A stretch of DNA of 64,000 nucleotides from Acidimicrobiia bacterium (GTDB lineage Bacteria; Actinomycetota; Acidimicrobiia; Spongiisociales; ZC4RG35), in assembly GCA_963665765.1 (NCBI GenBank), contig OY762464.1:2601958-2665957 (forward strand), in the 5' to 3' direction. Numbering within the stretch: the stretch's first letter is position 1; every line of letters begins with the position of its first letter. The position numbers and the translations under genes are program-made. The notes under the pieces are model-generated. The model was not told the origin of the DNA. It ran no database searches and saw only the letters and a list, made by a program, of their open reading frames with translations. This document shows positions 1-64,000 of the stretch, piece after piece.

Positions 1-2254
1 GGCGGTGGCGTCTCGACTGGCCGAATTGTCGTCCGCCGGTGAGCAGCTTCACTCCGAGGAGAGGAGGAGGGAAGCGCAACTGGCCGAACAGCAGAGGGCG
101 TTGGCCCGGTGGGGCAGGGAGATGGACCGGGTCAAGGCCGAGGTGGTGGAACAAAGGCGGGCTCTGCGGGCCGCCGAGGCCCGGGCTGCTTCGGCCCGGG
201 CGACGATGGCGGAGGCGCAGGGAAAGCGGGAAGCCGCCCGGCGCACCTTGAATCCGGGTGATTCCGACCGCCGGAAGCGATTGGAGTCGCTCACCGGCTG
301 GGCGGGATGGGTCTCCGAGATTCTCCAAGCGCCCCCGGAGTTGGCCGCCGCGGTGGAGGCCGGGCTGGAGGGATGGGCTGAGGCGGCGGCCTTTGAGGGT
401 CCGGTGGCCCTGGGCAACGCGTTGGAAAGGCTGGGAAAGATCCCCGAGGAACAGGGACCGGTGTCGATGGTGAGCGCCCGTTTTCCCGGGGTGGCCGACC
501 TTCCGGCTCGGACCGTGGCCGCCTCGGGCAGCCGGGTGACGCCCTTGGTGGATCTGGTGACCGATGGTGAACAGTTCGCTTTGGCCGCTCGCCTGCTGGG
601 TGATGTGGTCCTGGTGGAGAACTGGAGAAGCGGTTGGGAGGTGGTGGGAAGTCATCCGCGCCTGCGGGCGGTGACCCGACAGGGAGATCTGATCACATTG
701 CGCGGGATTTCCCGGGGTGGGCGGAACCGTCTGCCCGATCTGGTGGCGGCCAACGCCGAGGCCGAAGCGGCGACCGTGGCTTTCCGGTCCCTCCGCATCA
801 AGGTGAAGAGCCTGCGGGCCGCGGCGGAGTCACTGGACGAGAGTCGCGAGAAGCAGTTCAGCAGTCTGCAACTCGGTCGTCAGAAAATGCTGGAATCCCA
901 ACGGGAGGTCGAACGGATCGCGGCGCGTCGCCGGGAGATCGACCACGAAAAGGGCCGTTTGAGAAGGCGTCTGGAATCTTTGATGCAGGCCGAAGCCGCC
1001 CGGGCGCGGCGTTTGGCCGAGTTGGAAGACCATATCACCCGACTGGAAGGCCGGTCGGCGACGCCCGATGAGTCGGACAGGCTTGCCCGACGGTTGGAAG
1101 AGACCTCCCGCGCCCGGGCGGCGGCCGAGGAGGAGTACCGGTCCGGGAGCGCGGCGCTCACCGGACTGGCGGAGCGCCGCCGGCTGGAAAGAGCCAGATA
1201 CGAGCAGTTGGCGGTGGAGGTGGCGGAGATGTCGCGGCTTTCCGACGGCTTTTCGGCAGGATGGTCGGAGGAGGTGTCGGAGATTGCCGCCGCGGCGCTA
1301 CGGCTGATGGCGACCCATCGCGCCTCGTTGGTCGAGCTGGACCGGGCTTCCCGACGGCGCGCTCGGGCCCTGGGGGAGGAGGCCACCGAAGCGAGGAGGG
1401 AAATCAGCCGCTCCGATCAGCAGGAGCGGGAGGCCACCGGTCATTTGGAGACGCTGATCTCCGAGATTTCCCGTCTGGAAGCCCATCGTCAAACCACCGT
1501 GGAAGCACTGTGGGAGATGGGCGCCGATCCTGCCCAGGCGGTCGGCGCGCCCCGGCCCGAGATCAGTGATCCAACGGCGGCCCTGGCCTCGGGGGTGGCC
1601 GAATTGGAGCGGATGAGGCCCATCAATCCCTATGCCGCCGCCGACCTCGCCGCCCTGGAGGAAGAGTTGTCGAAACTGTGCGACCAGCGGGATGACATCG
1701 TGGGGACCGATCGACGCCTGGGAAAAGTGATCTCCGAATTGGAGAAGGAAGCCACCGAGCGGTATCTGGCCACCTTCCGGGAGACCGCCAGAGCATTCGA
1801 GCAGGCCTTCGGGCAGGTGTTTCCCGGGGGGCGGGGGAGGCTTCGCATCGTTGATCCGGCGGATCCGCTCGGCTCGGGAGTGGAGATCCATGCTCGACCG
1901 CAGGGCAAGCGGGTGTCTCGGCTGAGCCTGTTGTCGGGAGGGGAACGGGCACTGGGCGCTCTGGCTTTTCTGTTCGCTCTGATGAGAACGCGGCCCTCTC
2001 CCTTCTATCTGCTGGATGAGATGGACGCCAGCCTGGACGCGGCCAACCTGTATCGGGTGTTGCAGGTGGTCCGCCAACTTCGCTCCCATGCCCAAATCCT
2101 GATCATCACCCATCAACCGCAGACCGCCGAGTTCGCCGAGGTGCTGTATGGGGTCACCATGCCGCCGGGAGGAACCACCCAGGTGGTCTCCCGCCGCATG
2201 GAACGAACCGAGGCTCCGGTCGAGGCATTCCCGGCCCAGGGCCGCTCCGCGTAG
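1..2254 (+). CDS. smc: Chromosome segregation protein SMC, C-terminal portion (5' end lies outside the window)
   Basis: Long coiled-coil region followed by the ABC signature/Walker B block LSGGERALGALAFLFAL...FYLLDEMDASLD and a D-loop/H-loop (ILIITHQ). The ORF is open at the window start. Confidence 0.85.
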   Translation, partial: AVASRLAELSSAGEQLHSEERRREAQLAEQQRALARWGREMDRVKAEVVEQRRALRAAEARAASARATMAEAQGKREAARRTLNPGDSDRRKRLESLTGWAGWVSEILQAPPELAAAVEAGLEGWAEAAAFEGPVALGNALERLGKIPEEQGPVSMVSARFPGVADLPARTVAASGSRVTPLVDLVTDGEQFALAARLLGDVVLVENWRSGWEVVGSHPRLRAVTRQGDLITLRGISRGGRNRLPDLVAANAEAEAATVAFRSLRIKVKSLRAAAESLDESREKQFSSLQLGRQKMLESQREVERIAARRREIDHEKGRLRRRLESLMQAEAARARRLAELEDHITRLEGRSATPDESDRLARRLEETSRARAAAEEEYRSGSAALTGLAERRRLERARYEQLAVEVAEMSRLSDGFSAGWSEEVSEIAAAALRLMATHRASLVELDRASRRRARALGEEATEARREISRSDQQEREATGHLETLISEISRLEAHRQTTVEALWEMGADPAQAVGAPRPEISDPTAALASGVAELERMRPINPYAAADLAALEEELSKLCDQRDDIVGTDRRLGKVISELEKEATERYLATFRETARAFEQAFGQVFPGGRGRLRIVDPADPLGSGVEIHARPQGKRVSRLSLLSGGERALGALAFLFALMRTRPSPFYLLDEMDASLDAANLYRVLQVVRQLRSHAQILIITHQPQTAEFAEVLYGVTMPPGGTTQVVSRRMERTEAPVEAFPAQGRSA

Positions 2255-2305
2255 GAGCAAGGTGGGTTGCTATCGGGCCGGTGAGCCTGCCCGTGGGTCT
2301 TCGGG

Positions 2306-4105
2306 GTGGTCGCAAGGGTGGGTGTCACAGGCGCTCGGTATTCTGAAAGTGTCCCGCAGAAGGCGTTGGCTACGGGTGGAGCGATGGAAATAGCAATGGA
2401 ATCGGTGGGCAGGGTGCTGGGCACCGATGAGTCGACCCCTCTGGCCTTTTGGGTAGGGGTGGCCGAGGATCAGCATCTGCAACTTGACGACATCGTGGCG
2501 GTTGATCGGATCCTGCCGACCGGAGAGATCATTTCGATCTTTGGAGTGGTCGGGCAGATGCGCGCCCGCTATGAGGGCGCCCGGTTCGACTCGGATGTGT
2601 TCTTGATCGCCTCGGGGATTCTGCCGGCCGACGTGTCGGAGGCAGCGCAGGTTCAGGTAACGCGGATCGTGCCGGAAACCTTCGTTCCGCCCTTGCCGGG
2701 GTCCGAGGTGCGTCGGGCGGTCGGCGACGAACGGGACGCCGCCCTTGACATGACCGAGGTGGAACGAAAGTTGCCGGCCGGCCTGACCCGGGACGGACGG
2801 CAGGCGGTCATGCTCGACCTCGATTTCCTGGACGGCACCAAGGGCGCCCATGTCAATATCTCAGGAATCTCGGGGGTCGCCACCAAAACCAGTTACGCAA
2901 CGTTCCTGCTCTACTCCCTGTTCAATTCGGGTGTGCTGGGCGCCGCCGCGGCCAATACCAAGGCCCTCATCTTCAACGTCAAGGGCGAAGACCTGCTCTT
3001 CTTGGACCATCCCAACAACCGCCTGGACGAAGAACAGCGGTCACACTACGCAACGTTGGGACTGCAGGCCGCGCCCTTCCGGTCACTTCGGATCCTTGCT
3101 CCACCACGCATCGGCGACCCCAATGGCACACCCCATACCGGCGCTCGGGTTACCGGTGTTCGCCCCATGTACTGGACGGTTGCCCAGTTCTGCCGGCAAG
3201 GGCTATTGCCCTTTTTGTTCGCCGACGCCGAAGACGAACGACAGCAGTACACGATCGTGGTGCATTCGGTCGCCGCCCAGTTGGAACGCCACGCCAAGAA
3301 TTTCAACCCTTCTGACGGTGCGGTCCGTATCGACGGCCGGACGGCCCGCACGTTTTCCCAGCTGGTCGAGATCATCTGCGACAAGCTCCTCCCCGAAGAC
3401 CCCGACACTCCCCCCGACCCCCTGTGGACCGGACGATCGGTCCACACCGGGACGATCAGGGCGTTCGTGCGCCGGCTCTCATCGTCCGAGCGCCACGTTG
3501 CCCATCTGATCAGGGCCGATATCGACAACGCCGAAACCCATGCTCTGGACCTCGACTCCCAGCAGGTCACGGTGGTCGACCTGCACCTGCTCCACGACCG
3601 AGCGAAGCGGTTTGTGGTTGGGGTGGTGCTCCGACAAGCGTTTGAGGCCAAGGAACAATCCGGTACGGCCGAGCCCCTGCAATTCGTGGTGCTCGACGAA
3701 TTGAACAAATACGCCCCGCGGGCGTCGTCGAGCCCCATCAAGGAAATTCTGCTGGATGTGGCCGAGCGGGGTCGCAGCCTGGGAGTCATTCTGATCGGCG
3801 CCCAGCAGACCGCCAGCGAAGTGGAACGGCGGATCGTTTCCAATTCGGCGGTGCGGGTGGTGGGTCGGTTGGATACCGCCGAGGCCGGACGCGAGCAGTA
3901 TGGTTTCTTGCCCGCCGCCCAACGCCAACGGGCCACGATCCTCAAACCCGGCGCCATGTTCGTCTCCCAGCCGCGCCTTCCGGTGCCGGTGCTGGTCGAG
4001 TTTCCTTTTCCGGCATGGGCCACCCGGTTCGCCGAAGCCGATCTGGACGGAGGGATCGGCGGGCGGGGCGGTCAGCCTGACGACCCATGGGATGGTCTGA
4101 TTTGA
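2306..4105 (+). CDS. herA: HerA/FtsK-class (DUF87-like) ATPase; true start may be the internal Met near 2384
   Basis: Walker B hhhhDE (FVVLDELNKYAP) and an arginine-finger/sensor block (RSLGVILIGAQQTASEV) typical of HerA/VirB4/FtsK ATPases. P-loop region GISGVATKTS is deviant. Sits first in an operon with sbcD-sbcC and a NurA-like gene. Confidence 0.65.
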   Translation: MVARVGVTGARYSESVPQKALATGGAMEIAMESVGRVLGTDESTPLAFWVGVAEDQHLQLDDIVAVDRILPTGEIISIFGVVGQMRARYEGARFDSDVFLIASGILPADVSEAAQVQVTRIVPETFVPPLPGSEVRRAVGDERDAALDMTEVERKLPAGLTRDGRQAVMLDLDFLDGTKGAHVNISGISGVATKTSYATFLLYSLFNSGVLGAAAANTKALIFNVKGEDLLFLDHPNNRLDEEQRSHYATLGLQAAPFRSLRILAPPRIGDPNGTPHTGARVTGVRPMYWTVAQFCRQGLLPFLFADAEDERQQYTIVVHSVAAQLERHAKNFNPSDGAVRIDGRTARTFSQLVEIICDKLLPEDPDTPPDPLWTGRSVHTGTIRAFVRRLSSSERHVAHLIRADIDNAETHALDLDSQQVTVVDLHLLHDRAKRFVVGVVLRQAFEAKEQSGTAEPLQFVVLDELNKYAPRASSSPIKEILLDVAERGRSLGVILIGAQQTASEVERRIVSNSAVRVVGRLDTAEAGREQYGFLPAAQRQRATILKPGAMFVSQPRLPVPVLVEFPFPAWATRFAEADLDGGIGGRGGQPDDPWDGLI

Positions 4106-4116
4106 GGCCGGCTTAA

Positions 4117-5280
4117 GTGAGGCTGCTTCACACTTCCGACTGGCATGTCGGAAAAGCCATCCGAGGGATTTCCCGGGCGGATGAGCATCGGGCGGTACTG
4201 GCGGAGGTCGCCCTGATCGCCGAGCAGGAAGAGGTTGATCTGGTGATCGTCGCCGGTGATGTGTTCGACTCGTCGGCGCCCACCGCCGAAGCAGAAGAAA
4301 TTGTTTATCAGGCTCTCCTCAACCTCTCCGAGACCGGAGCCGAGGTGGCGATGATCGCCGGCAATCATGACAATCCCCGCCGGTTGCGGGCGATTACGCC
4401 CCTTTTGCGGCTCGGGCGGGTGCATGTGGTTGCCGAGCCAACCCGACCCGACGACGGGGGCGTCCTCCCATTGAGAGCTCGTAGCGACCGAAGCGAGATT
4501 CGTCTGGCGATGCTCCCCTTCGTATCCAAGCGCGGCATCGTGCGCGCCAAAGACCTCATTGGCAACCAAGCCTTCGAGCACGCCCAGCAGTACAGCGAGC
4601 GTATGCGCCTGCTGATTGCGGCGCTGTGCGATTCGTTCCGGGGTGACACCGTCAACCTGCTCACCGCCCACACTTTCGTGCTGGGTGGCGCGATGGGAGG
4701 CGGCGAACGACCGGCCCACCTGGTTGAAGAATATGCCGTTATGGCACAGTCCTTCCCGGTGGCGACCATGAGCTACGGGGCGCTCGGTCATCTCCACCGG
4801 CCCCAACGGGTCGGACCGGCGCTCTATTACTGCGGTTCTCCGCTGCAACTTGACTTCGGCGAAACCGATCAGACCAAACAAGTCAATATCGTCACCTTGG
4901 AACCGGGCCTACCAGCCGATGTCCAAGCCGCGCTGCTCACCTCGGGGCGGCCGCTTCGGACACTGAGCGGGACGCTCGACGAACTTGCCTCGATGAGCAC
5001 CCAAGACGATGCCTGGCTGAGGGTGGTCGTGAAAGGTCCGGGCCGGGCAGACCTGGCTCGGACTGTGCGCCAAGTACTCGGCCCCGGCGTGGTCGACGTA
5101 CGGGTGGAATCACCCCAAACGGCCGGCAGGCAACGGCGATTCGATCATCGCAGCCACTCGCCACAAGAGTTGTTCGGTGAGTATCTCACGCACCAGAATG
5201 TCAAAGACACCCGGGTCAGTGACCTGTTCGGTGAGCTGTTGGACGTCCACGGCGACGGGCCGGCGGGACGGCAGTCATGA
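4117..5280 (+). CDS. sbcD: DNA double-strand-break repair nuclease SbcD/Mre11 (calcineurin-like phosphoesterase)
   Basis: N-terminal LHTSDWHVGK and VIVAGDVFD, IAGNHD metallophosphatase motifs. Immediately upstream of, and overlapping (ATGA), the Rad50/SbcC gene. Confidence 0.85.
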   Translation: MRLLHTSDWHVGKAIRGISRADEHRAVLAEVALIAEQEEVDLVIVAGDVFDSSAPTAEAEEIVYQALLNLSETGAEVAMIAGNHDNPRRLRAITPLLRLGRVHVVAEPTRPDDGGVLPLRARSDRSEIRLAMLPFVSKRGIVRAKDLIGNQAFEHAQQYSERMRLLIAALCDSFRGDTVNLLTAHTFVLGGAMGGGERPAHLVEEYAVMAQSFPVATMSYGALGHLHRPQRVGPALYYCGSPLQLDFGETDQTKQVNIVTLEPGLPADVQAALLTSGRPLRTLSGTLDELASMSTQDDAWLRVVVKGPGRADLARTVRQVLGPGVVDVRVESPQTAGRQRRFDHRSHSPQELFGEYLTHQNVKDTRVSDLFGELLDVHGDGPAGRQS

Positions 5281-8144
5281 GACCCTTGCAACTATCTATC
5301 AAGGGCTTTGGGGCCTTCCGAGAGCCGACCCACATCGACTTCACCGACATCGACCTGGTAGCGCTGGTGGGCCCCACCGGTTCGGGCAAATCAACCATCA
5401 TCGACGCCATCACCTTCGCGCTGTACGGCACGGTCGCCCGCTACGAAGACAACCGCTTGGTGGCGCCGGCGATCAACCAAACCAGCACCGAGGCTCGGGT
5501 GGCCCTCGACTTCGAGCTCAACCAACAGGTCTACACGGCCGTCCGGGTGGTGCGCCGCACCACCGGCGGTGGGGCAACCACCCGGGAGGCGCGTCTGGAA
5601 CAAGCAGAGCGGGTTCTGGCGGGTGACGCCGCGTCGATGTCGAAAGAGGTTGAGGAGCGGTTGGGACTGAAGGTTGGGCAGTTCAATCGGACGGTGGTGC
5701 TTCCCCAGGGCAAGTTCGCGGCCTTTCTCCACGACAAGCCCGGCGACCGACAAACCACTCTGGTTCGGTTGCTCGGTCTGCAACTGTATCGGCGGATAGG
5801 CCAAGAGGCGCGAAGCAGAAAAGCGAAAGCCGGCAACCATGCCGACGCCCTCCGGTCCGAACATGCCAAAGCAGCCAGGGAGTTGACCGACGAACAGAGG
5901 GTGGGACTGGAGGGCCGCATAGCCGCCCTGGCCGCCGCATCCGAACGGTGGCGCCGCGACCGCGCCCAAATCATGGCTCTCGAAGCCGAAACCGGCGACC
6001 TCAAAGATCGTATCGGGTCGCTGGACGAGAGGATCGATCGCATGAGGGAGATGGCGGCGCCCGCCGACCTGGACGACTTGGCCGATCAGATCACCACCGC
6101 CGAACAGTCTCAGTCAGAGGCAGAGGCACTGCGTTCTGAGTGGAGCGTGATTCGAAGACTGGCGGACCATGCCCTCAAGTCCGGTCCCGACCCCGTCGCC
6201 GTGCAACTGGAACTGAGCATCCACACCGAACTGGCGGAACGAGCCCGGGCTCATCAGATGATCGCCCGGAAACTCTCCGAGTCGATAGCCAAGTACCGGT
6301 CCGCCTCCGGCGAAGCCGATCGAGTCAGAGAAACGCAAGAGGAACTGAAGCGGTGTGTGGAGGAAAACAGAAAGATCGAGGCAGACGCTCGCGCGGCCCG
6401 CGACGCCCAAGTCACAGTTGCGCAAATCGAGGGTTGGGAAAGGTTGCATAACCGTCACCAGGCGGCGGTTGAGAAAGCGTCCGTCATCGATCAAGCCGTC
6501 CGATCCGTCGAGGAGGCGCTGCCGTCGCGGCGCGCGGCCTGCCAAGATACTGCATCAACCGCCGCGGCGACTTCGGCGCGGGTGGCAGATCTTCAGCTCC
6601 GAGCCGGGGTCCTCGGACACCTCGACCTGCTGGAAGTGGGCCAGGACTGCCCGCTGTGTTTGCAGGAAGTATCCCGGTTGCCGGCGCACGACTTCCAAGA
6701 CGCTGATCTCCGCCGGGCCAAGGAACAAAAGGACCTCGCCCAGGCCGCGGCCGCCGCTGCCCAAGAGGCATACAACCAGGCGGTCGTCGAGTTGAAGGGC
6801 CGGCAGGCGGCCGCTTCCTCAGCTCGTTTGGCCGCCCAAAACTGCCAATCCGATGTTGCTTCCCTTCCACCGGCCGAGCAACTCGACGCCCTTTTGGCAG
6901 AAGCGCAGCAGTTGGCCGAGGCCGCGGTCTTGGCAGAAAACGCCACCCAAAAAGCTGAGATCGCCGCTCGGCGGCACCTGTCTTCCCCGGCCTATGCCGA
7001 GGCGCTGGGCACCGAGAAACAAGCCTTTGAACAACAGACCCTCCTCATTGTCGAAGAGCGCACTCTTGAAAAGCAACTGGCGTCCTTGCGGGTCAAAGTA
7101 GATGCTATCCCCGGAGAGGAAGAACTGCGCGCCCGATTGGCGGAGGCCAACCGCTTACGCGCTGAACTGGACGAAGCTGATTCCCAACTACAGAACGCCG
7201 AAGCCCGGCACAAACATGCCGCCGACCAGCTTGGCAAAATGAACAAACGGCGCCAACAGGCGACCGCGCTGCTCAATGCTGCCCGCGATCGAGTGGCGCC
7301 ATTCGGGCCGCCTCCCATCGACCCATCCGATCTGGTGGCTGCCTGGGCAACCCTGACCGATTGGGCCGATGAGCAAACCCGGGCCGCCCGGGTGGAACGG
7401 CGATCCGTCATGGAGAGAAGGTCCGAGCAGGAGAAGCGACGAGCCGGGTTGGCCGAGAGCCTCAGGTCCCTGTGCCATGAGGTGGTGGGCCCAACCGATC
7501 CCCTCGCCGACCCCGAGGAACTCGGCCGTCTGCTGACCGATAATCTGGCTGCCACCAAGACCGAACTCACCCACTTCGACCGACGCATGGTTGAGCTCAA
7601 GGACCTGGAAAAGCGCATCGAAGCGCGGGACGAACAGGCCCGGGTTGCCCACCATCTCGGCCGGTTGCTGCGCACCGACGGCTTCGAGAGATGGCTGATG
7701 GAAACCGCACTCCATCGGTTGGTGGAACAGGCGACCAAGCAACTCTTCGAACTTTCCAACGGTCAGTACTCCCTGGAACTCCATGGAGGCGACTTTTTTG
7801 TCCGAGACCACACCAACGCCGACGAGTTGCGCCGCGCCCGAACGCTGTCAGGTGGCGAGACCTTCCTCGCCTCCCTTTCTCTGGCTCTGGCGCTGGCCGA
7901 CGCCACCGCCGAGATGTCCACCGGAGTGGTTCCGGCCATGGAGTCGATCTTCTTGGACGAAGGATTCGGAACACTCGACCGGCACACCCTCGAAACGGTT
8001 GCCACCGCGGTTGAGGAACTGGGCGCCGGCGGCCGGCTGGTCGGAATAGTCACTCACATCCGGGAACTAGCCGACCGCATGCCGGTGCGACTGGAACTAA
8101 CCAAGACCGGCGGGTCGGCAACGGTCGAACGGATCGATATTTGA
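5277..8144 (+). CDS. sbcC: SbcC/Rad50-family ATPase
   Basis: N-terminal Walker A VGPTGSGKSTIIDAITFALYG, long coiled coil with a central CPLC zinc hook, C-terminal signature LSGGETFLASLSLALAL and Walker B IFLDEGFGTLD. Confidence 0.85.
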   Translation: MRPLQLSIKGFGAFREPTHIDFTDIDLVALVGPTGSGKSTIIDAITFALYGTVARYEDNRLVAPAINQTSTEARVALDFELNQQVYTAVRVVRRTTGGGATTREARLEQAERVLAGDAASMSKEVEERLGLKVGQFNRTVVLPQGKFAAFLHDKPGDRQTTLVRLLGLQLYRRIGQEARSRKAKAGNHADALRSEHAKAARELTDEQRVGLEGRIAALAAASERWRRDRAQIMALEAETGDLKDRIGSLDERIDRMREMAAPADLDDLADQITTAEQSQSEAEALRSEWSVIRRLADHALKSGPDPVAVQLELSIHTELAERARAHQMIARKLSESIAKYRSASGEADRVRETQEELKRCVEENRKIEADARAARDAQVTVAQIEGWERLHNRHQAAVEKASVIDQAVRSVEEALPSRRAACQDTASTAAATSARVADLQLRAGVLGHLDLLEVGQDCPLCLQEVSRLPAHDFQDADLRRAKEQKDLAQAAAAAAQEAYNQAVVELKGRQAAASSARLAAQNCQSDVASLPPAEQLDALLAEAQQLAEAAVLAENATQKAEIAARRHLSSPAYAEALGTEKQAFEQQTLLIVEERTLEKQLASLRVKVDAIPGEEELRARLAEANRLRAELDEADSQLQNAEARHKHAADQLGKMNKRRQQATALLNAARDRVAPFGPPPIDPSDLVAAWATLTDWADEQTRAARVERRSVMERRSEQEKRRAGLAESLRSLCHEVVGPTDPLADPEELGRLLTDNLAATKTELTHFDRRMVELKDLEKRIEARDEQARVAHHLGRLLRTDGFERWLMETALHRLVEQATKQLFELSNGQYSLELHGGDFFVRDHTNADELRRARTLSGGETFLASLSLALALADATAEMSTGVVPAMESIFLDEGFGTLDRHTLETVATAVEELGAGGRLVGIVTHIRELADRMPVRLELTKTGGSATVERIDI

Positions 8145-9091
8145 TGCATTTCAGCGTGGAGTCGTGGGCGCCTCAATACGGAGCTTCGATCACCTCACCG
8201 TCTGCCGAAGACGCCGACCATCAAGTTGATGTCACTGTCGAGCGGCCGCTCCACGATTGGGCCCCGATCGACACGGGGCCGGTCACCATTCCCGATGAGA
8301 TCGTCTTTATCGATGGGATCCAGCGCATCGATGCCCGAATCTGGATCCACCACGACGGCATCCCCATACCGGCCGTTTGCGCCTCCTTAGCGGCCGGGGC
8401 CGTGGTCTGTTGGCCGGACGGAGCGGTGACCGAAGGCGTGCGGATCGCCCGGGCGTTGATCGCGCCGGCCTCCTCGATCGCCACTCCGATTATCACGCGG
8501 CACGCTACCTACGAAATGACCCCCGCCCGGGATGCGACTCCCGAAGCTGCCTATCTGACGATTCACAGCATCCGTCAAGAGCTTGAGACCAGTGTCGCTC
8601 GTTCGATAAATCACGACCTCATCGTATTCGACGGTCCACTGCGGGGACATCACCCCCAGTTCGGGGTGGGCTATGTCAAGACCCACCACAAGATCTACCT
8701 GCCGCAGCAATTGCAGCCGCTGCTCGGCAGCCTCAACGAGGGACAACGAACCCCCATCTTTTTTCTCTCCAGTGGCCCGAGCGGCGCTCGCTGGTCCTGG
8801 TATCTGCGCCTGCCCGGCCCGGCAGTTCACCCTTTGGCCGGGATCGTGCGGCTCGAACTACCCGGTACGGGAAGCGCCGCGGTCGCCGCCCGACGCGCCG
8901 CCTTGGTAAGTTCCAGTCTGCCTCGCTATGCCAGTGAACCCCACAAGGAACCCCGAGCGCCGCAGAACCTATATCCCATTGCCGGCCTCGAGCAACAACT
9001 TAGCCGACGACTCGGGGATCCGTTGCTTTTGGAACGGGCCCTGCGAGTTGCGGCGACACCTCAAAGTCAAAGAACCCGGATCGGATTGTAA
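8141..9091 (+). CDS. Putative NurA-like 5'-3' nuclease (hypothetical; assignment by operon context and DG motifs)
   Basis: Start overlaps the sbcC stop (ATGA). Contains FIDGIQ and LIVFDGPL motifs resembling NurA DGS/DG(S/T)L motifs. Position after rad50 matches the archaeal herA-mre11-rad50-nurA order. Confidence 0.4.
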   Translation: MMHFSVESWAPQYGASITSPSAEDADHQVDVTVERPLHDWAPIDTGPVTIPDEIVFIDGIQRIDARIWIHHDGIPIPAVCASLAAGAVVCWPDGAVTEGVRIARALIAPASSIATPIITRHATYEMTPARDATPEAAYLTIHSIRQELETSVARSINHDLIVFDGPLRGHHPQFGVGYVKTHHKIYLPQQLQPLLGSLNEGQRTPIFFLSSGPSGARWSWYLRLPGPAVHPLAGIVRLELPGTGSAAVAARRAALVSSSLPRYASEPHKEPRAPQNLYPIAGLEQQLSRRLGDPLLLERALRVAATPQSQRTRIGL

Positions 9092-9111
9092 ATGGGTAAG
9101 ATCCAGAGAAG

Positions 9112-9726
9112 GTGATGGCCATGACTGACACCGTGAAGAATGGGAAGGCCGGATTGTATTCCGTCGGCCATTCGAGTCATCCGTTCGAACGCTTTTTAGA
9201 GCTCCTCAGCGAATATGAGATCGAGGTTGTAGCGGATGTGCGCACCTCTCCCTATTCGAGATACAGTCCCCAGTTCGACCAACGAGATCTCCGATACGGC
9301 TTGAGGGAAGTGGGTTTGCACTACATGTTTCTGGGGAAGACGCTGGGAGGCCGTCCTGAGGGGGATCGATTCTATGACTCAGAAGGGCACATTTCTTATG
9401 GTCGGGTAGCTAAAACCGATTGGTTCCGATTGGGACTGAATCGGCTCCGTGAAGGGGGCGCCAAGTTCCGGACAGCCATGCTATGCAGCGAAGAAGACCC
9501 AAAAGATTGTCATCGCTTTCTTCTCGTCACACGTGCTCTCCACACGGTTGGTGAGAAGGTTTCCCACATTCGCGGCGATGGCTCTCTCCAGAGCAGTAGA
9601 GACATCTCCGCATTTGATCCTGAGCACAGGGTGTTCTCTCTATTCGGGGAGGAGGTGAAGAGTTCATGGAGATCTACACGATCGGCTTTACCAAGAAGGC
9701 CGCTGAGGACTTCTTCGCGCTCTTGA
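9112..9726 (+). CDS. DUF488 family protein (paralog 1)
   Basis: YSVGHSSHPFERFLELL...VVADVRTSPYSRYSPQF...CSEEDPKDCHRFLL matches the DUF488 (YeaO-like) pattern. Local GC ~50%, much lower than the flanks. Confidence 0.55.
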   Translation: MMAMTDTVKNGKAGLYSVGHSSHPFERFLELLSEYEIEVVADVRTSPYSRYSPQFDQRDLRYGLREVGLHYMFLGKTLGGRPEGDRFYDSEGHISYGRVAKTDWFRLGLNRLREGGAKFRTAMLCSEEDPKDCHRFLLVTRALHTVGEKVSHIRGDGSLQSSRDISAFDPEHRVFSLFGEEVKSSWRSTRSALPRRPLRTSSRS

Positions 9727-10103
9727 AACAAAATGGCATCCGGCGGCTGGTGGACGTGCGGGTCAGCCCTTCCTCACATTTGGCCGGCTTCGCCAGGCGA
9801 CGTCACCTTGTCTATTTTCTCAGAGATTTGGTGGGCGCAGACTATGTTCATGAGCCGATATTGGCGCCCACCGAAGAACTTCTCAAGTCTTATCGCAACC
9901 GGGAAATAACTTGGGCCGAATACGAGGAAGCCTTCTTGGAACTCCTATCTCAACGCAGGGTCGACAATAAGATTTCGACTGACCTGTTCGCTCTAAGAAC
10001 AGTTCTCTTGTGCAGCGAACCAACCCCTGAGTTCTGCCATCGGCGGCTGGTGATAGATCATCTCGCCCGGCATTGGGGTGATGTGCAAGCTGTTCATTTG
10101 TGA
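9666..10103 (+). CDS. DUF488 family protein (paralog 2)
   Basis: MEIYTIGFTKK...LVDVRVSPSS...LLCSEPTPEFCHRRLV, same family as the upstream gene. Overlaps it by ~60 bp. Confidence 0.55.
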   Translation: MEIYTIGFTKKAAEDFFALLKQNGIRRLVDVRVSPSSHLAGFARRRHLVYFLRDLVGADYVHEPILAPTEELLKSYRNREITWAEYEEAFLELLSQRRVDNKISTDLFALRTVLLCSEPTPEFCHRRLVIDHLARHWGDVQAVHL

Positions 10104-10116
10104 AAAGTGATGTATT

Positions 10117-10818
10117 GTGCGGATCGTTATAAATCATCTGACTCGCATGGAAAAGCCTTATGTGTGCGTGGCGGGAATTCGCTCGGATGGGTTGCATGTC
10201 CGTCCCGTGCTTGAAAGTGGCCGGCTGGGACGTGATCTACTCTGCAGCAGGGGCGGCCCTTTCGCCCTGGGAGCCGTCGTAGACCTTGGTAGCGCACGCC
10301 CACGTCCGGTTGTGCCCGAAGTGGAAGATGTTGTCTGTTCACTATCACGGGTTCGATCGGAGCAAATGTTGAAGGGTGTTACCTTCGGGAACCTCCTGAA
10401 AAGGTCGGCGAAAGCCTCCCTTAGCGAGATCTTTGGTGATGATCTCCTTCGTATGAGCCGAACCGCGACGGCAGTTCCCAAAGGAGCAGGCATCGCTTCT
10501 CTCGGAGTCCTCCAAGTGCGTGGCCGGGTGTCGCTCTTTTCCACTTTATCGTTTGAGAAACCTCAGATAAGATGCACCTTTGCTGACCAGGGTCTTGGTG
10601 AACTATCACTCAAAGTAACCGACCTCCGACTTTGGGAGGTAGATCATAAAACTCCGGTACTATCCCGACTCAAAGCTCTTGAAAGCCGCCTCAGCGACTG
10701 TCTGGTTGCGGTCGGGCTCGGAAGAGCTTATCGTGTTCCCACCTATCCGGGGAGTTGGCACTGGCTTCAGATCAACAACATTTATCCGCTTGAGGACCCG
10801 CTCTGGGCTAGAGAGTGA
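10117..10818 (+). CDS. Hypothetical protein, third gene of the low-GC DUF488 module
   Basis: 233-aa ORF, no motif I recognise, same strand, 13 bp after the second DUF488 gene. Confidence 0.45.
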   Translation: MRIVINHLTRMEKPYVCVAGIRSDGLHVRPVLESGRLGRDLLCSRGGPFALGAVVDLGSARPRPVVPEVEDVVCSLSRVRSEQMLKGVTFGNLLKRSAKASLSEIFGDDLLRMSRTATAVPKGAGIASLGVLQVRGRVSLFSTLSFEKPQIRCTFADQGLGELSLKVTDLRLWEVDHKTPVLSRLKALESRLSDCLVAVGLGRAYRVPTYPGSWHWLQINNIYPLEDPLWARE

Positions 10819-10893
10819 GAACACTACGTGGGCAGCCGGTTGGAGGGGAAGGAAGCCACCGCGGAGGTCTCTGGACTGTGAAGTACGAATAGA

Positions 10894-11874
10894 ATGCCGC
10901 GGGTGGGTTGGCTGAATAGCTGGCGGAAGAGCCGTGGCTCTTCTGGCCCGAAAATATCAAGGGTTCAGGCTGATCCGGCCGTCTCCGCCTTGGCCAAGAC
11001 CCGGGAAGCCTTGTGGGGGGTGCTCCGGTCCATAGCAGGGGGCGACCGTCCGGATCAAGACTTCTGGGACGGATTGGAAGAAGCGTTGGTAGCATCCGAC
11101 ATGGGAGTGGATATCTCCGCCGAGGTGGTGGCGGCGGTACGCATGGGAAAGCCCGGAGACCGAGCCGGAGCGCGGCGTCTGTTGGCCGGGGAGATACGGG
11201 CGCTGTTCGGCGCCGGGCATCGAAACCCGGCGTGGTCAGGTGTCCCGTCTCCGGACTTGGTAGTGGTGATGGTGGTGGGCGTCAACGGAGCGGGGAAGAC
11301 CACCACTGCGGCCAAGATCGCCCACCTGCTGGTCTCCCGCGGTCAGCGGTGTCTCTTGGGCGCGGCGGATACCTATCGGCCCGCCGCGCAACGTCAGCTG
11401 CAAATCTGGACGGAGTCGATCGGGGCGGACATGGTGGGTGGTAGGGAAGGCGCCGATCCGGCGTCCGTGGCCCGCGACGCCTGGTCGGCGGCACAGAGTC
11501 GAGGTCACCAGGTGGTGGTGATCGACACGGCGGGCCGGTTGCATTCCAAGACGCATTTGATGAGCCAGTTGCAAAAGATCAAACGGGTGCTGGTCAAAGC
11601 GGCGGGAAAGGTGGATGAGGTGCTCTTGGTGCTGGACGCGTCGACCGGCCAGAACGGTTTGGCCCAGGCCCGGGAGTTCTGTGACCGGGTGGGAGTGACC
11701 GGGGTGGTGCTCACCAAACTGGACGGAACCGCCCGGGGGGGCGTGGCCGTGGCTGTGGAGCGGAGTCTGGGAGTTCCCATTAAGCTTGTGGGGACCGGTG
11801 AGACGCTTTCGGATCTGGCCCCGTTCTCCGCGGAGAAATTCGTGCAGGCCCTGCTGGGGGAGGAGTCCTCATGA
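10894..11874 (+). CDS. ftsY: Signal recognition particle receptor FtsY
   Basis: SRP GTPase motifs VGVNGAGKTTTAAKIA, VVIDTAGRLH, LTKLDGTARGG. Confidence 0.85.
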   Translation: MPRVGWLNSWRKSRGSSGPKISRVQADPAVSALAKTREALWGVLRSIAGGDRPDQDFWDGLEEALVASDMGVDISAEVVAAVRMGKPGDRAGARRLLAGEIRALFGAGHRNPAWSGVPSPDLVVVMVVGVNGAGKTTTAAKIAHLLVSRGQRCLLGAADTYRPAAQRQLQIWTESIGADMVGGREGADPASVARDAWSAAQSRGHQVVVIDTAGRLHSKTHLMSQLQKIKRVLVKAAGKVDEVLLVLDASTGQNGLAQAREFCDRVGVTGVVLTKLDGTARGGVAVAVERSLGVPIKLVGTGETLSDLAPFSAEKFVQALLGEESS

Positions 11875-12275
11875 TCGGGGATGAGGCCTTGGTGGAAAGA
11901 GCCCGTCGGGCCGCGCTCAACTCCTACTCACCCTATTCGCGGTTCAGGGTGGGCGCCGCCCTCCTGACCGGCGAGGGGGAGGTCCACACCGGCGCCAACG
12001 TGGAGAACGCCGCCTACCCGGTCTCCAACTGTGCGGAGGTCACGGCAGTCAACACGGCGGTTGCCTCGGGAGTCAGAAGCATCGAAACCGTGGCGGTGGT
12101 GTGCCTCGAGGCGGTTTCGATCGACGACTCCTACCCGTGCGGACGTTGCCGGCAGGTGATGAACGAATTCGGGGTGCAGAGGGTGCTGGTGGCGGCGGGT
12201 GAGGGTCCACACCGGGTGCATGCCCTCGCCGAGTTGCTGCCCTATGGGTTTTCGGGCGAGTCCCTGCCGACCTAG
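11871..12275 (+). CDS. cdd: Cytidine deaminase
   Basis: CAEVTAV...PCGRCRQVMNEF zinc-binding CDA motifs, ~134 aa. Confidence 0.8.
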   Translation: MIGDEALVERARRAALNSYSPYSRFRVGAALLTGEGEVHTGANVENAAYPVSNCAEVTAVNTAVASGVRSIETVAVVCLEAVSIDDSYPCGRCRQVMNEFGVQRVLVAAGEGPHRVHALAELLPYGFSGESLPT

Positions 12276-12343
12276 GAACCGGCGGGGGTAAAGAAGGGCC
12301 AACCGAAGGGGGTAGAATTAGGTGGGTCATCGCCCCATGGCAG

Positions 12344-13651
12344 GTGATAAACCCGGCGGAAGGAATCCCCATGATCGACATGCGTCCTCTCTCGGAGGCG
12401 GATCCCCGCACGGCCGGTCTGATCCGTCGCGACGTTGAGCGCCAGAACAGCCACATTCACCTGATTGCTTCCGAGAACTTCGCTTCCCCGGCGGTTATGG
12501 CCGCCTCGGGCTCGATCTTCACCAACAAGTACGCCGAAGGGTATCCGGGACGCCGGTACTACGAGGGCTGTGGGGTGGTGGACGAACTCGAGACTCTGGC
12601 CATAGAGCGAGCGAAGACGCTGTTCGGCGCCGAGGCCGCCAATGTGCAGCCCCATTCGGGCGCCCAGGCCAACATGAGCGTATATTTTTCGCTGTTGAAA
12701 CCGGGAGACCGGGTGCTGGGCATGAGGCTTGACCAGGGTGGGCATCTCACGCACGGCTCGCCGGTCAATTTCTCGGGTCTCTATTACGACTTCGTTGCCT
12801 ACGGGGTGGATCCCGGCACCGAGCAGATCGATATGGACCAGGTGAGAGCATTGGCTCGCCAACATCGTCCCCGAATACTTCTGGCGGGATACTCTGCCTA
12901 TTCCCGGCATCTTGACTATGAAGGGTTCCGGGAGATCGCAGATGAAGTGGGTTCGGTTTTCATGGTGGACGCCGCTCACTTCATCGGGCTGGTGGCCGGC
13001 CGGGCGTATCCCAATCCGGTTGCCTGGGCCGACATTGTCACCGGCACCACCCACAAGGCCTTGCGTGGCCCGCGCGGCGGTTTGGCCCTGGCCAGAGAGG
13101 AATACTCCGGGGCCATCAACAAGGCGGTCTTCCCCAACACCCAGGGTGGGCCGATCATCAACCAGGTGGCCGCCAAAGCGGTGTGCTTTCTGGAGGCATC
13201 CACGCCCGAGTTTCATTCCTACGCCACCCAAATAATTCGCAACGCCGCGGCCATGGCCGACGCCGTGCAGGAATCCGGCGCCCGGGTGGTGTCGGGCGGC
13301 ACTGACAATCACCTGTTTTTGATCGACCTGCGGTCGATCGACGAGGACCTCACCGGCCGGGTGGCCGCCCGTCTGCTGGACGGGTTGGGCATAACGCTCA
13401 ACTTCAACACCATTCCCTTCGATCCCCGCCCTCCCTACCGGGCGTCGGGTCTTCGCATCGGAACCCCCGCCATGACATCTCAGGGCATGACCGAACCCCA
13501 GGCTCAGCAGATAGGTTCTCTGATTGTCAAGGCCCTCCGGGAACGTCACGAACCATCGGTGTTGGGGGACGTGGCCGGCCAAGTTGCGGAGCTGGCTGCT
13601 TCCTTCCCGCCTTACCCGCGCGGTTTTCGAGGATACGGCGATTCCGTATAA
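12344..13651 (+). CDS. glyA: Serine hydroxymethyltransferase
   Basis: LIASENFASPAVMAA...TNKYAEGYPGRRYY...VTGTTHKALRGPRGG (PLP-lysine region). Alternative start at 12371. Confidence 0.9.
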   Translation: MINPAEGIPMIDMRPLSEADPRTAGLIRRDVERQNSHIHLIASENFASPAVMAASGSIFTNKYAEGYPGRRYYEGCGVVDELETLAIERAKTLFGAEAANVQPHSGAQANMSVYFSLLKPGDRVLGMRLDQGGHLTHGSPVNFSGLYYDFVAYGVDPGTEQIDMDQVRALARQHRPRILLAGYSAYSRHLDYEGFREIADEVGSVFMVDAAHFIGLVAGRAYPNPVAWADIVTGTTHKALRGPRGGLALAREEYSGAINKAVFPNTQGGPIINQVAAKAVCFLEASTPEFHSYATQIIRNAAAMADAVQESGARVVSGGTDNHLFLIDLRSIDEDLTGRVAARLLDGLGITLNFNTIPFDPRPPYRASGLRIGTPAMTSQGMTEPQAQQIGSLIVKALRERHEPSVLGDVAGQVAELAASFPPYPRGFRGYGDSV

Positions 13652-13686
13652 CCTTTGACTTTGGTGACCGGAACACAGGAGAGGAC

Positions 13687-14058
13687 TTGGACGTAGAGGC
13701 AATAGTCGGACGTCGCCTGGCGGGGCGGGCGCTGCTTATCGCGCCCTTGGCCGGAGTGGTCTCTTGGGCGATCTGGAGCGCCGCCGCCGGTGGATGGGCT
13801 ATGGCGGGGGCTCTGGTGGCGGCGGGATCCTTCGCGGCCACCGGGTGGGCATTATCCTTGGCCGCTCGCCGTTCTCCCCTCACCCTGGGGGCGGTGGCTT
13901 TTGGGGGTTTTGTGGTCCGGCTGGTGATTATCACCCTGATGGTTTGGGGGGCGGTGTCTGTGTGGGACGCCCATCTGTACGGGATGTTCCTGGGGGTGGG
14001 GGCCTCCTGGTTGGGAGCCTTGATCGCTGAGTCCCGCCGACAGGTGGCGGCCCGATGA
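13687..14058 (+). CDS. Small membrane protein upstream of atpB (AtpI-like, tentative)
   Basis: 123 aa, 3-4 predicted TM helices, directly precedes and overlaps the atpB start. Confidence 0.4.
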   Translation: MDVEAIVGRRLAGRALLIAPLAGVVSWAIWSAAAGGWAMAGALVAAGSFAATGWALSLAARRSPLTLGAVAFGGFVVRLVIITLMVWGAVSVWDAHLYGMFLGVGASWLGALIAESRRQVAAR

Positions 14059-14825
14059 GTCTTCCGGTGCTCGCCCAGGTGGTGGAGGTCCCAAGCAACG
14101 TCAACCACCTGTTCGACTGGCCGGAGGTGTTGCCCCTGGGGATAAACCGGGTGGTGCTGCTCATGTTCCTGGCCACCCTGGCCACCTTCCTGTTCCTGTA
14201 TCTGCCGGTGCGCAAAGCGCGGGTGGTTCCCACCAAAATGGGATTGGTGGTGGAGACCATGGTGGATTTCGTCCGCAACGGCATTGCCCGCGACACCATC
14301 GGGTCGCAGTCAGCCAACTACGAATGGCTGCTGATTCCCATGTTCTTTTGGCTGCTGTTCCTCAATCTCCTGGAAGTCATTCCTCTGGTCAACTTTCCGG
14401 TGACCTCCCGCATGGCCATCCCGGCTTTCTTGGCCGCCCTGGTGTGGGTGGTTTTTGTGTTCGTGGGGCTGAAAAAGCACGGATTGAACTACATCCGCCA
14501 CTCGTTGATTCCGCCGGGGGTTCCCAAGGCGCTATTGATCCTGGTGATCCCCATCGAATTGATCTCGACCTTTCTGATCCGCCCGGTCAGCCTGGCGGTT
14601 CGGTTGTTCGCCAACATGATCGCCGGTCACATCATGCTCACCGTATTCTTTTTGACCTCCGCCTCCTACTTCGTGCTGGAACCGAAGGCGGTGGCGTTCG
14701 TGGTGCCCCTGGCATTTGCCATCGTGATCACCGGATTCGAGATTTTTGTGGGGGTGCTGCAGGCCTTTATTTTTACCTTGTTGACCGCTGTCTACATTGA
14801 AAGCTCCATATATGTGGAGCATTGA
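14055..14825 (+). CDS. atpB: ATP synthase F0 subunit a
   Basis: LAVRLFANMIAGHIML conserved Arg motif, multiple TM helices. Confidence 0.9.
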   Translation: MSLPVLAQVVEVPSNVNHLFDWPEVLPLGINRVVLLMFLATLATFLFLYLPVRKARVVPTKMGLVVETMVDFVRNGIARDTIGSQSANYEWLLIPMFFWLLFLNLLEVIPLVNFPVTSRMAIPAFLAALVWVVFVFVGLKKHGLNYIRHSLIPPGVPKALLILVIPIELISTFLIRPVSLAVRLFANMIAGHIMLTVFFLTSASYFVLEPKAVAFVVPLAFAIVITGFEIFVGVLQAFIFTLLTAVYIESSIYVEH

Positions 14826-14842
14826 ACCCGAGCTCCGAGTAA

Positions 14843-15638
<796 letters not shown>

Positions 15639-15642
<4 letters not shown>

Positions 15643-16178
15643 GTCAGGTCACCGACGGCTACGCAGACGCTCTTTTCGGTCTGGCTTCGGCGGAATCCCA
15701 GCTTGATCGGGTGGAGAGAGAACTCTATGGTCTTGCCCGGGCAGTGGAGGGTTCTCCCGATTTGACCGACGCTCTCTCCGATCCGCTTCTGCCGCCGGAT
15801 CGCCGCTGGGCCTTGATGTCGGAACTGCTGGATGATCGGGCCTCACCGGTGACCGGGGAGGCGATCCGTCTGCTGATTCGCATGGGCAAATTATCGGATT
15901 TGGTGGCGATTGCCGACCGGCTCGCCGAAAAGGTCGCCCTGGTACGAGGTCGCAAGATAGCCGAAGTGCGCTCGGCCGTGTCGATGTCTCCGGAGACCAT
16001 CCGTCGTCTGGAGAAGGTCCTGTCCAAAGTGGTCGGCCACCCGGTGGAGGCAAGAGCGGTGATCGACCCACAAGTTCTGGGGGGAGTGGTGGCCCGGGTG
16101 GGGGATTTGGTGGTGGACGGAACGGTCCGCTCCCGAATGAACCAGGTACGCGCCCTGTTGGCTGATGTTGGAAGCTAA
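15639..16178 (+). CDS. atpH: ATP synthase F1 subunit delta
   Basis: OSCP-like ~179 aa, position between atpF and atpA. Confidence 0.8.
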
Positions 16179-16188
16179 GGAGTAGCCA

Positions 16189-17706
16189 ATGGCTGAGATG
16201 ACAATCACCGCCCAAGACATAACCGAGGCGCTCCGAAAGGCCTTGGAGGAGTGGAGTCCCTCTCTCGCTCGGGAGACCGTCGGTCATGTCTCCGCAATCG
16301 CCGACGGAGTGGCCCGTGTGAAGGGCCTTCCCCGGGCCATGTCTTCGGAGCTCTTGGAATTCGAGGGCGGCCTGCTGGGAGTGGTGCTCGACTTGGAGGA
16401 GGAGTCGATCGGCGTGGTAATGATGGGAGAATCAAACCATGTGGAGGAGGGAGATCCGGTACGCCAGACCAACCGGGTGCTGCAGATCGGAGTGGGAGAC
16501 GAGCTGTTGGGACGGGTGATCGATCCGTTGGGCAACCCCATCGACGGTAAGGGGCCGATCAACACCACTGCCCGTCGCCGTCTGGAAGTGCAGGCGCCCA
16601 CGGTGGTGGAGCGGCAGCCGGTCCATGAGCCGATGCAGACCGGCATCAAAGCTATCGACGCCATGACCCCGGTGGGACGAGGACAGCGGGAACTGATCAT
16701 CGGCGACCGCCAGACCGGGAAAACCGCCCTGGTGGTTGACACGATCATCAATCAGCGGGAGACGGGCGTCAAATGCGTGTATGTGGCGGTGGGCCAGAAA
16801 GCTTCCACCGTGGCCGAGGTGGTGGAGTCCCTCAAGGAGCACGGCGCCATGGACTACACGGTGGTGGTGAACGCCTCTGCCGCGGCGCCCCCGGCTCTTC
16901 AGATGTATGCGCCTTATGCAGGGTCGGCGATCGGCCAATACTGGATGTACAACGGCGAACACGCCTTGGTCATCTTCGACGACCTCTCCAAGCAGGCGGT
17001 GGCCTATCGGGAAATCGCTCTGTTGTTGCGACGTCCGCCCGGCCGGGAGGCCTATCCGGGGGATGTGTTCTATCTGCACAGCCGGTTGCTGGAGCGTTGC
17101 GCGAAACTCTCCTCCGAACTGGGAGGGGGCTCTATGACGGGGCTTCCGATCGTGGAAACCAAGGCAGGAGATGTCTCGGCGTTCATTCCCACCAATGTGA
17201 TCTCCATAACTGACGGGCAGATCTATCTTGAGACCGACCTTTTCTACTCGGGGGTCCGTCCGGCTATCAATGCCGGTATCTCGGTGTCCCGGGTGGGAGG
17301 CGCCGCCCAGTTGAAGGCCATGAAGAAGGTGGCGGGCACTATCCGGATCAACCTCGCTCAATTCCGGGAACTGGAGGCGTTCGCCCAATTCGGGTCGGAA
17401 CTGGACGCCGTTTCGCAGGCGCAGCTTGAGAGAGGCGCCCGGGTGGTGGAGGTTCTCAAACAGCCACAGTTCCGTCCTTCGGCGGTGGACGAGCAGGTTG
17501 TTTCTCTGTACGCCGTCACCCAAGGGTTTATGGACGGCATCCCGGTGGCGGACATTTCCCGATTTGAGAGAGAACTGGCCGGGCACATGCGCCGTCGCCA
17601 TGGGCATCTGCTGCGCGGCATTGTCGAAACCGGGGACCTTCCCGAGGTTGAAATTCTCGAAGCGGCGATAGGGGAGTTCGCCGGAGCTTTTCGCTCGGGA
17701 GACTGA
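16189..17706 (+). CDS. atpA: ATP synthase F1 subunit alpha
   Basis: [18 protein letters not shown] Walker A and [13 protein letters not shown] motifs. Confidence 0.95.
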
Positions 17707-17716
17707 GGGACCTTCT

Positions 17717-20048
<2,332 letters not shown>

Positions 20049-20050
20049 CC

Positions 20051-20383
20051 GTGGCTCGCCCTTTCAATGTTGATGTGGTTTCTCCGGAAGGGACTCTTTG
20101 GTCGGGCGATGCCAAGTTCCTGGTGGCTCGCACCACCGAGGGCGAGATCGGAATCCTGGCCGGCCACGAGCCGTTGATGGCCGCCCTGTCCGCCGGGGCA
20201 GTGCTGATCGAACACGATGAAGACCAGCGGACCACCATCGCGGTTCACGGAGGTTTCATGCAAGTGGTGGAGAACCGGGTCACCCTCCTCACCGACCGTG
20301 CCCGGATCACCGCCGGGGACCGGTCCGAGGCCATTGAAGAGGCCCGTCGACTGGCCGAAGGGGATGCGTCGGAATTCGATTGA
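20051..20383 (+). CDS. atpC: ATP synthase F1 subunit epsilon
   Basis: 110 aa, FNVDVVSPEG...GILAGHEPL pattern, last gene of the operon. Confidence 0.85.
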   Translation: MARPFNVDVVSPEGTLWSGDAKFLVARTTEGEIGILAGHEPLMAALSAGAVLIEHDEDQRTTIAVHGGFMQVVENRVTLLTDRARITAGDRSEAIEEARRLAEGDASEFD

Positions 20384-20650
20384 CGCTCGACGACCGGGGG
20401 TAAAATGCCGACTCGAGGCTTTTCGGCCGTAGGTTGGCAAAAATGGTCCGATCCCGGAAGTTGACTTTGTCCACCGACCGACACATACTGACAGTAGTGG
20501 GTCAGTTTGGAGCAACTTGAACGGACACTGCAACAAGGTGAAGGGTGATCGGGGCATGGAATATTTGAAAGCCAAACTGCGATTGGCCGCCTAAAAAGCG
20601 GACAAGTAACGTTAGTATTACCGTTATCTAGAGGACGGAAGGAGCCACCG

Positions 20651-20875
20651 ATGCCGCTACCGCGACGGCCCGGGGATCTCAACCAGCGGGCCAAGATGAT
20701 CGTAGACCTGGCCACTGGGGAGACCACCCAGGAGGAGATCGACAAGCTACCTCCGATGGGTCGGGAGATTTCTGCGCAGGCTCGTAACGCTTCCCTTTCG
20801 CCGGAGCGGCGGCGGGAGATTTCTGCTTTGGCTCGTGCTGCTAAGGCCAAGAAACGGGCTAGTCTGGCAACATAA
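20651..20875 (+). CDS. Small hypothetical protein (74 aa, basic C-terminus)
   Basis: ORF with an upstream GGAAGGAG RBS. A palindrome TAACGttagtattaCCGTTA lies 30 bp upstream. Followed by a 10-bp-stem GC hairpin. No recognisable domain. Confidence 0.3.
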   Translation: MPLPRRPGDLNQRAKMIVDLATGETTQEEIDKLPPMGREISAQARNASLSPERRREISALARAAKAKKRASLAT

Positions 20876-20940
20876 AAGGATTCCTCGGGTAGCGGTCGAG
20901 GAGTAGGCCCCGTACGCTGTCGGGGTCCGATCACGAGAAA

Positions 20941-20980
20941 GGGGCCGACCGGCGGGCTGTTCGTTCGGTAGGTCGGCCCC
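20941..20980 (+). terminator. GC-rich hairpin (10-bp perfect stem GGGGCCGACC/GGTCGGCCCC, 20-nt loop) downstream of the small ORF; no U-tract
   Basis: Seen directly in the sequence; terminator function is inferred. Confidence 0.3.
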
Positions 20981-21336
20981 GGACTCAATCCTAGATGTGT
21001 AGTTCCAAGGGTTCAGTGGTCGTAGGCGATGAGGGAGCGGGCTGGTCCTGGTTGAGGGCTTTCTCGAAAGCTTGGCTGCGGTAGCCTTTGTCGGGATGAT
21101 GGTCTGTCCCTGTCGGGCCACTCGTGCGTGGTGGATCATTTCCAAAGCGGTGGTGCGTTCGTCTGTTTTGGCGCCTGCTACTGCCCAGGTGATGGGTAGA
21201 CCCGATGGGGTAGTGATGAGGTGGAGACGCAGTCCCCAAAAGTATCTGGAGTGGGAGGCGCTATACCCGCTTTTCGGCCCATCCTGCCAGTTCAGAGCGT
21301 TGTTGGATCGGTGACCGGACGCTGTGGACCGCCAAG

Positions 21337-21738
21337 GTGTTCATGGACGATCTGGCGTCGCGCCTTGCCCATCCCGTGCAGTTGACCACTGACGGACTCA
21401 AAGCCTACGTGGAGGCCGTGGACGAGGCGTTCGGCGACATGGTTGACCATCGCATCCTGCGCAAAATCTATGACGGAGGGGCCACGGCCCGCACTGGTTA
21501 CATCAAGCGCCAGAACCTAACTCTGCGGATGAGCAACCGCCGCTACGCCCGGTCCACCAACGCTTTCTCGAAGAAGCTGGAGAACCATGCCCATGCTGTG
21601 TCGTTGCACTTCATGGCGTACAATTTTGTGCGCACTCACCGTTCGCTGGGCAGGGGCGGTACTCCGGCGATGGCGGTGGGATTGGTGGACAGGCCGTGGA
21701 CGCACCAGGGCATCATCAACCTCGTGGACTCAAACTGA
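21337..21738 (+). pseudogene. IS1-family transposase C-terminal fragment (remnant)
   Basis: RQNLTLRMSNRRYARSTNAFSKKLENHAHAVSLHFMAYNFVRTH parallels the IS1 InsB C-terminus ([41 protein letters not shown]). The N-terminal DDE part is missing and upstream frames are broken. Confidence 0.5.
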
Positions 21739-22281
21739 CCCACTACCGGTTGCCTCATCAGCGCCCCGGCGGAGCTTGTCTAACGTGGAGTTGTACGGAG
21801 CGGTCTCGCGTTCAGCGAGAGCTAGCGCTCGGTCACTGTCGTTTTCGGCTTTGCGTTTCTCAATGTCAGCGATTTGCTTTTCGTCCGCTTTGGCTTGTTT
21901 CTCGCGTTCGGCTTGCTCTCGTGCCTCGGCATCGTTGTCCATACTTTTATCACTTTCGTGTAAGTGGAGACATCATGCTATCACTGCCGTCGTGCCCGCT
22001 GTGCCCACTCGATCAGATCATCACCCATGGAAGCATTTTACCCAAGGGGTATGACAATATCCCCGGTCGTCTACAGGCTTGGGTAATTAGGTATGTAATT
22101 CCCAAACCAAACGTCGGCGACCGTCCCGGACAAGATCTCATCGAGGCGGGCCGGAACAAAAGGAGCGATTTTCCAAGCCGCGCACCGGGGCGCGGGTTTT
22201 CGCGACCAACCCGGATTAGGTGCGGCGGGGGCGGGGAACCCTTTTAGGGGACCGTTGAGACTGCAAAAACTGCCACCTCGG

Positions 22282-23256
22282 TTATCGGGATAGGCAGACC
22301 CTGCCCATCACTTTCCGGTCGGCCAGGTAGGCGAGACCGGTCGGGGCTTGCTCGAAGGGATAGACCTGGTCGACGTGGGGACGGATCAGGCCCTGCTCAA
22401 CCCATTGTTGGAGTTGAGCGAGATTGGCTCGGTTTTGTTCGGGGAAGTGTTCCACGAAGGCGCCCCAGAACACCCCCACCGCCGAGGCCGATTTCAGCAG
22501 AGCCAGGTTAAGAGGAAGTTTCGGAATCTTCCCGGCGGCGAATCCCACCACCAGTAAACGCCCGTTCCAGCCCAGTGATCGGAAAGCCGGTTCGGTGGCC
22601 GCGCCTCCCACCGGATCGTAGACCACATCGGCGCCCCGGCCGTCGGTGAAGTCGCGTATCACGGAGCGCAGGTCGTCGCGGTCGTAGCGGATGGCCAGAT
22701 CCGCTCCCTTCTCCAGCACGAACCGGGCTTTTCGGTCCGAGGACACAGCCGCCGCCACCCGGCAGCCCAGTTGCTTGGCGATCTGCACGGCGGCGATACC
22801 CACTCCTCCGGCCGCTCCGAGCACCACCACTGTCTCGCCCGCCGACAAACCGGCCCGGTCAACCAGAGCATGGTAGGAGGTGCCATAGGCGGTCATGAAA
22901 ACCGCCGCCTCCACGTCGGTCAAACTGGGTGGGGCCGGGGCCGTCCGAGAAGCATCCGACACCACCATCTCGGCAAAACATCCCATTCCGGCGAAGACCA
23001 TCACCCGATCCCCCACCCTGACGGAACTCACGTCCGGCCCCACCTCGGTGACGGTTCCCGCTCCCTCGAACCCGGGAACGAAAGGCAGGTCGGGCTTCAC
23101 TTGATAGAGGCCCGACACCATGAGGATGTCGGCGAAGTTGAGACCCGCCCCGCCCAAGGCAATTTTGACCTGTCGCGGCCCTGGAACGGGATCGGGAACC
23201 TCTTCGGTTCTTAATCCGGACGGCCCGGTCCAGTCGGTGCACACCACGGCTTTCAC
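22282..23256 (-). CDS. qor: NADPH:quinone oxidoreductase / zinc-type alcohol dehydrogenase-like (MDR family)
   Basis: MKAVV...GPEVL...EVPDPVPGPRQVKIAL N-terminus, GAAGGVGIAAVQIAK Rossmann motif. Confidence 0.8.
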   Translation of the reverse strand: MKAVVCTDWTGPSGLRTEEVPDPVPGPRQVKIALGGAGLNFADILMVSGLYQVKPDLPFVPGFEGAGTVTEVGPDVSSVRVGDRVMVFAGMGCFAEMVVSDASRTAPAPPSLTDVEAAVFMTAYGTSYHALVDRAGLSAGETVVVLGAAGGVGIAAVQIAKQLGCRVAAAVSSDRKARFVLEKGADLAIRYDRDDLRSVIRDFTDGRGADVVYDPVGGAATEPAFRSLGWNGRLLVVGFAAGKIPKLPLNLALLKSASAVGVFWGAFVEHFPEQNRANLAQLQQWVEQGLIRPHVDQVYPFEQAPTGLAYLADRKVMGRVCLSR

Positions 23257-23336
23257 AATCGGATAGATTACTGCGTCGGCGCCGGGTTCGCCCCGCTTGG
23301 AGACAATCCCGGTAACGCCACGCGGTCCCCGGCGTC

Positions 23337-24194
23337 TTGATGATAGAAGGCGGGTTTAGAAGGAATATGAGCATACCCCCGGATGCTTCCGGAGACATTC
23401 TCAGGGCAATAGCCAGATCTTACCGAGAGGAACTTGGCCCGGCGAGGGCCGAGCAGTTGGTGAACCGGGCGATGGCTCGGTCCAGTGCCCGCTTTTCCCG
23501 ATCCACCGCGATGAGGGTGTTGGCGCCCAGCCTTGCGCTGGCCGTCTCCCTGTTGGCGGTGGGGTGGTTCGCTCTAGTGGACGATGGCGGTCCCCCGGTT
23601 GCAGACTCCGATCCTCCGGCGCCGGTGGCCTCCTCTCCGCTTCCGAGCGACTCGACAGACGAACCAGTCTTCTCTCCGGTGGTCTCCATTCCCACCCACG
23701 AGCTGGAAGAGGCTTTGGACCTCATCGACCAGCAGAAAGAGTTGGAAGCCGCGGAAGTGGTGGTGCGAGCCCTTTCCACGTTTGTTACGCCGGTGAACGT
23801 TGAGAATCGGGACGAAGTCGCTTTGCCGCCCTCCACCGCCGACGTTGAAACCGAGCAGAGTTCGCCTCCGACTTATTCGGTCACGGGCGGGGTTCCGCCG
23901 GAGCAAGGTACCTTTCCGCCGGAGCAGGGCACCTTTCCGGAGGGTGACGCCGCTTCGGAGCCCGCCGAATCTGGGACAGAGACGACAACCGGGCAAACCG
24001 ATCCGCCACCGCCCGTCATCGAATCTCCGCCCACTATCACGGAACTCGGTCAGGCTCTGAAGGTGGAGGTGGAGGAACTGCTGTCCGCCGATCCCCAGGA
24101 CTTGGCGGAGGCAGCCGAAAAGGCGCGGAACGCGGCCACCCCGATTCTGGAGTACGGGAGTGAGCCGAGTATTCTTCTGCCGCCCGACCAATGA
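23337..24194 (+). CDS. Pro-rich single-pass membrane protein upstream of the ECF sigma (possible anti-sigma-like, hypothetical)
   Basis: ~60-aa cytoplasmic N-terminus, one TM helix (LAPSLALAVSLLAVGWFALV), Pro/Glu-rich extracytoplasmic tail with a PPEQGTF tandem repeat. Confidence 0.45.
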   Translation: MMIEGGFRRNMSIPPDASGDILRAIARSYREELGPARAEQLVNRAMARSSARFSRSTAMRVLAPSLALAVSLLAVGWFALVDDGGPPVADSDPPAPVASSPLPSDSTDEPVFSPVVSIPTHELEEALDLIDQQKELEAAEVVVRALSTFVTPVNVENRDEVALPPSTADVETEQSSPPTYSVTGGVPPEQGTFPPEQGTFPEGDAASEPAESGTETTTGQTDPPPPVIESPPTITELGQALKVEVEELLSADPQDLAEAAEKARNAATPILEYGSEPSILLPPDQ

Positions 24195-24326
24195 TCCAAG
24201 CGACCCTGCCGACTGCCGGTATCCAACCGATACCAGCCGCTATCTGAAACGTTCTCTTTCCAGATAGACTTCGGCATCGCGGCCCTTACCCAGACACCAG
24301 ACGCCCCGGCAATAACTTAAAGTTCA

Positions 24327-25313
24327 ATGCTGCCCACGGATTCCCCTGCATGGCCCCCTTCCCTTACTGAGGCCACCGCCGCGCGGGACGGGGACCAGGA
24401 TGCCCTAGCATCCATTCTCGTCCAGGGACTGCCTCGGCTGGTGGCGTTCTATCGCGGCCAGGGTTTGAACCTGTCCGATGCCGAGGACGTGGCGAGCGAT
24501 GCCTGCGAATCGATCATCCGTTCCATCGGACGTCTGAGGTCTCCACAGGCTTTTGAAGCATGGTTTTGGAGGGTGGCCCGTTCCAAATTCCATGACTACC
24601 TGCGCAGGCGCCACCGGCCGCTGCCCGCCCCCGAGATTGAGACGACCCATTCGCTCCCCGATGAACACACCTTGGACCAAGAGGACTTTCAAACGGTCCG
24701 CGCCGCCTACGGAAGACTTGGCGCACAAGACCGGGAGTTGCTCTGGTTGCGGGAAGTGGAAGGTCTGTCCTATGCGGCGATCGGAAGTCGCCTGTTCAAG
24801 CGGGAGGGTTCGGTGAGAGTGGCGATGCTGCGCGCTCGCCGTCGATTGGAGAAACTGATCGAGGAGGAGAGAGAAAAGCCCTATGCGGAGCCGCGCTACC
24901 GAACCCCTTCCGTTCTGTTCACCGAAGCCCAGGATGCCTGCTGTTCGCAGATGGCTGCCGCGTTGTTGCGAACCATGGCGACGGGATCGGTGAGGGTGTT
25001 CAATGGGGGGTTGGCTCCCGCCGCGGCGGTGGACCCCGGGACCGTGCAGGTACTGGCTGAACGGGGCATAGACATCGGTGGGGCGCGTCCGGTCCGGTTG
25101 AACAAAGGCATGGTGGAGGCAGCCGAGGTGGTGGTGTATTTCGGCGGGGAGCAATTGCCGATCACGGCCGATAAGCGTTACCTGAGGTGGCAGATCCCCT
25201 CGCCTGAGGGAGAGGGGCTGGAGGGAATGAGAAGAGCGTTTGATGAAATAGAACGGCGAGTTTGGGAATTAATGGTCCTTTTGGAGATAAAACCTCGCCG
25301 GATAAACCCTTGA
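24327..25313 (+). CDS. ECF (group 4) sigma factor fused to a C-terminal degenerate ArsC/LMW-PTP-like domain
   Basis: Sigma70 region 2 (LSDAEDVASDACESIIRSIGRL...FEAWFWRVARSKFHDY) and region 4 (LWLREVEGLSYAAIGSRLFKREGSVRVAMLRARRRL). The C-terminal ~130 aa align to Bacillus ArsC / LMW-PTP (FTEAQDACCSQMAAALL vs FLCTGNSCRSQMAEGW; ERGIDIGGARPVRL vs EVGIDISNQTSDII). The catalytic Cys and Arg are replaced. Confidence 0.75.
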   Translation: MLPTDSPAWPPSLTEATAARDGDQDALASILVQGLPRLVAFYRGQGLNLSDAEDVASDACESIIRSIGRLRSPQAFEAWFWRVARSKFHDYLRRRHRPLPAPEIETTHSLPDEHTLDQEDFQTVRAAYGRLGAQDRELLWLREVEGLSYAAIGSRLFKREGSVRVAMLRARRRLEKLIEEEREKPYAEPRYRTPSVLFTEAQDACCSQMAAALLRTMATGSVRVFNGGLAPAAAVDPGTVQVLAERGIDIGGARPVRLNKGMVEAAEVVVYFGGEQLPITADKRYLRWQIPSPEGEGLEGMRRAFDEIERRVWELMVLLEIKPRRINP

Positions 25314-25388
25314 ATTTGAAAAAAGGGGTTCCCCATTTAGGGTTTCTGTTGCATAATGAATGGCGGGTGCGTTTTATGAAGAATCACC

Positions 25389-26402
25389 TTGAGCGACCAC
25401 TCCGAGGCGGGGCTAAGGATGGTTGCAAGAAAACGCGCCGGAGCCAGAAAGGATCTAGGAGTGCGACTCACCAATGAAATAACGGATGAGCGGGGCCGAC
25501 TTACCTCCGATCTGGTAGCTCAGTACCTATCCGCCATCAGCCAGACCGATCTGCTCGATGCTCAGCAGGAGGTGGAGTTGGCACAGTTGATGGAGCGAGG
25601 TCGCCAGGCGAAGGGCATGTTGGAAGAAGGCGAGTTTGAGACCTTGGCGGACAAAAGGATTTTGGACAGGCGGAGGCGTCGGGGGGCGGACGCCAAGAAT
25701 CAGTTTGTCCAAGCCAATCTGCGCTTGGTGGTGCACAACGCTCGGCGCTATCAGGGAGTCCGGGGTATCGATTTTCTGGATCTGGTTCAGGAAGGAAACC
25801 TGGGTCTGATCCGGGCCGTGGAAAAATTCGACTGGCGCAAGGGTTTCAAGTTCTCCACCTACGCCACTTGGTGGATCAAACAGGCCATAACCCGCGCCAT
25901 TGCCGACAAGTCTCGCACCGTGCGTATCCCGGCTCATCTTCACGACACCTTGGCCAAGGTTCGATTGGCCCAAGGGATTCTCAAAGGAAAGCTGGGTCGC
26001 ATGCCCGAGCCCGACGAGATCTCGCAGGAGACGGGTATCCGCATCGATCATGTGGAACAGGCGCTGGTGCTGTCCGACACGGTCTCTTTGGAGGAGCCGG
26101 TGGGAGAGGACGGAGCGCAGCGGGGAGACTTCATTGAGGACGGCGACGCCGAGAATCCCGAAGCCATCGCCGAGGCGACCAGTGTGGCCATCGCCATGCG
26201 CAATTCCATCAGAAAACTACCGGATCGTGAGCGCAAGATCATGGAATTGCGGTATGGATTGGATGACGGGATTCCCAAGGGTCTGGATGAGATCGGCAGC
26301 CACTTCCAGTTGACCCGGGAAAGGATTCGCCAGTTGGAGAAACTAGCCTTGTGCAGGCTGAGACACCCCTCCTACGGGATCCGGCAACAGGACTTGATAT
26401 AG
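25389..26402 (+). CDS. RNA polymerase sigma-70 family factor (RpoD/group-2-like)
   Basis: Regions 1.2-4 present: DLVAQYLSAI, NLRLVVHNARRYQ, IDFLDLVQEGNLGLIRAVEKFD, STYATWWIKQAITRAIAD, LTRERIRQLEKLAL. No long region 1.1. Confidence 0.85.
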   Translation: MSDHSEAGLRMVARKRAGARKDLGVRLTNEITDERGRLTSDLVAQYLSAISQTDLLDAQQEVELAQLMERGRQAKGMLEEGEFETLADKRILDRRRRRGADAKNQFVQANLRLVVHNARRYQGVRGIDFLDLVQEGNLGLIRAVEKFDWRKGFKFSTYATWWIKQAITRAIADKSRTVRIPAHLHDTLAKVRLAQGILKGKLGRMPEPDEISQETGIRIDHVEQALVLSDTVSLEEPVGEDGAQRGDFIEDGDAENPEAIAEATSVAIAMRNSIRKLPDRERKIMELRYGLDDGIPKGLDEIGSHFQLTRERIRQLEKLALCRLRHPSYGIRQQDLI

Positions 26403-26464
26403 GAAAATTTCCGCCGGTCGTCTGCTAGTGTCCTGATCTCAAAGGGGTTTAACCGAGTGATTTT

Positions 26465-27832
26465 GTGAGACACCGTCGGACCGTGCAAGGCTTTCCGTTC
26501 AGGCTGGCGCTGGCCGGTCTTGCGCTGGTCGGGACGGCTCTTTTTATGGTCCTTCCGGCTTTGGGTCAGTCGTCGGAGACGGTGGGTACCCGGTTGCGAT
26601 ACCAGAACGAGGAGGGAAACCGGGTGCCGGTGGGGGGGGCGAGTCTGTCCGTGTCCACCCTGGATGGGATCGAAATCGGATCGGGGGTCACCGACGCCGA
26701 CGGAGCGTTTTCCACGCCGGTTCCCGGGCCCGCCGTGTATGCGGTGACCATCGATATCGGTACCCTCCCGCCGGGAATCCGGTTGCGTGAGCCGGACCGG
26801 ATCACGGTGGAGGTGGAGGTGCTGGAAGGCCGGGATGGGCGAGCCATTTTCTCCTTGACCAGCGGGGCGGTGGAGATGGTCGAAGAGAGTGGGGGGATAT
26901 CTCTTCGGCGGGTGGCGCAACTCACCACCGAGGGAATCAAACTGGGATTGTTCCTCGGCATGGCCGCCATCGGGCTTTCGTTGGTATTCGGAACCACCGG
27001 CCTGGTCAACTTCGCCCACGGCGAGATGGTTACCTGGGGAATGCTCTCGGCCTATTTCTTCAATTACTTCGGCTTGGCCGGAGCGTTCGGTTTCATGGCC
27101 GGCTGGTGGCCGCCGTTGGGGGACGGGGTCAATCTGATTCTGGCGGCGGTGTTGGCGGTGTTGATCGGGGGGTTGACCGGGTATTTGATGGACCGGTGGA
27201 TTTTTCGACCCCTACGTACCCGGGGCGTGAGCCTCATCGCCCAGATGGTGGTGACCATCGGGCTTTCGATCCTGGCCCGCTATGTTTTCCTTTTCATATT
27301 CGGAGGGAATCTGAGGTTCTTCAGGGACTACTCCGCCCAAAGCGCCCTGCAGATCTGGATAATCGAGATCACTCCCAAGGACCTGATCACCGTGGTGCTC
27401 TCGGTTCTGATCCTGCTGGGTGTGGGGTTGTTCCTGCAGCGGACCCAAACCGGCAAGGCCATGCGGGCGGTGGCGGACAATCGTGATCTGGCTGAATCTT
27501 CGGGCATCAATGTCCAAGGGGTGATCCGCACCGTCTGGATCGGGGCCGGCGCCCTGGCCGGGCTGGGTGGGGTGTTCATCGGGTTGGCCGAGCAACTGAG
27601 TTGGCTGATCGGGTTCCGGATGCTGCTTTTGATCTTCGCCGGGGTGGTGCTGGGCGGGCTCGGCACGGCCTACGGAGCTTTGCTGGGATGTCTTCTGGTG
27701 GGGATCGGCATTCAACTCTCCACTCTGTTCATCCCGGTGGAACTGAAAAACATCGGTGCCCTGGTGGTGCTGGCTTTGGTGCTGGTAGTGCGTCCCCAGG
27801 GCATTTTGGGCAGGAGGGAGCGGTTCGGGTAG
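26465..27832 (+). CDS. livH: Branched-chain amino acid ABC transporter permease LivH with a ~150-aa N-terminal signal/periplasmic extension
   Basis: C-terminal 300 aa carries LivH motifs (FGTTGLVNFAHGEM...). The N-terminus has a signal/TM segment plus a beta-rich ~130-aa domain not normally present. Confidence 0.8.
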   Translation: MRHRRTVQGFPFRLALAGLALVGTALFMVLPALGQSSETVGTRLRYQNEEGNRVPVGGASLSVSTLDGIEIGSGVTDADGAFSTPVPGPAVYAVTIDIGTLPPGIRLREPDRITVEVEVLEGRDGRAIFSLTSGAVEMVEESGGISLRRVAQLTTEGIKLGLFLGMAAIGLSLVFGTTGLVNFAHGEMVTWGMLSAYFFNYFGLAGAFGFMAGWWPPLGDGVNLILAAVLAVLIGGLTGYLMDRWIFRPLRTRGVSLIAQMVVTIGLSILARYVFLFIFGGNLRFFRDYSAQSALQIWIIEITPKDLITVVLSVLILLGVGLFLQRTQTGKAMRAVADNRDLAESSGINVQGVIRTVWIGAGALAGLGGVFIGLAEQLSWLIGFRMLLLIFAGVVLGGLGTAYGALLGCLLVGIGIQLSTLFIPVELKNIGALVVLALVLVVRPQGILGRRERFG

Positions 27833-27834
27833 CT

Positions 27835-28845
27835 ATGACGGTGGCAGCGATCGACTGGGGTTTCATCCTGATCCAGACGGTGGAGACGTCGTTGGGTCTG
27901 GAGGCGGCGGTGTATGCCTTGGCGGCGGTGGGTTTGAATATCCACTTCGGTTACGCGGGGTTGCTGAACTTCGGACAGGTGGGTTTTGTGGCCGCCGGGG
28001 CCTATGGGATGGGATTGTCCGTGACCTTGTGGAACCTCAACCCGTTCTTGGCGGTGCTGGTGGGCATGGGTTTTGCCACCGCCTTCGCCCTCATCCTGGG
28101 ACTCCCCACTCTCCGTCTGAGAGGCGACTACCTGGCGATCGTCACCATCGCGGCCGCCGAGATTATTCGTCTGCTGGCTCGCTCCACCACTCTGGGCGAC
28201 ATCACCCGAGGCGCGGAGGGTCTCCATGCCTTCATCGGACCCTTCCGGGAGTTGAATCCCTTCGATCCCGGCGTCGAGTACGGGGTCGGACCTTTTCAGG
28301 TGGGCGGCAACCAGTTTTTCGCCATCGTGCTGGGATGGGGAGTGACGGCGGTGGCCCTGGTGGTTATCTGGCAGTTGATGAGAAGTCCCTGGGGCAGAGT
28401 GGTGAAGGCCATCCGGGAAGACGAGGACGCGGCTCGAGCGCTGGGTAAGAACGCCTATTGGTACAAGCTGCAGGCTTTGATCCTGGGTGGAGTGATCGGG
28501 GGATTGGCCGGCATGGTGCAGGCGGTGGGGAAAGCCACCATCCAGCCCGATTCGTTCGTTCCCGCCTACACGTTCTTCTTTTGGACAGTGCTGATCCTGG
28601 GTGGAGTGGGGCGCATCTGGTCGCCGGTGGTGGGCGCCATGGTCTTTTGGGCCATGCTTACCTTCTTCCAGGGAACCCTGGCGGCTTTGGTCAATGAGGG
28701 ATGGATCCCCACCGCTTTGATGGACCCGACTCAGGTCAACCAGATCCGGTTCATGCTGGTGGGGGTGGGATTGGCGTTGCTGATGGTCTTTCGACCACAG
28801 GGAATCTTTGGGTCACGAGAGGAGATGATGCTGGATGTCCGGTAA
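27835..28845 (+). CDS. livM: Branched-chain amino acid ABC transporter permease LivM
   Basis: LNFGQVGFVAAGAYG...LRLRGDYLAIVTIAAAEII motifs. ATG 27835 chosen over the overlapping upstream start at 27601. Confidence 0.85.
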   Translation: MTVAAIDWGFILIQTVETSLGLEAAVYALAAVGLNIHFGYAGLLNFGQVGFVAAGAYGMGLSVTLWNLNPFLAVLVGMGFATAFALILGLPTLRLRGDYLAIVTIAAAEIIRLLARSTTLGDITRGAEGLHAFIGPFRELNPFDPGVEYGVGPFQVGGNQFFAIVLGWGVTAVALVVIWQLMRSPWGRVVKAIREDEDAARALGKNAYWYKLQALILGGVIGGLAGMVQAVGKATIQPDSFVPAYTFFFWTVLILGGVGRIWSPVVGAMVFWAMLTFFQGTLAALVNEGWIPTALMDPTQVNQIRFMLVGVGLALLMVFRPQGIFGSREEMMLDVR

Positions 28846-29692
28846 CCACCGCTCCGATGGGGGGCATCCTCTCGCCGATGTGGAGCAGGTCCCCGGCGTG
28901 GCCAAGCCCGACCCGATCCTGGTGGTCGAAAACATGCGCCGGGCCTTTGGGGGTTTGGTGGCGGTCGACGTGGACCATTTGGAGATCCAGCGGGGGATCA
29001 TCACCGCCTTGATCGGACCCAACGGCGCCGGTAAGACCACCTTCTTCAACCTGCTGACCGGGTTCGACAGTCCCGACGCGGGATCGGTGATGTTCGATGG
29101 AAAGGACGTTCAGCGCCTGAATTCGCACCGACGGGCGCAGGCGGGGATGGTGCGGACTTTCCAGCTCACCAAAGCGTTGACCAAACTGTCCGTGTTGGAG
29201 AACATGAAGCTGGGCGCCAAGGGCCAGGTCGGCGAACGCTTCCTGCCGTCGCTGTTGCCACCCCTTTGGAGGTCCCAGGAGAAGGTTATCGAGGAGCGGG
29301 CCCACCAACTGTTGGAGCGGTTCAGCCTCCATCACATGGCGGAGGAGTATTCGGGGACTCTGTCAGGAGGCCAGCGCAAGCTGTTGGAGATGGCCAGAGC
29401 CCTGATGGCCGCCCCGGCGGTGGTTATGTTGGACGAGCCGGTGGCCGGTGTCAATCCTGCTCTGACCCAGTCGCTGCTGGAGCATGTCAAGCGGCTCCCC
29501 GATGAAGGCGTTACGGTGATTTTCGTGGAGCATGATATGGATGTGGTGTGGGATATCTCCGACTGGGTGGTGGTCATAGCCGAAGGGGCGGTGATTGCCG
29601 AAGGTGTTCCCGAATCGATCGGGAAAAATCGGGCGGTGATCGATGCCTATCTGGGATCGGGCCAGGATGTCCTCGAATCCGAGGAGGTATAG
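28835..29692 (+). CDS. livG: Branched-chain amino acid ABC transporter ATP-binding protein LivG
   Basis: GPNGAGKTTFFNLLTG Walker A, LSGGQRKLLEMARAL signature, VMLDEPVAG Walker B. Confidence 0.85.
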   Translation: MSGNHRSDGGHPLADVEQVPGVAKPDPILVVENMRRAFGGLVAVDVDHLEIQRGIITALIGPNGAGKTTFFNLLTGFDSPDAGSVMFDGKDVQRLNSHRRAQAGMVRTFQLTKALTKLSVLENMKLGAKGQVGERFLPSLLPPLWRSQEKVIEERAHQLLERFSLHHMAEEYSGTLSGGQRKLLEMARALMAAPAVVMLDEPVAGVNPALTQSLLEHVKRLPDEGVTVIFVEHDMDVVWDISDWVVVIAEGAVIAEGVPESIGKNRAVIDAYLGSGQDVLESEEV

Positions 29693-29696
29693 GCCG

Positions 29697-30443
29697 GTGA
29701 GCGGAGATAACAGTTCGGGACGCCCGCTGGTGGAGTTGCGCCACCTGGTGGCGGGCTACCTGCCGGGGGTGGACATTCTCAAGCAAGTTGACCTGACCCT
29801 CTACCCGGGGGAGATGATCGGAATCATCGGTCCCAATGGCGCCGGCAAATCAACCTTGCTGAAGGCGCTGTTCGGACTCTTGGATGTCCGTTCGGGAGAG
29901 GTGATCTACAAGGGAGAATCCATCAAGGGGCTGCGGGCTTACGAGTTGGTTGCCAAAGGGGTGGGATACGTGCCCCAGCTCAACAACGTGTTCGCGGCGC
30001 TCACGGTGATGGAGAACCTGGAGATGGGGGTGTACCTGCAGCCGGACAAAACCGCCGAGCGTCTGGAGAGGGTGGTGGAGTTCTTTCCCAGGTTGGGGGA
30101 GCGTCTCGGGCAGCGAGCGGGGCTTCTTTCGGGAGGGGAGCGGCAGATGTTGGCGATGGGCCGGGCTCTGATGATGAATCCGCAGGTGTTGTTGCTGGAC
30201 GAGCCCTCGGCGGGGCTCTCTCCGGTTCTGCAAGATCAGGTATTTGCCCGGACCGGAGACATCAACCGCTCCGGGGTGGCGGTGATCATGGTGGAGCAGA
30301 ACGCCCGGCGGTGCCTGCAGATCTGCCACCGGGGCTATGTGCTGGACCACGGGCGCAACGCCTACACCGGCACCGGGCAGAGTCTGCTGAGTGATCCGAA
30401 AGTGATCGAACTCTACTTGGGGACCTTGGCCCGGGGCGGCTAA
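29697..30443 (+). CDS. livF: Branched-chain amino acid ABC transporter ATP-binding protein LivF
   Basis: GPNGAGKSTLLKALFG, LSGGERQMLAMGRAL, LLLDEPSAGL. GTG 29697 is preceded by a GAGGAGG RBS. Confidence 0.85.
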   Translation: MSGDNSSGRPLVELRHLVAGYLPGVDILKQVDLTLYPGEMIGIIGPNGAGKSTLLKALFGLLDVRSGEVIYKGESIKGLRAYELVAKGVGYVPQLNNVFAALTVMENLEMGVYLQPDKTAERLERVVEFFPRLGERLGQRAGLLSGGERQMLAMGRALMMNPQVLLLDEPSAGLSPVLQDQVFARTGDINRSGVAVIMVEQNARRCLQICHRGYVLDHGRNAYTGTGQSLLSDPKVIELYLGTLARGG

Positions 30444-30502
30444 ACAGGCTAAGGTTTCGGACAATAGATGGGTTCTGCCGTCCCTTGGGTGCCACCCGCC
30501 AA

Positions 30503-30718
30503 CTATTGAGATAGCCACTCTTCCCGTGAGATGTCGGCTCGGTTGAGAAGATCTCTGAGAATGTCCACACGCACCTCTCCGGGGTTTGGGATGCGAAGGG
30601 TTCTCTGACCCTTTCTCATAAAAGGATGATGCGTTCCCGTTTCGGGTCCGGACCAACCGTTTTTCCGCAGGCGCTTGATCAGGTCTCTTTGGCTGATCGG
30701 GGTCAGCCGCAAGCTCAT
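30503..30718 (-). CDS. hicA: Type II toxin HicA (mRNA interferase)
   Basis: 71 aa. LIKRLRKNGWSGPETGTHHPFMRKGQ...RIPNPGE matches the HicA dsRBD-like family (GSHH...F..P pattern). 4-bp overlap with the upstream gene. Confidence 0.75.
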   Translation of the reverse strand: MSLRLTPISQRDLIKRLRKNGWSGPETGTHHPFMRKGQRTLRIPNPGEVRVDILRDLLNRADISREEWLSQ

Positions 30719-31083
30719 GCCATCGCGTACGCGAGATTTATGTGTTCCATTTTGGGGATGTCATTATCACGGTTGGATAGCTTCAAGTCCAGCCATTCAG
30801 TTAACACCGATTCCAGTTCCACCAGAGCATCATTGCGTGTTTCTCCAAACCCCCATGCTCCGTCTACTCCGGCAATGGAAGCGATGAACCCAACGGGGTC
30901 TTGGATAGGACGACAGATCGCATGGAACATGGCGATCCTTATCCACCTTTTAGCCAACTCTTCGGATGAAGGGCTTGAGACATTGTCGTTAGTTAAGACA
31001 TGCTCTGGTACCTCGGGGCGAAGCACTCGAGTCTTTTCTGTGTTCCCTGGCCAAACATGCGGGCTGTAGGTTAGCAAGGTCAT
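30715..31083 (-). CDS. hicB: HicB-family antitoxin-like protein
   Basis: C-terminal DPVGFIASIAGVDGAWGFGETRNDALVELESVLTEWLDL matches the HicB/UPF0150 core (..PGC.TQGDT.EEAL.N..EA..L.LE). No obvious RHH/HTH domain. Confidence 0.55.
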   Translation of the reverse strand: MTLLTYSPHVWPGNTEKTRVLRPEVPEHVLTNDNVSSPSSEELAKRWIRIAMFHAICRPIQDPVGFIASIAGVDGAWGFGETRNDALVELESVLTEWLDLKLSNRDNDIPKMEHINLAYAMA

Positions 31084-31328
31084 ATATCCTCCTCCGGCAC
31101 TGAAATGGACATCACGTTGGTTGATTCGAACATGTAGACCGGGCGACCTAGAGGGTCCTGCTGACCTTCCATGCGAAATATGTTGGTTAATGCCAGTTTC
31201 ACACGCAACAGAGTTCCATCATCAAGAAGATAACTCATCCAAGGCTCCTCGCCTTCAGCGCGGAACCCGAGTTCAACGGCATCAATCATCTCGCCGTTGG
31301 GAGATCTAATCTTCCGTTTCCTTTCCAT
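31080..31328 (-). CDS. Small hypothetical protein (82 aa), translationally coupled upstream of hicB-hicA
   Basis: ATG at 31328 is preceded by a strong AAAGGAG RBS (31346-31340). The stop overlaps the hicB start by 4 bp. No recognisable family. GC ~50%. Confidence 0.45.
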   Translation of the reverse strand: MERKRKIRSPNGEMIDAVELGFRAEGEEPWMSYLLDDGTLLRVKLALTNIFRMEGQQDPLGRPVYMFESTNVMSISVPEEDI

Positions 31329-31427
31329 GGTGGTAAACACTCCTTTGACCCGCTTAACTGTTCGAACCAGGTGGGGACCGGGTAAAACCGGCCCCCACCT
31401 GGTCATTTTGGTTAGTTTCGTTTGACT

Positions 31428-33944
31428 CTATCCACCCGCAAAGACGTACTCGTCGAGGGATGAGTCGGGTCGGTCGCCGCCGTTGTAGGTGGCGATGCGG
31501 AAGCTGGCTGCGGCGGGTTCGCCGGCGTCTACGAATTCGTAGGGTCCGCCTACTCCGTCGTAGTCGGGGTCGCCGCCGTTTTCGATGATGTCTTTGCAGT
31601 CGGCGAAGCTGGTGCACTTGGTGCCGCCGCGGGTGACGTCGTTGATCTCGGTTCCGATGTCCACCGGGTTGTCGCTGTTGGCGGCCAACGCGGCCAGGGC
31701 CACGATCACGATGGCGTCGTAGGTCTCGGCGCCGTAGGCGTACACCTCGGACAGGCCGCCTTCGTAGGCGCCGTCCAGTCGGGCGGTGAAGTCGGAGATG
31801 GAACTGAGATCCACCGAGGGTTCGGTGCCGCGCATGCCTGTGATGATGGAGGGATCGGAAAGCTCGGCGCCGATACCGCCGATGTTTCCGTCAACTCCGT
31901 ACACGTTGGTGGCGGACGTTGCGCCGATGTTCCGTTCGTGCATGGTCACCAATATGGTGGCCGATTCTTGGAACCCGATCACCACTACCGCGTCGGGGGA
32001 GGCGTCTGCCAACTGGTCGACCTCGGCGTCGAAGTTGTCGGTGCCGGGGGCGTAGGCGATGAACGGATCCACCGTGCCGCCCTGGCTCTCGAAGTTTTCC
32101 TTGAACGAGTCGGCCAGACCCTGCCCGTAGGACTCCTGTCGGTAGATCACCCCGGCGATCTCGTTGCCTTCCGACGCCACCAGGTCGGCCAGGACCTTGC
32201 CCTGCAACAAGTCGGAGGGGGCGGTGCGGAAATACAGGCCGTTGTCGTCGTAGGTGGTGAAGTCGGGGGAAGTGTTGGCCGGGGAGAAGTGGATCACGTT
32301 GTTGCCGGTGATCTTGTCGATCACCAGCTTGGAAACAGCCGAGCTGGCGGCTCCGATGATGGCGTCCACGTCCAAGGCCAGCAGCCGGTCGACCTCGGGG
32401 TTGGCGATGTCCTGGTTGGTGTCGCCGGAGTCTCCCTCATGCAACACCACATCGTTGCCCAACACACCTCCCGCCGAATTGATATCGGCAATCGCCAACC
32501 GGGCGCCCGCCACCTCCGGCGGACCCAAGAAAGCCAAATCACCGGTAACCGGCAACAACGTACCAATCACCAACTGACCGGTGGCCATTTCCGTCATGGC
32601 TGCGCCGTCGTCACCGGACCCGCCGGCGAAGACATATTCATCCAACTCCGGGTCGGGTCGGTCGCCGCCGTTGTAGGTGGCGATGCGGAAGCTGGCTGCG
32701 GCGGGTTCGCCGGCGTCTACGAATTCGTAGGGTCCGCCTACTCCGTCGTAGTCGGGGTCGCCGCCGTTTTCGATGATGTCTTTGCAGTCGGCGAAGCTGG
32801 TGCACTTGGTGCCGCCGCGGGTGACGTCGTTGATCTCGGTTCCGATGTCCACCGGGTTGTCGCTGTTGGCGGCCAACGCGGCCAGGGCCACGATCACGAT
32901 GGCGTCGTAGGTCTCGGCGCCGTAGGCGTACACCTCGGACAGGCCGCCTTCGTAGGCGCCGTCCAGTCGGGCGGTGAAGTCGGAGATGGAACTGAGATCC
33001 ACCGAGGGTTCGGTGCCGCGCATGCCTGTGATGATGGAGGGATCGGAAAGCTCGGCGCCGATACCGCCGATGTTTCCGTCAACTCCGTACACGTTGGTGG
33101 CGGACGTTGCGCCGATGTTCCGTTCGTGCATGGTCACCAATATGGTGGCCGATTCTTGGAACCCGATCACCACTACCGCGTCGGGGGAGGCGTCTGCCAA
33201 CTGGTCGACCTCGGCGTCGAAGTTGTCGGTGCCGGGGGCGTAGGCGATGAACGGATCCACCGTGCCGCCCTGGCTCTCGAAGTTTTCCTTGAACGAGTCG
33301 GCCAGACCCTGCCCGTAGGACTCCTGTCGGTAGATCACCCCGGCGATCTCGTTGCCTTCCGACGCCACCAGGTCGGCCAGGACCTTGCCCTGCAACAAGT
33401 CGGAGGGGGCGGTGCGGAAATACAGGCCGTTGTCGTCGTAGGTGGTGAAGTCGGGGGAAGTGTTGGCCGGGGAGAAGTGGATCACGTTGTTGCCGGTGAT
33501 CTTGTCGATCACCAGCTTGGAAACAGCCGAGCTGGCGGCTCCGATGATGGCGTCCACGTCCAAGGCCAGCAGCCGGTCGACCTCGGGGTTGGCGATGTCC
33601 TGGTTGGTGTCGCCGGAGTCTCCCTCATGCAACACCACATCGTTGCCCAACACACCTCCCGCCGAATTGATATCGGCAATCGCCAACCGGGCGCCCGCCA
33701 CCTCCGGCGGACCCAAGAAAGCCAAATCACCGGTAACCGGCAACAACGTACCAATCACCAACTGACCGTCTGTCATACCCATGTCATCGGGGGTGTCATC
33801 GGGGGCCGCGGTGGTGGCGGGAGTCTGGGTGGTGGGAGTCGCTTCCGTCACTTCGGTCGCTTCGTCGTCTCCGCAGGCGGTCGCCACCAACGCCATGATT
33901 GCCATGATGGCCACCAGCCTGAGATAACTCTTGGTTCTATTCAT
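31428..33944 (-). CDS. Lipoprotein ABC substrate-binding protein, Leu/Ile/Val-binding (LivJ/K-like, PBP type I), internally duplicated into two nearly identical SBP domains
   Basis: Lipobox LVATAC after MNRTKSYLRLVAIMAIMA. The body is LivJ-like (GTLLPVTGDLAFLGPPEVAGARLAIADINSAGGVLG...). The whole ~372-aa domain occurs twice, with DNA identity 100% over 1117 bp. RBS AAGGAAGG before ATG 33944. Confidence 0.85.
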   Translation of the reverse strand: MNRTKSYLRLVAIMAIMALVATACGDDEATEVTEATPTTQTPATTAAPDDTPDDMGMTDGQLVIGTLLPVTGDLAFLGPPEVAGARLAIADINSAGGVLGNDVVLHEGDSGDTNQDIANPEVDRLLALDVDAIIGAASSAVSKLVIDKITGNNVIHFSPANTSPDFTTYDDNGLYFRTAPSDLLQGKVLADLVASEGNEIAGVIYRQESYGQGLADSFKENFESQGGTVDPFIAYAPGTDNFDAEVDQLADASPDAVVVIGFQESATILVTMHERNIGATSATNVYGVDGNIGGIGAELSDPSIITGMRGTEPSVDLSSISDFTARLDGAYEGGLSEVYAYGAETYDAIVIVALAALAANSDNPVDIGTEINDVTRGGTKCTSFADCKDIIENGGDPDYDGVGGPYEFVDAGEPAAASFRIATYNGGDRPDPELDEYVFAGGSGDDGAAMTEMATGQLVIGTLLPVTGDLAFLGPPEVAGARLAIADINSAGGVLGNDVVLHEGDSGDTNQDIANPEVDRLLALDVDAIIGAASSAVSKLVIDKITGNNVIHFSPANTSPDFTTYDDNGLYFRTAPSDLLQGKVLADLVASEGNEIAGVIYRQESYGQGLADSFKENFESQGGTVDPFIAYAPGTDNFDAEVDQLADASPDAVVVIGFQESATILVTMHERNIGATSATNVYGVDGNIGGIGAELSDPSIITGMRGTEPSVDLSSISDFTARLDGAYEGGLSEVYAYGAETYDAIVIVALAALAANSDNPVDIGTEINDVTRGGTKCTSFADCKDIIENGGDPDYDGVGGPYEFVDAGEPAAASFRIATYNGGDRPDSSLDEYVFAGG
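31464..32580. repeat. Copy A of a 1117-bp perfect direct repeat (period 1188 bp) inside the SBP gene
   Basis: Identical to 32652-33768. Duplicated six-frame ORFs at a fixed +1188 offset (31706/32894, 31786/32974, 32254/33442, 32321/33509) confirm it. Confidence 0.9.
32652..33768. repeat. Copy B of the 1117-bp perfect direct repeat
   Basis: See copy A. The 71-bp junction (32581-32651) and the outer flanks are homologous but diverged. Confidence 0.9.
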
Positions 33945-33984
33945 CACTTTGCGCCCTTCCTTTTCTATCACAAACAGTGTGATG

Positions 33985-33998
33985 TCTTGCGTCACGGA
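33985..33998. promoter_or_regulatory. 14-bp perfect palindrome GTTTACAAGTAAAC in the SBP gene 5' region (candidate operator); additional TCACA-N5-TGTGA inverted repeat nearby
   Basis: Seen directly in the sequence, ~45 bp upstream of the SBP start codon on the transcribed strand. Confidence 0.3.
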
Positions 33999-34085
33999 GT
34001 TTACAAGTAAACCAACCGCAATTGTAGGCCGGTCCCCCACCGCCGGAGCCCGGATATGCCCGGCGGCATAACCAGGTACGGGTGT

Positions 34086-35819
34086 CTATCTGATCAGGGC
34101 CACCACCGCGCCGGCCGCCACCGAGTCTCCTGCTTCGATGCGCAGCTCCACCACGTTGCCCTCCTTGCCGGCCGTCACCGCGTTCTCCATCTTCATGGCC
34201 TCCAGCACGCAGACGGTGTCCCGGGCGCCCACCCGGTCGCCCACCTTCACGTTCACCTTCACGATGGTGCCCTGCATGGGAGCGGTGACCGCTCCGTCAG
34301 TGGCCACGGCGGGCTCTTTGACGGGTTTGGACGGGCGTCGGCGTACCTTGGGTCGGGTGTCCTGGCCGATATCGGGCTCCCAGTAGGAGACCACGAACCG
34401 TCTGCCCCCGATCTCAACGGTCATGTCCTGGCGAACGACGCTTTCCTCTTCGGGCAGTGAGGCGGCCACCTCCGGGTCGGCGGGAGACAGGAGGAACTCG
34501 TTCTCCAGCCAACCGGTGTGATGGCGGGCGGAGATGAAAGCCGGATGATCGAGCACCGCACGGTGCACCGGGATCGTGGTGGGGATTCCGGTGATCTCAT
34601 ACTCGTGCAGCGCCCGCTTCGCCCGGTTGATAGCCTGCGTGCGGGTGGGTCCCCACACCACCAGCTTGGCCAGCAGATTGTCGTAGAAGCGAGGGATGGT
34701 GACGCCCGCGCTCACCCAACCGTCCACCCGCACCCCCGGTCCGGACGGTTCCCGGTAGGTGACTATCCGGCCCGGGGTGGGCAGGTAGTCTCGGTGGGGA
34801 TCCTCGGCATTGATGCGCATCTCGATGGCGTGCCCGTCCGCTCGCAGGCCAATGGCCGAGGTGGGACGTCCGGCGGCGATTCGCAACTGTTCTCGGACCA
34901 GGTCCACCCCGGTCACCATCTCGGTGACCGTGTGTTCGACCTGAAGCCGCGTGTTCATCTCCAGAAAATAGAAGGATCCCGACGGGTCGGCCAAAAATTC
35001 CACTGTTCCGGCGTTGCGATAATCGCAGGTGCGGGCGATCCTCAGGGCGGCGTCTCCCAGTTCCCGGCTCTGGGTGAGGTTCATGATCACCGAGGGGGCC
35101 TCTTCGATGAGCTTTTGGTGCCGCCGCTGCACCGAGCAGTCCCGTTCTCCCAGGTACACGTAGTTGTGGTGGTCGTCCACCAGGATCTGCGCTTCGATGT
35201 GATGGACGCCGGTCAGTTTTTTCTCCAGATAGACCTGCGGACTGCTGAAGTAGGCGTCCGCCTCCCGTTGGGCGGAGGCCAGGGCTTCTTCGATCTCCGA
35301 AGGGTGACTCACCGTTCTCATGCCGCGTCCTCCGCCGGCATGGGACGCCTTGATCAACACCGGATAGCCGAGTTGGCCGGCCGCCTCCCTTATCTCTTGG
35401 GAGTCTTGCAGGGGGGATTCGGTTCCCGGCACCACCGGCACTCCGGCCTCGATCGCTATCCGGCGGGAAGCCACCTTGTCTCCCATGGCGGCGATGGCGG
35501 CCGGGGGGGGTCCCACCCAGATCAGTCCCTGGTCGATGACCGCTTGGGCGAAGTCGGCGTTCTCCGACAAAAAACCGTAGCCGGGATGGATAGCCTCGGC
35601 GCCGGTCTCCCGGGCGACCTTGAGAATCCGCTCCGCATTGAGGTAGGACTGCCCGGCGGGAGCAGGTCCGATGTTCCAGGATTGGTCCGCCAACTGGGTG
35701 TGATAGGCGTCCCGGTCCGGTTCGGAATACACCGCGATGGTCCGCAGGCCCATTTCCCGGGCGGTGCGGATGATCCTGACCGCGATCTCGCCGCGGTTGG
35801 CGACCAGCACCGATTTCAC
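34086..35819 (-). CDS. accA: Acetyl/propionyl-CoA carboxylase alpha subunit (biotin carboxylase + BCCP domains)
   Basis: MKSVLVANRGEIAVRIIRTAREMG N-terminus, ATP-grasp core, C-terminal biotinyl motif CVLEAMKMEN. Confidence 0.9.
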   Translation of the reverse strand: MKSVLVANRGEIAVRIIRTAREMGLRTIAVYSEPDRDAYHTQLADQSWNIGPAPAGQSYLNAERILKVARETGAEAIHPGYGFLSENADFAQAVIDQGLIWVGPPPAAIAAMGDKVASRRIAIEAGVPVVPGTESPLQDSQEIREAAGQLGYPVLIKASHAGGGRGMRTVSHPSEIEEALASAQREADAYFSSPQVYLEKKLTGVHHIEAQILVDDHHNYVYLGERDCSVQRRHQKLIEEAPSVIMNLTQSRELGDAALRIARTCDYRNAGTVEFLADPSGSFYFLEMNTRLQVEHTVTEMVTGVDLVREQLRIAAGRPTSAIGLRADGHAIEMRINAEDPHRDYLPTPGRIVTYREPSGPGVRVDGWVSAGVTIPRFYDNLLAKLVVWGPTRTQAINRAKRALHEYEITGIPTTIPVHRAVLDHPAFISARHHTGWLENEFLLSPADPEVAASLPEEESVVRQDMTVEIGGRRFVVSYWEPDIGQDTRPKVRRRPSKPVKEPAVATDGAVTAPMQGTIVKVNVKVGDRVGARDTVCVLEAMKMENAVTAGKEGNVVELRIEAGDSVAAGAVVALIR

Positions 35820-37363
35820 AATGGAATGTTTCCGTGTTTTTTGCTCGGCAGGGCTTCTCGTTTGGTGCGGAGCATCTCCAAAGCGGCGATGAGTCGGGGC
35901 CGGGTTTGGCGGGGCTCGATCACCGAATCCACCAGGCCGAGTTCGGCGGCCTTGTAGGGATTGTTGAACTCGGACTCGTATTCCCCTATCAGGTCGAGTC
36001 GCCGCCGGTTCGGGTCCTCGGCGGCGGCGATTTCCCGGCGGAAGATCACGTTCACCGCTCCCGAGGCGCCCATCACCGCGATCTCCGCCGATGGCCAGGC
36101 GAAGACCACATCGGCTCGGATCCCGCGGGCGTTCATCACCAGATAGGCCCCACCGTAGGCCTTGCGGGTGATCACCGAAACTCGGGGAACCGTGGCTTCG
36201 CAGTAGGCGTAGAGCAACTTGGCGCCGTGACGGATGATTCCCTGGTGCTCCTGATCGACTCCGGGCAACACCCCGGGGACATCCACGAAAGTCACCAGCG
36301 GGATGTTGAAGGCGTCACAGAACCTAACGAACCGCGCCCCCTTCTGGGCGGCGTCGATGTCCAGAGTTCCGGCCAGAACCGCCGGCTGGTTGGCTACCAC
36401 TCCCACCGTGTGGCCGTCCAGACGTCCCAATCCCACCAGCAGGTTGCGCGCCCAGTACTGATGCACCTGGAAGAATTCGCCGTCATCGAGGACCGTTTCG
36501 ATCAGGGTGGTCATGTCGTAGGGTTGGTTCGATGAGTCGGGAATGATCTGGTCCAACAGGTCGTCGGTGCGGGTGGGAGAGTCGACGGGAGTGAAGTAGG
36601 CAGGCAGTTCGAGGTTGTTCTGGGGGAGAAAAGAGAGGAGATACCGGACCCCGTCGAGGGCGAGCGCATCTTCGCTGAAGACGAAATGCACCACCCCCGA
36701 GGTGGAAGCGTGCACCATCGCCCCTCCCAACTCCTCGAAGGTGACCTCCTCGCCGGTCACCGCTCTGATCACGTCGGGGCCGGTGATGAAGAGGTGGCTG
36801 GTCTCGCTCACCTGGATCACGAAGTCGGTGAGAGCCGGAGAGTAGACCGCGCCGCCGGCGCAGGGTCCCATGATCACCGAGATCTGCGGTATGACCCCCG
36901 AGGCGCGGACGTTCCGCTCGAAAATCCTTCCGTAACCGTCGAGCGACGCCACCCCTTCCTGGATGCGGGCGCCGCCCGAGTCCTTGAGCCCGATCAGGGG
37001 AGCGCCGGACTGCATCGCCATATCGGTTATCTTGCAGATCTTGTCGGCCACCGCCACGCCCAGGCTGCCCCCGAAGGTGGTGAAGTCTTCGGCGAACACG
37101 AACACGGTCCGCCCATCAATCTTTCCCCATCCGGTCACCACCGCGTCCCCCAGCGGCCTTCGGTTCTCCACCCCGAACCCGCGCCCGGAATGACGGACGA
37201 AGGCGTCGACCTCACAGAAGGTGTCCTGATCCAGCAGGTGGGCGATCCGCTCGCGAGCGGTCAGCTTGCCCCGTTCATGCTGGCGGTCGATAGAGCGGCG
37301 GTCGACGGTCACCGCCTGGTGCCGCATCCGGCGCAGTTTTTCTATTCGTTGTTCAGTGCCCAA
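35816..37363 (-). CDS. pccB: Acyl-CoA carboxylase carboxyltransferase beta subunit (propionyl-CoA carboxylase beta-like)
   Basis: 515 aa with crotonase-fold carboxyltransferase N- and C-domains (RIEKLRRMRHQA..., GGARIQEG..., VITRKAYGGAYLVM). Overlaps accA by 4 bp. Confidence 0.9.
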   Translation of the reverse strand: MGTEQRIEKLRRMRHQAVTVDRRSIDRQHERGKLTARERIAHLLDQDTFCEVDAFVRHSGRGFGVENRRPLGDAVVTGWGKIDGRTVFVFAEDFTTFGGSLGVAVADKICKITDMAMQSGAPLIGLKDSGGARIQEGVASLDGYGRIFERNVRASGVIPQISVIMGPCAGGAVYSPALTDFVIQVSETSHLFITGPDVIRAVTGEEVTFEELGGAMVHASTSGVVHFVFSEDALALDGVRYLLSFLPQNNLELPAYFTPVDSPTRTDDLLDQIIPDSSNQPYDMTTLIETVLDDGEFFQVHQYWARNLLVGLGRLDGHTVGVVANQPAVLAGTLDIDAAQKGARFVRFCDAFNIPLVTFVDVPGVLPGVDQEHQGIIRHGAKLLYAYCEATVPRVSVITRKAYGGAYLVMNARGIRADVVFAWPSAEIAVMGASGAVNVIFRREIAAAEDPNRRRLDLIGEYESEFNNPYKAAELGLVDSVIEPRQTRPRLIAALEMLRTKREALPSKKHGNIPL

Positions 37364-37393
37364 CCGTTACCTCTCGGATAAGCTTTCTGGTAC

Positions 37394-38104
37394 TTGGACT
37401 TGAGGTTTACCTCTTTGGCTACACCGTATTGGGTCATCCGGCTGTCCGCGACAGCTTCCACGCAGGACGACGCCCGCCGAGCATACCGGGGAAGGCCGGT
37501 GGTGGTGGTCGCCGACCGTCAGGAGCAGGGTAGAGGAAGACGGGGAAGGAAGTGGATCAGCGCTCCCGGGGCGGTGGCGGTTTCGGTGGCATGCGAACCC
37601 CGGTGGCCCAAGGATCGGTGGGGCCTGCTCCCGTTGATGGCGGGCTGGTATGCGGCGGTGGCGCTGGGCGGACAGGTGGCACTGAAATGGCCCAATGATC
37701 TGCTGGTGGGAGAGGACAAGGTGGGGGGAATTCTGGTGGAGGGGCGAGGGTCGGTGGTGGTGGCGGGATGCGGGTTGAACCTGTGGTGGCCGGATCCCCC
37801 TCCGGGAATGGCCGGTTTGGATGGCGTTGCGCCGGGATCCGCCCGGCGAGAGGAGATCGCCCATGCTTGGGCCGGGGGTTTTCTGGAGTCCGCATTGGAT
37901 CCGGCCGGCGGCGGTTTTTCGCTCGACGACTACCGACGCCGCTGTGTGACGGTCGGCCATAGGGTGGGTTGGGGCGAGGGCCGGGTCGGACGGGCAGTGG
38001 ATATCGACCCTCAGGGAGCTTTGGTGGTGGAGGATGCCCGGGGACGCAGCCGGCTGCGCTCCGAAGAGGTGTTTCACGTCCCAAGATCCGATCGGGAGAA
38101 CTAA
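37394..38104 (+). CDS. birA: Biotin--[acetyl-CoA-carboxylase] ligase
   Basis: QEQGRGRRGRKWISAPG motif (GRGRRGRxW), divergent from the accA/pccB operon. Confidence 0.75.
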   Translation: MDLRFTSLATPYWVIRLSATASTQDDARRAYRGRPVVVVADRQEQGRGRRGRKWISAPGAVAVSVACEPRWPKDRWGLLPLMAGWYAAVALGGQVALKWPNDLLVGEDKVGGILVEGRGSVVVAGCGLNLWWPDPPPGMAGLDGVAPGSARREEIAHAWAGGFLESALDPAGGGFSLDDYRRRCVTVGHRVGWGEGRVGRAVDIDPQGALVVEDARGRSRLRSEEVFHVPRSDREN

Positions 38105-38871
38105 CCGGTTTCCACGATCCGGGGGGTGGGGAGGGCGGCGGCGAAAAACTCCGCCAGCCGGACGAGGGCGTCGTGGGCGGCCCGCTCGTCGTAGTTGGCA
38201 TGGTTTTCGTCTACGAATCCGTGGCCGACTCCCTGGTAGAGCAGCCACTGCCCGCTCGGGTTGCGATCCTGCGCGGAGTCCACCGAAGCGGGGGGAATGA
38301 GGTCGTCATCGGCGGCGTAGATGCCCAACACCGGTCCGCTCAGGCGCTTCAGTTGTCCGAGGGCCGGATACCGCCGGTGTTCATCGCCTTCGAGCGGACC
38401 GTACAACACGGCCGCCGGTCCCACCCATCTCCGCAGGGAGGCGGCCAACCAGGCCAGCCGGCCACCCGATCCGACTCCCAGTACGCCCATCGGTTCGGCC
38501 AGCACCCAATCGAGGTCTTCGTCGGAAAGGAAGCGATGGGTGTCGTCCAATTGCGCCAGGACGTCGGTGTCGGTATCGGTGGGTCCTGTTCCCTTTTCGA
38601 AACGACCCGGGCGGCGGGGCGCCAGATTCAGCGCCAGAGCCACCATTCCTCGTCGGGCCAAAAAGCGGCACACACCCTTGAGGTGGGAGGAGGTCGGACC
38701 TTCATCCGTGAGGATCAGCACCACCGGGAAACAACCCACCGCGTCGGGTCGCGCCAGGTAGTCGGACCGGTAGGAACTCCCGGCCGGGGTGGAGTATGTA
38801 CCGTACATGACGGGGTAAGTACCCTCGTGGGGCAGGACCGCCAAAGCTTGCTCTCCTGGGGTCGATGGCAA
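38101..38871 (-). CDS. Dienelactone hydrolase family protein
   Basis: Alpha/beta hydrolase with DLH-family layout (…LGVGSGGRLAWLAAS… nucleophile elbow, C-terminal GVGHGF His). Confidence 0.7.
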   Translation of the reverse strand: MPSTPGEQALAVLPHEGTYPVMYGTYSTPAGSSYRSDYLARPDAVGCFPVVLILTDEGPTSSHLKGVCRFLARRGMVALALNLAPRRPGRFEKGTGPTDTDTDVLAQLDDTHRFLSDEDLDWVLAEPMGVLGVGSGGRLAWLAASLRRWVGPAAVLYGPLEGDEHRRYPALGQLKRLSGPVLGIYAADDDLIPPASVDSAQDRNPSGQWLLYQGVGHGFVDENHANYDERAAHDALVRLAEFFAAALPTPRIVETG

Positions 38872-38968
38872 TTGGCAAGGCTAGCACTCCCACGTTCGGC
38901 TATTTTCACAACATGGCGATGGAGTCACCTATCTGTTTTTTGACAAGGAAAAGTCCCGGGGAACTGCC

Positions 38969-39874
38969 ATGATTCGCCGGGCGGTGGTCACGGGCGGGGC
39001 GGGGTTTGTGGGAACGCATCTGTGCGAGGCCCTGGCCGGAAGAGGTTGGGAAGTGGTGGCGCTCGACGACTTCTCCGCCGGGGGACGGTCGAGGACGGAG
39101 CGAGGCCGCCCCGGGGGGATCGAGACGGTGGAGGTGGACATCACCGATCCGGGCCTTGGCGCGGTGATGATGGGGGTCGGGCCGCAGGTGGTGTTCCATC
39201 TGGCGGCGGTGTCTTCGGTGCCCCTTTGCCAAATGGATCCCCGAAGATGCGTGGAAGTGAACGTGGAGGGAACCGCTCGGGTAGTGGATGCCGCCCGTCG
39301 TAGCGGGGCCGGCCGGCTGGTGAATGTCTCCTCTCTGGCCGCCCATGGGATTCCATCCCACGGGGCCCGCCCTTCCTATGGGATGAGCAAGCGGGCTGCT
39401 GAGGACTTGGTGAGCCGGAGGGCGTCGGCGGCGGGAATCCGATGGGTGACTCTTCGGCCCGCCAACATCTATGGACCGCACCAATACGCGGACGGGGAGT
39501 CGGCGGTGGTGGCCACTTGGTTGAGGGCCATGGCGAGCGGCGAACCTCTGTTTTTGGATGGCGACGGTCGGCAGACGCGGGATTTTGTCTACGTCACGGA
39601 CGCGGTGGAAGCCATGATCCTGGCTTCCGACCGGGCGGACGGCTTGACGCTCGACCTGGGCGGAGGAGTCGAGACGTCTCTTCTGGCCCTGCTGGAAACG
39701 ATGCGGGAGGTCACCGGTTGGGAGGGTGCCGTCCGACCACGGTCGGCCAGGGCGGGAGACATCCGCCGCTCGGTGACCGATCCCCGACCCGCCCGCGCGG
39801 CGCTCGGTTGGAAAGCCCACACCGACCTGGTAACCGGACTCGAAAAGACCTGGGAGTGGATCAATACCCGCTAA
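38969..39874 (+). CDS. NAD-dependent epimerase/dehydratase family protein (GalE-like)
   Basis: VVTGGAGFVGTHLCEAL Rossmann motif, YGMSKRAAE catalytic YxxxK. Confidence 0.8.
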   Translation: MIRRAVVTGGAGFVGTHLCEALAGRGWEVVALDDFSAGGRSRTERGRPGGIETVEVDITDPGLGAVMMGVGPQVVFHLAAVSSVPLCQMDPRRCVEVNVEGTARVVDAARRSGAGRLVNVSSLAAHGIPSHGARPSYGMSKRAAEDLVSRRASAAGIRWVTLRPANIYGPHQYADGESAVVATWLRAMASGEPLFLDGDGRQTRDFVYVTDAVEAMILASDRADGLTLDLGGGVETSLLALLETMREVTGWEGAVRPRSARAGDIRRSVTDPRPARAALGWKAHTDLVTGLEKTWEWINTR

Positions 39875-39904
39875 CCAACCCGGGAAGGCGCCCGACTGCT
39901 GTTG

Positions 39905-40454
39905 GGGCTTGAGCTAGGGCCTGTTCACGCTTCGTGGGGTGTCGTGGATGAGGGCGAAGGTGATGAATGCGAGGAACATGATGTCGAGTTTGTCAAAAGC
40001 GGGAGAAGATCCTTCGGTAGCCTTTCAGCCGTCGGAACAGCCGCTTGATCCGGTTGCGGGTCTGTACACTTCCTGGTCGTATTCCCAAGGGTCGAGACGA
40101 GTGATTTTGGGAGGAACCACCGGGATGTAGCCCAGGTCCAGGGCCAACTGGCGGGTTTCGTCGCCTTCGTAGGCGCGGTCCATCACCAAATCGCGTTTTT
40201 TGTGACTGTGCTCCCAGGCTTTGGAGCAGTCGGCGTCCCTGTGGGGCGTCGTGGGCTTGGCCGGGCGAAAGACGAAACGCTACTGCGGTGCGATCATCCG
40301 CGGCAACCATATGAATCTTGGTGGTCCACCCACCCCGCGACTTCCCGATCGATTGGGATCCCCCTTTTTCAGGGCTCCGGTACCGTCGGGATGCACCTTC
40401 ACAACAGTGCTGTCCACCGACACCGTTTAGTGTGCCGGTCCGGGTCGTGAACAT
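39905..40454 (-). pseudogene. IS5-family (IS427-group-like) transposase remnant, frameshifted
   Basis: GKSRGGWTTKIHMVAADDRTAVAFRLSPGQAHDAP and RIKRLFRRLKGYRRIFSRF...DKLDIMFLAFITFALIHDTP match the DDE_Tnp_1 C-terminal half. The middle is out of frame and the N-terminal half is absent. Confidence 0.5.
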
Positions 40455-40553
40455 GGCCCGGGTCCCTCCCCACAGTTGGCGCCTTTACGCATTTTGCGAA
40501 AGACAGCGGAAAATACGCAATTAGCCGGATTTTTGTTCGTATAATGCACGAGA

Positions 40554-42566
40554 ATGCTACCGATGAGATCCCGGCACTATGACCGTCGATTATTGGAGGT
40601 CGGTCTCCGTCGGTTTCGCAGCTTTCCGGTGGTGGTGCTGGAGGGTCCCCGTACTGTGGGCAAGTCCACGCTGCTACGTGAGATTGCCCAACGCTTGTCT
40701 GCTGACATAGTTGACCTTGACGATCCTACTGTCAGGGACCAAGTCAAGGCGGATCCAAACCAGTACCTGGCTGGGCAGCGTCCGGTTCTTATAGACGAAT
40801 ACCTTCGCCTCCAACTCCTTGATCACATCAAGGCCCAACTGAACAGGGAGGGTTCTCCCGGTCAGTTCATACTGACCGGATCAGCCGGCCGCCAGGCAAA
40901 CCGGAAAGAGCTGAAGGCACTGGTTGGTCGGTTGTCCGAAATAGAAGTCCTCCCACTTTCCCAGATGGAGATAGAAGGTTTGGGGGAGAACTTTGTCGTG
41001 TCGGTATTCGGGGGCATGGAGGGTGTGATGTCCTGGGGTCGTTCCCGAACGACCCGCGAAGATTACGTCGAAAGAGTGTTGGCCGGTGGGTTTCCCCGTG
41101 TTCTGTTGAACGAGGACACTGCCGACCGTTTCCGGATCTTCAACAACTACATCGAACAGTCCCTTAGTTACGGGCTCGCCGCTGTCCGGAACGTACGTCA
41201 GCCCGAGGATGTGCAGAGGCTGTTGTTCCGGTTAGGGGCGCAGACAGGGCAGCTTCTCAACATTGCCAAGGCTGCTCGGGACATCGGGATTGCCGAGCGA
41301 ACCGCTGAGAACCACACCCGCCTGCTGGAGTGGCTCTTTTTCATCTTTCGTCTACCTGCCTGGAAGAAGACGGACAGAGGTCCTGTGGCACGACCAAAGT
41401 TGCATCTGGTCGATTCGGGTGTGGGCGGGCGCCTCCTTCGACTTACATCCGAGAGGGTTATGAGCCCTGATCCCTTGTTCCAATCCTTATTCGGAAACCT
41501 GGTCGAAACGTTCGTGGTGGGCGAGATTCGCAAGGCAATCGGATGGCTGAACGAACCATATCAGTTGGGGTACTGGCGGACGCGTCAGGGTATTGAGGTA
41601 GACCTCGTGGTGGAACGCCTTGACGATCAGGCAGTGGTCGGCATGGAGGTCAAATCGGCCTCTGGATTGTCAAGGGACGATTGGAAAGGTCTTGTCCGTC
41701 TGCGCACGGAGCTAGGGAGTCGCTTCCATGCCGGGATCGTGTTCTACACCGGAGACATGCCTTATGAAATAGATGAACGAATCTACGCTGTGCCGATCGA
41801 TAAGCTGTGGCGCGGTGAGCCCGAGACCCCCGATCGACCGCAGGCTATGGCCCCGAGCATATTGACTGCCGACGGTGACCCCCTCTCTCCGACAGTGCGG
41901 GCGGCAGCCGATGAGATGCTGGAGAGGCTGGCATTCGGTGGGGCTGCATGGTGGGAGCTGGCGATCGTCCCCTCGTCGAATGTGTCCTTCAGTGACTTCT
42001 ATTCGTCAGAAGGGGTAATGGGCGAGCTGGCCAAGGTGGTAGAGAACTCCCTTCGACTCGATCGTGGATACGGGCTGGGTAATGGCATTGACTTTCAACC
42101 AGTGGGACAATGTGTTTCTCTGATCGAAGAAGGCACTCGCGGCGTCCTCATTGACCCTCTCGGAACGATGGTGGCCATAGCAGGAAGCACCTTCTTTCGG
42201 GATCCCCGCTACCAACACAGCAGTTCGGTGACGTTTGTCGATCACTTGGCGTTGGGGGAGTGGGCGCTGGAGTTTGCTCGATTCTCCTATCGCGTCTTGT
42301 TACCCCAAGGGCAGGGATTGTCTTGGACCTTTTGGTCACGGGGCCGGTCTCTAAGGGAGGGACAACCACCACTGCAAATCCGGCCCCTCAATAGACAGGC
42401 GGTGGTGGATAACCCTCCCCATCGCGGGATCCCTCTGACGGGCGATCCGGAGGTCGATGCTTTCTATTTGATTTCCTCCTTTTATGAATGGTTCGGGATC
42501 CCGGCTGCAACCCTTGCCGAAGCGAAAGAAAACCGTGTCTCGGCCGAGGAAATCCTAAGGGCATGA
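40554..42566 (+). CDS. AAA_14/DUF4143-family ATPase with an uncharacterised ~250-aa C-terminal extension
   Basis: Walker A VVLEGPRTVGKSTLL, Walker B PVLIDEYLRL, DUF4143-like region YWRTRQGIEVDLVVE...GMEVKSASGL. Typical family members are ~400 aa; this ORF is 670 aa. Confidence 0.7.
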   Translation: MLPMRSRHYDRRLLEVGLRRFRSFPVVVLEGPRTVGKSTLLREIAQRLSADIVDLDDPTVRDQVKADPNQYLAGQRPVLIDEYLRLQLLDHIKAQLNREGSPGQFILTGSAGRQANRKELKALVGRLSEIEVLPLSQMEIEGLGENFVVSVFGGMEGVMSWGRSRTTREDYVERVLAGGFPRVLLNEDTADRFRIFNNYIEQSLSYGLAAVRNVRQPEDVQRLLFRLGAQTGQLLNIAKAARDIGIAERTAENHTRLLEWLFFIFRLPAWKKTDRGPVARPKLHLVDSGVGGRLLRLTSERVMSPDPLFQSLFGNLVETFVVGEIRKAIGWLNEPYQLGYWRTRQGIEVDLVVERLDDQAVVGMEVKSASGLSRDDWKGLVRLRTELGSRFHAGIVFYTGDMPYEIDERIYAVPIDKLWRGEPETPDRPQAMAPSILTADGDPLSPTVRAAADEMLERLAFGGAAWWELAIVPSSNVSFSDFYSSEGVMGELAKVVENSLRLDRGYGLGNGIDFQPVGQCVSLIEEGTRGVLIDPLGTMVAIAGSTFFRDPRYQHSSSVTFVDHLALGEWALEFARFSYRVLLPQGQGLSWTFWSRGRSLREGQPPLQIRPLNRQAVVDNPPHRGIPLTGDPEVDAFYLISSFYEWFGIPAATLAEAKENRVSAEEILRA

Positions 42567-42991
42567 GAACACCCAATCTCCACGACGAAACCGCTCGGCG
42601 GTTTGGGCGAAAGGCCTCCCCAAGGCGAGCCCCCGCCACCATTGACATCAGGGAGTCAGGAGTCACTGGACCGGGGGTACCCCCCACAGCGTGAACAGGC
42701 CCCAGTAGGCAATAGGGTTCGTGAAAAATAGAGTGGTCGCCCGGTTGACTTTGTCACAGCGAAGATACATATTGATGGAGTCGAACACCTCTCCCGGCCC
42801 GATCCGACGTCGTTGGGGCCGGCCCAGAGGTCACAATTCTTGGGATCGCGAAATCCCGCTTGGTAGCGCGGATCCGCGTCTCACACCCCGCCGACCACGA
42901 AAACCGCTACCGTCAACCACCCGAACAAACAACCGATTACTCAAACTTATCGGCACACCCCTCGTCGAGTAGGATGTCCGCAAAAATGGTA

Positions 42992-43015
42992 CTGGTTTAG
43001 GTTGACCTAAACCAG
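42992..43015 (-). terminator. Intrinsic terminator-like hairpin (CTGGTTTAGG-ttga-CCTAAACCAG) followed by a U-run on the minus strand
   Basis: 10-bp perfect stem, 4-nt loop, 15 bp past the stop of the minus-strand protease gene. Plus-strand CAAAAAT at 42981-42987 gives UUUUU after the stem on the minus strand. Confidence 0.55.
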
Positions 43016-43029
43016 ATCACCAGTCTGAC

Positions 43030-43986
43030 TTAGTTCGTTGGTGGCGGATTGGGGGAGTCAGCGATCGGCGGCATCACTGGTGTCTGGTGAAGGATAAAAG
43101 CCTTACCTTCGTGATTCTCGATGATCTTTATCGCGTTTGTGCCACTGAGGGTGTGCATAGTCGTGTGGTGAATGCTTAGAACGACATCTTGGAGTTCGTT
43201 GTCGTCTTCAAGACGTTCGACAACGATGCCCTTGTTTCCTGCCTGCTCTCGGTTGATTCCTTGCGAATGGGAGAGGTGAGTATTGAAATCGTTGAACCAC
43301 TCAGCGGCTTTCTTCGCCTTTTCCTGGTCGTCTTTGAGCATCCACGTTGATAACCATCGTTCCACAAGAGACTCGGCCAATTGTTGGTGAGCCTCACATT
43401 CAGCAAGGAGAGAAGTTCCGTATTGTCCCAGAATGGGAGTCCACACGGCGAGGGCTGAAATGTCCTTTTTGATTTCTTCCTGTGCCCTCGCGAATTGTTG
43501 AAAAATGGCTTGGGTTGGTACGTAACGTATTATGCCGCCGGATTGTTGAGGGATCTGCGGATCAGTTGGCCCCAGTTGGGAGTGCTCTCCCATAACGATC
43601 TTGTCGCACCCCAATGCCAACATGGTGCCAGCCGACATGGAAGCAATCGGCACAAATGCCCGGATCTCTCCAGTGAATTTGGCTCTCAGGTACTCGACGA
43701 TCCGGCAGGCTGTCTCTGCTTCGCCTCCTGGCAAGTGCAATATCAGATCAATACCCCTATCGTACTCCAATCCCCTGACGGTCTCCATGAATCCTTGGAT
43801 GTCTGCAAGTGTGATCGCAGTTTGGGGGTCGGGGTTTTGTAACCACGCGCTGTAATAGATAATGACAGGTCGTTTAGTAAGGCGATACAAATTGCTGAGG
43901 TATTTACGACGCACGCCGTCAAAATCTGGGCTTTGTCCTGGATCCGATTCGTTGAGTTCGTTAAGAATCTCACCCCAAGAAGGCAT
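43030..43986 (-). CDS. SDH/S49-family ClpP-fold serine protease (serine dehydrogenase proteinase-like)
   Basis: LILHLPGGEAETACRIVEYL...IASMSAGTMLALGCDKIVMGEHSQLGPTDPQI matches the S49/SDH ClpP-like pattern. GC ~50%. Confidence 0.65.
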   Translation of the reverse strand: MPSWGEILNELNESDPGQSPDFDGVRRKYLSNLYRLTKRPVIIYYSAWLQNPDPQTAITLADIQGFMETVRGLEYDRGIDLILHLPGGEAETACRIVEYLRAKFTGEIRAFVPIASMSAGTMLALGCDKIVMGEHSQLGPTDPQIPQQSGGIIRYVPTQAIFQQFARAQEEIKKDISALAVWTPILGQYGTSLLAECEAHQQLAESLVERWLSTWMLKDDQEKAKKAAEWFNDFNTHLSHSQGINREQAGNKGIVVERLEDDNELQDVVLSIHHTTMHTLSGTNAIKIIENHEGKAFILHQTPVMPPIADSPNPPPTN

Positions 43987-43989
43987 GCT

Positions 43990-44400
43990 TCAGCGGACGG
44001 GGTTGGCGTCGGTGGCGTAGCTGGTCACCATTATGGCGGGAGCAGGAAGTCTTTCAGGCACGGTTTTCCTAATACGCTTCCAGAAAGTCATAACCTCAGC
44101 CACTCCTGGTTCCTTTAGAGCCCTTTCAAGCAAATGCTCATGCTCTCTCTGCGTCTCATTCAGATTCGGGACAGTTTCTCTTCCTGAGCTCTCCTCTCCG
44201 TGTTGTTGCGCACGCGAGACGGTTGTCGGTGCCATGGATCGTCCTTTCGAAGTGTTACATCCTACACCAGAGTATATGTACGGGGCTGGGACGTTCGCGG
44301 TGAGGCAGGGGTCATTGTTCGTATTGCCAACTGTGCTCGGGACAAACTGAACCGCTACTCGAAGAATGGGGTCGGCTTCCTCTAAGCGGGGTTCGACCAT
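43990..44400 (-). CDS. Hypothetical protein co-transcribed upstream of the SDH protease
   Basis: 136-aa ORF, 3 bp before the protease start, same low GC. No recognisable domain. Confidence 0.35.
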   Translation of the reverse strand: MVEPRLEEADPILRVAVQFVPSTVGNTNNDPCLTANVPAPYIYSGVGCNTSKGRSMAPTTVSRAQQHGEESSGRETVPNLNETQREHEHLLERALKEPGVAEVMTFWKRIRKTVPERLPAPAIMVTSYATDANPVR

Positions 44401-44625
44401 GAGACACCTCTCTGGTTGGGGGAGTTCGGGGCTAAGCCCCTAGGTGGCTGCTGATCTATGTGGAATTCCACGTCGAAATAGCGTCTTTTTTCACAATCCG
44501 CTACTACCAAATGCCTGCCAGTGCGCTCTCTTGGCACAATCAACCCGTATCGTCTGCCAGGGTGTGTGGCGGGCCGGGTGAGATCGAGACCCCCCAACCT
44601 GCCGGAGGGGCGGATCGGCGGACGG

Positions 44626-45330
44626 TTAGCGGAATAAGTCTTCCGACGCTCCGCGGATCAAATCGCCGGCGGTGCCTTCGCCTGCCGGGAGCGACAGGCC
44701 CCGGATGATCGCCACCGGGATTGACCGGGCCTTGCCCTTGACCAGATCGGCGGCGGCGGCGATCTCATCGGCCACCGCGATCTCGGTCACTTCCAAGATG
44801 CGGTTGTGATCGTCGGGCTTTCCCCGCAGGTCCGAAATTGGCTTGAATCCCGCCACCCCGATCGCCACGTCGGTCAATCCGCGGCGGAAGGGGCGCCCGA
44901 AGGTATCGGTGATCACCACCGCCGCCTCCACCCCGAAGCGCTGCATCAATCGGAAGCGAATCCGCCGGGCGGAACGGTCCGGGTCCAGAGGCAGGAGCAC
45001 CGCCCGGCAGGGACCCGCATTGGAGCGGTCCACTCCCGCATTGGCGCAGATAAACCCGTGCCTGGTCTCGGTGATCACCAGATCGCCTCTGCGCCGCAGG
45101 ATGGCGACCGTCTCGGCTTCCACCAGATGCCGATGGCTGTGGGGACCGTCATCTTCCAGTTCCACTATCCTGCCCTCCGCTTTGGAGACCACCTTGTGGG
45201 TGACCACCACTACATCGCCGGACTGCAGACCCATCTCCGAATCCGCCAGGGCGTCGCCCAGCAGGAGAGCCAGGTCATCCCCGGCGGCTATTTCCGGTAG
45301 CCCGGTGACCGGATGGATGGTGATCGTCAT
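44626..45330 (-). CDS. cofE: Coenzyme F420-0:L-glutamate ligase (stand-alone CofE, no nitroreductase-like FbiB C-domain)
   Basis: GDVVVVTHKVVSKAEGR...ICANAGVDRSN...VVITDTFGRPFRRG motifs. ATGA overlap with the cofD stop. Confidence 0.8.
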   Translation of the reverse strand: MTITIHPVTGLPEIAAGDDLALLLGDALADSEMGLQSGDVVVVTHKVVSKAEGRIVELEDDGPHSHRHLVEAETVAILRRRGDLVITETRHGFICANAGVDRSNAGPCRAVLLPLDPDRSARRIRFRLMQRFGVEAAVVITDTFGRPFRRGLTDVAIGVAGFKPISDLRGKPDDHNRILEVTEIAVADEIAAAADLVKGKARSIPVAIIRGLSLPAGEGTAGDLIRGASEDLFR

Positions 45331-46328
45331 ATCCGCTCCAATAGCCAGGTCGCCAGTCGGGCCGCGGCGGCCGGCTGGGCGATCCTGGTGTTGGTGGCCC
45401 ACCCTTCCAGGCCTATGTCTTTCAGAAGGGCGAGATCACCGGCGTCGCTTTGGTCCACCACCAGGCTCGAGAGTAGACCCTGGTAGGCGTGGGCAACTCC
45501 CGGGTTTCCCGCTGGCATGCCGAGCCCGGCCATCACTTCGGCGGCCGGGCCTTTCAGAGCCTGGCCGCCGAACAGGGGACTCACCGCGATCACCCGGGGG
45601 GCGGCTTCCAGGGCCGAGCGGATACCCGGAACCGCCAGGATCGGCCAGATGGATAGAGGAGGGTTGGAGGGGGCGATGATCACCGCCCGGGCGCCTTGAA
45701 TGGCTTCTACCACCCCGGGAGCGGGGCAAGTGAGATCCGCTCCGTCAAACCGGAGGCGGGTGATTTCATCCCGGTGCTGTCTTCGCACGAAATAGTCCTG
45801 AAAGTCGAGCCACTTTCCCGAGGCGGTGCGCAGCTTGGTGCGCAGCGGCTGATCGGTGACCGGAAGCACCTTGGCTCTCACCCCGAAGGCGGCGGCTATC
45901 TGGGCGGTAATCGAGCTGAGTGACTGACCTTCTCGAAGCTGCCGAGTCCGGAAGAGGTTGAGAGCCAGATCGGCGTCTCCCAGTTGAAAGGTGGTGTCTA
46001 CGGGAAACCGTGACAGGGCGGCCATCACCCGCCATGTTTCGCCGGCCCGTCCCCAACCTTGCGGCCCTTCCTCTTCGGCCAGTGTGTAGACCACCGTATC
46101 CAAATCGGGAGAGACGAAGACTCCGTACACCCAGTCGTCGTCTCCGGTGTTCACGACCACCGTGGTGTCGCATCCCTCGATCCGGGCGAATCCCCGCGCC
46201 AGCCGCGCTCCTCCCACTCCTCCGGATAGAAGCACCACTTGGGGATGGTCAGATGATGTATTCATATGGTGGATGGTTCTTCCTAGCATTGTCGCTTGTT
46301 GATGGAAAGCACAACTTCCTCTTCGCAA
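45327..46328 (-). CDS. cofD: 2-phospho-L-lactate transferase
   Basis: VVLLSGGVGGARLARG N-terminal glycine motif and CofD/UPF0052 layout. Confidence 0.85.
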   Translation of the reverse strand: MRRGSCAFHQQATMLGRTIHHMNTSSDHPQVVLLSGGVGGARLARGFARIEGCDTTVVVNTGDDDWVYGVFVSPDLDTVVYTLAEEEGPQGWGRAGETWRVMAALSRFPVDTTFQLGDADLALNLFRTRQLREGQSLSSITAQIAAAFGVRAKVLPVTDQPLRTKLRTASGKWLDFQDYFVRRQHRDEITRLRFDGADLTCPAPGVVEAIQGARAVIIAPSNPPLSIWPILAVPGIRSALEAAPRVIAVSPLFGGQALKGPAAEVMAGLGMPAGNPGVAHAYQGLLSSLVVDQSDAGDLALLKDIGLEGWATNTRIAQPAAAARLATWLLERI

Positions 46329-49067
46329 CCCGTCGTACGGACCGTTCGCACTCCGGGAATTGCGGTAGTGATAATGGCGGAAGGGGAGGAATTCCGCTCA
46401 GCGGTCGAAGGGGTGGGCGAACAGGATCCGGACACCTGGTTAATAGTGGTCGGCCCCGACTCGCGGTCCAAGCGGAGCGCCGAGGAGGCGGGTCTGACCC
46501 ACCGGTCGACCTTCGAGGAGGCGATCAAGGCGATCCCGGCCGACATTGACTATGTGTGGGTCCTGTCGGGCGGGGCCCGGCCGGAGCCGGGGGCGCTCAC
46601 TGCCTTGTGGCAGGTGGCTCTGAACCACCAGGCTTCCCTGGTGGGATCGAAGATACTGGCGACCGAGAACCGGGAGCGGCTTTTGTCGGTGGGAAGCGCC
46701 ACCGATCTGTTTGGGGTCTCTTCCTCGGGGTTGGACGAGTCGGAACTGGACTTCGCCCAGTACGACGTGATCCGCGAGGTTTCGAGTCTCTCCACCGTGT
46801 CCATGCTGGCCCGACGCCGGTTGTGGGCGGTGCTGGCCGGATTCGACGAATCCCTTCCTCCCATCTCGGCGGGTCTGGACTTTTGCCAGCGTGTCCGGTT
46901 GGCGGGAGGGAGGGTGGTGGTGGCGCCTTCCTCTCGGGTGCTGTATCCCTCCGATCGTTTTCCGCGCTCCGAAACCTGGAGAGAGCGGGCGGGGCGCATG
47001 CGGGCCATGTTCAAGGTCTACCGGCTGATGACCCTGATCTGGGCGATTCCCCTTGACATCGCTATCAATGTGCTGGAGGGAATGTACAGCCTGGTGCTGG
47101 GCAGACCGGGCCGTTTGGCCGGCTTCCTGGCCGCCCTGGTGTGGAGTTTCGGGAGACTTCCCTCCACCATCTCGGCTCGGATACGCACCCAAAAGACGCG
47201 GGGGGTCGGCGACGAGGATCTGTTCCGCTACCAGATGTCGGGTTCGGTGATCCTGCGGGACATGGGTTACGAGATCGGAGGGAGGATAGGGGAGGCCGGT
47301 CCCGGGGAGAAGATCTGGACCGCCGCCCTCTCCTCCCGGCTCAGGGGGGGCGCCCCGTTCGGTGTCCTTTTGGCTTTGCTCTACACGGCGGCGGCCTCTC
47401 GGAGTCTGTGGATCGGAGGGTTGCCCGCCGGCGGTTTTTCGTTCTCTCCCGGAGACGACCCGGTGGGGGTGTTGTCCGCCTACGCCGGGGGATGGAACGA
47501 CGTGGGGCTGGGAACCCCCCTTCCCCCCCATCCGGCGGCGGTTATGGCGTCCGGCGTCCATTGGCTGCTGCTGGAGTGGTCCGGATCTCAACTGCTCCTA
47601 ACCGCCCTGGCCCTCTGGGCGGGTCTGGTGGGATCGTCCCGGCTGTTCCGCAGTGCGGGTATCGCCGCCGGGCCGTCATACCTGGGAGCGGTGGTATATC
47701 TGCTGGGTTCCGCGTCCGCCATGGTGGTTTCGCAGGGTTATTGGCCGATGGTGGTCGCTCTGGGCGCCCTTCCCTGGCCGGTGGTGGCCGCGGTGCGACC
47801 GTGGCCAAACGGCCGACGGCACCGCATCGGAGATCTGGCCATGATCTGCCTGGCCACCGCGGTGCTGGCGGCGGCCGCTCCGGTGGCGGCGGCCGTTCCG
47901 GCGGTGGTGATCATTCTGGGGTGGATGGCGGGAGTGGGATGGTCTCTCTGGTCGATAGCCAGGGCGTTGATCGGGGGAGTGATCGGACTGTCGACGGTGG
48001 GCGCCTATCTGTGGGCCAATGCCTCAGATGTCTGGTCGAACGGTCCCTCGTGGTCGTTGCCGGTGGAATGGGTGGTCTGGGCGGTGGTGGGGGCGGCCGG
48101 CATCCTGGCTCTGCTGTTCGGCGGGGCTCGTCTGCGAAGCGCCGCCGGTTTGGGGCTGGCGTTGTCGGGCGTGGGTCTGTGGGTGGGACAGGCGCTTTCC
48201 TGGGAGGTGGCGGTGGGGGGAGCAGCGCTGGCGGCGGTGGGATCGGGAATGACGGCATCGGCGGCGGTGGGATCGGTGGGTCGCCAGAGTAAAGGGCTGA
48301 GGAGGCTGGGAGGAACGGCGGCGCTTTTGTGCGGGGTGGTGGTATTGGGGTTGGGAGCATCGGTGCTGGAAGGCGGAAGGGCGGGGCTTCCTGAGGATCA
48401 GTGGAGCGGCCGGCTGGACTTTGCCTCCAGTCTGTCCGATCCACGGGCGGGGAGCCGCATCTTGCTGATAGGTGCCGACGGCGCCCTGCCGGGAATGGAG
48501 AGACAGGGAGAGGGATACTCCTACCGATTGCTGAAGGCCGGACCTCCCACTCTGGAACAAGCCTGGCTGGCGCCCCGGGCAGTGGGCGATTTGGCGTTGG
48601 CCGACGTTCTGTCCAAGATGACCGCCTCGGGGACGCTGCGACCGGGCGAGTTGCTGGCGCCTTTCGGGGTGCGATGGGTGGTCGTGGACCAGGAAACCGG
48701 GTTCTCGGAGAACTTCACCGCCCAACTCGACCTCCGCATCCTGGCTGCCACGGAGGACACGGTGGTTTATGAAAACCTGATGGCTCGTCCGCGGTCGGAC
48801 GGCCCCTACGTGGGCGCCTGGGAGTCGGTGGGGCCCGCCCGGGTGCAGGGGCCCCAATTCCAAGGCAGGATCCGGATCGGAGACAATGCCCATTCCCGGT
48901 GGGATCCGGAATGGTCCCAGCATTCGTGGTGGAACACCATCTCCGGCACCCAGGGGACTGGTTATTTCACTCCGTACCCGATGGGGCGGGCGCTGGGTTG
49001 GTGGAGCGCGGTGGCGCTGATTGTCCTGACCGGTCTGGTCTGGTGGGGCCGGGGTGCTTTCCGATGA
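46296..49067 (+). CDS. Family-2 glycosyltransferase domain fused to a large polytopic membrane domain (923 aa)
   Basis: N-terminal GT-A-like region (VVIMAEG...YVWVLSGGARPEPGAL...). The rest holds >15 predicted TM helices rich in G/A/L/W. Confidence 0.6.
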   Translation: MLMESTTSSSQPVVRTVRTPGIAVVIMAEGEEFRSAVEGVGEQDPDTWLIVVGPDSRSKRSAEEAGLTHRSTFEEAIKAIPADIDYVWVLSGGARPEPGALTALWQVALNHQASLVGSKILATENRERLLSVGSATDLFGVSSSGLDESELDFAQYDVIREVSSLSTVSMLARRRLWAVLAGFDESLPPISAGLDFCQRVRLAGGRVVVAPSSRVLYPSDRFPRSETWRERAGRMRAMFKVYRLMTLIWAIPLDIAINVLEGMYSLVLGRPGRLAGFLAALVWSFGRLPSTISARIRTQKTRGVGDEDLFRYQMSGSVILRDMGYEIGGRIGEAGPGEKIWTAALSSRLRGGAPFGVLLALLYTAAASRSLWIGGLPAGGFSFSPGDDPVGVLSAYAGGWNDVGLGTPLPPHPAAVMASGVHWLLLEWSGSQLLLTALALWAGLVGSSRLFRSAGIAAGPSYLGAVVYLLGSASAMVVSQGYWPMVVALGALPWPVVAAVRPWPNGRRHRIGDLAMICLATAVLAAAAPVAAAVPAVVIILGWMAGVGWSLWSIARALIGGVIGLSTVGAYLWANASDVWSNGPSWSLPVEWVVWAVVGAAGILALLFGGARLRSAAGLGLALSGVGLWVGQALSWEVAVGGAALAAVGSGMTASAAVGSVGRQSKGLRRLGGTAALLCGVVVLGLGASVLEGGRAGLPEDQWSGRLDFASSLSDPRAGSRILLIGADGALPGMERQGEGYSYRLLKAGPPTLEQAWLAPRAVGDLALADVLSKMTASGTLRPGELLAPFGVRWVVVDQETGFSENFTAQLDLRILAATEDTVVYENLMARPRSDGPYVGAWESVGPARVQGPQFQGRIRIGDNAHSRWDPEWSQHSWWNTISGTQGTGYFTPYPMGRALGWWSAVALIVLTGLVWWGRGAFR

Positions 49068-50368
49068 GAGGGGTCTCGATCGGGGTATTGGGTGTGCTGG
49101 TGGGAGTTTTGACCTGGGCGGTCAACGCCGGAACCCCGACCACTTCTGCCGCCCCCCCGACCCGGTCGGACTCCGCCCGGGAGAGAGCCGATCATCTGAT
49201 CTGTCCCTTGGCCGAGTTCATCCGCTCCGATACCCAGATCGCGCTTTTGGCTGGGCGGGGAGGATCGGTGGACCTGCAGCGTGTGTCGGGAGGCGAGTGG
49301 TCGTCCTACCGGAAGGTCGACCTGGGAGATGCCGGAGGTTGGATCGGCGGCGTCCCGTCGGGTTCGGGTGTGCTGATGGCGGAGAGCGGCGCCGGATGGT
49401 CGGGAGCGGGGATGGTGAACACCGCTCCCGGGTCGAAATCCACCTGGATGTGCGGGGAGTCGTCTGACATGCTGATGGCTCTGGGTGGTTCCACCCTGGA
49501 GGAGGATCATCTCGATCTGATCCTCTACAACCCCTATATCTGGGACTCCACATCGCGGGTGGCGATCATCAGTGAGCTGGGCGAAGACACCCCGGCGGGG
49601 CTCCGGGAAGTCTATGTGCCGGCGGGGAAGACGGTGAAAGTGAGTCTGGACGAGCCGCTCCGGCTGCGCAGATTCTTGGGCGTCCACGTCGAATCCTCTC
49701 CCGGGAGGGTGGCGTTTTTGCTGCAGCAGGCCGGAAACCAGGAGACGGCGATCATCGAAGGAAGTATTCCCCATACCGAGTGGTGGCTGCCGATCCCCGA
49801 CCTGGAACAGACAGAAACCCACCTGCTGGTAGCGTCCCCATCCGACGCTCCCTCCTCCTACCGTCTGGATCTGATGACCGAAACGGGGCCTGTCTATGGT
49901 TTCGTAGAGGATGATTTGCTTCCCGGCCAACTGATTGCGGTCCCCCTCTCCGACCTGCCCGCCGACGTCACCGGAATACGGGTTTCGGGCACTGTGGGTT
50001 TGGTGGCCGCTTTACGGATGGAGTCCGATGGGCTGCTGGCGATCGGTCCCGGCGCCTCGGGGACTTCCCGACGTTGGTTCCTGCCGGGGGCGGGCGGCGA
50101 CGGGAAGAGCCGCAACCTGGCTTGGTTGCTCAATCCCTCGGTCCTGCCGGTTTCGGCCACGGTATCAGCCGTCGCCGAGGGCGCCTTTTCGCTCCAGATC
50201 ACCATCGCCCCCGAATCGGTGCTGGCCTTCGACCTGGACCTGCTCAGCGGGCTGGCGGAGAATCTCCCCGGTTACCTGGTGGAGGCTGAAGAGGAGATCG
50301 CCGTGGTACGGACCTCTCAAACAGAGGATGGCGCCGCTTCCTATTCGGCCGGCGCACCGGTGGATTGA
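49064..50368 (+). CDS. Secreted/exported hypothetical protein
   Basis: ATGA overlap with the preceding gene. Signal peptide MRGVSIGVLGVLVGVLTWAVNAG. No recognised catalytic motif. Confidence 0.5.
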   Translation: MRGVSIGVLGVLVGVLTWAVNAGTPTTSAAPPTRSDSARERADHLICPLAEFIRSDTQIALLAGRGGSVDLQRVSGGEWSSYRKVDLGDAGGWIGGVPSGSGVLMAESGAGWSGAGMVNTAPGSKSTWMCGESSDMLMALGGSTLEEDHLDLILYNPYIWDSTSRVAIISELGEDTPAGLREVYVPAGKTVKVSLDEPLRLRRFLGVHVESSPGRVAFLLQQAGNQETAIIEGSIPHTEWWLPIPDLEQTETHLLVASPSDAPSSYRLDLMTETGPVYGFVEDDLLPGQLIAVPLSDLPADVTGIRVSGTVGLVAALRMESDGLLAIGPGASGTSRRWFLPGAGGDGKSRNLAWLLNPSVLPVSATVSAVAEGAFSLQITIAPESVLAFDLDLLSGLAENLPGYLVEAEEEIAVVRTSQTEDGAASYSAGAPVD

Positions 50369-51966
50369 TGACTGTCGCCTCCCCCTGGTACTCCCACCGC
50401 CTCTTGGGGCTGGGAGAGCGGAAGGAAGCGATCCGGCGGTGGGAAGCGGGCGAGCTGGTGGAAAGACTGTGGGCCCGCGATGCGTCTTTGTGGGGAACAG
50501 GAGCGTCTGGCGCGGACCGGTGGCTGGGGTGGCTCGATCTTCCCCGGACCATGCACCCCCAGTTGGAGGGAATCGCTCAGATGGCCGAGGAGGTGGCTTC
50601 CGAGGGAATAGAAGACGTGGTTCTGATGGGCATGGGGGGATCCAGTCTGGCGCCGGAAATGTTCTTCTCCGTCTTCGGCGCCGCTCCGGGCCGCCCCCGA
50701 CTTTGGGTGCTCGATTCCACCCATCCGGAAGCGGTGGCCTCTCTGAGGAACCGCATAGACCCATCCCGCGCCTTTTTCGTGGTTTCCTCCAAATCGGGGA
50801 CCACGGTCGAGACACTGTCGTTCTATCGATACTTTTGGGCCGAGTGTCTCGGCGAAGCAGCACGGTTCGCGGCCATCACCGACCGAGGTACCCCCTTGGA
50901 CGGCCTGGCTCGGGAAAAGGGCTTCCGATCGGTGTTCAACGCCCCCGCCGATGTGGGGGGTCGATTCTCGGCGTTCAGTGTGTTCGGGCTGGTGCCCGCC
51001 GCTCTGATCGGGGTGGATCTGCCTACCCTGCTCTCCCGAGCCGAAGAGATGGCCCGGCGCGGGCGCCGCGGGCCATCCGAAAATCCGGCGGTGGGTCTGG
51101 GCTTGACATGGGGATCGGCGGCGGTGGCCGGGAAGGACAAGCTCACTCTCCACACCTCGGAAAGCCTGTCCGCCTTCGTGTCCTGGATGGAGCAATTGGT
51201 GGCCGAAAGCCTCGGCAAGAACGGTCGGGGAATAGTGCCGGTGGGTGGAGAGCCGATCCTGCCGTCCGGCGCATATGGCACCGATCGGGTGGTGTCGGTC
51301 TGGCAGGTGAAGGGCGATCCCCCGGTGGGTGCGCCGGGCTGGGGAGACATTCGCATCGAGTTGGCCGATCGGTTGGATCTGGGCGCCGAGCTGTTTCGAG
51401 CCGAGCTGGGGGTGGCGGCGGCGGGCGAAGTGCTGGGAGTAAACCCTTTTGATCAGCCCGACGTGGAGGAAGCCAAACGCTTGGCGTCGAAGGCGATGAG
51501 CCGTCCGGGCACCTCGGCCCAAGCCCATCTGGCGGCTGCCCAATCAGCTCATGCCCAGGAGACGATCGCCCGGTTGGTGGGGGAGTTGCAGCCCGGCGAT
51601 TATCTGGGGGTGCAGGCCTACTTGCCCCCCGATCCCGAGATCGAAAACGCGATAGGCAAGTTCAGGCGCCGGGTCACCGAGATGAGCGGCGCGCCCACCA
51701 CCTTCGGATACGGCCCGAGATACCTGCATTCCACCGGGCAGGCGCACAAGGGCGGACCTGCGGGTGGGGTGTTCATTCAGATAGTGGACGAACCGCACCT
51801 GGACATCAGGGTCCCGGGGGTCGAATACGGCTTCTCCAAACTGATCTCGGCTCAGGCGGAGGGTGACTACTTTGCCCTTCGGAAAGCGGGCCGTCGGATT
51901 GCTCGAATCAGCGTGGGCTCGGACAGATTAGGGGGTTTGCAGGCAATAGTGGAGGCTTTGGCGTGA
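50365..51966 (+). CDS. pgi: Glucose-6-phosphate isomerase
   Basis: VLMGMGGSSLAPEMF and ADVGGRFSAFSVFGLVPAAL match the PGI signatures. Confidence 0.8.
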   Translation: MMTVASPWYSHRLLGLGERKEAIRRWEAGELVERLWARDASLWGTGASGADRWLGWLDLPRTMHPQLEGIAQMAEEVASEGIEDVVLMGMGGSSLAPEMFFSVFGAAPGRPRLWVLDSTHPEAVASLRNRIDPSRAFFVVSSKSGTTVETLSFYRYFWAECLGEAARFAAITDRGTPLDGLAREKGFRSVFNAPADVGGRFSAFSVFGLVPAALIGVDLPTLLSRAEEMARRGRRGPSENPAVGLGLTWGSAAVAGKDKLTLHTSESLSAFVSWMEQLVAESLGKNGRGIVPVGGEPILPSGAYGTDRVVSVWQVKGDPPVGAPGWGDIRIELADRLDLGAELFRAELGVAAAGEVLGVNPFDQPDVEEAKRLASKAMSRPGTSAQAHLAAAQSAHAQETIARLVGELQPGDYLGVQAYLPPDPEIENAIGKFRRRVTEMSGAPTTFGYGPRYLHSTGQAHKGGPAGGVFIQIVDEPHLDIRVPGVEYGFSKLISAQAEGDYFALRKAGRRIARISVGSDRLGGLQAIVEALA

Positions 51967-52263
51967 AAACCGGAAGAAAAAGTGAAACGAAGACGTTAAT
52001 AGTAAGTCATACTTAAGCACAGGCAATGAGAGAAGGCGAAGGCCCCAAGTGAGAGAGGAGAGGATTTGAAGCATTCCGTAGCACCGACAACCGGATCGTC
52101 GTTTGCGCATGCCCGGTCGATCCTGTCCCCCGGCCATGCCACGTTTCCCGCTCCCGGCATGGTGTGGAGATTTTTGCAGATAAGAGAACGGTCACCGTAA
52201 GCCAATGATCTGACCAGCAGACAGTTCATCGCTTGCGGAGCCGCCGGAAGGCGGCTCTTTGTT

Positions 52264-52638
52264 TTGGAGACAAGGAAAATGAATCAAGAAAATCGACTTG
52301 AGATATTGAGAGACACCCTGGAAAGCCGGGGCGCCTGCTACGGCACCGGCGACACCCACAGCTTCTTCACCAATGGGAGCGAGGCGGTCCGGGTGGCTCA
52401 GATGATCTGTGCCTCCTGTCCTCTGGACGTCCGGTCGGCTTGTCTCGAATACGCCCTCACCACCGGCATGGAATACGGGGTGTGGGGAGGTATCTTCTTC
52501 TGGGACAGCCAAGCCTATTACCGCAAGAGACCCCCGGGCCGTCCCCGCGCCGATGAGGCCTCCCTGCCGGTGGAAGCTTCGAAAGCAGAGCTCTGGGACC
52601 TGGTGCACAAGCTGTCACCCATGGAAAAGAGCGCCTGA
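52264..52638 (+). CDS. whiB: WhiB-family [4Fe-4S] transcription regulator
   Basis: Four Cys in the WhiB arrangement (CYGTGD...MICASCPLDVRSACLEYAL) and the GVWGG turn. AT-rich promoter region upstream. Confidence 0.8.
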   Translation: METRKMNQENRLEILRDTLESRGACYGTGDTHSFFTNGSEAVRVAQMICASCPLDVRSACLEYALTTGMEYGVWGGIFFWDSQAYYRKRPPGRPRADEASLPVEASKAELWDLVHKLSPMEKSA

Positions 52639-52670
52639 TCCGCCGAAGTCGTAATATGAGAGTCAACGAG

Positions 52671-52743
52671 GGGCGTTTAGCTCAGATGGAAGAGCGCTTC
52701 CCTTACAAGGAAGAGGTCGGCGGTTCGATTCCGTCAACGCCCA
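52671..52743 (+). tRNA. tRNA-Val (anticodon TAC)
   Basis: Manual fold: acceptor GGGCGTT/AACGCCC (7 bp), D-arm GCTC-AGATGGA-GAGC, anticodon arm CTTCC-CTTACAA-GGAAG, variable AGGTC, T-arm GGCGG-TTCGATT-CCGTC, discriminator A. No encoded CCA. Confidence 0.85.
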
Positions 52744-53100
52744 CACCGAGGAGTCTGCGATTTATGACGCTGATAGGCTGTTTTTCCCATTTGGGTTGGT
52801 TTTGGGGGTTTTTGACCGTTTCGGAGGGGGCTGTGGCCTAGCCGGGGGGCTGTTTGGTGGTTGTCGGGACGAGGTTCCCCCGGTTTGGCGGACTGTTTTG
52901 GTTGGTTGTTCATGCCACCAGTTTTTGGTGTTGGTGGCGGTAGTTTACGGGGCTTTGGTAGTTGTTGGGTGAGTGTCCGGCAACGGGATATATAGCAGTG
53001 AACTCAAGGTTCATGGTGAAGGAACTGCCGAGGAGTTCCCGAATCGCCAGCGACAGCCCAGCCTGTCCATCTGCTCACCAAGAAACCTCATGGCGGCAAT

Positions 53101-54621
53101 GTGTGCTATTCTGGCGGTATGTCAATGACCATTGAGGTCGCCAACGTCGGCCCGATCCGGCACGCTCAACTGTCCCTTGGCAACCTAAATGTGCTGATCG
53201 GCACAAATGACACTGGTAAGACCTTTTTTGCAACGGTAGTCCATCGCCTATTGGCAGCGAGCACCGACGCATACTTCCCCGACACGGAGCCAGCGGACTA
53301 TATCCCCAAGAACATACACGATTATGTCAGGGAATTCAAAACCACTTCACGGCGAAGTGGAGGCCAAGACAGTGAGAGGGAACTTGTCATTGACGATGAG
53401 ATGCGGACATGGGCGAATGGAATAAACGAATCCACACTCCAGCGGTTCGGTAAAGCCGCACGCCGTGGGATTTCTTACGCGTATGGTGCGCCTACAGAAC
53501 GTCTCCTGCGGCAACCGCTTCTATATTCGAGGCACGAGTCGTACATGTTCATAAAGAACCTCGAACCGCGATGGAGTGTCAGAATAAAGATGGATGGTGA
53601 TAACGAAGCCGACGATTATGTTTGCGTATCCCGCCCGAACCCCGACACTTGGTTGCGTGATGTCTTCAATCCTGCCCTTATCCAGCGGCTGTCTGCACAT
53701 TACGAATTCTTCCAGTCAAAGAATAAGAACAATGAAGTTGATCCCATTCAAGACATCGAAGAGCTATGCCAGTACATACTGTACATGACAGGAGATGTAG
53801 CCTTGTTTCGTCAGTGGCCAAAGGAATGTCTTCATCTTCCCTCTGAGCGCGGCGGCATTATGCAGAGTTACCGCGGAATCACAAGCGCAGCATTGCGGAA
53901 GAGCGCCTTCGCCGGAATTGAGCCTGTCGAAATCGAACCCCTTGACGGTACCTCTAGAGATTTTTTGTCCTTCGTCGTTTCGTCTGGAAGTGAAAAGCCT
54001 CGGTTGACTTCAGATAAGAGCTATGCAAACTGGGCAAAGAACCTTGAAAAGAATCTAAGAGCAAAGATTGAACTTCTCAAAAACCCAAGTGGTCTAGACC
54101 GCATTGTAGCGACCACGCCGGAGGGCCAATTCGAACTCAATCAAACTTCGTCAATGATCTCCGAAGTCTCGCCATTCGTACTTGCGTTAAAGCATCGGTT
54201 GGGAACTCGAGACTATCTCACGATCGACGAGCCAGAGGCACACCTGCATCCGGAAATGCAAATCGAGATCGCTAAATGCTTGGTGGATCTGGCTTCAAAG
54301 GGTTTGACGATCACATTCACAACTCACTCCAATTATTTCGTTGAACAAATAAGCAATGGGATACGCAGCAGTGAACTTGAGACTCATGGCGAGGAGGAGT
54401 TGCCGCCGATTCCTCGAATTGATCCTGAAAATGTTCGCGCGCTCCTATTTGTCCGCGATGACAATGGCTGCGCCGCTATTGACGCTACGGGTGACAGTAT
54501 TGACCCGATAAAGGAAGAAACCTTCACTAAGGCTGCTCGCGCTCAATATGAGCAATCGGTTCCGCTCATTAATCGACTACTCGAGCGAGTCAACGCGACG
54601 GGCGAAGTGGCCGATCAATAG
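53101..54621 (+). CDS. AAA_21/ABC-type (SMC-like) ATPase, first gene of a two-gene defense-like module
   Basis: Walker A LIGTNDTGKTFF near the N-terminus. Distant Walker B/D-loop LTIDEPEAHLHPEMQ and H-loop ITFTTHSNYF, with a ~340-aa insert between them, as in abortive-infection ATPases (Septu PtuA, PARIS AriA, AbiLi). GC ~50%. Confidence 0.7.
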   Translation: MCYSGGMSMTIEVANVGPIRHAQLSLGNLNVLIGTNDTGKTFFATVVHRLLAASTDAYFPDTEPADYIPKNIHDYVREFKTTSRRSGGQDSERELVIDDEMRTWANGINESTLQRFGKAARRGISYAYGAPTERLLRQPLLYSRHESYMFIKNLEPRWSVRIKMDGDNEADDYVCVSRPNPDTWLRDVFNPALIQRLSAHYEFFQSKNKNNEVDPIQDIEELCQYILYMTGDVALFRQWPKECLHLPSERGGIMQSYRGITSAALRKSAFAGIEPVEIEPLDGTSRDFLSFVVSSGSEKPRLTSDKSYANWAKNLEKNLRAKIELLKNPSGLDRIVATTPEGQFELNQTSSMISEVSPFVLALKHRLGTRDYLTIDEPEAHLHPEMQIEIAKCLVDLASKGLTITFTTHSNYFVEQISNGIRSSELETHGEEELPPIPRIDPENVRALLFVRDDNGCAAIDATGDSIDPIKEETFTKAARAQYEQSVPLINRLLERVNATGEVADQ

Positions 54622-54627
54622 GTCGCG

Positions 54628-55212
54628 ATGGACACCCTGGGTTCACCATATATGAAGCCCTGTGGTCACGATTGCCAAATTTGCCGGTTTCATAAGGCAT
54701 TGGTTGATGCAGGAGCCCAATTCAGTTATTCTGACACACTACGTGAGGCCGAGTGTTCATTTACAGTTAGCACCCCCGCATACCCTTGCTGTGTAACCAA
54801 ACTCAAGGTGGATACAGATTACGCGACGTATAGACAGAGGGTGGATCCGCCGGGCCTCACAAAAATGTGCGACTTTGTGGTGGCCTTTTCAACATGCAAA
54901 GGTGCAAGATATAGTGCCATCGAGTTGAAATCGCGAGAGCCATATCTGGAGGATGCAGCGGAACAACTGAAAGAAGGACTTCATCTGATTGTAAATCACC
55001 TGGTTGACGGTCCCCTTAGGCCTGTGCTGCGGGCATACCTTGTCGTGGGTGTGATGACCACGAGGTTGATAGATATTACTCGTACTGAAGGCAGATTGAA
55101 TGTAGATGGCAGGCTCGTCCAAATTGAACTCGTTGAGTGCCTTGAATCGCTGGAAGGCTCGCCAAGTCGTGGGGAGGGTGGTGGTCCGAGGGTTCAAAGA
55201 AGCGGGTTGTGA
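54628..55212 (+). CDS. Small partner protein with N-terminal Cys cluster and a possible PD-(D/E)xK-like nuclease motif
   Basis: 6 bp after the ATPase gene. C12-x3-C16-x2-C19 cluster. CDFVVAF...YSAIELKSR resembles the D...(E)xK core of restriction-endonuclease-fold nucleases. This is inference only. Confidence 0.45.
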   Translation: MDTLGSPYMKPCGHDCQICRFHKALVDAGAQFSYSDTLREAECSFTVSTPAYPCCVTKLKVDTDYATYRQRVDPPGLTKMCDFVVAFSTCKGARYSAIELKSREPYLEDAAEQLKEGLHLIVNHLVDGPLRPVLRAYLVVGVMTTRLIDITRTEGRLNVDGRLVQIELVECLESLEGSPSRGEGGGPRVQRSGL

Positions 55213-55316
55213 CCGGGGGGTATTGAGGACTGGAGATTCCATTCCGACCCATGGATGAGGCGTAGGCAACGTTTCGTGCCAGTCCGGACGCTGCTCTGCG
55301 AGACCGTCCCGAACCG

Positions 55317-55598
55317 GTGTTGTTGGACGAGTGGCAAATAGTGCCCGAGGTGCTGGCCGCGGTGAAACGGGCGGTGGATTCCGACCGTCGTCCGGGACGA
55401 TTCCTCATAACGGGTTCCAACCGAAGGGACACATCTGATCGGTTCTGGGCGGGGACCGGGCGGGTAGTGATGGTCTACATGCAACCTTTGACAGTGGCGG
55501 AAATGCTGTGCCGCCCGAGTGGTGGGTTTGTGGATCGGGTGGTTTCGGGTGATGCGCTTACCGCCGCGGCCGGTCGAGTGTTGGATCGCGGCACGTAA
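55317..55598 (+). pseudogene. Fragment of an AAA_14/DUF4143-type ATPase gene (Walker B region only)
   Basis: LLDEWQIVPEVLAAVKRAVDSDRRPGRFLITGSN parallels the Walker-B/FILTGS block of the 40554-42566 protein. Only ~90 aa remain. Confidence 0.4.
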
Positions 55599-55718
55599 CT
55601 GTTCATATGCAACATATGTTATTCCCGCTCTCACGCGGGACACACTTCCCATATCACGCGCGTCCACCACCAGAAAGCACCGGCAGAGATTCGGACCAGC
55701 GGGGTATATTCAGAGGTT

Positions 55719-56006
55719 GTGGCAGTTGCGCCCGAGTTCCTGGGAATGAAGTTCGGGGTGGCTTACGAAAAGGACACGGAGTCCCACATCCGCATTATCT
55801 ACTGGGACTGGGCCGCCCAGAACTGTCAGCCCAGAACTGTCAGCCAATATGGGATAAACAGCCGGGCTGTTATAGAGGGATGGCTGCCGCAGCTTGGCAT
55901 GTGGGCAATCAACGACTGGGTAGAAGCACACCAGCCCGAATTGCAACAAGCCTGGGAAGACAGCCGGATGGGAAGAGTCCCCGCCTTGATCGAACCACTG
56001 GAATAG
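55719..56006 (+). pseudogene. DUF4160-like gene fragment containing a 13-bp tandem duplication
   Basis: C-terminal AINDWVEAHQPELQQAWEDSR resembles the DUF4160 tail (…EW...H.EEL..NW). CCCAGAACTGTCAG occurs twice in tandem (55811-55843). Confidence 0.3.
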
Positions 56007-56198
56007 AACCAGGTGAACCCGCCCCCGGGACACCAGGAACTGGCCGGTGGGCACTTTCAGTGATCGCCGACAGTTTGTCTTCCCCACTCACCGGCCGGTC
56101 CAGGCCAAAGGTTTGAGGTTGCGCGGACCGATAACCCTGCCATCAACCCTGCTGCTGCCCTTAGGGACGCCGTGGAAATGGAGGCTCAAGTCGGGCGG

Positions 56199-56797
56199 TC
56201 AGCGTCTCCATAAAGCGCCGGAAGTGCGGTAGCCAGCGCTCGAGTCTGCTCGGGTCCACGAGTCCGAGCAGTACAAAGAGTTCCGTCCTTTTTGGTACCC
56301 GCCTTTGCGGAAGGATGCGGTGGCATGTTTCAACGCTTGGATCACCTCCTCTTTGCGACGCTCCTCAAGTCCCTGAACAGGTAGCAGTCGATCCGGATTC
56401 AGGTCGGGAAAGTAATCTCGCAGGGCGCTGTGATCTGCAATCAGCCACGTTTCCATGCATGTGGCCATTAGTTGAGCCTGGTCATCTGAAGCCTGCCTTG
56501 GTCGTGTCCATTTGTCGTTCGCGACCAAATGCTGCCATGCGCCGGAGGAACTCGGCGGCTGATGTTGAGTTTGAACGATGGCCTCGCTATCGACCAAAGG
56601 ATGGGGTAACCATCCCCCTCCCGGAGCGCTGTCCTAAAGTTCCGGTAAGCGCGGGTCTCGGGGGCCGCAGGCGACCACCTTTGGCAGTCGCCCGACAAAG
56701 CCTGCTTGGACGAGCAGATCCCGAAAACCTCTGCGCAATTGGCTCTTGAGTGCGGCTCGGTGCCCCCGCCTCCTTCCGCATACAATACGACATTCAC
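56199..56797 (-). pseudogene. DUF4276 (RloB/AbiLii-like) gene disrupted by frameshifts
   Basis: N-terminal piece MNVVLYAEGGGGTE (TOPRIM-like VEGxTE) in one frame (56468-56797). C-terminal piece with the METWLIADHSALRDYF (E.WLLAD..AL) hallmark in another frame (56199-56597). A third frame carries the middle. Confidence 0.45.
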
Positions 56798-58047
56798 CAG
56801 CGAGTGCCGCCTATTTGTCCAGTGGTCCAGAGCTCACCCAGTCGGTATTCTTCTAGCCATCTGCTTAGACCGTCCTGGCTAAAACGCTCCATCCGTGTGC
56901 ATCCATTGTGATTCTCGAACACCACGATCGCCTCTGGTGTTTCAGATAGGGCGTCGACCAGAATGTCAGAGTGGGTGGTTACAACGACCTGCATACGTTC
57001 GCTGGCCGCAATCAGGTGCTTCGCCAGGCCCGCCACAATATCGGGGTGCAGTCCGAGTTCGGGCTCCTCGATGCAGAGCACCGGCAAGGCATTGGGGTTG
57101 TACAGCATGGTCAGGAGACACAGATAGCGAATGGCCCCATCCGACAGCCTGGTCGCGGGAATCGAACGCCGTCCGCTTTCGGTAAAGAAGATCTGAACCG
57201 ACCCACCGCCGATTACAACTTCATAGCTCGTGAAGCCTTCGTAGAGTTCCCGTAGACCATTGATGACCTGCTGTTTAGCCTCGGGAAAAGCACCCATCTG
57301 ATTGAGAACCAACCCGAGGTTGGAAAAGTCCTCTTCGAGGCGATCCGAACGCCCATCAGCAGGTTGCGATCGGCGCAGTGGAGCACCTCGGCCGAACGCC
57401 CACCCGTCGTATATCTGGATCGAGTTGTAGACGCTGGCCAGCAACGCCAGGTGGGGATAGTCAAACGGTGACCGGAGCTGCTGAAGAATCGACTGATTTG
57501 TCACATCGGGATAGGAACGCCGCGTGAGAGGCCCTGCCGGAGCATGAACGGAGCCCAACCGTACCCATCTGAGACCTGGCCCCGGGCGCAACGGCGGACG
57601 ATCCTCAGGGGAACCCGACAAGACGTCATCCTCAGACCGAGCGCGAATCTTTGCCTCCCTCGAATCCAGACAAGACTCATACAGAAGCGTGTCGGGCTGC
57701 AATGTGACCAGCTCTTTGGTCGGCCACAGTTCGGAGTCAACTGTGCGAAAGGAAATTTGATGGCCAAGTTGCATGCCAGCCGGGGAAACAACCATGTCGA
57801 GCTGCGGTGCCCCGGTCACCTCGCTCTCCCATAACCAACTTCTTGGTCCCCCACCGCGACGGACAACATCCTGAAGCTCGGTCGGAATGCTGCGTATCAA
57901 CCTGAAGACATCAAAAAGGTTGGACTTCCCAGAAGCGTTCGGCCCGATGAGCACATTGAGCATCCCCAGATGCACGGGTGAGGTCTCGGGACCAAATGAA
58001 AGCAACCCTCTTGGCCTGATCGTCTGGATCAAAGGCTGATTGAGCAT
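56794..58047 (-). CDS. AAA_21 ABC-type ATPase (AbiLi-like abortive-infection ATPase)
   Basis: Walker A LIGPNASGKSNLFDV, Walker B/D-loop LCIEEPELGLHPD, H-loop VVVTTHSD. Stop overlaps the start of the DUF4276 remnant. Confidence 0.75.
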   Translation of the reverse strand: MLNQPLIQTIRPRGLLSFGPETSPVHLGMLNVLIGPNASGKSNLFDVFRLIRSIPTELQDVVRRGGGPRSWLWESEVTGAPQLDMVVSPAGMQLGHQISFRTVDSELWPTKELVTLQPDTLLYESCLDSREAKIRARSEDDVLSGSPEDRPPLRPGPGLRWVRLGSVHAPAGPLTRRSYPDVTNQSILQQLRSPFDYPHLALLASVYNSIQIYDGWAFGRGAPLRRSQPADGRSDRLEEDFSNLGLVLNQMGAFPEAKQQVINGLRELYEGFTSYEVVIGGGSVQIFFTESGRRSIPATRLSDGAIRYLCLLTMLYNPNALPVLCIEEPELGLHPDIVAGLAKHLIAASERMQVVVTTHSDILVDALSETPEAIVVFENHNGCTRMERFSQDGLSRWLEEYRLGELWTTGQIGGTRW

Positions 58048-58266
58048 AGATCCCCGGTGGGTGACTGACGTCCCGCTCAGTATAAGCTCTCAATTGTCAG
58101 GGGGTGGAGATTGGGCCGGCGACTGTGCTTATATTCACATAACGCCAAATGCCGAGGCGATAGACAAGCTTAGATGACACTATTAAAAGCGGTCTTGCCT
58201 GTCAATAGGTGTGCCGCCTGGGTGAGTATTCTCCCCAAATTACGGGTGGGAGTTCCTAAAAGAGCG

Positions 58267-58731
58267 TCAGTTTCTGCAAAGCTTTAGGCGCAAGAGACGC
58301 CTGTGTTTTTCGGTCAGTGCTTCCCTTTTGGAGGACGCGTAGATCTTGCCGCGGGGCATGTCGATCAACTCCTTTTTGCTGAAATCGACCCTCAAATCTA
58401 CGTCGTAGGAATAAAGTAGCCTGGCACCGCTTATTTGCGCCAAGGCTAGGATGTGCCAATCGTCAGATCGAATGCGCCTATCTTCGGCTAACTTCGTTGT
58501 GAGTTCGTTGACTCTGTGGTCATCCTCGTTCCGGACTAGACCCGCGTTGATGGCTGCCGAAAGCCACTTGCGCATGGCATTGCCGCAATCCCAATACTCC
58601 TTCCGAAGCTTTTGACCACCCAGCACAACTTTGATCTTCCCATCTTCAACCTGGCTCAGGAAGAACTTTCCGGCAGTACCCACGTCCTTGAATAAGTCCT
58701 TGACGACATTCGCATCAACGATTGCGCACAT
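58267..58731 (-). CDS. PIN-like domain protein (putative nuclease partner)
   Basis: N-terminus MCAIVDANVV (PIN strand-1 Asp) with downstream acidic residues (…QVEDGK…, …NEDDH…, …SYDVDLRVDF…). 3 bp after the upstream ATPase gene. Confidence 0.45.
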   Translation of the reverse strand: MCAIVDANVVKDLFKDVGTAGKFFLSQVEDGKIKVVLGGQKLRKEYWDCGNAMRKWLSAAINAGLVRNEDDHRVNELTTKLAEDRRIRSDDWHILALAQISGARLLYSYDVDLRVDFSKKELIDMPRGKIYASSKREALTEKHRRLLRLKLCRN

Positions 58732-58734
58732 GGC

Positions 58735-60150
58735 TCAGGCGGACATGGAACGCCGCAACTCCTTCATGAAGAACTTGCGGTACCCCGCAGGGGCACCGTC
58801 GATGTTCCCCAGACGGTCCACGCTGATGGAATGGACCTGTACGGCTTGTTCCTCTCGCTTGAAGTACAGAATCGACACGTCTCGTGGCCGCAGACCCACC
58901 GAATTGTCTCGGACAGCCATCCTTACTCGGTCGATGATAAAGTCGCTGTGAGTCTCCACCACAAGTTGCCGACTGGCATTCCGCCTACGCCTAGAACCTG
59001 CGATCTCGCTGAGAAGGCTTCCGAGAGCGGCCGACGCTTTCGGATGCAGATGGACCTCGGGTTGCTGCAGTAGCACCAGCCGCCGACCGTCATGGCGCAG
59101 GAGCTCGGTGATGAGCGGAAGCACCTGACTCACCCCGTAGCCCATATCGACCAGATTGCGCATAGGACCCTTACGCTGTTTACCGGATTTTCGTAGGCGA
59201 ATCTGGAACGGAGCACTCTCGACCTTGCCGAGCCGACGTATCTCAATCTCGGTGAAAAGGCCAGCCTGTCTACCGAACTCCTGAATCCGGGTCTTGAGCG
59301 AGTCCCACTCTTTTGGTTCCCGCAGGGCCAACTGGGCGAGGTACATCGGCACATAGTCGCCCTCGGGATCCGGGGTGGTCCGAGCCGGATCGTAAGTTCG
59401 CTTAGGCTGCGAACGTACCGGAGCACTGGCGAACACCCCTCCGACACCCATGCCACCCCCTACGACACGAGGCCTTGTGCGCGCATACTTGAGGTGTTTT
59501 TCGATCTCAGACAAATCTTCAAATGAGATGGGGGGTGAACCCTTGATCGGCTTGAACCATTCTTCTAATGCCAAGTTGGTCTGACGTTCGGTGTCGAGCG
59601 CCCGTCTGAGAACCCACATTGGGGAATCAACCATAGGCAATCTATTGCTGTCGCGTCCTGGGAGATGAGGGAGATAACCATCTCGGGCGTCCGCCCAAGC
59701 TCCACGGGGACCGCCGTAGATGATGTGGGGCCCATCATCTTCACTGAACCTTTGCTCAACCCAAAACTGACCTTGTGAAACCCGACGGCGTGTGGGAACC
59801 GGTGCCGACAGATAATCAGTGAAGTCAACGTGTGTCGCCATCGCAGAAGCCTTTGCGGCGCCTTTCCGGATAGCCAACTCCATGACCGCGCCGAACTGCT
59901 CGGGTGGCCCACCCCTCGCGCCACTGCGATGGATGATCTCACTAAAGCTGCCCAGATCATAGGGAGGCTCTTTGAAATCCGGTACACGATTGAGGTACGC
60001 AATATCGACCATGGCACGGAGCATTGCCAAAAGCGAGGTCTTGCCAGTGTTGTTATCTCCGACAAGTAAAGTCAATGGTGCCAAGCGGGCGGTCTGCGAA
60101 CCAGCAAAGCAACGGTAGTTGCGGACCGTAATGCTCTTGATTATCTCCAA
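58735..60150 (-). CDS. AAA_15/AAA_21 ABC-type ATPase (DUF3696-like C-terminus), paired with the PIN-like protein
   Basis: Walker A LLVGDNNTGKTSLL, Walker B LVLLQQPEVHLHPKA, H-loop LVVETHSDF, long insert between the A and B motifs. Confidence 0.75.
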   Translation of the reverse strand: MEIIKSITVRNYRCFAGSQTARLAPLTLLVGDNNTGKTSLLAMLRAMVDIAYLNRVPDFKEPPYDLGSFSEIIHRSGARGGPPEQFGAVMELAIRKGAAKASAMATHVDFTDYLSAPVPTRRRVSQGQFWVEQRFSEDDGPHIIYGGPRGAWADARDGYLPHLPGRDSNRLPMVDSPMWVLRRALDTERQTNLALEEWFKPIKGSPPISFEDLSEIEKHLKYARTRPRVVGGGMGVGGVFASAPVRSQPKRTYDPARTTPDPEGDYVPMYLAQLALREPKEWDSLKTRIQEFGRQAGLFTEIEIRRLGKVESAPFQIRLRKSGKQRKGPMRNLVDMGYGVSQVLPLITELLRHDGRRLVLLQQPEVHLHPKASAALGSLLSEIAGSRRRRNASRQLVVETHSDFIIDRVRMAVRDNSVGLRPRDVSILYFKREEQAVQVHSISVDRLGNIDGAPAGYRKFFMKELRRSMSA

Positions 60151-60696
60151 TATGCAGCCTTTCCCGTGCTGGCCCCTTGGAGAAAGAGGCTACTCGCCCA
60201 CCGTGCCGAAGCCAGTCGGAATTGGTTGCTATGCGCTATTTGTCCCCACGGAAGGCTGGCGGGGCATACGCCGCCTCGGTGGAGGGAAAGGCCACCGTCA
60301 ATACCCAGAAGTGCCCACGGCGACCGTCAGGGTCGTAACATCCCCTGGCATCTGATTTCCCAAGAATAGCCCTATCAGGGATCGGGCGGTCGGTCGCAAC
60401 GCCGATGGGGTGGGATGGTTACAAAGACGCCTTGACGGGCAAGGTTCACGCAGGGCCTTATAGGCTAGGAACTCAGTCGGTGTCACGGCTAAGACCCAGA
60501 CGTTGTTCTTCCACCGTGGTGTCGATTCCCCGGGCTCGCTTCCACGCCAGTCTCCGTTCGAGATTCCTGGTGGTGGGTAGTCCAGCTCTAATAAGCTGCT
60601 GTTTAGCTCGCCGCGCCCGCGTCACAGCCTCTTCCATTGTCAGGACTTCCTCCGGCGGGGGTAAGACTTCTGCAGACTCCATAGCCAACTCTCCCT

Positions 60697-61105
60697 CTAC
60701 TCATTGTACCGGGGGCTGCCTTCGGGATCGGTCAGGATACATTGTCGCTCGCGAGCGAGGAACCGTTTCAGGCAGCGGATGATGTCCTTTTTGGAGAGGT
60801 CTTCGGTGGTGCGCCGAGCGACGTAGTCGATGGTGGCTGGTGGAATCGTATTCGGACTATGGCTACCCGGTATAGCGCCGCGTTGGCTTGTCGGTATCCG
60901 CCTCTGTAGAGGCAATGCCGGTTGGTCTGTCCTGATGAGGCTGGAATCGGACAGGTACCGCGCGGAGTTTGACGAATGCGGCCTCAGAACGGATCCGTTG
61001 GGGGTTGTCGCCGAACACGATGAGAAGCTCTGCTACGGAGTCGGCTCCGATGTCGTAACCGTCTCGTAGTGTTGGGGAGGCTTGGGCGGTGAGGTCATCG
61101 AGCAC
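60697..61105 (-). mobile_element. IS110-family transposase remnant (Transposase_20 region, frameshifted)
   Basis: LRDGYDIGADSVAELLIVFGDNPQRIRSEAAFVKLRAVPVRFQ matches the IS110 C-domain pattern (L.sIPGiG..tAa.Lla.iGD..rF.s...l.ayaGlaP). The adjacent frame carries …DIIRCLKRFLARE. Confidence 0.4.
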
Positions 61106-61136
61106 GGCATCATGGGAGCGGATCTCGGTGTCGAGG

Positions 61137-61290
61137 TGGAGCCTGGTTCGAGACCGCGGTCAATCAGGTCCTGGCGTCGCCAGTTGTAGATGGTCTGGTC
61201 TGACACTCCAAGGTCCTTCGACTGAGATGCAACTGACCTGCCGGTTGCCAGCAGATCCAGGGGCCTGCGACGGAACTCGGGTGGACATTT
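61137..61290 (-). mobile_element. IS3-family OrfA (HTH) remnant
   Basis: EFRRRPLDLLATGRSVASQSKDLGVSDQTIYNWRRQ matches the IS3/IS911 OrfA helix-turn-helix. Confidence 0.45.
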
Positions 61291-61803
61291 CGATACGGCA
61301 TGAAGACCCTCCTTTTCGGGGTCGGTCACACCGTCAATTCGAATAACCCGACTCCACCAAAGTGGGGGCACACCTAACCCTCCAAAAACCCGGGGGTGAT
61401 TCACGCGCATCCCCCTGACCAGGCAAAACACAAACCACCCGCCAAATTCGGGTCCGAGTTAGAAAAACTCCGGGCGAACTGGCCGTTCACCCAGCGAGTG
61501 AACCTACTCGGATGATTCAGGTTCCGTTAGGAAGCGATGGTAATAGTGGCATTGGGGGTGTTCATGTTCGCCTATGTGGTCGCAAGGATGGCACAGTGGC
61601 TTACCCGAGGTTGAACGGAGATTCGAAACCAGCGGTCGAGCCTCCGGATGGAGCTTTCATCGCGGTTAGCGCCAGCCTCTCCCATGCCTACCGCTCCCAG
61701 ATTGGTGGGGCGGTCCTGAAAAACAACTAGGCGCTGTGAGTCGGCCGTTCAGAGAGGCCGTCTCGTCATGGGGGTGTGGAAGAGTGGAAGATTGGTTTAA
61801 ATG

Positions 61804-61833
61804 GAAGGAGGCTCCTTGAGGGGAGCCTCCTTC
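61804..61833 (-). terminator. Hairpin (12-bp perfect stem GAAGGAGGCTCC/GGAGCCTCCTTC, 6-nt loop) just downstream of the SLH-protein gene stop
   Basis: Seen directly in the sequence; only a weak flanking A/T run. Confidence 0.4.
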
Positions 61834-61856
61834 TGATAGTCGAAACGTTTTTCTGT

Positions 61857-64000
61857 TTACGAAGCTTCTGTTGCAACGCGGAAGATGCTGGAACCGTCGT
61901 CGTAGGACACGACCACGATGTTGGCCTGAGTCGTCGGTTGTTCATCAAGGTTGGCACCGATCAGCTTCTCGAACGCGGCCACACCGTCGACTACCTTGTT
62001 ACCTGCAGTTGTATCCGTGTCCAGGAAGACGTCGTCCGAGTCGTAGCTGTACAACAAGCCGTCGATCAGGAACCGGTCCTCGTCACCATAGACCATATCT
62101 ATGTCAGCGGCGGGGTTGGAGCTGTCGTCCGGAGCATTTTCCACCGCCAGCACCGAGGTGGCCGTAACGGTTGGGGCACCAGTGAGGTCCTCGCCGTCGG
62201 AATCCTGGATTGCTGTGTAGGTCACCCCTACCTCGCCGCCCAAGGCCGCTTGGACAACCGTAGCACGCCAACTGGCTATGCCTCTGCTGCTGATCGTCCG
62301 ACGGGCGGGATCGTCATCATCTGCGATGGTGATCAAGACCGAGTTGCCCTTGCCGGCGGGGTTGCCGTACTGGTCGTAGAACGTCACCGTGGCACGGATG
62401 GTCACCTCGTTCTTGCTGTTCCTAAGAGCGTAGTCAGGAGTACTGCCCTCACCCTTACCCGTAGATGCCCGAGAGATAGCGACGTCGTCGGCGTTGGTGG
62501 TGGCTACGGCCGAAGCCAGCGTCGGATTGGAGTCCGTCCACACGATCGTCGCTGTCACACTCTCAGATGGATCACTCGCATCGGTGGTATCAGCTTCTCC
62601 AACAGTTCCGTCGCCGTTCGCATCGGCACTGAACTCAACCGTGTCGGTCCTGTCAACATCGGTAGCGCCCTTGGTCGACTTCGGACCACTAGTGGTGTAG
62701 GTCACCTGACCGTCGTCATCGGTCTTCATCTTTGCAGGCCCCGGATGGAGGGTATTTGCACCCTGCATCACGGTCAGACTGACTTCCACGCCAGCCTTGG
62801 CCACCGGCTCACCGTCACCGTCTACCAACTGCGCGGTGAGAGTGACATCGTCACCGGAATCAATGTCCACCGTGTTGCCATCAGTGGAGTTCTTGCTGAT
62901 GTCGGTCGTGACCTTCAGGTTCACAGCATCGGTGGTGGAAGACAACGTGACAGACACATGGGGGGACGTGTCAACATCGAAGTCGTTCTCGTCGGCGTCG
63001 GCATCGCCCATCCACGCATAGTACGTGTTCATCTTCCCGTCTTCGACGGTACCTTCCTCGTAGATGTTGCCCGAAGCGTCGGTCAGCGACTCGTCATCGG
63101 TCCACGCACACTCATCAGCCTCTTCGCAGCCGCCGTCCTCGTCGAACTCACCAACCGTGTCGCTGTCGAAGGTCTTGACGGACACATCAATCATCGGAGC
63201 GAAGCTGTCATCCCGATACGACACAGCAACAGTGGGACTGAAGTCACCGAAGTCCCAGGTTTCGGAAGCCTGGATCGTCACACCGGCCGGACGTGCGTTG
63301 GAATGATCCAACACACCAGCCATGAACTCAGCCATGACAGCCCGGGTGATCGAAATATCCGGAGCATAAGACGTATCGTTGATACCCGAAACAACACCCA
63401 ACTCCCACAACGCGGTGATCGCGTCATACGCTTCCTTGGTCGAACTCTTCAAGTCGGTGAACGGAGACTCCACCTTCTTGGTCTCGTCCACATCAGTGTC
63501 GTCGTCGTCCTCGGCAGGTTTCACATCTTCGGGGGTATACCCGAACACAGTGTCGCTGTCCTCGGCCATCGGGTCCATTTTGTCCATCAACCTGGCAACG
63601 AACAACGCCATGTGACCACGTCTCACCGCATCGCCAGGCGAATAAGTAGTCGCCGAGGTGCCCTGGGTGATCTCCAGATCGGCCAACTGATTGATGGCGG
63701 TCTGCGAATCGTCGGACAAATCACCGATGTCGGTGAAACCCGCATCATCAGGATCGGAAGCCATGTCAATGCCCACCAGACCAGCCAGACGGGTCAAAAA
63801 CAGGGCCATCTGCTCACGGGTGACCGACATCAACGGCGAATAAGTAGTCGCCGAGGTGCCCTTCGTCACTCCATAGTAGGCAATACAGTCGATGTCACCA
63901 GCGTTGGTATGACCTGCGGGAACATCGGTGAAGTCCGACGAACCCACACCCACGCACGCATCGAACGTAGCCTTATAGTCCATCTTCGGGTCGTCATCAG
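61857..64000 (-). CDS. Large secreted surface protein with three N-terminal SLH (S-layer homology) repeats and Ig-like/beta-rich C-terminal region; partial, N-terminus beyond the window end
   Basis: Repeated FTDV...A(I/Y)..L...GI..G.......P....TR.QMA.FL.R SLH motifs. The ORF stays open to the window edge. Acidic Thr/Asp/Val-rich C-terminal half. Confidence 0.7.
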   Translation of the reverse strand, partial: DDDPKMDYKATFDACVGVGSSDFTDVPAGHTNAGDIDCIAYYGVTKGTSATTYSPLMSVTREQMALFLTRLAGLVGIDMASDPDDAGFTDIGDLSDDSQTAINQLADLEITQGTSATTYSPGDAVRRGHMALFVARLMDKMDPMAEDSDTVFGYTPEDVKPAEDDDDTDVDETKKVESPFTDLKSSTKEAYDAITALWELGVVSGINDTSYAPDISITRAVMAEFMAGVLDHSNARPAGVTIQASETWDFGDFSPTVAVSYRDDSFAPMIDVSVKTFDSDTVGEFDEDGGCEEADECAWTDDESLTDASGNIYEEGTVEDGKMNTYYAWMGDADADENDFDVDTSPHVSVTLSSTTDAVNLKVTTDISKNSTDGNTVDIDSGDDVTLTAQLVDGDGEPVAKAGVEVSLTVMQGANTLHPGPAKMKTDDDGQVTYTTSGPKSTKGATDVDRTDTVEFSADANGDGTVGEADTTDASDPSESVTATIVWTDSNPTLASAVATTNADDVAISRASTGKGEGSTPDYALRNSKNEVTIRATVTFYDQYGNPAGKGNSVLITIADDDDPARRTISSRGIASWRATVVQAALGGEVGVTYTAIQDSDGEDLTGAPTVTATSVLAVENAPDDSSNPAADIDMVYGDEDRFLIDGLLYSYDSDDVFLDTDTTAGNKVVDGVAAFEKLIGANLDEQPTTQANIVVVSYDDGSSIFRVATEAS

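Follow-up and report, generated by a model that had tools for sequence, protein, structure and literature searches.

In one Acidimicrobiia genome the smc stop codon and the ftsY start codon lie 8639 nt apart, and the interval carries genes for a HerA-class ATPase, SbcD, SbcC and NurA. This raises the question of what these proteins are, how their genes came to occupy the site and what they might do together. A sequence-only reading of the stretch of DNA analysed here (64,000 nt, referred to as the window) had put the spacing at ~8.6 kb and named all four products; measurement and family or structure sequence matches support both points. Its account of the insert was partial, however, as the interval also holds DUF488, DUF488-N3a and DuOB genes.

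Gene content of the smc-ftsY interval

The features of the locus are as follows.

5..2254, + strand: smc (3′ part), with matches to TIGR02168, SMC_N and SMC_hinge; upstream border of the insertion site
2323..2344, + strand: PafBC/RecA-NDp-type promoter motif, with -26 TGTCAC (2323-2328), a 10-nt spacer and -10 TATTCT (2339-2344)
2375..2381, + strand: Shine-Dalgarno-like GGTGGAG just 5′ of the herA ATG, read from the sequence
2384..4105, + strand: herA, predicted hexameric FtsK/HerA-class dsDNA translocase of bacterial (Deinococcus) type, from the 7f6d_B match and ATPase motifs
4117..5280, + strand: sbcD, Mre11-family nuclease subunit of bacterial type, from Pfam, NCBIfam and PDB matches
5277..8144, + strand: sbcC, Rad50-family ABC ATPase with coiled coil and zinc hook, from Pfam, NCBIfam and PDB matches
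8144..9091, + strand: nurA, predicted RNase-H-like 5′-3′ nuclease of bacterial type, from the PF09376 and drNurA matches
9121-9726, + strand: DUF488 (Pfam)
9666-10103, + strand: DUF488-N3a (Pfam)
10117-10818, + strand: DuOB (Pfam)
10894..11874, + strand: ftsY, TIGR00064 at 277 bits against a cutoff of 260.7; downstream border of the insertion site

Mechanically called open reading frames between smc and ftsY span 2306-4105, 4117-5280, 5277-8144 and 8141-9091, all on the + strand. The first of these had been taken in full as herA. The reading frame exists, but the start is most likely the ATG at 2384, with the ATG at 2396 as an alternative, rather than the GTG at 2306, because homologues measure 559-586 aa and the promoter motif at 2323-2344 falls inside the longer frame. 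The annotated herA start also lies downstream of the start of this 599-aa frame. Coupling of all genes through ATGA overlaps had been proposed as well, and one such overlap is present at the sbcD/sbcC junction (5277-5280). The sbcC/nurA junction, where a second had been placed at 8141-8144, instead reads TTGATG, with a 1-nt overlap between the sbcC TGA (8142-8144) and the nurA ATG (8144-8146), while herA and sbcD are separated by 11 nt without overlap. Predictions over 2000-12500 gave no convincing terminator or sigma-70 promoter between genes, and no Rfam family was found near the locus.

SbcD scored 185.7 bits against TIGR00619 (NCBIfam cutoff 77.65), contained the Pfam domains Metallophos and SbcD_C, and matched E. 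coli SbcD (4lty) at E=5e-37, with 131 bits for the E. coli protein compared to 35 bits for P. furiosus Mre11. Phosphoesterase motifs I-VI were present (DWH, GDVFD, GNHD, the H in LTAHTF, and GHLH). SbcC contained the Pfam domains AAA_23, SMC_N and SbcC_Walker_B, of which AAA_23 and SbcC_Walker_B exceeded their gathering thresholds, matched E. coli SbcC (6s6v_C) at E=3e-38, and displayed GPTGSGKST, a CPLC hook in mid-protein, LSGGE, FLDEGFG and VTHI. Its NCBIfam match to TIGR00618 (244 bits) fell below the curated cutoff of 478.5; SbcC is a divergent, shorter form of 955 aa. NCBIfam sbcd and sbcc models scored far above the Mre11 and Rad50 models. Judged by their sequences, SbcD and SbcC are of the bacterial type with intact motifs.

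For the product of 2306-4105, a Pfam HerA/DUF87-type match had been anticipated. No Pfam match to the 599-aa frame was found at E<=0.01, NCBIfam returned CedB alone (15 bits), and the PADLOC HerA models covered the C-terminal part only (best 8.6e-8). Because Pfam and NCBIfam gave no usable HerA match, the identification rests on a PDB sequence search, in which D. radiodurans HerA (7f6d_B) was the sole HerA chain better than E=0.01 (E=3e-148, query residues 31-583 on chain residues 12-606). The ATPase stretches GISGVATKTS (Walker A), NVKGED and VVLDELN (Walker B) were identical in this alignment, which also placed equivalents of the D. radiodurans HerA ATPase residues (Walker A K175/T176, acidic D220, Walker B D487/E488; PMC9960219). 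The protein is a bacterial, D. radiodurans-type member of the FtsK-HerA group, with a predicted role as a hexameric translocase.

The proposal that the fourth gene encodes NurA withstood comparison. The 316-aa product scored 27.3 bits against PF09376 (gathering score 21; residues 152-277) and matched drNurA (7f6d_H) at E=2e-22 in the PDB sequence search; many of its homologues carry a precomputed PF09376 match. It contains two DG motifs (FIDG and VFDGPL). Catalytic and assisting residues of drNurA are D53, K201 and R309 (PMC9960219), and the alignment, in which the chain numbering of drNurA is shifted by 20, as deduced from the tag, showed equivalents of all three (FIDG vs VVDG, GYVKT in both, PRAPQN vs SRAPQN); drNurA W8 was also present. 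This protein is NurA, with a predicted 5′-3′ nuclease activity.

Spread of the cassette and its insertion between smc and ftsY

Nearly all of ~84 related loci, situated elsewhere in their genomes, have the order herA>sbcD>sbcC>nurA. Where the downstream sequence was long enough, gene order and strand were kept for sbcD in 67/73, for sbcC in 48/49 and for nurA in 31/34. HerA identity among cassette loci falls as low as 61%, and even close homologues of the cassette sit at sites other than smc-ftsY. Nonomuraea has this order too, as does a Streptomyces linear plasmid, and a cyanobacterial plasmid version has nurA first. The description of bacterial HerA/NurA as rare was therefore overstated, since Actinomycetota at large carry the cassette as a conserved module. 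The literature searched contained no description of an actinobacterial herA-sbcDC-nurA operon; an earlier mention in Iyer 2004 or Constantinesco 2004 is possible.

Five Acidimicrobiia relatives share rnc-fpg-smc-ftsY-cdd synteny with this locus: three with FtsY 76-80% identical, in which synteny reaches recG upstream and glyA-atp downstream, and two outgroups with FtsY 57-58% identical. The cassette was absent from the smc-ftsY site in all five. Spacing between the two genes was 36-47 nt in two relatives and ~0.4 kb in two, and the fifth, one of the three closer relatives, carried a single DUF488 gene there. The insertion is shared by the sister genome alone (~97% identical), and neither smc nor ftsY lay within 10 kb of the cassette at any of the 84 other loci. 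The cassette had been called inserted and its position unusual, subject to a comparison of smc-ftsY spacing in relatives; that comparison agrees on both points, since the relatives other than the sister lack these genes at the site. Neither direct nor inverted repeats were found at the flanks of the cassette, and its neighbours include no integrase or transposase. Cassette GC is 0.62-0.635, and the window mean is 0.61.

Two other explanations of the position were considered. In one, smc-herA-sbcDC-nurA-ftsY is the ancestral arrangement, later deleted in relatives, and no insertion took place. The comparison comprises five genomes and the cassette is not compositionally foreign, which would accommodate such a history; yet the cassette is missing from the site in both outgroups as well as in the closer relatives, all 84 other cassettes lie away from smc and ftsY, and these two genes are adjacent across a wide range of bacteria, B. 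subtilis and M. tuberculosis among them. An ancestral origin is thus very improbable. In the other, the position is functional, with HerA co-expressed with smc and acting alongside SMC as a DNA pump in segregation or division (the FtsK-HerA hypothesis). The cassette does lie on the smc strand after a gap of 130 nt with no predicted terminator between, and a segregation role for HerA was proposed earlier, as cited in PMC4663267. However, linkage to smc is restricted to this species and its sister, the cassette has a promoter motif of its own, and the conserved partners of HerA are nucleases, so that a link to segregation appears equally hard to sustain. Insertion of the cassette into the smc-ftsY spacer accounts better for its position.

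The promoter motif and the neighbouring genes

The 22-nt sequence TGTCACAGGCGCTCGGTATTCT lies at 2323-2344 in sense orientation, 40 nt upstream of herA. It fits the mycobacterial PafBC/RecA-NDp consensus tGTCgg(N10)tA(N3)T (PMC8635444) with exact spacing and deviates only at the lower-case 'gg' (AC here); the GTC and TA...T bases are reported to hardly vary across actinobacteria (PMC8635444). Its likeness to elements of the mycobacterial PafBC regulon (PMC8635444, PMC6789036) thus comprises a 22-nt bipartite -26/-10 structure, identical spacing and the GTC triplet. In the window, TGTCR-N11-TANNNT had three matches, compared to 0.96 expected. The other two (22035-22056, - strand; 61051-61072, + strand) are not followed by any recognisable repair gene and probably arose by chance.

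At two unrelated cassette loci the motif is retained and precedes herA by a similar distance. Across the herA upstream regions of relatives, which are not independent samples, the relaxed pattern GTC-N12-TANNNT occurred in 32/80 distinct regions versus 0.59% of random segments, with 0-1 matches on the opposite strand, and a strict pattern occurred in 25/80 against a background of 0.33%. The motif was undetectable in ~60% of relatives under the pattern used. The consensus among relatives is TGTCACA, and in many of them the -10 element lies 8-11 nt before the ATG, as expected for leaderless actinobacterial mRNAs. No LexA SOS box was found upstream of herA, the window-wide count being at chance level, and no pafBC gene was seen within the 64-kb window. 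The literature searched yielded no herA, nurA or sbcCD in the mycobacterial PafBC regulon and no paper on PafBC control of herA-sbcDC-nurA genes. The PafBC-type promoter match upstream of herA is new here, and it points to putative regulation by PafBC.

The remaining 1.7 kb of the insert (9121..10818, + strand) is made up of the DUF488, DUF488-N3a and DuOB genes. Their GC (0.53-0.55) is clearly below that of the cassette, and DUF488/DuOB genes are absent beside the cassette in all other loci; this trio is separate and stands outside the resection machine. The two DUF488 genes matched the PADLOC candidate system PDC-M45 (B at 1e-53, C at 2e-56), for which no gene matched component A, leaving the system incomplete here; literature searches found no paper on PDC-M45. 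DuOB had no PADLOC match even at E<=10 and NurA had none, while SbcC and HerA gave weak, domain-level matches to LmuB and mad3/mad8 models. The Streptomyces plasmid cassette adjoins TIGR02678, TIGR02680, DUF2397 and ImmA/IrrE genes. Occurrence on plasmids and beside defence-like genes in some genomes weighs against the end-processing reading given below.

These observations bear on two further readings. The cassette could serve primarily against plasmids and phages, with SbcCD and HerA-NurA destroying linear or foreign DNA and the smc-ftsY gap forming a small defence islet. The PDC-M45-like neighbours, the setting of the Streptomyces plasmid cassette, the variety of loci including plasmids, the LmuB and mad3/mad8 matches and a genome-guarding role suggested for archaeal HerA-NurA (PMC3326311) are all compatible with this idea. 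Nevertheless, those PADLOC matches are weak and NurA lacks one, the DUF488/DuOB genes accompany the cassette in this species only, the enriched promoter motif is of a DNA-damage regulon type, and end resection is what the closest homologues characterised so far carry out (PMC9960219); a primary role in defence is therefore unlikely. It is likewise doubtful, to a similar degree, that the operon is a repair machine whose TGTCAC-N10-TATTCT element belongs to an ordinary promoter or is bound by some other regulator. Positions 5-6 do differ from the mycobacterial 'gg', the TGTCACA consensus may reflect a lineage-specific factor, and the share of relatives with no detectable match is large; but the spacing of exactly 22 nt, the invariant GTC and TA...T, which are the very bases described as nearly invariant (PMC8635444), the strong strand-specific enrichment upstream of herA and the missing LexA box favour a PafBC-type site.

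A proposed end-processing operon and its relation to known systems

Taken together, the data suggest that the cassette is probably a self-contained, damage-inducible operon of Actinomycetota for processing the ends of double-strand breaks, which landed in the smc-ftsY spacer of this Acidimicrobiia lineage. Following DNA damage, active PafBC would adapt RNA polymerase-SigA to the -26/-10 hybrid promoter at 2323-2344, where the motif itself is observed. A single mRNA would then yield HerA, SbcD, SbcC and NurA, and the observed junctions (11-nt gap, ATGA and TGATG overlaps) favour coupled translation. SbcCD, the bacterial Mre11-Rad50, may recognise and clean DNA ends, hairpins or blocked ends. 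A HerA hexamer seated on a NurA dimer would pump duplex DNA into NurA, where it would be unwound and the 5′ strand degraded, a step modelled on D. radiodurans NurA-HerA, which resects DNA ends (PMC9960219). The resulting 3′ tail could become available to RecA. Knocking out nurA/herA in D. radiodurans raised resistance to high-dose far-UV and to mitomycin C about 10-fold (PMC9960219), whereas a Thermus hepA (herA) mutant is more UV-sensitive (PMC5448004), and thus the physiological role of bacterial HerA-NurA is not settled.

Archaeal operons in Sulfolobus and Thermococcales have the order herA-mre11-rad50-nurA (PMC4351679, PMC3326311), and the same order is found here, as the sequence-only reading had claimed. 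The likeness extends to four matching functions in one operon and to the proposed division of labour, with Mre11-Rad50 acting at the end and HerA-NurA in long 5′ resection; archaeal Mre11 has been reported to pull down HerA. In contrast, all four proteins here are nearest to bacterial ones and the promoter is of an actinobacterial type. The order is archaeal but every part is of bacterial type, and the resemblance is therefore one of architecture and not of recent archaeal import.

Among bacteria, D. radiodurans NurA-HerA (PDB 7F6D) is similar in that HerA aligns over nearly its full length, NurA matches and key residues are kept. It differs in that nurA and herA form their own operon there (PMC9960219), and any link to SbcCD was, in one account, yet to be discovered (PMC4663267). 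The Oceanithermus profundus cluster nurA-hepA(herA)-sbcD-sbcC (PMC5448004), like the cyanobacterial plasmid version, links bacterial HerA/NurA to bacterial SbcCD, although nurA comes first in these and last in Actinomycetota. The operon is a modest variant of known systems, its parts and the operon concept being already known, and current ideas are not overturned by it.

More tentatively, and with considerably less confidence than in the end-processing operon itself, the cassette might be a horizontally mobile, PafBC-controlled resection module of Actinomycetota that reached the archaeal operon architecture independently with bacterial parts, and that possibly serves Acidimicrobiia and other such lineages as their main machine for break resection. 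If so, it would join RecBCD, AddAB and AdnAB as the fourth resection system of bacteria and extend the PafBC regulon by a new branch. The findings also single out the smc-ftsY spacer as a hot spot for insertion in this lineage. To our knowledge, studies of bacterial HerA-NurA have been confined to Deinococcus and Thermus, where it is not linked to SbcCD. A conserved operon that joins HerA-NurA to SbcCD in the archaeal order, behind a damage-type promoter, argues directly, at the genomic level, for cooperation of the four proteins in bacteria as well, and culturable carriers such as Nonomuraea and Streptomyces make this cooperation testable.

Genes of the smc-ftsY interval

In the window, smc and ftsY lie 8639 nt apart, separated by a four-gene operon and three small genes.

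5-2254, plus strand: smc, 3′ part (ORF and domain searches)
2306-4105, plus strand: 599-aa ORF, herA (mechanical ORF)
4117-5280, plus strand: sbcD
5277-8144, plus strand: sbcC
8141-9091, plus strand: 316-aa ORF, nurA (mechanical ORF)
9112-10818, plus strand: three small genes (DUF488, DUF488-N3a, DuOB)
10894-11874, plus strand: ftsY
11871-12275, plus strand: cdd

The 599-aa ORF had no Pfam match and only trivial NCBIfam matches. Residues 31-583 align with D. radiodurans HerA (7f6d_B, E=3e-148), with identity at Walker A K175/T176, D220 and Walker B D487/E488, all shown to be important in that protein (PMC9960219). The likely start is ATG 2384, directly preceded by GGTGGAG, with ATG 2396 as an alternative; HerA homologues are 559-586 aa long. 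The suggestion that the fourth gene is NurA-like was borne out: its product scored 27.3 bits against Pfam NurA (threshold 21), matched D. radiodurans NurA (7f6d_H, E=2e-22) and Thermotoga TM1739, retains counterparts of the catalytic D53 and of K201 and R309 in the D. radiodurans alignment, and carries a tryptophan at position 8, numbering from the ATG.

SbcD has the full set of phosphoesterase motifs and a bacterial SbcD_C domain, while SbcC contains Walker A, a CPLC zinc hook mid-protein, the LSGGE signature, Walker B and the H-loop. Because the NCBIfam sbcd (186-189 bits) and sbcc (244 bits) models outscored those for Mre11 (46 bits) and Rad50 (63 bits), and because the closest solved structures are E. 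coli SbcD and SbcC, both sequences clearly point to the bacterial type. The sequence-only reading of an archaeal-order operon therefore holds for gene order but not for components: the system is a bacterial, Deinococcus-type HerA-NurA joined to bacterial SbcCD in the order of the archaeal operon. That reading had also described all genes as translationally coupled, with two ATGA overlaps. Coupling is tight at two of the three junctions, the exception being herA-sbcD (TGA, an 11-nt gap, then the GTG start of sbcD); the ATGA at 5277-5280 (sbcD-sbcC) stands, whereas the sbcC-nurA junction is really TTGA/TGATG (sbcC stop 8142-8144, nurA ATG 8144-8146).

A putative PafBC-type promoter upstream of herA

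The PafBC motif spans 22 nt, tGTCgg(N10)tA(N3)T, with a -26 and a -10 element (PMC8635444). A sequence fitting it, with exact spacing, lies 40 nt upstream of the herA ATG:

2323-2344, plus strand: PafBC-like motif TGTCAC-AGGCGCTCGG-TATTCT

Counting both strands, the window has only three occurrences of the pattern TGTCR-N11-TANNNT (0.96 expected). Two relatives' loci (L003, L004) have the same element at a similar distance upstream of herA, in unrelated genomic sites. When 80 distinct herA upstream regions were compared with random segments of the same loci and with the opposite strand, the following counts were obtained, which are inflated by kinship of the loci:

Motif matches upstream of herA
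Strict, TGTCR-N11-TANNNT: 25/80 upstream of herA; 0.33% of random segments; 0 on the opposite strand
Relaxed, GTC-N12-TANNNT: 32/80 upstream of herA; 0.59% of random segments; 1 on the opposite strand

The consensus of these sites is cTGTCACA...TAc..T, and no LexA box was found upstream of herA. Since the counts are inflated by relatedness and ~60% of relatives had no motif match upstream of herA, we infer PafBC control of the cassette as a well-supported prediction from the motif, and the putative promoter appears to travel with the cassette. Many relatives have the -10 element 8-11 nt ahead of an ATG, as in leaderless actinobacterial transcripts. At ten loci (L055-L059, L063-L065, L068, L087) this spacing precedes an in-frame-looking ATG, suggesting a leaderless herA mRNA and a HerA N-terminus slightly longer than that of the window.

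Distribution and insertion of the cassette

A metagenome scan with the HerA alignment returned 80 loci (HerA 61-83% identical). Together with four earlier loci, and counting only those long enough to judge, sbcD followed herA in 67/73, sbcC followed in 48/49, and nurA lay downstream in 31/34; order and strand were invariant, with extra intergenic DNA in a few loci. Nonomuraea gerenzanensis shares this order, as does a linear plasmid of Streptomyces sp. BB1-1-1. Within Actinomycetota the operon is common. At 90% identity the HerA family forms at least 8000 clusters; at 50% identity it has 484 representatives (E<=1e-30). A cyanobacterial conjugative plasmid has a different order, nurA-herA-sbcD-sbcC, as reported for Oceanithermus profundus in a single mention of bacterial HerA-NurA linked to SbcCD (PMC5448004). 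Our literature search, two early comparative papers being outside it, returned no account of the actinobacterial four-gene operon or its PafBC-type promoter. At one locus (L008, 8213-10918) a nurA homologue (53% identical) follows a short piece of sbcC and a gene for a DUF222-HNH endonuclease, and neither herA nor sbcD lies within 10 kb; it looks like a cassette broken up by a mobile HNH element.

The proposed insertion between smc and ftsY was confirmed by comparison with related genomes. The closest named relatives are Acidimicrobiia metagenome-assembled genomes. Only one sister genome (L001), whose proteins are 95-99% identical, shares the arrangement. Three relatives (L009-L011, FtsY 76-80% identical) fully keep the recG...rnc-fpg-smc-ftsY-cdd-glyA-atp synteny but lack the cassette: between smc and ftsY, two have ~0.4 kb of non-coding DNA and the third has one DUF488 gene; in two outgroups (L096, L097; FtsY 57-58% identical) the spacing is 36-47 nt. 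These five cassette-free relatives and the outgroup state speak against an ancestral arrangement lost in relatives. A segregation role tied to smc is likewise argued against, as the linkage is seen nowhere else: 0/84 other cassette loci had smc or ftsY within 10 kb, and the DNA on either side of the nearest cassette homologues had nothing in common with the window. A search of the cassette borders found no repeats, integrase or transposase. Cassette GC (0.62-0.635; GC3 0.69-0.77) differs little from the window mean (0.61), so a related genome, or a different site in this genome, was probably the donor. The apparently non-coding spacers of L010 (9534-9907) and L011 (9479-9868) have a GC of 0.58-0.60, below their flanks.

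A tRNA-Val gene (52671-52744) is followed by ~11 kb of lower-GC DNA (0.53-0.58), and region 52671-64000 looks like a tRNA-associated genomic island:

53101-54621: AAA_15/AAA_21 ATPase (PADLOC PD-T4-4_A, 5e-24; AriA/GajA-like matches)
61033-61431, minus strand: transposase-HTH ORF
61857-63983, minus strand: SLH-domain protein

An AAA_14-DUF4143 ATPase gene (40554-42566; PADLOC single-gene candidate PDC-S01, E=9e-119) lies in a low-GC patch at 40-44 kb. An 870-aa ORF with two Peripla_BP_6 solute-binding modules (31428-34040, minus strand) contains a direct repeat at 1188-nt spacing (96% identical over 300 nt), with more identical 16-mers at that spacing, which points either to a tandem duplication/fusion or to an artefact of assembly.

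Damage response or defence

The neighbours suggest that the cassette could be a defence system. Between nurA and ftsY, the low-GC (0.53-0.55) trio at 9112-10818 includes two DUF488 proteins matching candidate defence components PDC-M45B (1e-53) and PDC-M45C (2e-56) in PADLOC, the DuOB protein having no match. On the Streptomyces plasmid (L093, 1-7325), opposite-strand TIGR02680, TIGR02678 and DUF2397 genes and an ImmA/IrrE peptidase gene lie upstream, in surroundings that look defence-island-like, and the mobility of the cassette points the same way. However, the trio adjoins the cassette only in the window species, NurA matches no defence model, and the promoter type points to a damage response. 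The single DUF488 gene of L009 (63% identical) occupies the same smc-ftsY position, which suggests that the spacer is an insertion hot spot.

The role that HerA-NurA plays in bacterial physiology is unsettled: a D. radiodurans NurA-HerA double knock-out withstood high-dose far-UV and mitomycin C about 10-fold better (PMC9960219), and a Thermus hepA mutant showed raised UV sensitivity (PMC5448004). For a damage-response role, we propose that DNA damage would activate PafBC, which would drive transcription of the cassette as one mRNA. The subsequent trimming and resection steps are modelled on homology to E. coli, D. radiodurans and archaeal systems (PMC9960219, PMC3326311, PMC4351679). SbcCD would recognise and trim ends, hairpins or blocked termini, and a HerA hexamer with a NurA dimer would translocate the duplex into NurA, where it would be unwound and its 5′ strand removed, leaving a 3′ tail for RecA.

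Follow-up and report, generated by a model that had tools for sequence, protein, structure and literature searches.

An intact DUF488, DUF488-N3a and DuOB operon at the smc–ftsY junction of an Acidimicrobiia genome and its possible role in DNA-end processing

Described relatives of the three proteins

The closest described relatives of the locus analysed here are the DUF488-clade systems, including their N3 branch, and a set of proteins catalogued as PDC-M45 in PADLOC-DB v2.0.0. Within the N3 branch, Pfam separates DUF488-N3a (PF22751), an ‘active N3 subclade’, from DUF488-N3i (PF22752), an ‘inactive N3 subclade’. DNA-end processing was reportedly predicted for DUF488-clade systems by Burroughs and Aravind, writing in 2023 in NAR Genom Bioinform. 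PDC-M45, like other PDC entries, is a candidate as opposed to a validated defense, and we found no paper that mentions it. Our literature searches for DUF488, DuOB, and YeaO likewise found no functional study: one publication states ‘no literature describing yeaO’, and the sole experimental hint that these searches gave for the DUF488 family is a ΔyeaO spacer-acquisition oddity. In functional terms, the nearest comparison is with DNA-end ‘healing’ enzymes such as polynucleotide kinase-phosphatase, which are HAD or calcineurin-type phosphatases and metal-dependent.

The locus described below, a trio of genes encoding two DUF488 paralogs (D488a and D488b) and a DuOB protein, shares with the DUF488-clade and N3 systems the family assignments (both paralogs pass the DUF488 threshold and D488b passes that of N3a), a PTP-like fold with a Cys at a strand end and an Arg at a helix start, and a linkage to DuOB of the kind implied by the Pfam family names. 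It differs from them in that the partner of DUF488-N3a is, judging from its sequence, a canonical and apparently active DUF488 protein rather than a member of the ‘inactive’ N3i subclade. Components B and C of PDC-M45 correspond to D488a and D488b, whereas component A has no counterpart among the window proteins scanned, and no defense-island context was seen around the trio. By analogy with polynucleotide kinase-phosphatase, the trio, whose genes adjoin double-strand-break machinery, may clear blocking phosphates or adducts before resection or ligation, although the fold of that enzyme is unrelated to DUF488. The locus is no new kind of system; nucleic-acid-end processing has already been predicted by others.

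Layout, conservation, and proteins of the operon

With a probability of about 0.9, we read the locus as a three-gene operon (D488a, D488b, DuOB) that is intact here, co-transcribed, and conserved widely. By the same reading, the operon has long occupied the smc–ftsY junction in an Acidimicrobiia family, in which it passes down vertically, diverges at about twice the rate of the housekeeping genes on either side, and has frequently disappeared. The window, i.e., the whole stretch of 64,000 nucleotides that was analyzed, carries the three same-strand ORFs exactly where an earlier note on this DNA had placed them, all on the plus strand. D488a, the canonical DUF488 protein, occupies positions 9112–9726 (204 aa from the GTG at 9112, or 201 aa from the ATG at 9121, whose start context makes it as plausible); D488b, the DUF488-N3a paralog, spans 9666–10103 (145 aa); and the DuOB protein, a predicted tandem OB-fold subunit with a GTG start, spans 10117–10818 (233 aa). 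Read directly from the sequence, D488a and D488b overlap out of frame by 61 nt (9666–9726), in line with the ~60 bp given previously.

On the same strand, the conserved insertion site is bordered upstream by the 3′ part of smc (5–2254; Pfam SMC_N, SMC_hinge), which is followed by a DNA-end-resection operon (2306–9091) consisting of herA (2306–4105; PDB 7f6d_B, E 3e-148), mre11/sbcD (4117–5280; Metallophos/SbcD_C), rad50/sbcC (5277–8144; AAA_23/SbcC_Walker_B), and nurA (8141–9091; NurA). The downstream border is ftsY (10894–11874, plus strand; SRP54, E 7.6e-70), beyond which lie cdd, glyA, and the atp operon. Only 20 nt separate the end of nurA from D488a, and 75 nt lie between DuOB and ftsY. 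A promoter and terminator scan found no separator between the trio and either nurA or ftsY, the terminator-like matches being weak and inside genes. The three genes are probably co-transcribed, here together with the upstream herA-mre11-rad50-nurA operon.

The same organization recurs widely. Of 80 species-level loci, which come from more than 10 phyla, about 75 have the order DUF488, DUF488-N3a, DuOB, and the three genes share one strand in at least 61 of the 64 loci that could be analyzed from these 80 species. Across phyla, the D488a/D488b overlap is 61 nt in 38 of the 64 loci, 85 nt in 11, and 88 nt in three, all of the form 3n+1, and the gap between D488b and DuOB is mostly 7–17 nt. The overlap stems from the loss of an ancestral ATGA-type stop, the next in-frame stop being set by the conserved L20 codon of D488b; the D488a tail (W-R-S-T-R-S...) is the D488b N-terminus shifted one base further on. 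A programmed frameshift fusing the two proteins through the overlap was considered and judged improbable: ahead of its start codon, the D488b frame is open for just a few codons, and the reading frames at the overlap offer no evidence of a fusion. Two DuOB genes lack an adjacent DUF488 gene, one in a locus cut by a contig end (L027) and one that is apparently a genuine solo copy (L060). Overall, the family is rare and patchy (155 matches among 185,579 species representatives), and because these matches are scattered among more than 10 phyla, lateral transfer in the distant past is implied.

Both DUF488 assignments made in the earlier note hold. Against the PF04343 profile (cut-off 22.2 bits), D488a scores 80.2 bits (E 2.5e-22) and D488b 71.1 bits, and the two are ~30% identical to each other (E 2.4e-9). 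D488b is a member of DUF488-N3a (38.6 bits versus a cut-off of 27), as are 120 of the 120 D488b homologs listed, whereas D488a, with only 13.5 bits, falls outside it. For DUF488-N3i, D488a gave no match and D488b only 15 bits, below the cut-off of 27. Unlike N3i, for which loss of catalytic residues is the criterion, both paralogs retain every motif residue, and homolog alignments show C-x-E...C-H-R and D..R to be invariant in each. D488a, whose invariant residues were judged from 33 and 77 homologs, has a GHS motif (G19-H20-S21) and a putative active site made up of D42, R44, C125-x-E127, P130, and C133-H134-R135; the corresponding invariant residues of D488b are C116, E118, C124, H125, and R126. 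In the structural model of D488b, C116-S-E118 lies at the end of strand 112–116 and C124-H125-R126-R127 opens the next helix, with H125-R126 starting helix 125–137, a placement of Cys and His-Arg that is, in this model, the position of the PTP P-loop.

The modeled fold of D488b is PTP-like, i.e., the Rossmann-like fold shared with PTP and dual-specificity phosphatases. Its structural neighbors include RNA 5′-phosphatases (BVP, PIR1, capping enzyme) and glucan, inositol, or PP-IP phosphatases (laforin, SEX4, Siw14), and its identity to the Cys-dependent polynucleotide 5′-phosphatases BVP, PIR1, and capping-enzyme triphosphatase and to the glucan phosphatases laforin and SEX4 is 7–14%. The PTP loop reads HC-X5-R, whereas that of the D488 proteins, whose activity is predicted, is C-X9-R with an extra Cys-His ahead of the Arg. 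PDB sequence searches with D488a and D488b returned nothing relevant. From their sequences, both paralogs appear catalytically competent, which points to a heteromeric enzyme. The dN/dS ratio of D488a is 0.19 against the related locus L085. In the window lineage, that of D488b is 0.62–0.76, a range calculated from few substitutions, and changes have occurred at five positions where conservation elsewhere is 92% or higher; to judge by these sequence changes, D488b looks to be under relaxed constraint there.

The third ORF had been reported to have no recognizable motif, and the possibility that it was non-coding had been raised. It belongs to a named Pfam family, DuOB (PF22557), with 39.2 bits versus a cut-off of 27 and residues 1–222 aligned to profile positions 1–210 of 210. 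It is also coding, with 266 homologs of about 232 aa, most of them with a precomputed PF22557 match, 1410 cluster representatives, and a dN/dS of 0.28 against a 95% relative. Translation from the GTG at 10117 is backed by the homologs, none of which varies at H7, T9, or R10; public gene calls of 223 aa (P0001) remove this conserved N-terminus. The other invariant polar residues are C17, R29, E70, D71, R152, D169, R171, H215, W216, Q218, N220, and N221. The structural model, of high confidence (pLDDT 96.1), is all-beta, and its predicted two-OB architecture can be likened, through weak matches, to tandem-OB binders of ssDNA or DNA ends, such as RPA, Oxytricha TEBP-alpha, CST/Stn1, baculovirus LEF-3, and RMI1. 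Other weak structural matches include anticodon-binding OB domains of tRNA synthetases and RNA-editing OB proteins, and one homolog is labeled by JGI as a ‘putative nucleic acid modification protein with dual OB domain’. A PDB sequence search with the DuOB profile found nothing relevant, and the BFVD structure library gave no significant match. Some homologs (P0365, P0387, P0493) bear a C-terminal extension of ~60 aa; its identification with the HTH_40 domain of the neighboring RecQ proteins was rejected, with neither a Pfam match nor BLAST similarity.

Composition and inheritance in Acidimicrobiia

The trio stands out in composition. Its GC content is 0.535 in D488a, 0.530 in D488b, and 0.550 in DuOB, compared with 0.62–0.66 in nurA, ftsY, cdd, and glyA, and its GC3 is 0.53–0.61 versus 0.69–0.84 in the flanking genes. 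The lowest 400-nt window, at 9801–10200, has a GC of 0.497, and z-scores of −1.3 to −1.7 against the 47 other genes of the window mark the dip as real but moderate. As the earlier note had it, the limits of the dip coincide with those of the genes; the level of ~50% given there was too low, the genes lying at about 53–55%. Further low-GC islands occur in the window at 43030–44400 and 53101–55212. A discrete three-gene module of atypical composition is therefore a fair description of the locus, and so is ‘accessory’, since relatives carry it patchily at the same site; ‘unknown function’ is too strong, as all three proteins fall in named, computationally described families.

The trio was previously read from its GC contrast as horizontally acquired, which would make it a recently imported islet of foreign DNA between the repair operon and ftsY. 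For this lineage we consider that very improbable. Its GC and GC3 are clearly below those of the flanks, as a composition test for an island expects, and close relatives vary in carrying it at the same site, smc being followed directly by ftsY in the sister genomes L087, L088, L090, and L092. However, six genomes of the family, those of the window and five other Acidimicrobiia, share the trio at the smc–ftsY junction (smc lies immediately before it in L001/L006, L002/L005, L014, and L086), and synteny on the ftsY side is kept in all relatives. The trio tree is congruent with that of FtsY+Cdd+GlyA (pairwise distances r = 0.85, trio distances 0.29–0.39), and, measured against L085, trio and flanks have equal dS. 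L089 retains D488a and a 61-nt remnant of D488b and is, from its sequence, a deletion derivative; other copies have decayed by a 31-nt deletion (L003) or a split DuOB (L014). Congruent trees, the shared junction, and the L089 remnant together indicate a module ancestral to the family and lost about four times.

The locus also lacks the hallmarks of mobility: no tRNA, att-like repeats, or mobility genes were found at it, flanking repeats are at chance level, and the gaps to its neighbors are just 20 and 75 nt. No homolog was found among 72,556 plasmids and 50,697 phages or in IMG/VR, and a mobile-element origin was rejected on these grounds. The earlier note had set against its own reading the prospect of relatives carrying the trio at the same place with host-like GC; the place is shared, whereas GC is below that of the host there as well. 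This deficit recurs in 11 of 11 loci from Acidimicrobiia, including those located elsewhere in the genome, whereas in most phyla the GC of the trio is host-like. Since synonymous sites are saturated at this divergence, so lasting a GC3 deficit could hardly be un-ameliorated foreign DNA. Relaxed selection together with an AT-rich amino-acid content fits it better. The trio is a clean case of a persistent GC dip in vertically inherited genes, and cautions against composition alone as evidence of recent transfer.

Gene neighborhoods and candidate functions

Several neighbors of the trio belong to DNA-end and chromosome-maintenance machinery. RecQ is adjacent in 12 loci, in three arrangements (Planctomycetota, Ktedonobacterales); ScpB lies directly upstream in nine loci and SMC upstream in Acidimicrobiia; RecC and a UvrD/PD-(D/E)XK RecB-like gene follow the trio in three loci; and HerA-Mre11-Rad50-NurA precedes it only in the window, L085, and L003. 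Because each such neighbor is roughly single-copy among thousands of genes, repeated independent adjacency is unlikely to arise by chance, an estimate that is rough and uses a gene class defined post hoc; the enrichment amounts to about six independent arrangements. Roughly 50 of the 80 loci have unrelated neighbors, e.g., LGT, LarA-N, or MFS genes.

We propose, tentatively and at somewhat less than even odds, an accessory DNA-end-processing complex. D488a, D488b, and DuOB would form one complex acting on DNA ends, with DuOB as its nucleic-acid-binding subunit, which would recognize ssDNA or a DNA end. Both DUF488 subunits would be metal-independent enzymes of the rhodanese/PTP-phosphatase fold. 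With the Cys that closes the central strand and the His-Arg that opens the following helix, they may detach or transfer the terminal phosphate of the bound end, or an adduct attached through phosphate. ‘Dirty’ ends would thereby be made usable by, or shielded from, Mre11-Rad50/HerA-NurA, RecQ, RecBCD, and possibly SMC-ScpAB. Beside the observed gene order, conservation, fold, motif retention, neighborhoods, and evolutionary history, we infer the formation of the complex, DNA rather than RNA as its substrate, and its chemistry. Counting against this reading are the action of OB folds and PTP-fold phosphatases on RNA as well, the ~50 of 80 loci with unrelated neighbors, the relaxed-looking D488b of the window lineage, and the listing of the DUF488 pair by PADLOC as a defense candidate. 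More doubtful is the fuller proposal of a non-defense accessory factor in chromosome maintenance, in which a tandem-OB end-binding guide would direct a heterodimer of two cysteine-phosphatase-fold DUF488 enzymes in a hitherto undescribed, metal-independent ‘cleaning’ or marking of DNA ends. Its partners would be Mre11-Rad50/HerA-NurA, RecQ, RecBCD, and, less surely, the condensin SMC-ScpAB.

An anti-phage or ‘biological conflict’ system, in which the DUF488 pair would process or modify the ends of invading DNA or mark self DNA and DuOB would act as a sensor, is possible though less likely than DNA-end processing; both the PDC-M45 entry and the framing of the DUF488 clade as conflict systems imply this reading. 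PDC-M45B matches D488a (E 1.3e-53) and PDC-M45C matches D488b (E 1.6e-56) over their full lengths, the models being 204 and 145 residues long, identical to the two adjacent gene products. Few species in scattered phyla carry the family, close relatives differ in its presence, decayed copies exist (L003, L014, L089), and the trio evolves faster than its flanks; this patchy distribution and frequent loss fit defense as well as they fit DNA-end processing. However, the 73 upstream and 75 downstream genes include no recurrent defense, restriction-modification, integrase, or transposase neighbors, and their only PADLOC matches are cross-hits of canonical RecQ and SMC. Plasmids, phages, and IMG/VR yielded no homolog, GC is host-like in most phyla, and synteny is stable beside housekeeping genes with which the trio co-diverges. 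PDC-M45A was not found among the window proteins scanned, the DuOB homologs, or the top families of the 148 neighbors, and nurA, DuOB, and 22 or 23 diverse DuOB homologs match no PADLOC model.

Unlikely, in our estimation, is a system for RNA ends or nucleotide metabolites, in which DUF488 would dephosphorylate RNA termini, sugar-phosphates, or ADP-ribose-type molecules, as proposed for the sister clades RapZ-C and DUF4326, and DuOB would bind RNA. The structural neighbors of D488b include RNA 5′-phosphatases and glucan, inositol, or PP-IP phosphatases, the weak matches of DuOB extend to tRNA-synthetase and RNA-editing OB domains, and DUF4326 is predicted to process ribose-linked ADPr phosphates (PMC9503650). 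The recurrent neighbors, however, are DNA helicases, nucleases, and condensin subunits; neither RNA-repair genes (RtcB, Pnkp/Hen1) nor NAD/ADPr genes recur, and a single ADP-ribosylglycohydrolase gene occurs among the 75 downstream genes.

DUF488 is a large and widespread orphan family, and DuOB likewise has no experimentally known function; one usable lead from comparative work is the obligate association of the three genes throughout more than 10 phyla. Their repeated siting beside DNA-end and chromosome-maintenance genes, and not in defense islands, gives the ‘DNA-end processing’ prediction a concrete, testable form and calls the defense label into question. If the proposal of a chromosome-maintenance factor is true, DUF488, including E. 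coli YeaO, would gain its first function.

Gene content and protein families

The trio occupies window positions 9112–10818 on the + strand, and the ORF listing returned the three reading frames that the earlier note had described: D488a (9112–9726, 204 aa, GTG start), D488b (9666–10103, 145 aa, ATG start), and DuOB (10117–10818, 233 aa, GTG start). The reported ~60 bp overlap of the DUF488 genes measures 61 nt, a 13-nt gap separates D488b from DuOB, and the position between a repair operon and ftsY was borne out, with nurA ending 20 nt before D488a and ftsY starting 75 nt after DuOB. The D488a start is ambiguous (GTG 9112, ATG 9115, or ATG 9121); GAAGG lies ~7 nt ahead of ATG 9121, from which the gene of a 95% relative is called. 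The DuOB start at GTG 10117 is backed by invariant N-terminal residues among homologs, and public DuOB gene calls, at 223 aa, are too short at the N-terminus.

D488a is a canonical DUF488 protein (Pfam PF04343, E 2.5e-22), and D488b belongs to DUF488 and its DUF488-N3a subclade (PF22751, 38.6 bits; cut-off 27). The third ORF, of unknown identity in the earlier note, matches Pfam DuOB, ‘Dual OB-containing domain’, over its full length (PF22557, E 1e-9). The families and their linkage are catalogued already, in Pfam (DUF488-N3a and DuOB) and in PADLOC, where D488a corresponds to PDC-M45B (E 1.3e-53) and D488b to PDC-M45C (E 1.6e-56), with model lengths equal to protein lengths. A PADLOC scan of DuOB and nurA gave no match, and NCBIfam models cover none of the three proteins.

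Both paralogs keep all motif residues: G19-H20-S21, D42, R44, C125-x-E127, P130, and C133-H134-R135 in D488a; D30, R32, C116-S-E118, and C124-H125-R126-R127 in D488b. Structural neighbours of the D488b model (scores in brackets) include laforin (7.2), KAP (7.1), Sulfolobus PTP (7.0), DUSP26 (6.7), PTEN (6.2), baculovirus RNA 5′-phosphatase (5.9), and PIR1 (5.7), as well as tetrapyrrole and diphthine methylases (6.3–7.9). Such neighbours of a predicted fold support placing the DUF488 paralogs in the rhodanese–phosphatase superfamily, a membership that Burroughs and Aravind reportedly proposed in 2023. The D488b of the window departs from its family at five near-invariant sites (N35P, Q38H, D47H, E131D, Y132H), each at least 92% conserved, and its dN/dS against the 95% relative L085 is 0.62–0.76 vs 0.06–0.34 for neighbouring genes, on few substitutions; by these sequence measures, D488b may be under relaxed constraint in this lineage. 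Three DuOB homologs (P0365, P0387, P0493) carry a ~60-aa C-terminal extension of HTH-like look (AYxPWT..EE..L...GR..G.I.SRLKKL); it has no Pfam match, and its identification with the HTH_40 of neighbouring RecQ proteins was dropped for want of detectable similarity.

Conservation of the operon across phyla

A word-indexed search yielded 266 DuOB homologs, and 1410 50%-cluster representatives were found among 1.84 billion; with few exceptions, the protein stands alone and is about 230 aa long. Carriers number 155 of the 185,579 species genomes scanned. Among the best 80 of these 155, Acidimicrobiia are closest (45–61% identity), and the others come from Planctomycetota, Chloroflexota, Rubrobacteraceae, Desulfobacterota, Acidobacteriota, Armatimonadota, Nitrospirota, Verrucomicrobiota, WOR-3, and further groups. 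The patchy distribution makes deep-time lateral spread of the trio across phyla likely. Profile searches, read by eye, place D488a, D488b, and DuOB in this order on one strand at about 75 of 80 loci, and the same holds for at least 61 of the 64 where it was measurable. DuOB is divergent from the DUF488 pair at three loci, the other incomplete cases are mostly cut by contig ends, and a single DuOB (L060) is solo. In two ‘Candidatus Spongiisociaceae’ loci (L009:8001-9481, L012:7965-9440), DuOB is tandemly duplicated after the pair.

Of 64 loci measured, 38 share a D488a/D488b overlap of 61 nt; it spans 85 nt at 11 others, 88 nt at three, and 4 nt at two, all lengths of the form 3n+1. At 61 nt (window 9666–9726; loci L005–L084), it is unusually long for a conserved, out-of-frame overlap of bacterial genes. 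Since the D488a tail is the conserved D488b N-terminus shifted by one base, the overlap was probably frozen in place once an ancestral ATGA junction was read through; a frameshift that fuses the two proteins is less probable.

Inheritance and composition in the Acidimicrobiia family

The full trio stands at the smc/ftsY junction in the window, L085, L086, L001/L006, L002/L005, and L014. It is absent from L087, L088, L090, and L092, where ~385–470 nt separate smc from ftsY, and from L091, where the locus is rearranged; L089 retains D488a alone (L089:6365-6979), inclusive of a 61-nt D488b stub, and is a deletion derivative. The trio-free spacer is non-coding, conserved between L087 (6520–6904) and L088 (6479–6868), and free of trio remnants in these two genomes, the ones searched. 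For six carriers, neighbour-joining trees of D488a+D488b+DuOB and of the flanks FtsY+Cdd+GlyA share one topology: (window, L085), (L005, L014), (L086, L006). Pairwise distances correlate (r = 0.85), the trio evolving ~2x as fast as the flanks, and dS against L085 is equal (trio 0.04–0.08, flanks 0.06–0.09). The congruent trees, equal dS, and deletion derivative thus show that the trio is ancestral to this family, vertically inherited, and lost ~4 times.

The GC drop to ~50% from which the earlier note read a horizontally acquired module is real but moderate: gene GC is 0.535, 0.530, and 0.550 (D488a, D488b, DuOB) against 0.62–0.66 in flanking genes, GC3 is 0.53–0.61 vs 0.69–0.84, and the sliding profile falls near 9000, reaches a minimum of 0.497, and recovers near 10900. 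The trio lies 1.3–1.7 SD under the mean of the 47 other genes of the window and is one of several low-GC patches. Relatives do carry it at the same place, but with GC 4–14.5 points under the flanks in 11 of 11 Acidimicrobiia loci, other genomic positions included, rather than host-like; in Planctomycetota, Rubrobacteraceae, and most Chloroflexota, the difference is about 0. Because the trio co-diverged with conserved flank proteins that differ by 16–22%, its synonymous sites are long saturated, and we infer that un-ameliorated foreign DNA cannot account for the surviving GC3 deficit. A better explanation is weak selection or low expression in Acidimicrobiia, combined with AT-codon-rich amino acids (GC2 of D488b is 0.38). 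Recent transfer was thus the wrong conclusion from a correct composition, and a recent islet is effectively refuted.

Signs of decay fit dispensability of the trio: the dN/dS and the five changed sites of the window D488b, both on small counts, a DuOB split over two frames (L014:8035-8689), and a 31-nt D488a deletion in L003 (L003:2330 region, window 9199–9229), which may be an assembly error, as this near-identical strain is represented by a ~2x coverage contig. Variable extra genes lie between trio and ftsY in L001 (8872–11049) and L002 (9141–10870), encoding 188-aa and 393-aa proteins without Pfam match and an HNH/DUF222 protein; the junction therefore gathers accessory genes in this family. 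Elsewhere in the window, a further low-GC patch (53101–55212, +, about 0.50) holds two genes that may form an accessory or defence-type ATPase pair: the product of the first, 506 aa long, has an ABC-like P-loop at its N-terminus (weak PDB match to EcfA, E 4.5e-5), and the second is a 194-aa ORF. More low-GC genes (0.51–0.55) lie at 43030–44400 (-) and 31080–31406 (-), one encoding a 318-aa protein with a weak NfeD-like protease match (E 2.6e-4).

Neighbourhoods and possible function

Window gene order is smc, herA-mre11-rad50-nurA, trio, ftsY, cdd, glyA, and the atp operon. The end-resection operon herA-mre11(sbcD)-rad50(sbcC)-nurA (2306–9091, +) is complete and of host-like GC; mre11, rad50, and nurA were identified by Pfam, and HerA (599 aa), with no match in a Pfam search, by PDB 7f6d_B (E 3e-148). 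Besides this genome, only its 95% relative (L085, which has the same block, and L003) has the operon between smc and the trio; the ten remaining related genomes lack it.

Nearest upstream genes were called at 73 loci and downstream ones at 75; their products were assigned by Pfam scan, and phmmer then located specific families. RecQ (DEAD/Helicase_C/RecQ_Zn_bind/RQC/HRDC) adjoins the trio at 12 loci of Planctomycetota and Ktedonobacterales, where it takes three arrangements; ScpB is immediately upstream at nine Planctomycetota loci and SMC in the Acidimicrobiia family; RecC and then a UvrD/PD-(D/E)XK RecB-like gene follow at three Acidimicrobiia loci; and HerA-Mre11-Rad50-NurA adjoins it in the window. 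Lgt, LarA-N, and MFS also recur beside the trio, apparently through lineage synteny. As repair and condensin genes are each roughly single-copy among thousands, half a dozen independent adjacencies are far above chance. They constitute a strong lead, short of proof, given that the gene class was set post hoc and most loci have unrelated neighbours.

The main rival, somewhat less probable than the leading reading below, is a defence or ‘conflict’ system, as PADLOC candidate PDC-M45 implies, with the same chemistry serving another biological purpose. Patchy distribution and frequent loss speak for it, whereas the genomic context and the lack of mobile-element copies count against it. Among the 73 upstream and 75 downstream genes, integrases, transposases, restriction-modification genes, and known defence families do not recur; where neighbours score in PADLOC, SMC and canonical RecQ are cross-matching (RecQ with ‘DpdF’ and models like it). 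A search of 72,556 plasmids, 50,697 phage genomes, and IMG/VR gave no homolog. An RNA or small-molecule substrate is improbable. Our leading, still tentative reading (probability roughly 0.4) is that the trio forms a three-subunit DNA-end-processing complex. DuOB, from its predicted domains, would bind ssDNA or a DNA end, and the two DUF488 subunits, with predicted catalytic residues intact, would act on a terminal phosphate or adduct, removing or transferring it by Cys-based chemistry, while the complex as a whole would work alongside resection and unwinding machines.

Follow-up and report, generated by a model that had tools for sequence, protein, structure and literature searches.

An ECF sigma factor of uncultured Acidimicrobiia carrying a catalytically dead ArsC-like domain

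The window, that is, the whole 64-kb stretch of Acidimicrobiia DNA that was analysed, contains on its + strand a gene (24327–25313; 328 aa plus stop) in which an ECF sigma factor is fused to a domain of the LMWPc/ArsC fold. It is preceded on the same strand by an ECF-type promoter (23312–23336), a gene for a single-pass membrane protein (23367–24194) and a conserved non-coding block (24286–24314). Known RNA elements, sigma-70 consensus promoters and terminators were sought on the + strand between 23.0 and 26.6 kb and none was found; in particular, the intervals between the three genes are free of predicted + strand terminators.

The N-terminal part of the fusion protein has the ECF (group 4) layout, with regions 2 and 4 alone and neither region 1.1 nor region 3, as seen in the Pfam matches and in the helices of the AF2 model. 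Sigma region 2 spans residues 12–97 (24360–24617; Pfam Sigma70_r2 at residues 35–97, E 5.9e-11; AF2 helices with pLDDT >90; dN/dS 0.064) and sigma region 4 spans residues 111–183 (24657–24875; Pfam Sigma70_r4_2 at residues 124–174, E 1.6e-8; dN/dS 0.099), both matches lying above the gathering cutoff. The TIGR02937 sigma70-ECF model matches at 74 bits (cutoff 42.9), and the protein falls below the cutoff of every named NCBIfam ECF subfamily (ShbA, SigE-fam_strep, BldN and others), the best being ShbA with 67 bits against 209. A variable, disordered tether follows (residues 184–193; 24876–24905; dN/dS 0.41; pLDDT <50 at residues 186–191), then the LMWPc/ArsC-fold domain (residues 194–318; 24906–25280) and, past the fold, a conserved C-terminal tail, LLEIEPRK/R... 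(25281–25310), in which P323 and R324 are invariant.

The first-pass annotation had read this gene as sigma regions 2 and 4 followed by an LMW-phosphatase-like domain, and that architecture is borne out by Pfam, PDB sequence and Foldseek matches and by 34 unique homologs. Pfam LMWPc covers residues 196–316 (E 3.6e-8; 34.2 bits, the gathering score being 23.2), the top PDB sequence matches are 3t38, Cg_ArsC1' (E 1.2e-17), and 3rh0, Cg_ArsC2 (E 5e-13), and in Foldseek the AF2 model superimposes on pI258 ArsC and Cg_ArsC2 with target-normalised TM scores of 0.87–0.90 and an rmsd of 1.4–2.1 Å. The fold thus stands, since profile and structure searches agree on it. Sigma region 4 was also compared with Phosphatase-like_N (PF21234), because phmmer and Foldseek alignments span both; hhalign gave a probability of 0.7%, and homology was rejected.

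The active site of the domain has been lost. Its degenerate P-loop (24924–24947), which replaces CX5R(S), reads E200-A-Q-D203-A-C205-C206-S207 in the window protein, whereas active relatives have C-V-H-N-A-G-R-S. When the 34 unique members of the fused family were compared with 126 active domains, the nucleophile position 200 was found to be occupied by A, E, Q or S, and by Cys in none of the 34. The resolving Cys pair is absent from all members, GCGDACP having given way to G-(E/G)E..(L/P/S)P (G-GEQLP in the window protein), and the catalytic Asp of the D-P motif is Ser in 100% of members (S292-P in the window protein). The losses of the nucleophile and of the downstream Cys pair, both noticed on first inspection of the window, therefore hold throughout the family; the register then given, CTGN→TEAQ, was off by one, and as the nucleophile position is E200 the change reads CTGN→EAQD. 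Apart from D203, S207 and Q208 the P-loop varies across the family; kept are the scaffold motifs VLF, SQMAAALL, ERGID, W288 and P293. Among active enzymes the domain comes closest to actinobacterial ArsCs with CVHNAGRS...GCGDACP...DP, at 45–47% identity, and the fusion protein, at 49.3 bits, stays below the TIGR02689 equivalog cutoff of 157.6. Judged by these residues, the domain cannot carry out canonical arsenate reductase or phosphatase work. Fused proteins are currently labelled either 'sigma-70 family sigma factor' or 'arsenate reductase' in databases, and the latter label is functionally wrong for them; a few database entries (P0121, P0137) are truncated calls of the fusion gene.

The same fusion, with the same synteny, is found in at least 17 Acidimicrobiia genomes, the window's own and 16 others, all of them uncultured MAGs. 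In trees built from just the sigma core, the fused proteins form a monophyletic clade in 50 of 50 NJ bootstraps, which indicates that the fusion has a single origin; the folded C-terminal extension of ~140 aa is present in all family members, and none has lost the domain. Purifying selection acts on every part of the fusion protein, the dead domain included: for the latter dN/dS is 0.21 over ~125 codons and 16 genomes, at near-saturated dS. Within a single clade of uncultured Acidimicrobiia, then, a dead ArsC-like domain has become a permanent part of an ECF sigma factor. Among the best 150 matches of an exhaustive phmmer search of 1.84 billion representatives, there was no second family with the sigma–LMWPc order, and the sole other LMWPc/ECF combination was P0198 (JGI metagenome 3300032516, locus L033), in which the order is reversed. 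The ArsC domain of P0198 is N-terminal, keeps CVHNAGRS and GCGESCP and is apparently active, and its sigma factor is unrelated to the fused clade; P0198, known from one 3.4-kb contig, is an independent fusion event. The longer phmmer matches proved to be proteins with LMWPc domains in tandem, or of the architecture ArsR-HTH + PF21234 + LMWPc with the active site intact.

The gene upstream encodes the Pro-rich, single-pass membrane protein reported by the first-pass annotation, which placed its start at 23337. The longest open reading frame does begin there, with TTG, but the most likely start is the ATG at 23367, which has a ribosome-binding site, AAGGA, at 23360–23364. The predicted topology is N-in and single-pass, with a cytoplasmic part of ~45 residues that includes a conserved N-terminal helix region (residues 15–50 of the long frame), a transmembrane segment at about residues 61–81 (nt 23517–23579) and, beyond it, the Pro-rich extracytoplasmic part; dN/dS is 0.21, 0.41 and 0.34 for the three parts, respectively. 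The protein occupies position -1 in 16 of 16 related fusion loci. In the unfused relatives, which come from three unrelated neighbourhoods, the -1 position holds a Pfam DUF5667 protein, so that in every fused or unfused locus examined, across four neighbourhoods, a membrane protein stands immediately before the ECF gene. By hhalign the membrane protein matches the DUF5667 protein of the closest unfused relative, L034, with a probability of 95.5% (E 1.6e-8), and we regard it as a diverged DUF5667-type partner whose fast-evolving extracytoplasmic part has lost the Pfam-detectable signature. No mention of DUF5667 was found in the literature searched, and a DUF4122 match to the membrane protein was spurious. 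The protein has the traits of an anti-sigma factor in its co-occurrence and predicted co-transcription with the ECF gene, its N-in single-pass topology and its conserved cytoplasmic segment. Given that no Pfam or NCBIfam model of an anti-sigma domain (zf-HC2, RskA, class I/II ASD) matches it at E ≤1, we infer that role from position, topology and conservation, and we refer to the protein as a putative anti-sigma factor.

The promoter before the membrane-protein gene, GTAAC-N16-CGTC (-35 at 23312–23316, -10 at 23333–23336), has no other exact match in the 64-kb window; chance alone would give 0.26. It occurs once per locus and at an equal position in 16 of 16 related fusion loci (17 of 17 with the window), the -35 and -10 being invariant and the spacers diverged. 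L034 also has it upstream of its DUF5667 gene; two GTAAC-N16-CGTC sites lie before an SLH-protein gene at L034. In the distant unfused relatives L017–L028 the -10 CGTC is absent and only a TGTAAC -35-like element is common, and for that reason the conservation of the promoter is firm just for the fused clade and L034. A promoter at its own module implies autoregulation, and this sigma factor presumably recognises it. A second site, GTAAC-N16-CGT, at 60399–60422 on the minus strand, reads CGTT where the promoter has CGTC, and an AAA_15/AAA_21 ATPase gene follows 250 nt downstream of it; as about two such matches are expected by chance, we treat it as one. The non-coding block between the two genes, TTACCC-N~19-CAATA, is shared by the window and the 16 loci. 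It ends ~12 nt upstream of the ATG of the sigma gene, before which no Shine-Dalgarno sequence is evident, and was not called by the sigma-70 consensus scan; possibly it is a second promoter that gives a leaderless or near-leaderless mRNA.

From these observations we propose the following account. The ancestral unit, in a lineage specific to Acidimicrobiia, would have consisted of GTAAC-N16-CGTC, a single-pass DUF5667-type membrane protein and an ECF sigma factor, in that order. The ancestor of the fused clade would then have acquired, at the C-terminus of the sigma factor and behind a flexible linker of ~10 residues, a domain derived from a thioredoxin-type arsenate reductase of actinobacteria. 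The membrane protein would hold the sigma factor by its conserved N-terminal helices in the cytoplasm, as an anti-sigma factor does, and the sigma factor, which is probably functional, would use GTAAC-N16-CGTC to transcribe its own module. A second, cytoplasmic regulatory layer would come from the dead ArsC domain, which would bind the sigma core or another partner, much as the C-terminal domains fused in ECF41 and ECF42 do. Since the unfused relatives carry the partner, and L034 the promoter too, we believe the domain to be an add-on to a conventional module, most likely a second cytoplasmic regulatory input. Among the points that count against this account, the membrane protein matches no known anti-sigma model, no ligand site is evident in the domain, and an extension together with an anti-sigma factor would be unusual for ECF sigma factors. 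Taken as a whole, the account of a conventional membrane-protein/ECF module with the dead domain as a second regulatory layer is one that we consider probable, with room left for doubt.

The dead domain might instead be the sole regulator, acting by compaction or as an intramolecular anti-sigma factor in the manner of ECF41, with the membrane protein no more than a co-transcribed envelope protein. Among the modes of ECF regulation, C-terminal extensions rank second in frequency (PMC7826278, PMC8999054), and in published ECF groups an extension usually goes with the absence of an anti-sigma factor, which it mostly replaces (PMC7826278). The sigma2–sigma4 linker, which ECF41 extensions contact (PMC8999054), shows strong conservation among the fused proteins (dN/dS 0.15), and the membrane protein, as described above, fits no anti-sigma model and has a fast-evolving extracytoplasmic part without a recognisable DUF5667 signature. 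However, the membrane protein keeps its place before the ECF gene in all fused and unfused loci examined, conservation within it is highest in the short cytoplasmic N-terminus, and the unfused relatives must have another regulator, since they have no C-terminal domain. Nor do the AF2 models show a confident docking of the domain. In two runs, the second with an alignment of fused proteins only, the single domains were confident and their arrangement was not (pTM 0.46 and 0.45, with disordered linkers and no better inter-domain confidence in the second), and no confident contact of the ArsC-like domain with sigma2 or sigma4 was predicted, which also weighs against our own account. By themselves these models neither support an intramolecular anti-sigma role, likewise suggested on first inspection, nor speak clearly against one. 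Given the conserved DUF5667-type partner and the ECF-type promoter upstream, we think it unlikely that the fused domain regulates alone.

The lack of a predicted contact with the sigma core, together with the flexible and variable tether and the variable P-loop residues, would suit a domain without any role in sigma activity, kept for stability or solubility or moonlighting outside transcription. Every member of the clade has kept the domain under the purifying selection described above, however, and R246, W313, E314 and the P323-R324 tail are invariant, particular to the fused family and distant from the old active site, W313 and E314 sitting on the last helix of the domain. We find such a passenger quite improbable. 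An acidic, DNA-mimicking surface was also considered for the domain and was dropped, because the domain is less negative than active ArsCs (mean net charge -2.8 versus -5.9).

Two neighbouring cysteines, C205 and C206, in the former P-loop of the window protein could suggest retained enzyme activity, or a thiol redox switch, based on non-canonical residues, and a redox sensor had been among the functions first proposed for it. Position 206 is indeed Cys in 74% of members. The loss of the P-loop Arg to Cys, proposed on first inspection, accordingly applies to the window protein and to most members, but 12% have Arg at 206, and S, N or H are also found there; at position 205, 74% of members have Asp. 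Across the 34 unique members the domain has no invariant Cys, and it is this want of conservation that argues against redox sensing. As the nucleophile position is never Cys, as the resolving Cys pair and the general acid Asp are missing from all members, and as the TIGR02689 score lies so far below its cutoff, retained activity of either kind is very improbable. The notion that the fusion is an artefact of assembly or gene calling, or a decaying pseudogene, is refuted by an intact frame of 326–328 aa in the window and in 16 independent MAGs, several of them with the gene on megabase contigs or chromosomes, and by the purifying selection on the gene.

Bacteria have in ECF sigma factors their third major route of signal transduction. 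To our knowledge, only a handful of extension types is known for them (SnoaL, TPR, Cys-rich, DUF1835 and TM helices). If our account is true, a dead arsenate-reductase/LMW-phosphatase fold would be an additional type, and a bacterial LMWPc pseudoenzyme would have been drawn into transcription control. Because the fused proteins keep the ancestral membrane partner and promoter, and because the nearest unfused relatives share the same motif, the family would offer a 'before and after' test case for a newly fused domain. A bolder proposal, which we put forward tentatively and consider doubtful, is that this is a new ECF group in which the pseudoenzyme serves as a cytoplasmic sensor or partner-binder beside a membrane anti-sigma factor whose DUF5667 sensor is degenerating; the sigma factor would then have two inputs, with signal reception shifting from outside the cell to inside. 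The fused group may be particular to host-associated marine Acidimicrobiia, as several of the MAG names hint at sponge or coral metagenomes.

The domain shares its fold with the thioredoxin-coupled LMWPc arsenate reductases, for example, S. aureus pI258 ArsC, B. subtilis ArsC and C. glutamicum ArsC1'. In contrast to these enzymes, its nucleophile, resolving Cys pair and general acid have all been replaced, in most members together with the P-loop Arg, and it is fused to a sigma factor outside any ars operon. By functional analogy only, it might be likened to Spx and RssB, in which a fold derived from a reductase or a phosphatase is reused as a protein-binding regulator of RNAP or of a sigma factor (PMC2801614, PMC10755785). 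Spx, of the ArsC/Spx family with a thioredoxin-like fold, binds the RNAP alpha-CTD, and RssB, with an inactive PP2C domain, binds sigma-S. The folds are unrelated, Spx belonging to another ArsC family than LMWPc. Moreover, Spx and RssB are separate proteins, whereas the domain here is fused to the sigma factor, and Spx retains a working CXXC switch, whereas the fused domain has no conserved Cys.

In its other half the module resembles RpoE-RseA and SigW-RsiW, in which a sigma factor is likewise encoded next to a single-pass, N-in membrane protein and a '-35 AAC / -10 CGTC' promoter with a 16-nt spacer heads the module. Unlike in those systems, the membrane protein here lies upstream (-1) rather than downstream, has ~45 cytoplasmic residues, is a relative of DUF5667 proteins and matches no anti-sigma model. 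In layout the protein can be compared with the ECF sigma factors that carry fused domains, namely ECF41/SigJ with SnoaL_2, ECF42 with TPR, ECF56/205/294/295 and ECF238 with the Cys-rich tails of the CorE type. Like these, the protein has a sigma2–sigma4 core, a linker and a folded C-terminal domain of >100 residues. Its family groups as a single clade when just the core is compared, and so do the members of those groups that share an extension (PMC7826278). The main texts of the ECF classification, ECF evolution and non-canonical ECF review papers name no extension of the phosphatase or arsenate-reductase kind. The family differs from the fused-domain ECFs in that the appended fold is LMWPc/ArsC, and a pseudoenzyme, in that contact of the extension with the core is not confidently predicted in our models, and in that, while those sigma factors are typically without an anti-sigma factor, a candidate membrane anti-sigma factor has been kept.

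The first-pass annotation described the product of the ORF at 24327-25313 (+ strand) as an ECF sigma factor joined to an ArsC/LMW-phosphatase-like domain, and this is borne out by Pfam, by sequence matches in the PDB and by structural superposition. In the 328-aa protein Pfam places Sigma70_r2 at residues 35-97 (E 5.9e-11) and Sigma70_r4_2 at residues 124-174 (E 1.6e-8), both above the gathering score, followed by LMWPc at residues 196-316 (E 3.6e-8; 34.2 bits, cutoff 23.2). The protein scores 74 bits against the general ECF model of NCBIfam, TIGR02937 (cutoff 42.9), and belongs to the ECF family; none of the named ECF subfamilies of NCBIfam reached its cutoff, the top model being ShbA (67 bits against 209). 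Among solved structures, the N-terminal half matches AlgU, SigE and further ECFs, and the C-terminal half matches Corynebacterium glutamicum ArsC1' (3t38, E 1.2e-17), ArsC2 (3rh0, E 5e-13) and the glutaredoxin-type ArsC of Synechocystis. AlphaFold2 (mean pLDDT 86) models a C-terminal domain that fits pI258 ArsC and Cg_ArsC2 with an rmsd of 1.4-2.1 Å and a target-normalised TM-score of 0.87-0.90. Profile and structure searches, on which the annotation had staked its reading, thus both support the LMWPc fold; the structural interpretation was correct and the fusion is real.

Public databases annotate the fused proteins as 'sigma-70 family RNA polymerase sigma factor' or, in IMG, as 'arsenate reductase'. 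Among active proteins, the domain's nearest relatives are actinobacterial ArsCs of 45-47% identity with the motifs VLFVCVHNAGRSQ...TMGCGDACP...DWELxDP, and compared with these every catalytic element is gone from the window protein: its P-loop is VLFT-E200-A-Q-D203-A-C205-C206-S207-Q, its Cys-pair region VYFG-GEQLP and its DP motif RWQIP-S292-P. Much the same holds when 34 unique fused sequences are set against 126 active domains. The nucleophilic Cys at position 200 is replaced by A, E, Q or S and is never Cys, Asn203 of active ArsCs by Asp (97%), Gly205 by D, H or C, and Arg206 by Cys (74%), with Arg kept in 12% and S, N or H in the rest; the second Cys of the pair (position 277) has become L, P, S or H, the general acid Asp292 is Ser in 100%, and the first Cys of the pair is without an aligned counterpart in the fused sequences. 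Since these defining catalytic features were looked for and are absent, the fused protein is neither an arsenate reductase nor a phosphatase. The annotation had reached the same conclusion on catalytic loss, although its register (CTGN to TEAQ) was off by one residue.

The domain nevertheless evolves under constraint. By the Nei-Gojobori method, dN/dS for the window copy and its counterparts in 15 related genomes, with synonymous divergence near saturation (dS about 1), was 0.064 for sigma2, 0.15 for the sigma2-sigma4 linker, 0.099 for sigma4, 0.41 for the 10-residue tether and 0.21 for the LMWPc-like domain. At D203, R246, S292, W313 and E314 the fused family is invariant and departs from active ArsCs, and P323-R324 ends a tail that is likewise conserved. 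The sigma part keeps an undamaged, constrained ECF core, and the ArsC-derived domain appended to it, judged by its residues and substitution rates, has lost catalysis yet is under selection. An acidic or DNA-mimic surface found no support in the comparison of the 34 fused with the 126 active domains. The annotation had raised redox sensing; a thiol switch built on C205 and C206 is unlikely because neither Cys is conserved across the fused family.

The fusion is confined to one uncultured clade. A word-indexed search of 5.8 billion proteins recovered it in 23 clusters of 69-100% identity, below which came only Acidimicrobiia ECFs of ~190 aa with identity of at most 56%. The survey of other genomes that the annotation had called for (GTDB, one genome per species) yielded 16 further loci, all in Acidimicrobiia MAGs, and several isolate names hint that these carriers may come from sponge or coral metagenomes. 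NJ trees built from just the sigma core group all fused proteins together in 50/50 bootstraps; distances inside this clade reach 0.27 at most and the nearest unfused protein lies at 0.70, which argues for a single fusion event. Among the best 150 matches of an exhaustive phmmer search of 1.84 billion 50%-identity representatives, only a single cluster of sigma-LMWPc architecture and two truncated calls were found; the other long matches were tandem LMWPc proteins or ArsR-HTH + Phosphatase-like_N + LMWPc proteins with CX5R intact. The nearest active relatives are often of these two kinds (PF21234 being Phosphatase-like_N; P0146, P0151, P0152, P0154, P0155, P0183, P0201, P0211 and P0236), indicating that this ArsC subfamily has repeatedly been joined to DNA-binding domains. 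An independent fusion in reverse order, P0198 (L033 1369-2364, JGI metagenome 3300032516), known from one 3.4-kb contig, has an unrelated C-terminal ECF and an N-terminal ArsC domain that appears active from its CVHNAGRSQ and GCGESCP motifs. The ORF that follows it (L033 2374-3000) has an HxxxCxxC motif by eye and no Pfam match.

Gene order is identical in all 16 fusion loci: a quinone-oxidoreductase-like gene (- strand), the Pro-rich single-pass membrane protein, the fused sigma factor, a group-2-type sigma factor (337 aa, in the window at 25389-26402; top NCBIfam model SigB) and LivHMGF-type ABC transporter genes. Just past the oxidoreductase gene of the window, short overlapping ORFs at 20747-22250, one of which (21337-21738, +) weakly matches an IS1 transposase (PF03400, E 5e-4, under cutoff), are probably a degraded insertion sequence. 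The membrane protein noted by the annotation is present, but by the alignment its start is most likely not at 23337 but at the ATG at 23367, which an AAGGA ribosome-binding site precedes. It is the fastest-evolving gene of the locus (36-58% identity to the window copy), with a strongly conserved cytoplasmic N-terminal segment of ~35 residues; dN/dS is 0.21 in this segment, 0.41 in the TM segment and 0.34 in the extracytoplasmic part. One ortholog (L014 5026-5870) is split over two frames, giving two tblastn pieces and a C-terminus garbled in the alignment, and represents a frameshift or assembly error. No known anti-sigma model in Pfam or NCBIfam matched the membrane protein. The unfused relatives lie in two other, unrelated neighbourhoods (nitroreductase ... 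SpoU methylase; SLH and glycosyltransferase genes), and in every locus examined the gene just before the ECF encodes a single-pass protein with Pfam DUF5667. Hhalign matched the window's membrane protein to the DUF5667 protein of L034, where the closest unfused relative (P0025) is encoded, over the cytoplasmic helix, TM segment and first extracytoplasmic helices (probability 95.5%, E 1.6e-8), and more weakly to the more distant unfused set (48%). On this profile comparison the membrane protein is a diverged DUF5667 family member; the fused ECF has kept its ancestral membrane partner.

The start codon of the membrane-protein gene is preceded, at a distance of ~30 nt, by the motif GTAAC-N16-CGTC (23312-23336), the single match in the window (0.26 expected by chance in 64 kb). 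It occurs once per locus at the same position in 16/16 other fusion loci, with -35 and -10 invariant and spacers diverged, and also precedes the DUF5667 gene next to P0025 (55% identity), which has other genomic surroundings; in unfused relatives at greater distance, a TGTAAC -35-like element is all that is shared. Autoregulated ECF modules usually show such a placement, and the fused sigma factor would be expected to recognise the motif. The gene for an AAA_15/AAA_21/DUF3696 ATPase (58735-60150, - strand) has a GTAAC-N16-CGT match 250 nt ahead of it, at 60399-60422 (-); this match has CGTT rather than CGTC and is probably fortuitous, as ~2 such matches are expected by chance. Two more GTAAC-N16-CGT sites in L034 (489-512 and 568-591, +) lie upstream of an SLH-domain gene (665-2794), an arrangement hinting at control of cell-envelope proteins by this ECF lineage.

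No + strand terminators were predicted between the membrane-protein, fused sigma and downstream sigma genes. A conserved ATTACCC-N~18-C(A/T)ATA at 24286-24314 ends ~10-12 nt before the fused sigma ATG, which no obvious Shine-Dalgarno sequence precedes; a sigma-70 consensus scan made no call there. These features suggest a second, non-ECF-type promoter with a leaderless or near-leaderless transcript. Between the two sigma genes, the non-coding block at 25315-25358 is very strongly conserved in 17/17 loci (consensus GAAAWAGGGGGTTMCCGATTTAKGGTTTTKGTGGCATAGT). A -10-like CATAAT/CATAGT (25352-25357), in many cases with an extended -10 TG, stands at its end, and the block presumably serves the downstream sigma gene as promoter or operator. 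Since the block that precedes the fused sigma gene looks similar (TTnCCC ... C(A/T)ATA, similar spacing), one sigma factor may read both.

We propose that the membrane protein acts as an anti-sigma factor and that the pseudo-ArsC domain would give an additional cytoplasmic regulatory input. AlphaFold2 runs on a mixed 79-sequence and a fused-only 20-sequence alignment gave confident domains, disordered linkers and a pTM of only 0.46 and 0.45, respectively, and so speak neither for nor against docking of the domain within the protein. The main texts of the ECF reclassification (PMC7826278), the ECF evolution paper (PMC7671368) and a review of non-canonical ECFs (PMC8999054) do not mention phosphatase, arsenate or LMW, though a small, unnamed ECF Hub group may exist. 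Spx, of the other ArsC family, and RssB, with its dead PP2C domain, offer functional analogies only to the pseudo-ArsC domain. ECFs whose C-terminus carries a fused regulatory domain (ECF41, 42, 56, 205, 294, 295, 238, 264, 287 and 288) are the closest known kind; in contrast to typical extension-bearing ECFs, the fused sigma factor keeps a candidate anti-sigma partner.

Follow-up and report, generated by a model that had tools for sequence, protein, structure and literature searches.

A hicBA-type toxin-antitoxin pair coupled to a conserved all-beta protein gene: what looks like a three-part cassette in an Acidimicrobiia genome

HicAB modules are among the most widespread toxin-antitoxin (TA) modules. 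Here we describe a cassette of three genes, orfX, hicB and hicA, in the genome of an Acidimicrobiia bacterium (GCA_963665765.1 OY762464.1:2601958-2665957; the whole stretch of 64,000 nucleotides that was analysed is called the window), which appears to be a three-part form of hicBA that has not been described before, built with a protein family that is itself undescribed. An earlier reading of the DNA (the sequence-only reading) had seen here a hicBA-type TA pair together with an extra coupled gene encoding 82 aa. Both elements of that view have held up: the pair is recovered by UPF0150 matches and by HicA_toxin and family-profile matches, and the linkage of the extra gene to hicBA, including the stop/start overlaps, recurs in many unrelated genomes and contexts. 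With regard to the product of the extra gene, we favour, as a possibility that falls somewhat short of likely, that OrfX would be an accessory third subunit acting through an extension of HicB to control the antitoxin, in the manner of a chaperone or a regulator, following a logic like that of the toxin-antitoxin-chaperone (TAC) systems, of which HicA-HicB-SecB is an example.

Layout and composition of the cassette

The cassette and the features that surround it are as follows.

31328..31080, minus strand: orfX, 82 aa, the first gene of the cassette
31346-31340, minus strand: Shine-Dalgarno sequence AAAGGAG, 11 nt 5' of the orfX ATG, read from the sequence
31083..30715, minus strand: HicB-like gene, 122 aa, whose start overlaps the orfX stop (ATGA)
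30718..30503, minus strand: hicA, 71 aa, whose start overlaps the hicB stop (ATGA, 30715-30718)
31366..31403, no strand: GC-rich inverted repeat with 16-nt arms, 94% complementary, between the stop codon of the binding-protein gene and orfX
29643..30443, plus strand: livF-like ABC ATPase (ABC_tran, GC3 0.81), last gene of a livHMGF-like operon, convergent with the cassette
31428..34040, minus strand: branched-chain-type substrate-binding protein with two Peripla_BP_6 domains (GC3 0.83), directly 5' of the cassette

The Pfam matches in the flanks agree with the placement that had been proposed, between a liv permease operon and its binding-protein gene. On the plus strand, two BPD_transp_2 permeases and two ABC ATPases form a series that ends at 30443, and on the minus strand a carboxyltransferase, a biotin carboxylase and the double Peripla_BP_6 binding protein form another, whose end lies at 31428; the cassette is positioned 3' of the binding-protein gene, on the same strand, with the permease operon converging on it. 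The three minus-strand genes are joined as the sequence-only reading had described them, both junctions being 4-nt ATGA stop/start overlaps, and the AAAGGAG ribosome-binding site that it placed before the 82-aa frame is present at 31346-31340. A longer version of orfX, of 108 aa and starting from the ATG at 31406, was considered and rejected: the homologs are 82-90 aa long, and the ribosome-binding site precedes 31328. Since the close homologs are all exactly 82 aa, we place the orfX start at 31328.

The description of the segment as low in GC is borne out by two measures, which mark it as compositionally foreign. The GC content over 30500-31400 is 0.50-0.55, against 0.60-0.67 in the flanks, giving a low-GC patch of ~0.95 kb, and the GC3 of the three cassette genes is 0.54-0.61, against 0.79-0.83 for four neighbouring genes. 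For the inverted repeat at 31366-31403, the most likely role is that of a terminator for the binding-protein gene, and it would not belong to the cassette. A hairpin of different sequence is found at the same place in two relatives (L001 and L002) that also have a binding-protein gene upstream, and no significant inverted repeat is present within 130 nt 5' of orfX in 25 other cassette loci. We therefore rejected the repeat as a candidate operator of the cassette: it occurs only below the binding-protein gene, its sequence differs, and the 25 loci do without one.

The three proteins

The 71-aa protein appears to be a divergent member of the HicA family and is a predicted RNase toxin. It is small and very basic (pI 11.4), and it scores 26.0 bits against HicA_toxin (PF07927), for which the Pfam gathering cutoff is 27; for relatives from this family of cassettes, precomputed PF07927 hits exist and are unmarked. 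The profile of the HicA family picks up 1whz_A first (E 1.9e-4); five solved HicA chains come next, with E values of 0.03-0.15, and the solved HicA chains matched by this profile include 6g26_E, 4p78_C, 5yrz_B and 4c26_A. The His-bearing motif of HicA is G-x-H-H-x-F, the G-x-H part of which follows the first helix. The catalytic-type His is kept in the window, where G28-T-H30-H31-P-F aligns with the GSH / GSAHHF of the solved HicAs, and the motif His is missing from HicA in three relatives (L022, L035 and L046).

The 122-aa protein was accepted as a member of the HicB family. Residues 47-106 match UPF0150 (PF21748) at E 3e-9 and with 37 bits against a cutoff of 27.3 (Pfam), the profile of the HicB family matches the solved UPF0150 protein TTHA0281 (2dsy_A) at E 4.5e-6, and, of 37 ORFs inspected 3' of orfX, 23 gave a UPF0150 match. 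The UPF0150/HicB-fold core spans approximately residues 43-117 and is preceded by an N-terminal extension of ~42 aa; by its similarity to known HicB sequences, the core would be the part that neutralises HicA. A Pfam search revealed no HTH, RHH or Phd/YefM domain in the protein, its N-terminal 46 residues giving noise alone at E<=1, and likewise no DNA-binding domain in relatives. The fused DNA-binding domain by which canonical HicB (Gerdes classes 3-6) is defined is thus missing from the HicB of the window.

The third protein, OrfX, belongs to a family that is large and has no name. Close homologs retrieved in a word-indexed search (about five or six) are every one 82 aa long, five of them at 62-84% identity, and an exhaustive profile search yielded 1,122 cluster representatives at E<=1e-3, of which 121 at E<=1e-10. 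A typical member is a single domain of ~85 aa, and tandem two-domain forms of 150-330 aa also occur; the consensus of the family reads ..E.WNEYLLDDG(S/T)V.K.KLV.T.V.R.DG.YD.EGNPVY...S.N...VSAP..LRR. All 201 members collected in a second word-indexed search are called 'hypothetical protein' in every source, with a Pfam domain in none of them, and comparison of orfX with Pfam, NCBIfam, PADLOC and PHROGs gave no match to a named family. The remote-homology search that the sequence-only reading had proposed for the 82-aa protein has therefore returned a large family that is nameless in every database searched. The same reading had allowed for a spurious frame lacking homologs and conservation. What we found instead are more than 1,100 clusters and, for the window compared with two diverged copies, a dN/dS of ~0.07, which makes orfX the most constrained of the three genes (0.09-0.23 for hicB and 0.09-0.16 for hicA). 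Because of these homologs, this conservation and this dN/dS, orfX is not spurious: it is a real gene under strong purifying selection.

The AlphaFold2 model of OrfX, built from 119 sequences, is confident and all-beta (pLDDT 91.4). A profile search of OrfX against PDB sequences gave no match, and a Foldseek search with the model against solved structures returned a best E of 0.78, nothing being significant; the non-significant matches are SH3/Tudor-like and Cren7-like. Neither a SecB-like fold nor any known chaperone or DNA-binding fold was recognised in OrfX by comparison with Pfam, NCBIfam and PDB/Foldseek. The model suggests for OrfX a small barrel to which an N-terminal hairpin is added, without a demonstrable relative among solved structures.

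These properties bear on the main rival to the subunit reading, namely, that OrfX would be a separate DNA-binding autorepressor, comparable to omega, PaaR2 or HipB, which would provide the function missing from a HicB without a DNA-binding domain and need not bind the HicB extension. We regard this as unlikely. In the omega-epsilon-zeta, paaR2-paaA2-parE2 and hipBST systems, a first gene is followed by the antitoxin and then the toxin gene, and the antitoxin has no DNA-binding domain of its own; omega (RHH), PaaR2 and HipB (HTH) have recognisable DNA-binding folds. The cassette of the window resembles these systems in its order, which would then read regulator-antitoxin-toxin, and in having an antitoxin in which no DNA-binding domain is recognisable, and the N-terminal strand of OrfX, which is basic and conserved in the family (consensus xxRKxKI), points in the same direction. 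Unlike omega, PaaR2 and HipB, however, OrfX is acidic (pI 4.6; family median 5.3) and without a recognised DNA-binding fold, the SH3/Tudor-like or Cren7-like matches being its only, non-significant, approach to one. Nor were operator-like repeats found upstream: the repeat in the window depends on its context, and the 25 loci mentioned above have no significant one 5' of orfX. As no DNA-binding fold is recognised, we do not file the cassette with the regulator-type three-component TA systems. The autorepressor would fit the acknowledged open question of how small hicBA modules lacking a DNA-binding domain are regulated (PMC10865869), but it would leave the variable extension of HicB unexplained. 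It would also fit an orfX-less locus (L072) in which an AlpA-type HTH is fused N-terminally to the same HicB core. We have nevertheless downgraded this fusion as strong support for a regulator, given that the contig has 2x coverage and carries an integrase next to the fusion, and that sister loci have no HTH; it may reflect the insertion of an element or an assembly error.

Recurrence, linkage and mobility of the three genes

A genome scan using one genome per species and orfX as the sole seed gave 50 loci, which were re-scanned with HMMs for the three proteins. The complete trio orfX-hicB-hicA is present in 19 of them, orfX-hicB in five, orfX-hicA in one and orfX alone in about 25. Wherever cassette genes occur in these loci, their order and strand are constant; 18 of the 24 loci having both genes show an overlap, of 4 or 1 nt, between the orfX stop and the hicB start, and the adjacency of hicB and hicA was seen in at least 19 genome loci. 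Because the same order recurs in dozens of independent loci, a chance arrangement of the three genes is excluded.

The hosts include Acidimicrobiia, other Actinomycetota, one Deltaproteobacteria MAG and one Burkholderiales MAG. A relative that is ~80% identical, an Acidimicrobiia MAG (L001, the same as L007), has the trio at the same site between the binding-protein gene and livF, and, as the two share this site, the cassette must have been acquired before the lineage of the window and that of the relative split. An orfX with 84% identity lies together with the same hicB and hicA in another neighbourhood, among DUF1697, SAM_HAT and FixO genes, and the trio is found in further unrelated neighbourhoods in L003, in soil contigs (L063-67) and in L068, where it is located between transposases and beside a TrwC relaxase gene. 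It is also present on two IMG/VR viral contigs, on one by an integrase gene and on the other by TerL-like and AAA_25 genes. In 10 of 11 further loci inspected, the cassette is poorer in GC than the DNA around it. Altogether, the cassette looks horizontally acquired, and the word 'inserted' rests on its composition and on its mobility. Cultured plasmid and phage collections searched by tblastn with an orfX family member (P0011) gave no match, and a metagenome scan seeded with HicB yielded one locus only, a decaying remnant (L069). So far, the cassette is known from uncultured lineages only, which is probably the reason why it has been missed.

The presence of cassettes on mobile elements and proviral contigs would suit an OrfX that acts as a phage or stress sensor, or as a decoy, and that releases or activates HicA within an abortive-infection-type defence module. 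Contexts of HicA have been argued to be defence-related (PMC10865869), and a small barrel with the conserved aromatic and acidic residues of OrfX (W30, Y33, Y65, E27 and D37) would be apt to bind a ligand or peptide. We nonetheless consider this explanation very unlikely, as none of the three proteins has a PADLOC match at E<=1 and the cassette of the window is situated among metabolic genes and not in a defence island.

The three genes have also diverged in step. For 23 distinct cassettes, the pairwise divergences of orfX and hicB correlate with r 0.76, those of orfX and hicA with 0.60 and those of hicB and hicA with 0.62, and the observed correlations were reached in 0 of 2,000 permutations. 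The correlation of the divergences across the 23 cassettes tells us that the three genes travel and diverge together; it should be noted that co-inheritance by itself would lead one to expect such co-divergence. In the same cassettes, the mean pairwise identity of orfX is 54%, and that of the other two genes is 41% and 48%.

Roughly half of the orfX homologs that were found occur on their own, without a TA partner, and these copies form clades of their own in a neighbour-joining tree. In an actinobacterial Gaiellaceae-like clade, orfX is monocistronic, has native GC3 (0.83-0.96), lies near EamA, YkuD and ordinary genes, and is vertically inherited at a conserved chromosomal position; further standalone clades comprise one of Omnitrophota/Brocadiia, a Chloroflexota pair and archaeal tandem-domain forms. 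Among the neighbours of standalone orfX (genes picked by GC3), no recurrent or TA-like partner was found, nor could PilZ be confirmed as a possible recurring partner in the Omnitrophota/Planctomycetota clade. Standalone clades without TA neighbours imply that the orfX family serves, or can serve, a function that does not depend on HicBA, and, with about half of the homologs standing alone, the claim that OrfX is purely a TA component is limited.

The same observations would agree with OrfX being an independent passenger, or stabilised cargo, that is merely co-transcribed with hicBA and has no part in toxin control, given that half of the family, including the vertically inherited clade and the archaeal tandem-domain forms, lives without hicBA, and that orfX-less hicBA with the same HicB core exists. 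This explanation appears improbable to us. A mere passenger would hardly keep a fixed order and recurring stop/start overlaps across many phyla and contexts, be the most conserved of the three genes, show a divergence correlation with hicB at least equal to that between hicB and hicA, or be accompanied, whenever it is present, by an extension of HicB.

The HicB extension and the relation to known systems

The HicBs linked to orfX are 116-166 aa long. Their conserved core of ~76 residues (W..A..HA ... G.W..G ... W..LK..DGD.DIP) follows an N-terminal extension of ~40-90 residues, which varies in length and is essentially unalignable. A search seeded with this HicB subfamily gave 51 homologs, 39 of them with 112 aa or more and 12 short. 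In the orfX-less locus L075, which adjoins dnaG and has hicA directly 3', HicB is 105 aa as called, and in L077, also orfX-less, it is 79 aa as called; both loci are near acyl-CoA dehydrogenase genes. In the remnant L069, likewise without orfX, the 5' end of hicB is truncated and the His of HicA is replaced by Cys. In L076, HicB begins MEHKSQIPCRDGKPLDVAEVG, the N-terminal residues of OrfX, which run in frame into the HicB core, and an intact hicA follows. As read from its sequence, L076 is the product of one in-frame deletion that took most of orfX together with the HicB extension and left the first ~21 orfX codons. Thus, the extension is present with orfX and absent without it in a sample that includes few independent orfX-less cases, some of them on contigs of 2-3x coverage.

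The L076-type deletion, which drops OrfX and keeps hicA intact, is also of importance for the view that OrfX would serve as a further antitoxin, or imitate a nucleic acid, and bind HicA directly. An acidic OrfX (pI 4.6) of small size could pair with a HicA as basic as that of the window, and the two genes are co-inherited. However, HicB already has a complete toxin-binding core, and the divergence of orfX correlates less well with that of hicA than with that of hicB. We assign to this view only a slim chance.

According to the reading that we favour, OrfX as a third subunit, HicA would be the RNase toxin and the HicB core would neutralise it, as in characterised HicAB systems. OrfX would be made just before HicB by translational coupling and would bind the N-terminal extension of HicB, setting the stability or the activity of the antitoxin; it may also take on the autoregulation for which a HicB without a DNA-binding domain is not equipped. 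We favour this reading because of the linkage, the stop/start overlaps, the unrelated contexts, the selection and the co-divergence, because the extension goes with orfX and L076 lost both together, and because HicB has no DNA-binding domain and a precedent exists in HicA-HicB-SecB (PMC5105189). It is weakened by the fact that OrfX shows no likeness to SecB or to any known chaperone or DNA-binding fold, by the standalone half of the homologs, the few orfX-less cases and a co-divergence that co-inheritance would predict, and by the score of the window HicA, which is just under the Pfam gathering threshold. A bolder version, which we find rather doubtful, holds that OrfX founds a new beta-barrel family (>1,000 clusters, in bacteria and archaea) and that its hicBA-linked form would be an obligate third subunit, seated on the HicB extension and gating toxin release as a sensor or as an antitoxin-specific chaperone or regulator.

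The cassette can be compared with three-gene and two-gene relatives. In the HicA-HicB-SecB(TA) system of Methylomonas (Bordes et al. 2016, PMC5105189), the antitoxin bears a variable chaperone-addiction extension. Like TAC, the window cassette is a three-gene HicAB-type system whose antitoxin has an extra segment, of variable length and sequence, that is found together with the third gene. It is not a member of TAC, because OrfX, an 82-aa all-beta protein without a Pfam or structural match, is not SecB-like, because the extension is N-terminal here and C-terminal in TAC, and because the gene order is different, orfX being first in the operon and the third gene of TAC last. A literature search for tripartite or three-gene HicAB systems apart from TAC found nothing. 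The 14 genetic contexts of HicA described by Gerdes 2024 (mBio, PMC10865869) are all bicistronic or fused, none having three cistrons. Among them, Class 2 hicBA is bicistronic, with hicB followed by hicA and a HicB of 63-103 aa that has no DNA-binding domain (PMC10865869). The cassette is like Class 2 in its hicB-then-hicA order, its overlapping genes, its HicB/UPF0150 fold without a DNA-binding domain and its HicA with a single small domain. It falls outside Class 2 because it has three cistrons, with a coupled conserved gene before hicB, and a HicB lengthened by the extension to 122 aa (116-166 aa in the relatives).

If the reading of OrfX as an obligate subunit is true, it would add a fifteenth class, a tricistronic one, to the HicA systems. 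With orfX comes a concrete, testable candidate answer to how small HicAB modules without a DNA-binding domain are controlled in one large subgroup, and the cassette would be a new example of three-component TA architecture in which an unrelated protein is used. The tie to a HicBA cassette also provides the first experimental handle on the orfX family, which is large, spread widely over the phylogeny and wholly unannotated.

Finally, the closest solved profile relatives of the HicB core and of HicA are two proteins of Thermus thermophilus, the UPF0150 protein TTHA0281 (2dsy) and the HicA-fold protein TTHA1913 (1whz), respectively, for neither of which we know of an orfX-like partner. Both are single-domain proteins, TTHA1913 of 70 aa and TTHA0281 of 87 aa, the latter consisting of the HicB fold without the N-terminal extension.

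Fusions at hicBA loci

L076 3001-3294, HicB-like ORF with the N-terminus of OrfX (the product of the unnamed-family gene orfX) fused in frame to a HicB core
L072 1-3700, integrase; IS-type HTH gene; MNT/HepT toxin-antitoxin pair; AlpA-HTH::HicB fusion; hicA

In the homology-scan locus L076, the HicB-like ORF starts with the ~21 N-terminal residues (MEHKSQIPCRDGKPLDVAEVG) of an OrfX homolog, joined in frame to the HicB core and followed by an intact hicA, and the protein cluster of this ORF has 9 member sequences. L076 is a natural deletion that has taken out the HicB extension, the variable segment that precedes the core in orfX-linked HicBs, together with most of orfX. A fusion of another kind is present in L072, where AlpA-HTH::HicB is followed by a frameshifted hicA and shares its stretch with the integrase, the IS-type HTH gene and the MNT/HepT pair. 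In this grouping an integrative element may have entered a hicBA locus at its 5' end; the contig has a coverage of only 2x.

OrfX homologs as standalone and tandem forms

L029-L050 (genome loci), around 3989-4258 in each, standalone orfX homolog, Gaiellaceae-like actinobacterial clade
P0039, P0040, P0044, P0055, P0056, P0075, P0114, tandem-domain OrfX proteins of 240-330 aa

In the Gaiellaceae-like clade orfX homologs stand alone and their codon usage is native, and no hicBA was found within 4 kb. Each is adjoined by a YkuD L,D-transpeptidase gene; upstream are the genes for an EamA transporter and for an unannotated protein of 233 aa, and this position is partly syntenic across the loci. The seven tandem proteins from the profile search each combine two OrfX-like domains with a C-terminal tail that is variable and has no Pfam match; they look low in GC and are probably of archaeal origin. 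Tandem OrfX forms also occur in the Nitrosopumilaceae loci L054 and L056.

HicA variants and the region upstream of orfX

L022 2264-2491; L035 4641-4862; L046 4700-4888, hicA with the catalytic-type His replaced
window 30503-30718, minus strand; also L001, L004, hicA without 'H-R-G'
L008, L009, L010, L011, L012, L013, TACAC(T/A) motif 20-60 nt upstream of orfX

One full-cassette clade, which has kept orfX, hicB and hicA, reads RSRETF (L022), RSREPF (L035) or RSKETF (L046) where HicAs elsewhere have G.xHxFM, and these toxins may be inactive or mechanistically altered. The window HicA and its closest relatives (L001, L004) share a 3-4 residue deletion in the otherwise conserved PNPH.GD motif, which here reads PNP---GEV.

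Cassettes of one Acidimicrobiales clade have the TACAC(T/A) motif in common ahead of orfX, and its conservation is uninformative by itself because these six loci are closely related. It fits an actinobacterial -10 element, TANNNT, and is followed by a GGCGC-N4-GCGCC palindrome in L008, L012 and L013.

Internal duplication in the neighbouring binding-protein gene

window 31428-34040, minus strand, binding-protein gene with an internal head-to-tail duplication
L001 3386-5911, ortholog with the same internal duplication

The branched-chain-type substrate-binding protein gene directly upstream of the cassette encodes an 870-aa product with two Peripla_BP_6 domains, and its two copies, offset by 1188 nt, are 100% identical across about 1,120 nt. 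L001, the relative with ~80% identity, has an ortholog that is built alike, with an offset of 1185 nt and copies that are again 100% identical to one another. Within each genome the copies are identical, but between the two genomes the repeat unit reaches only 80% identity, a pattern that indicates either concerted evolution through gene conversion or parallel assembly artefacts.
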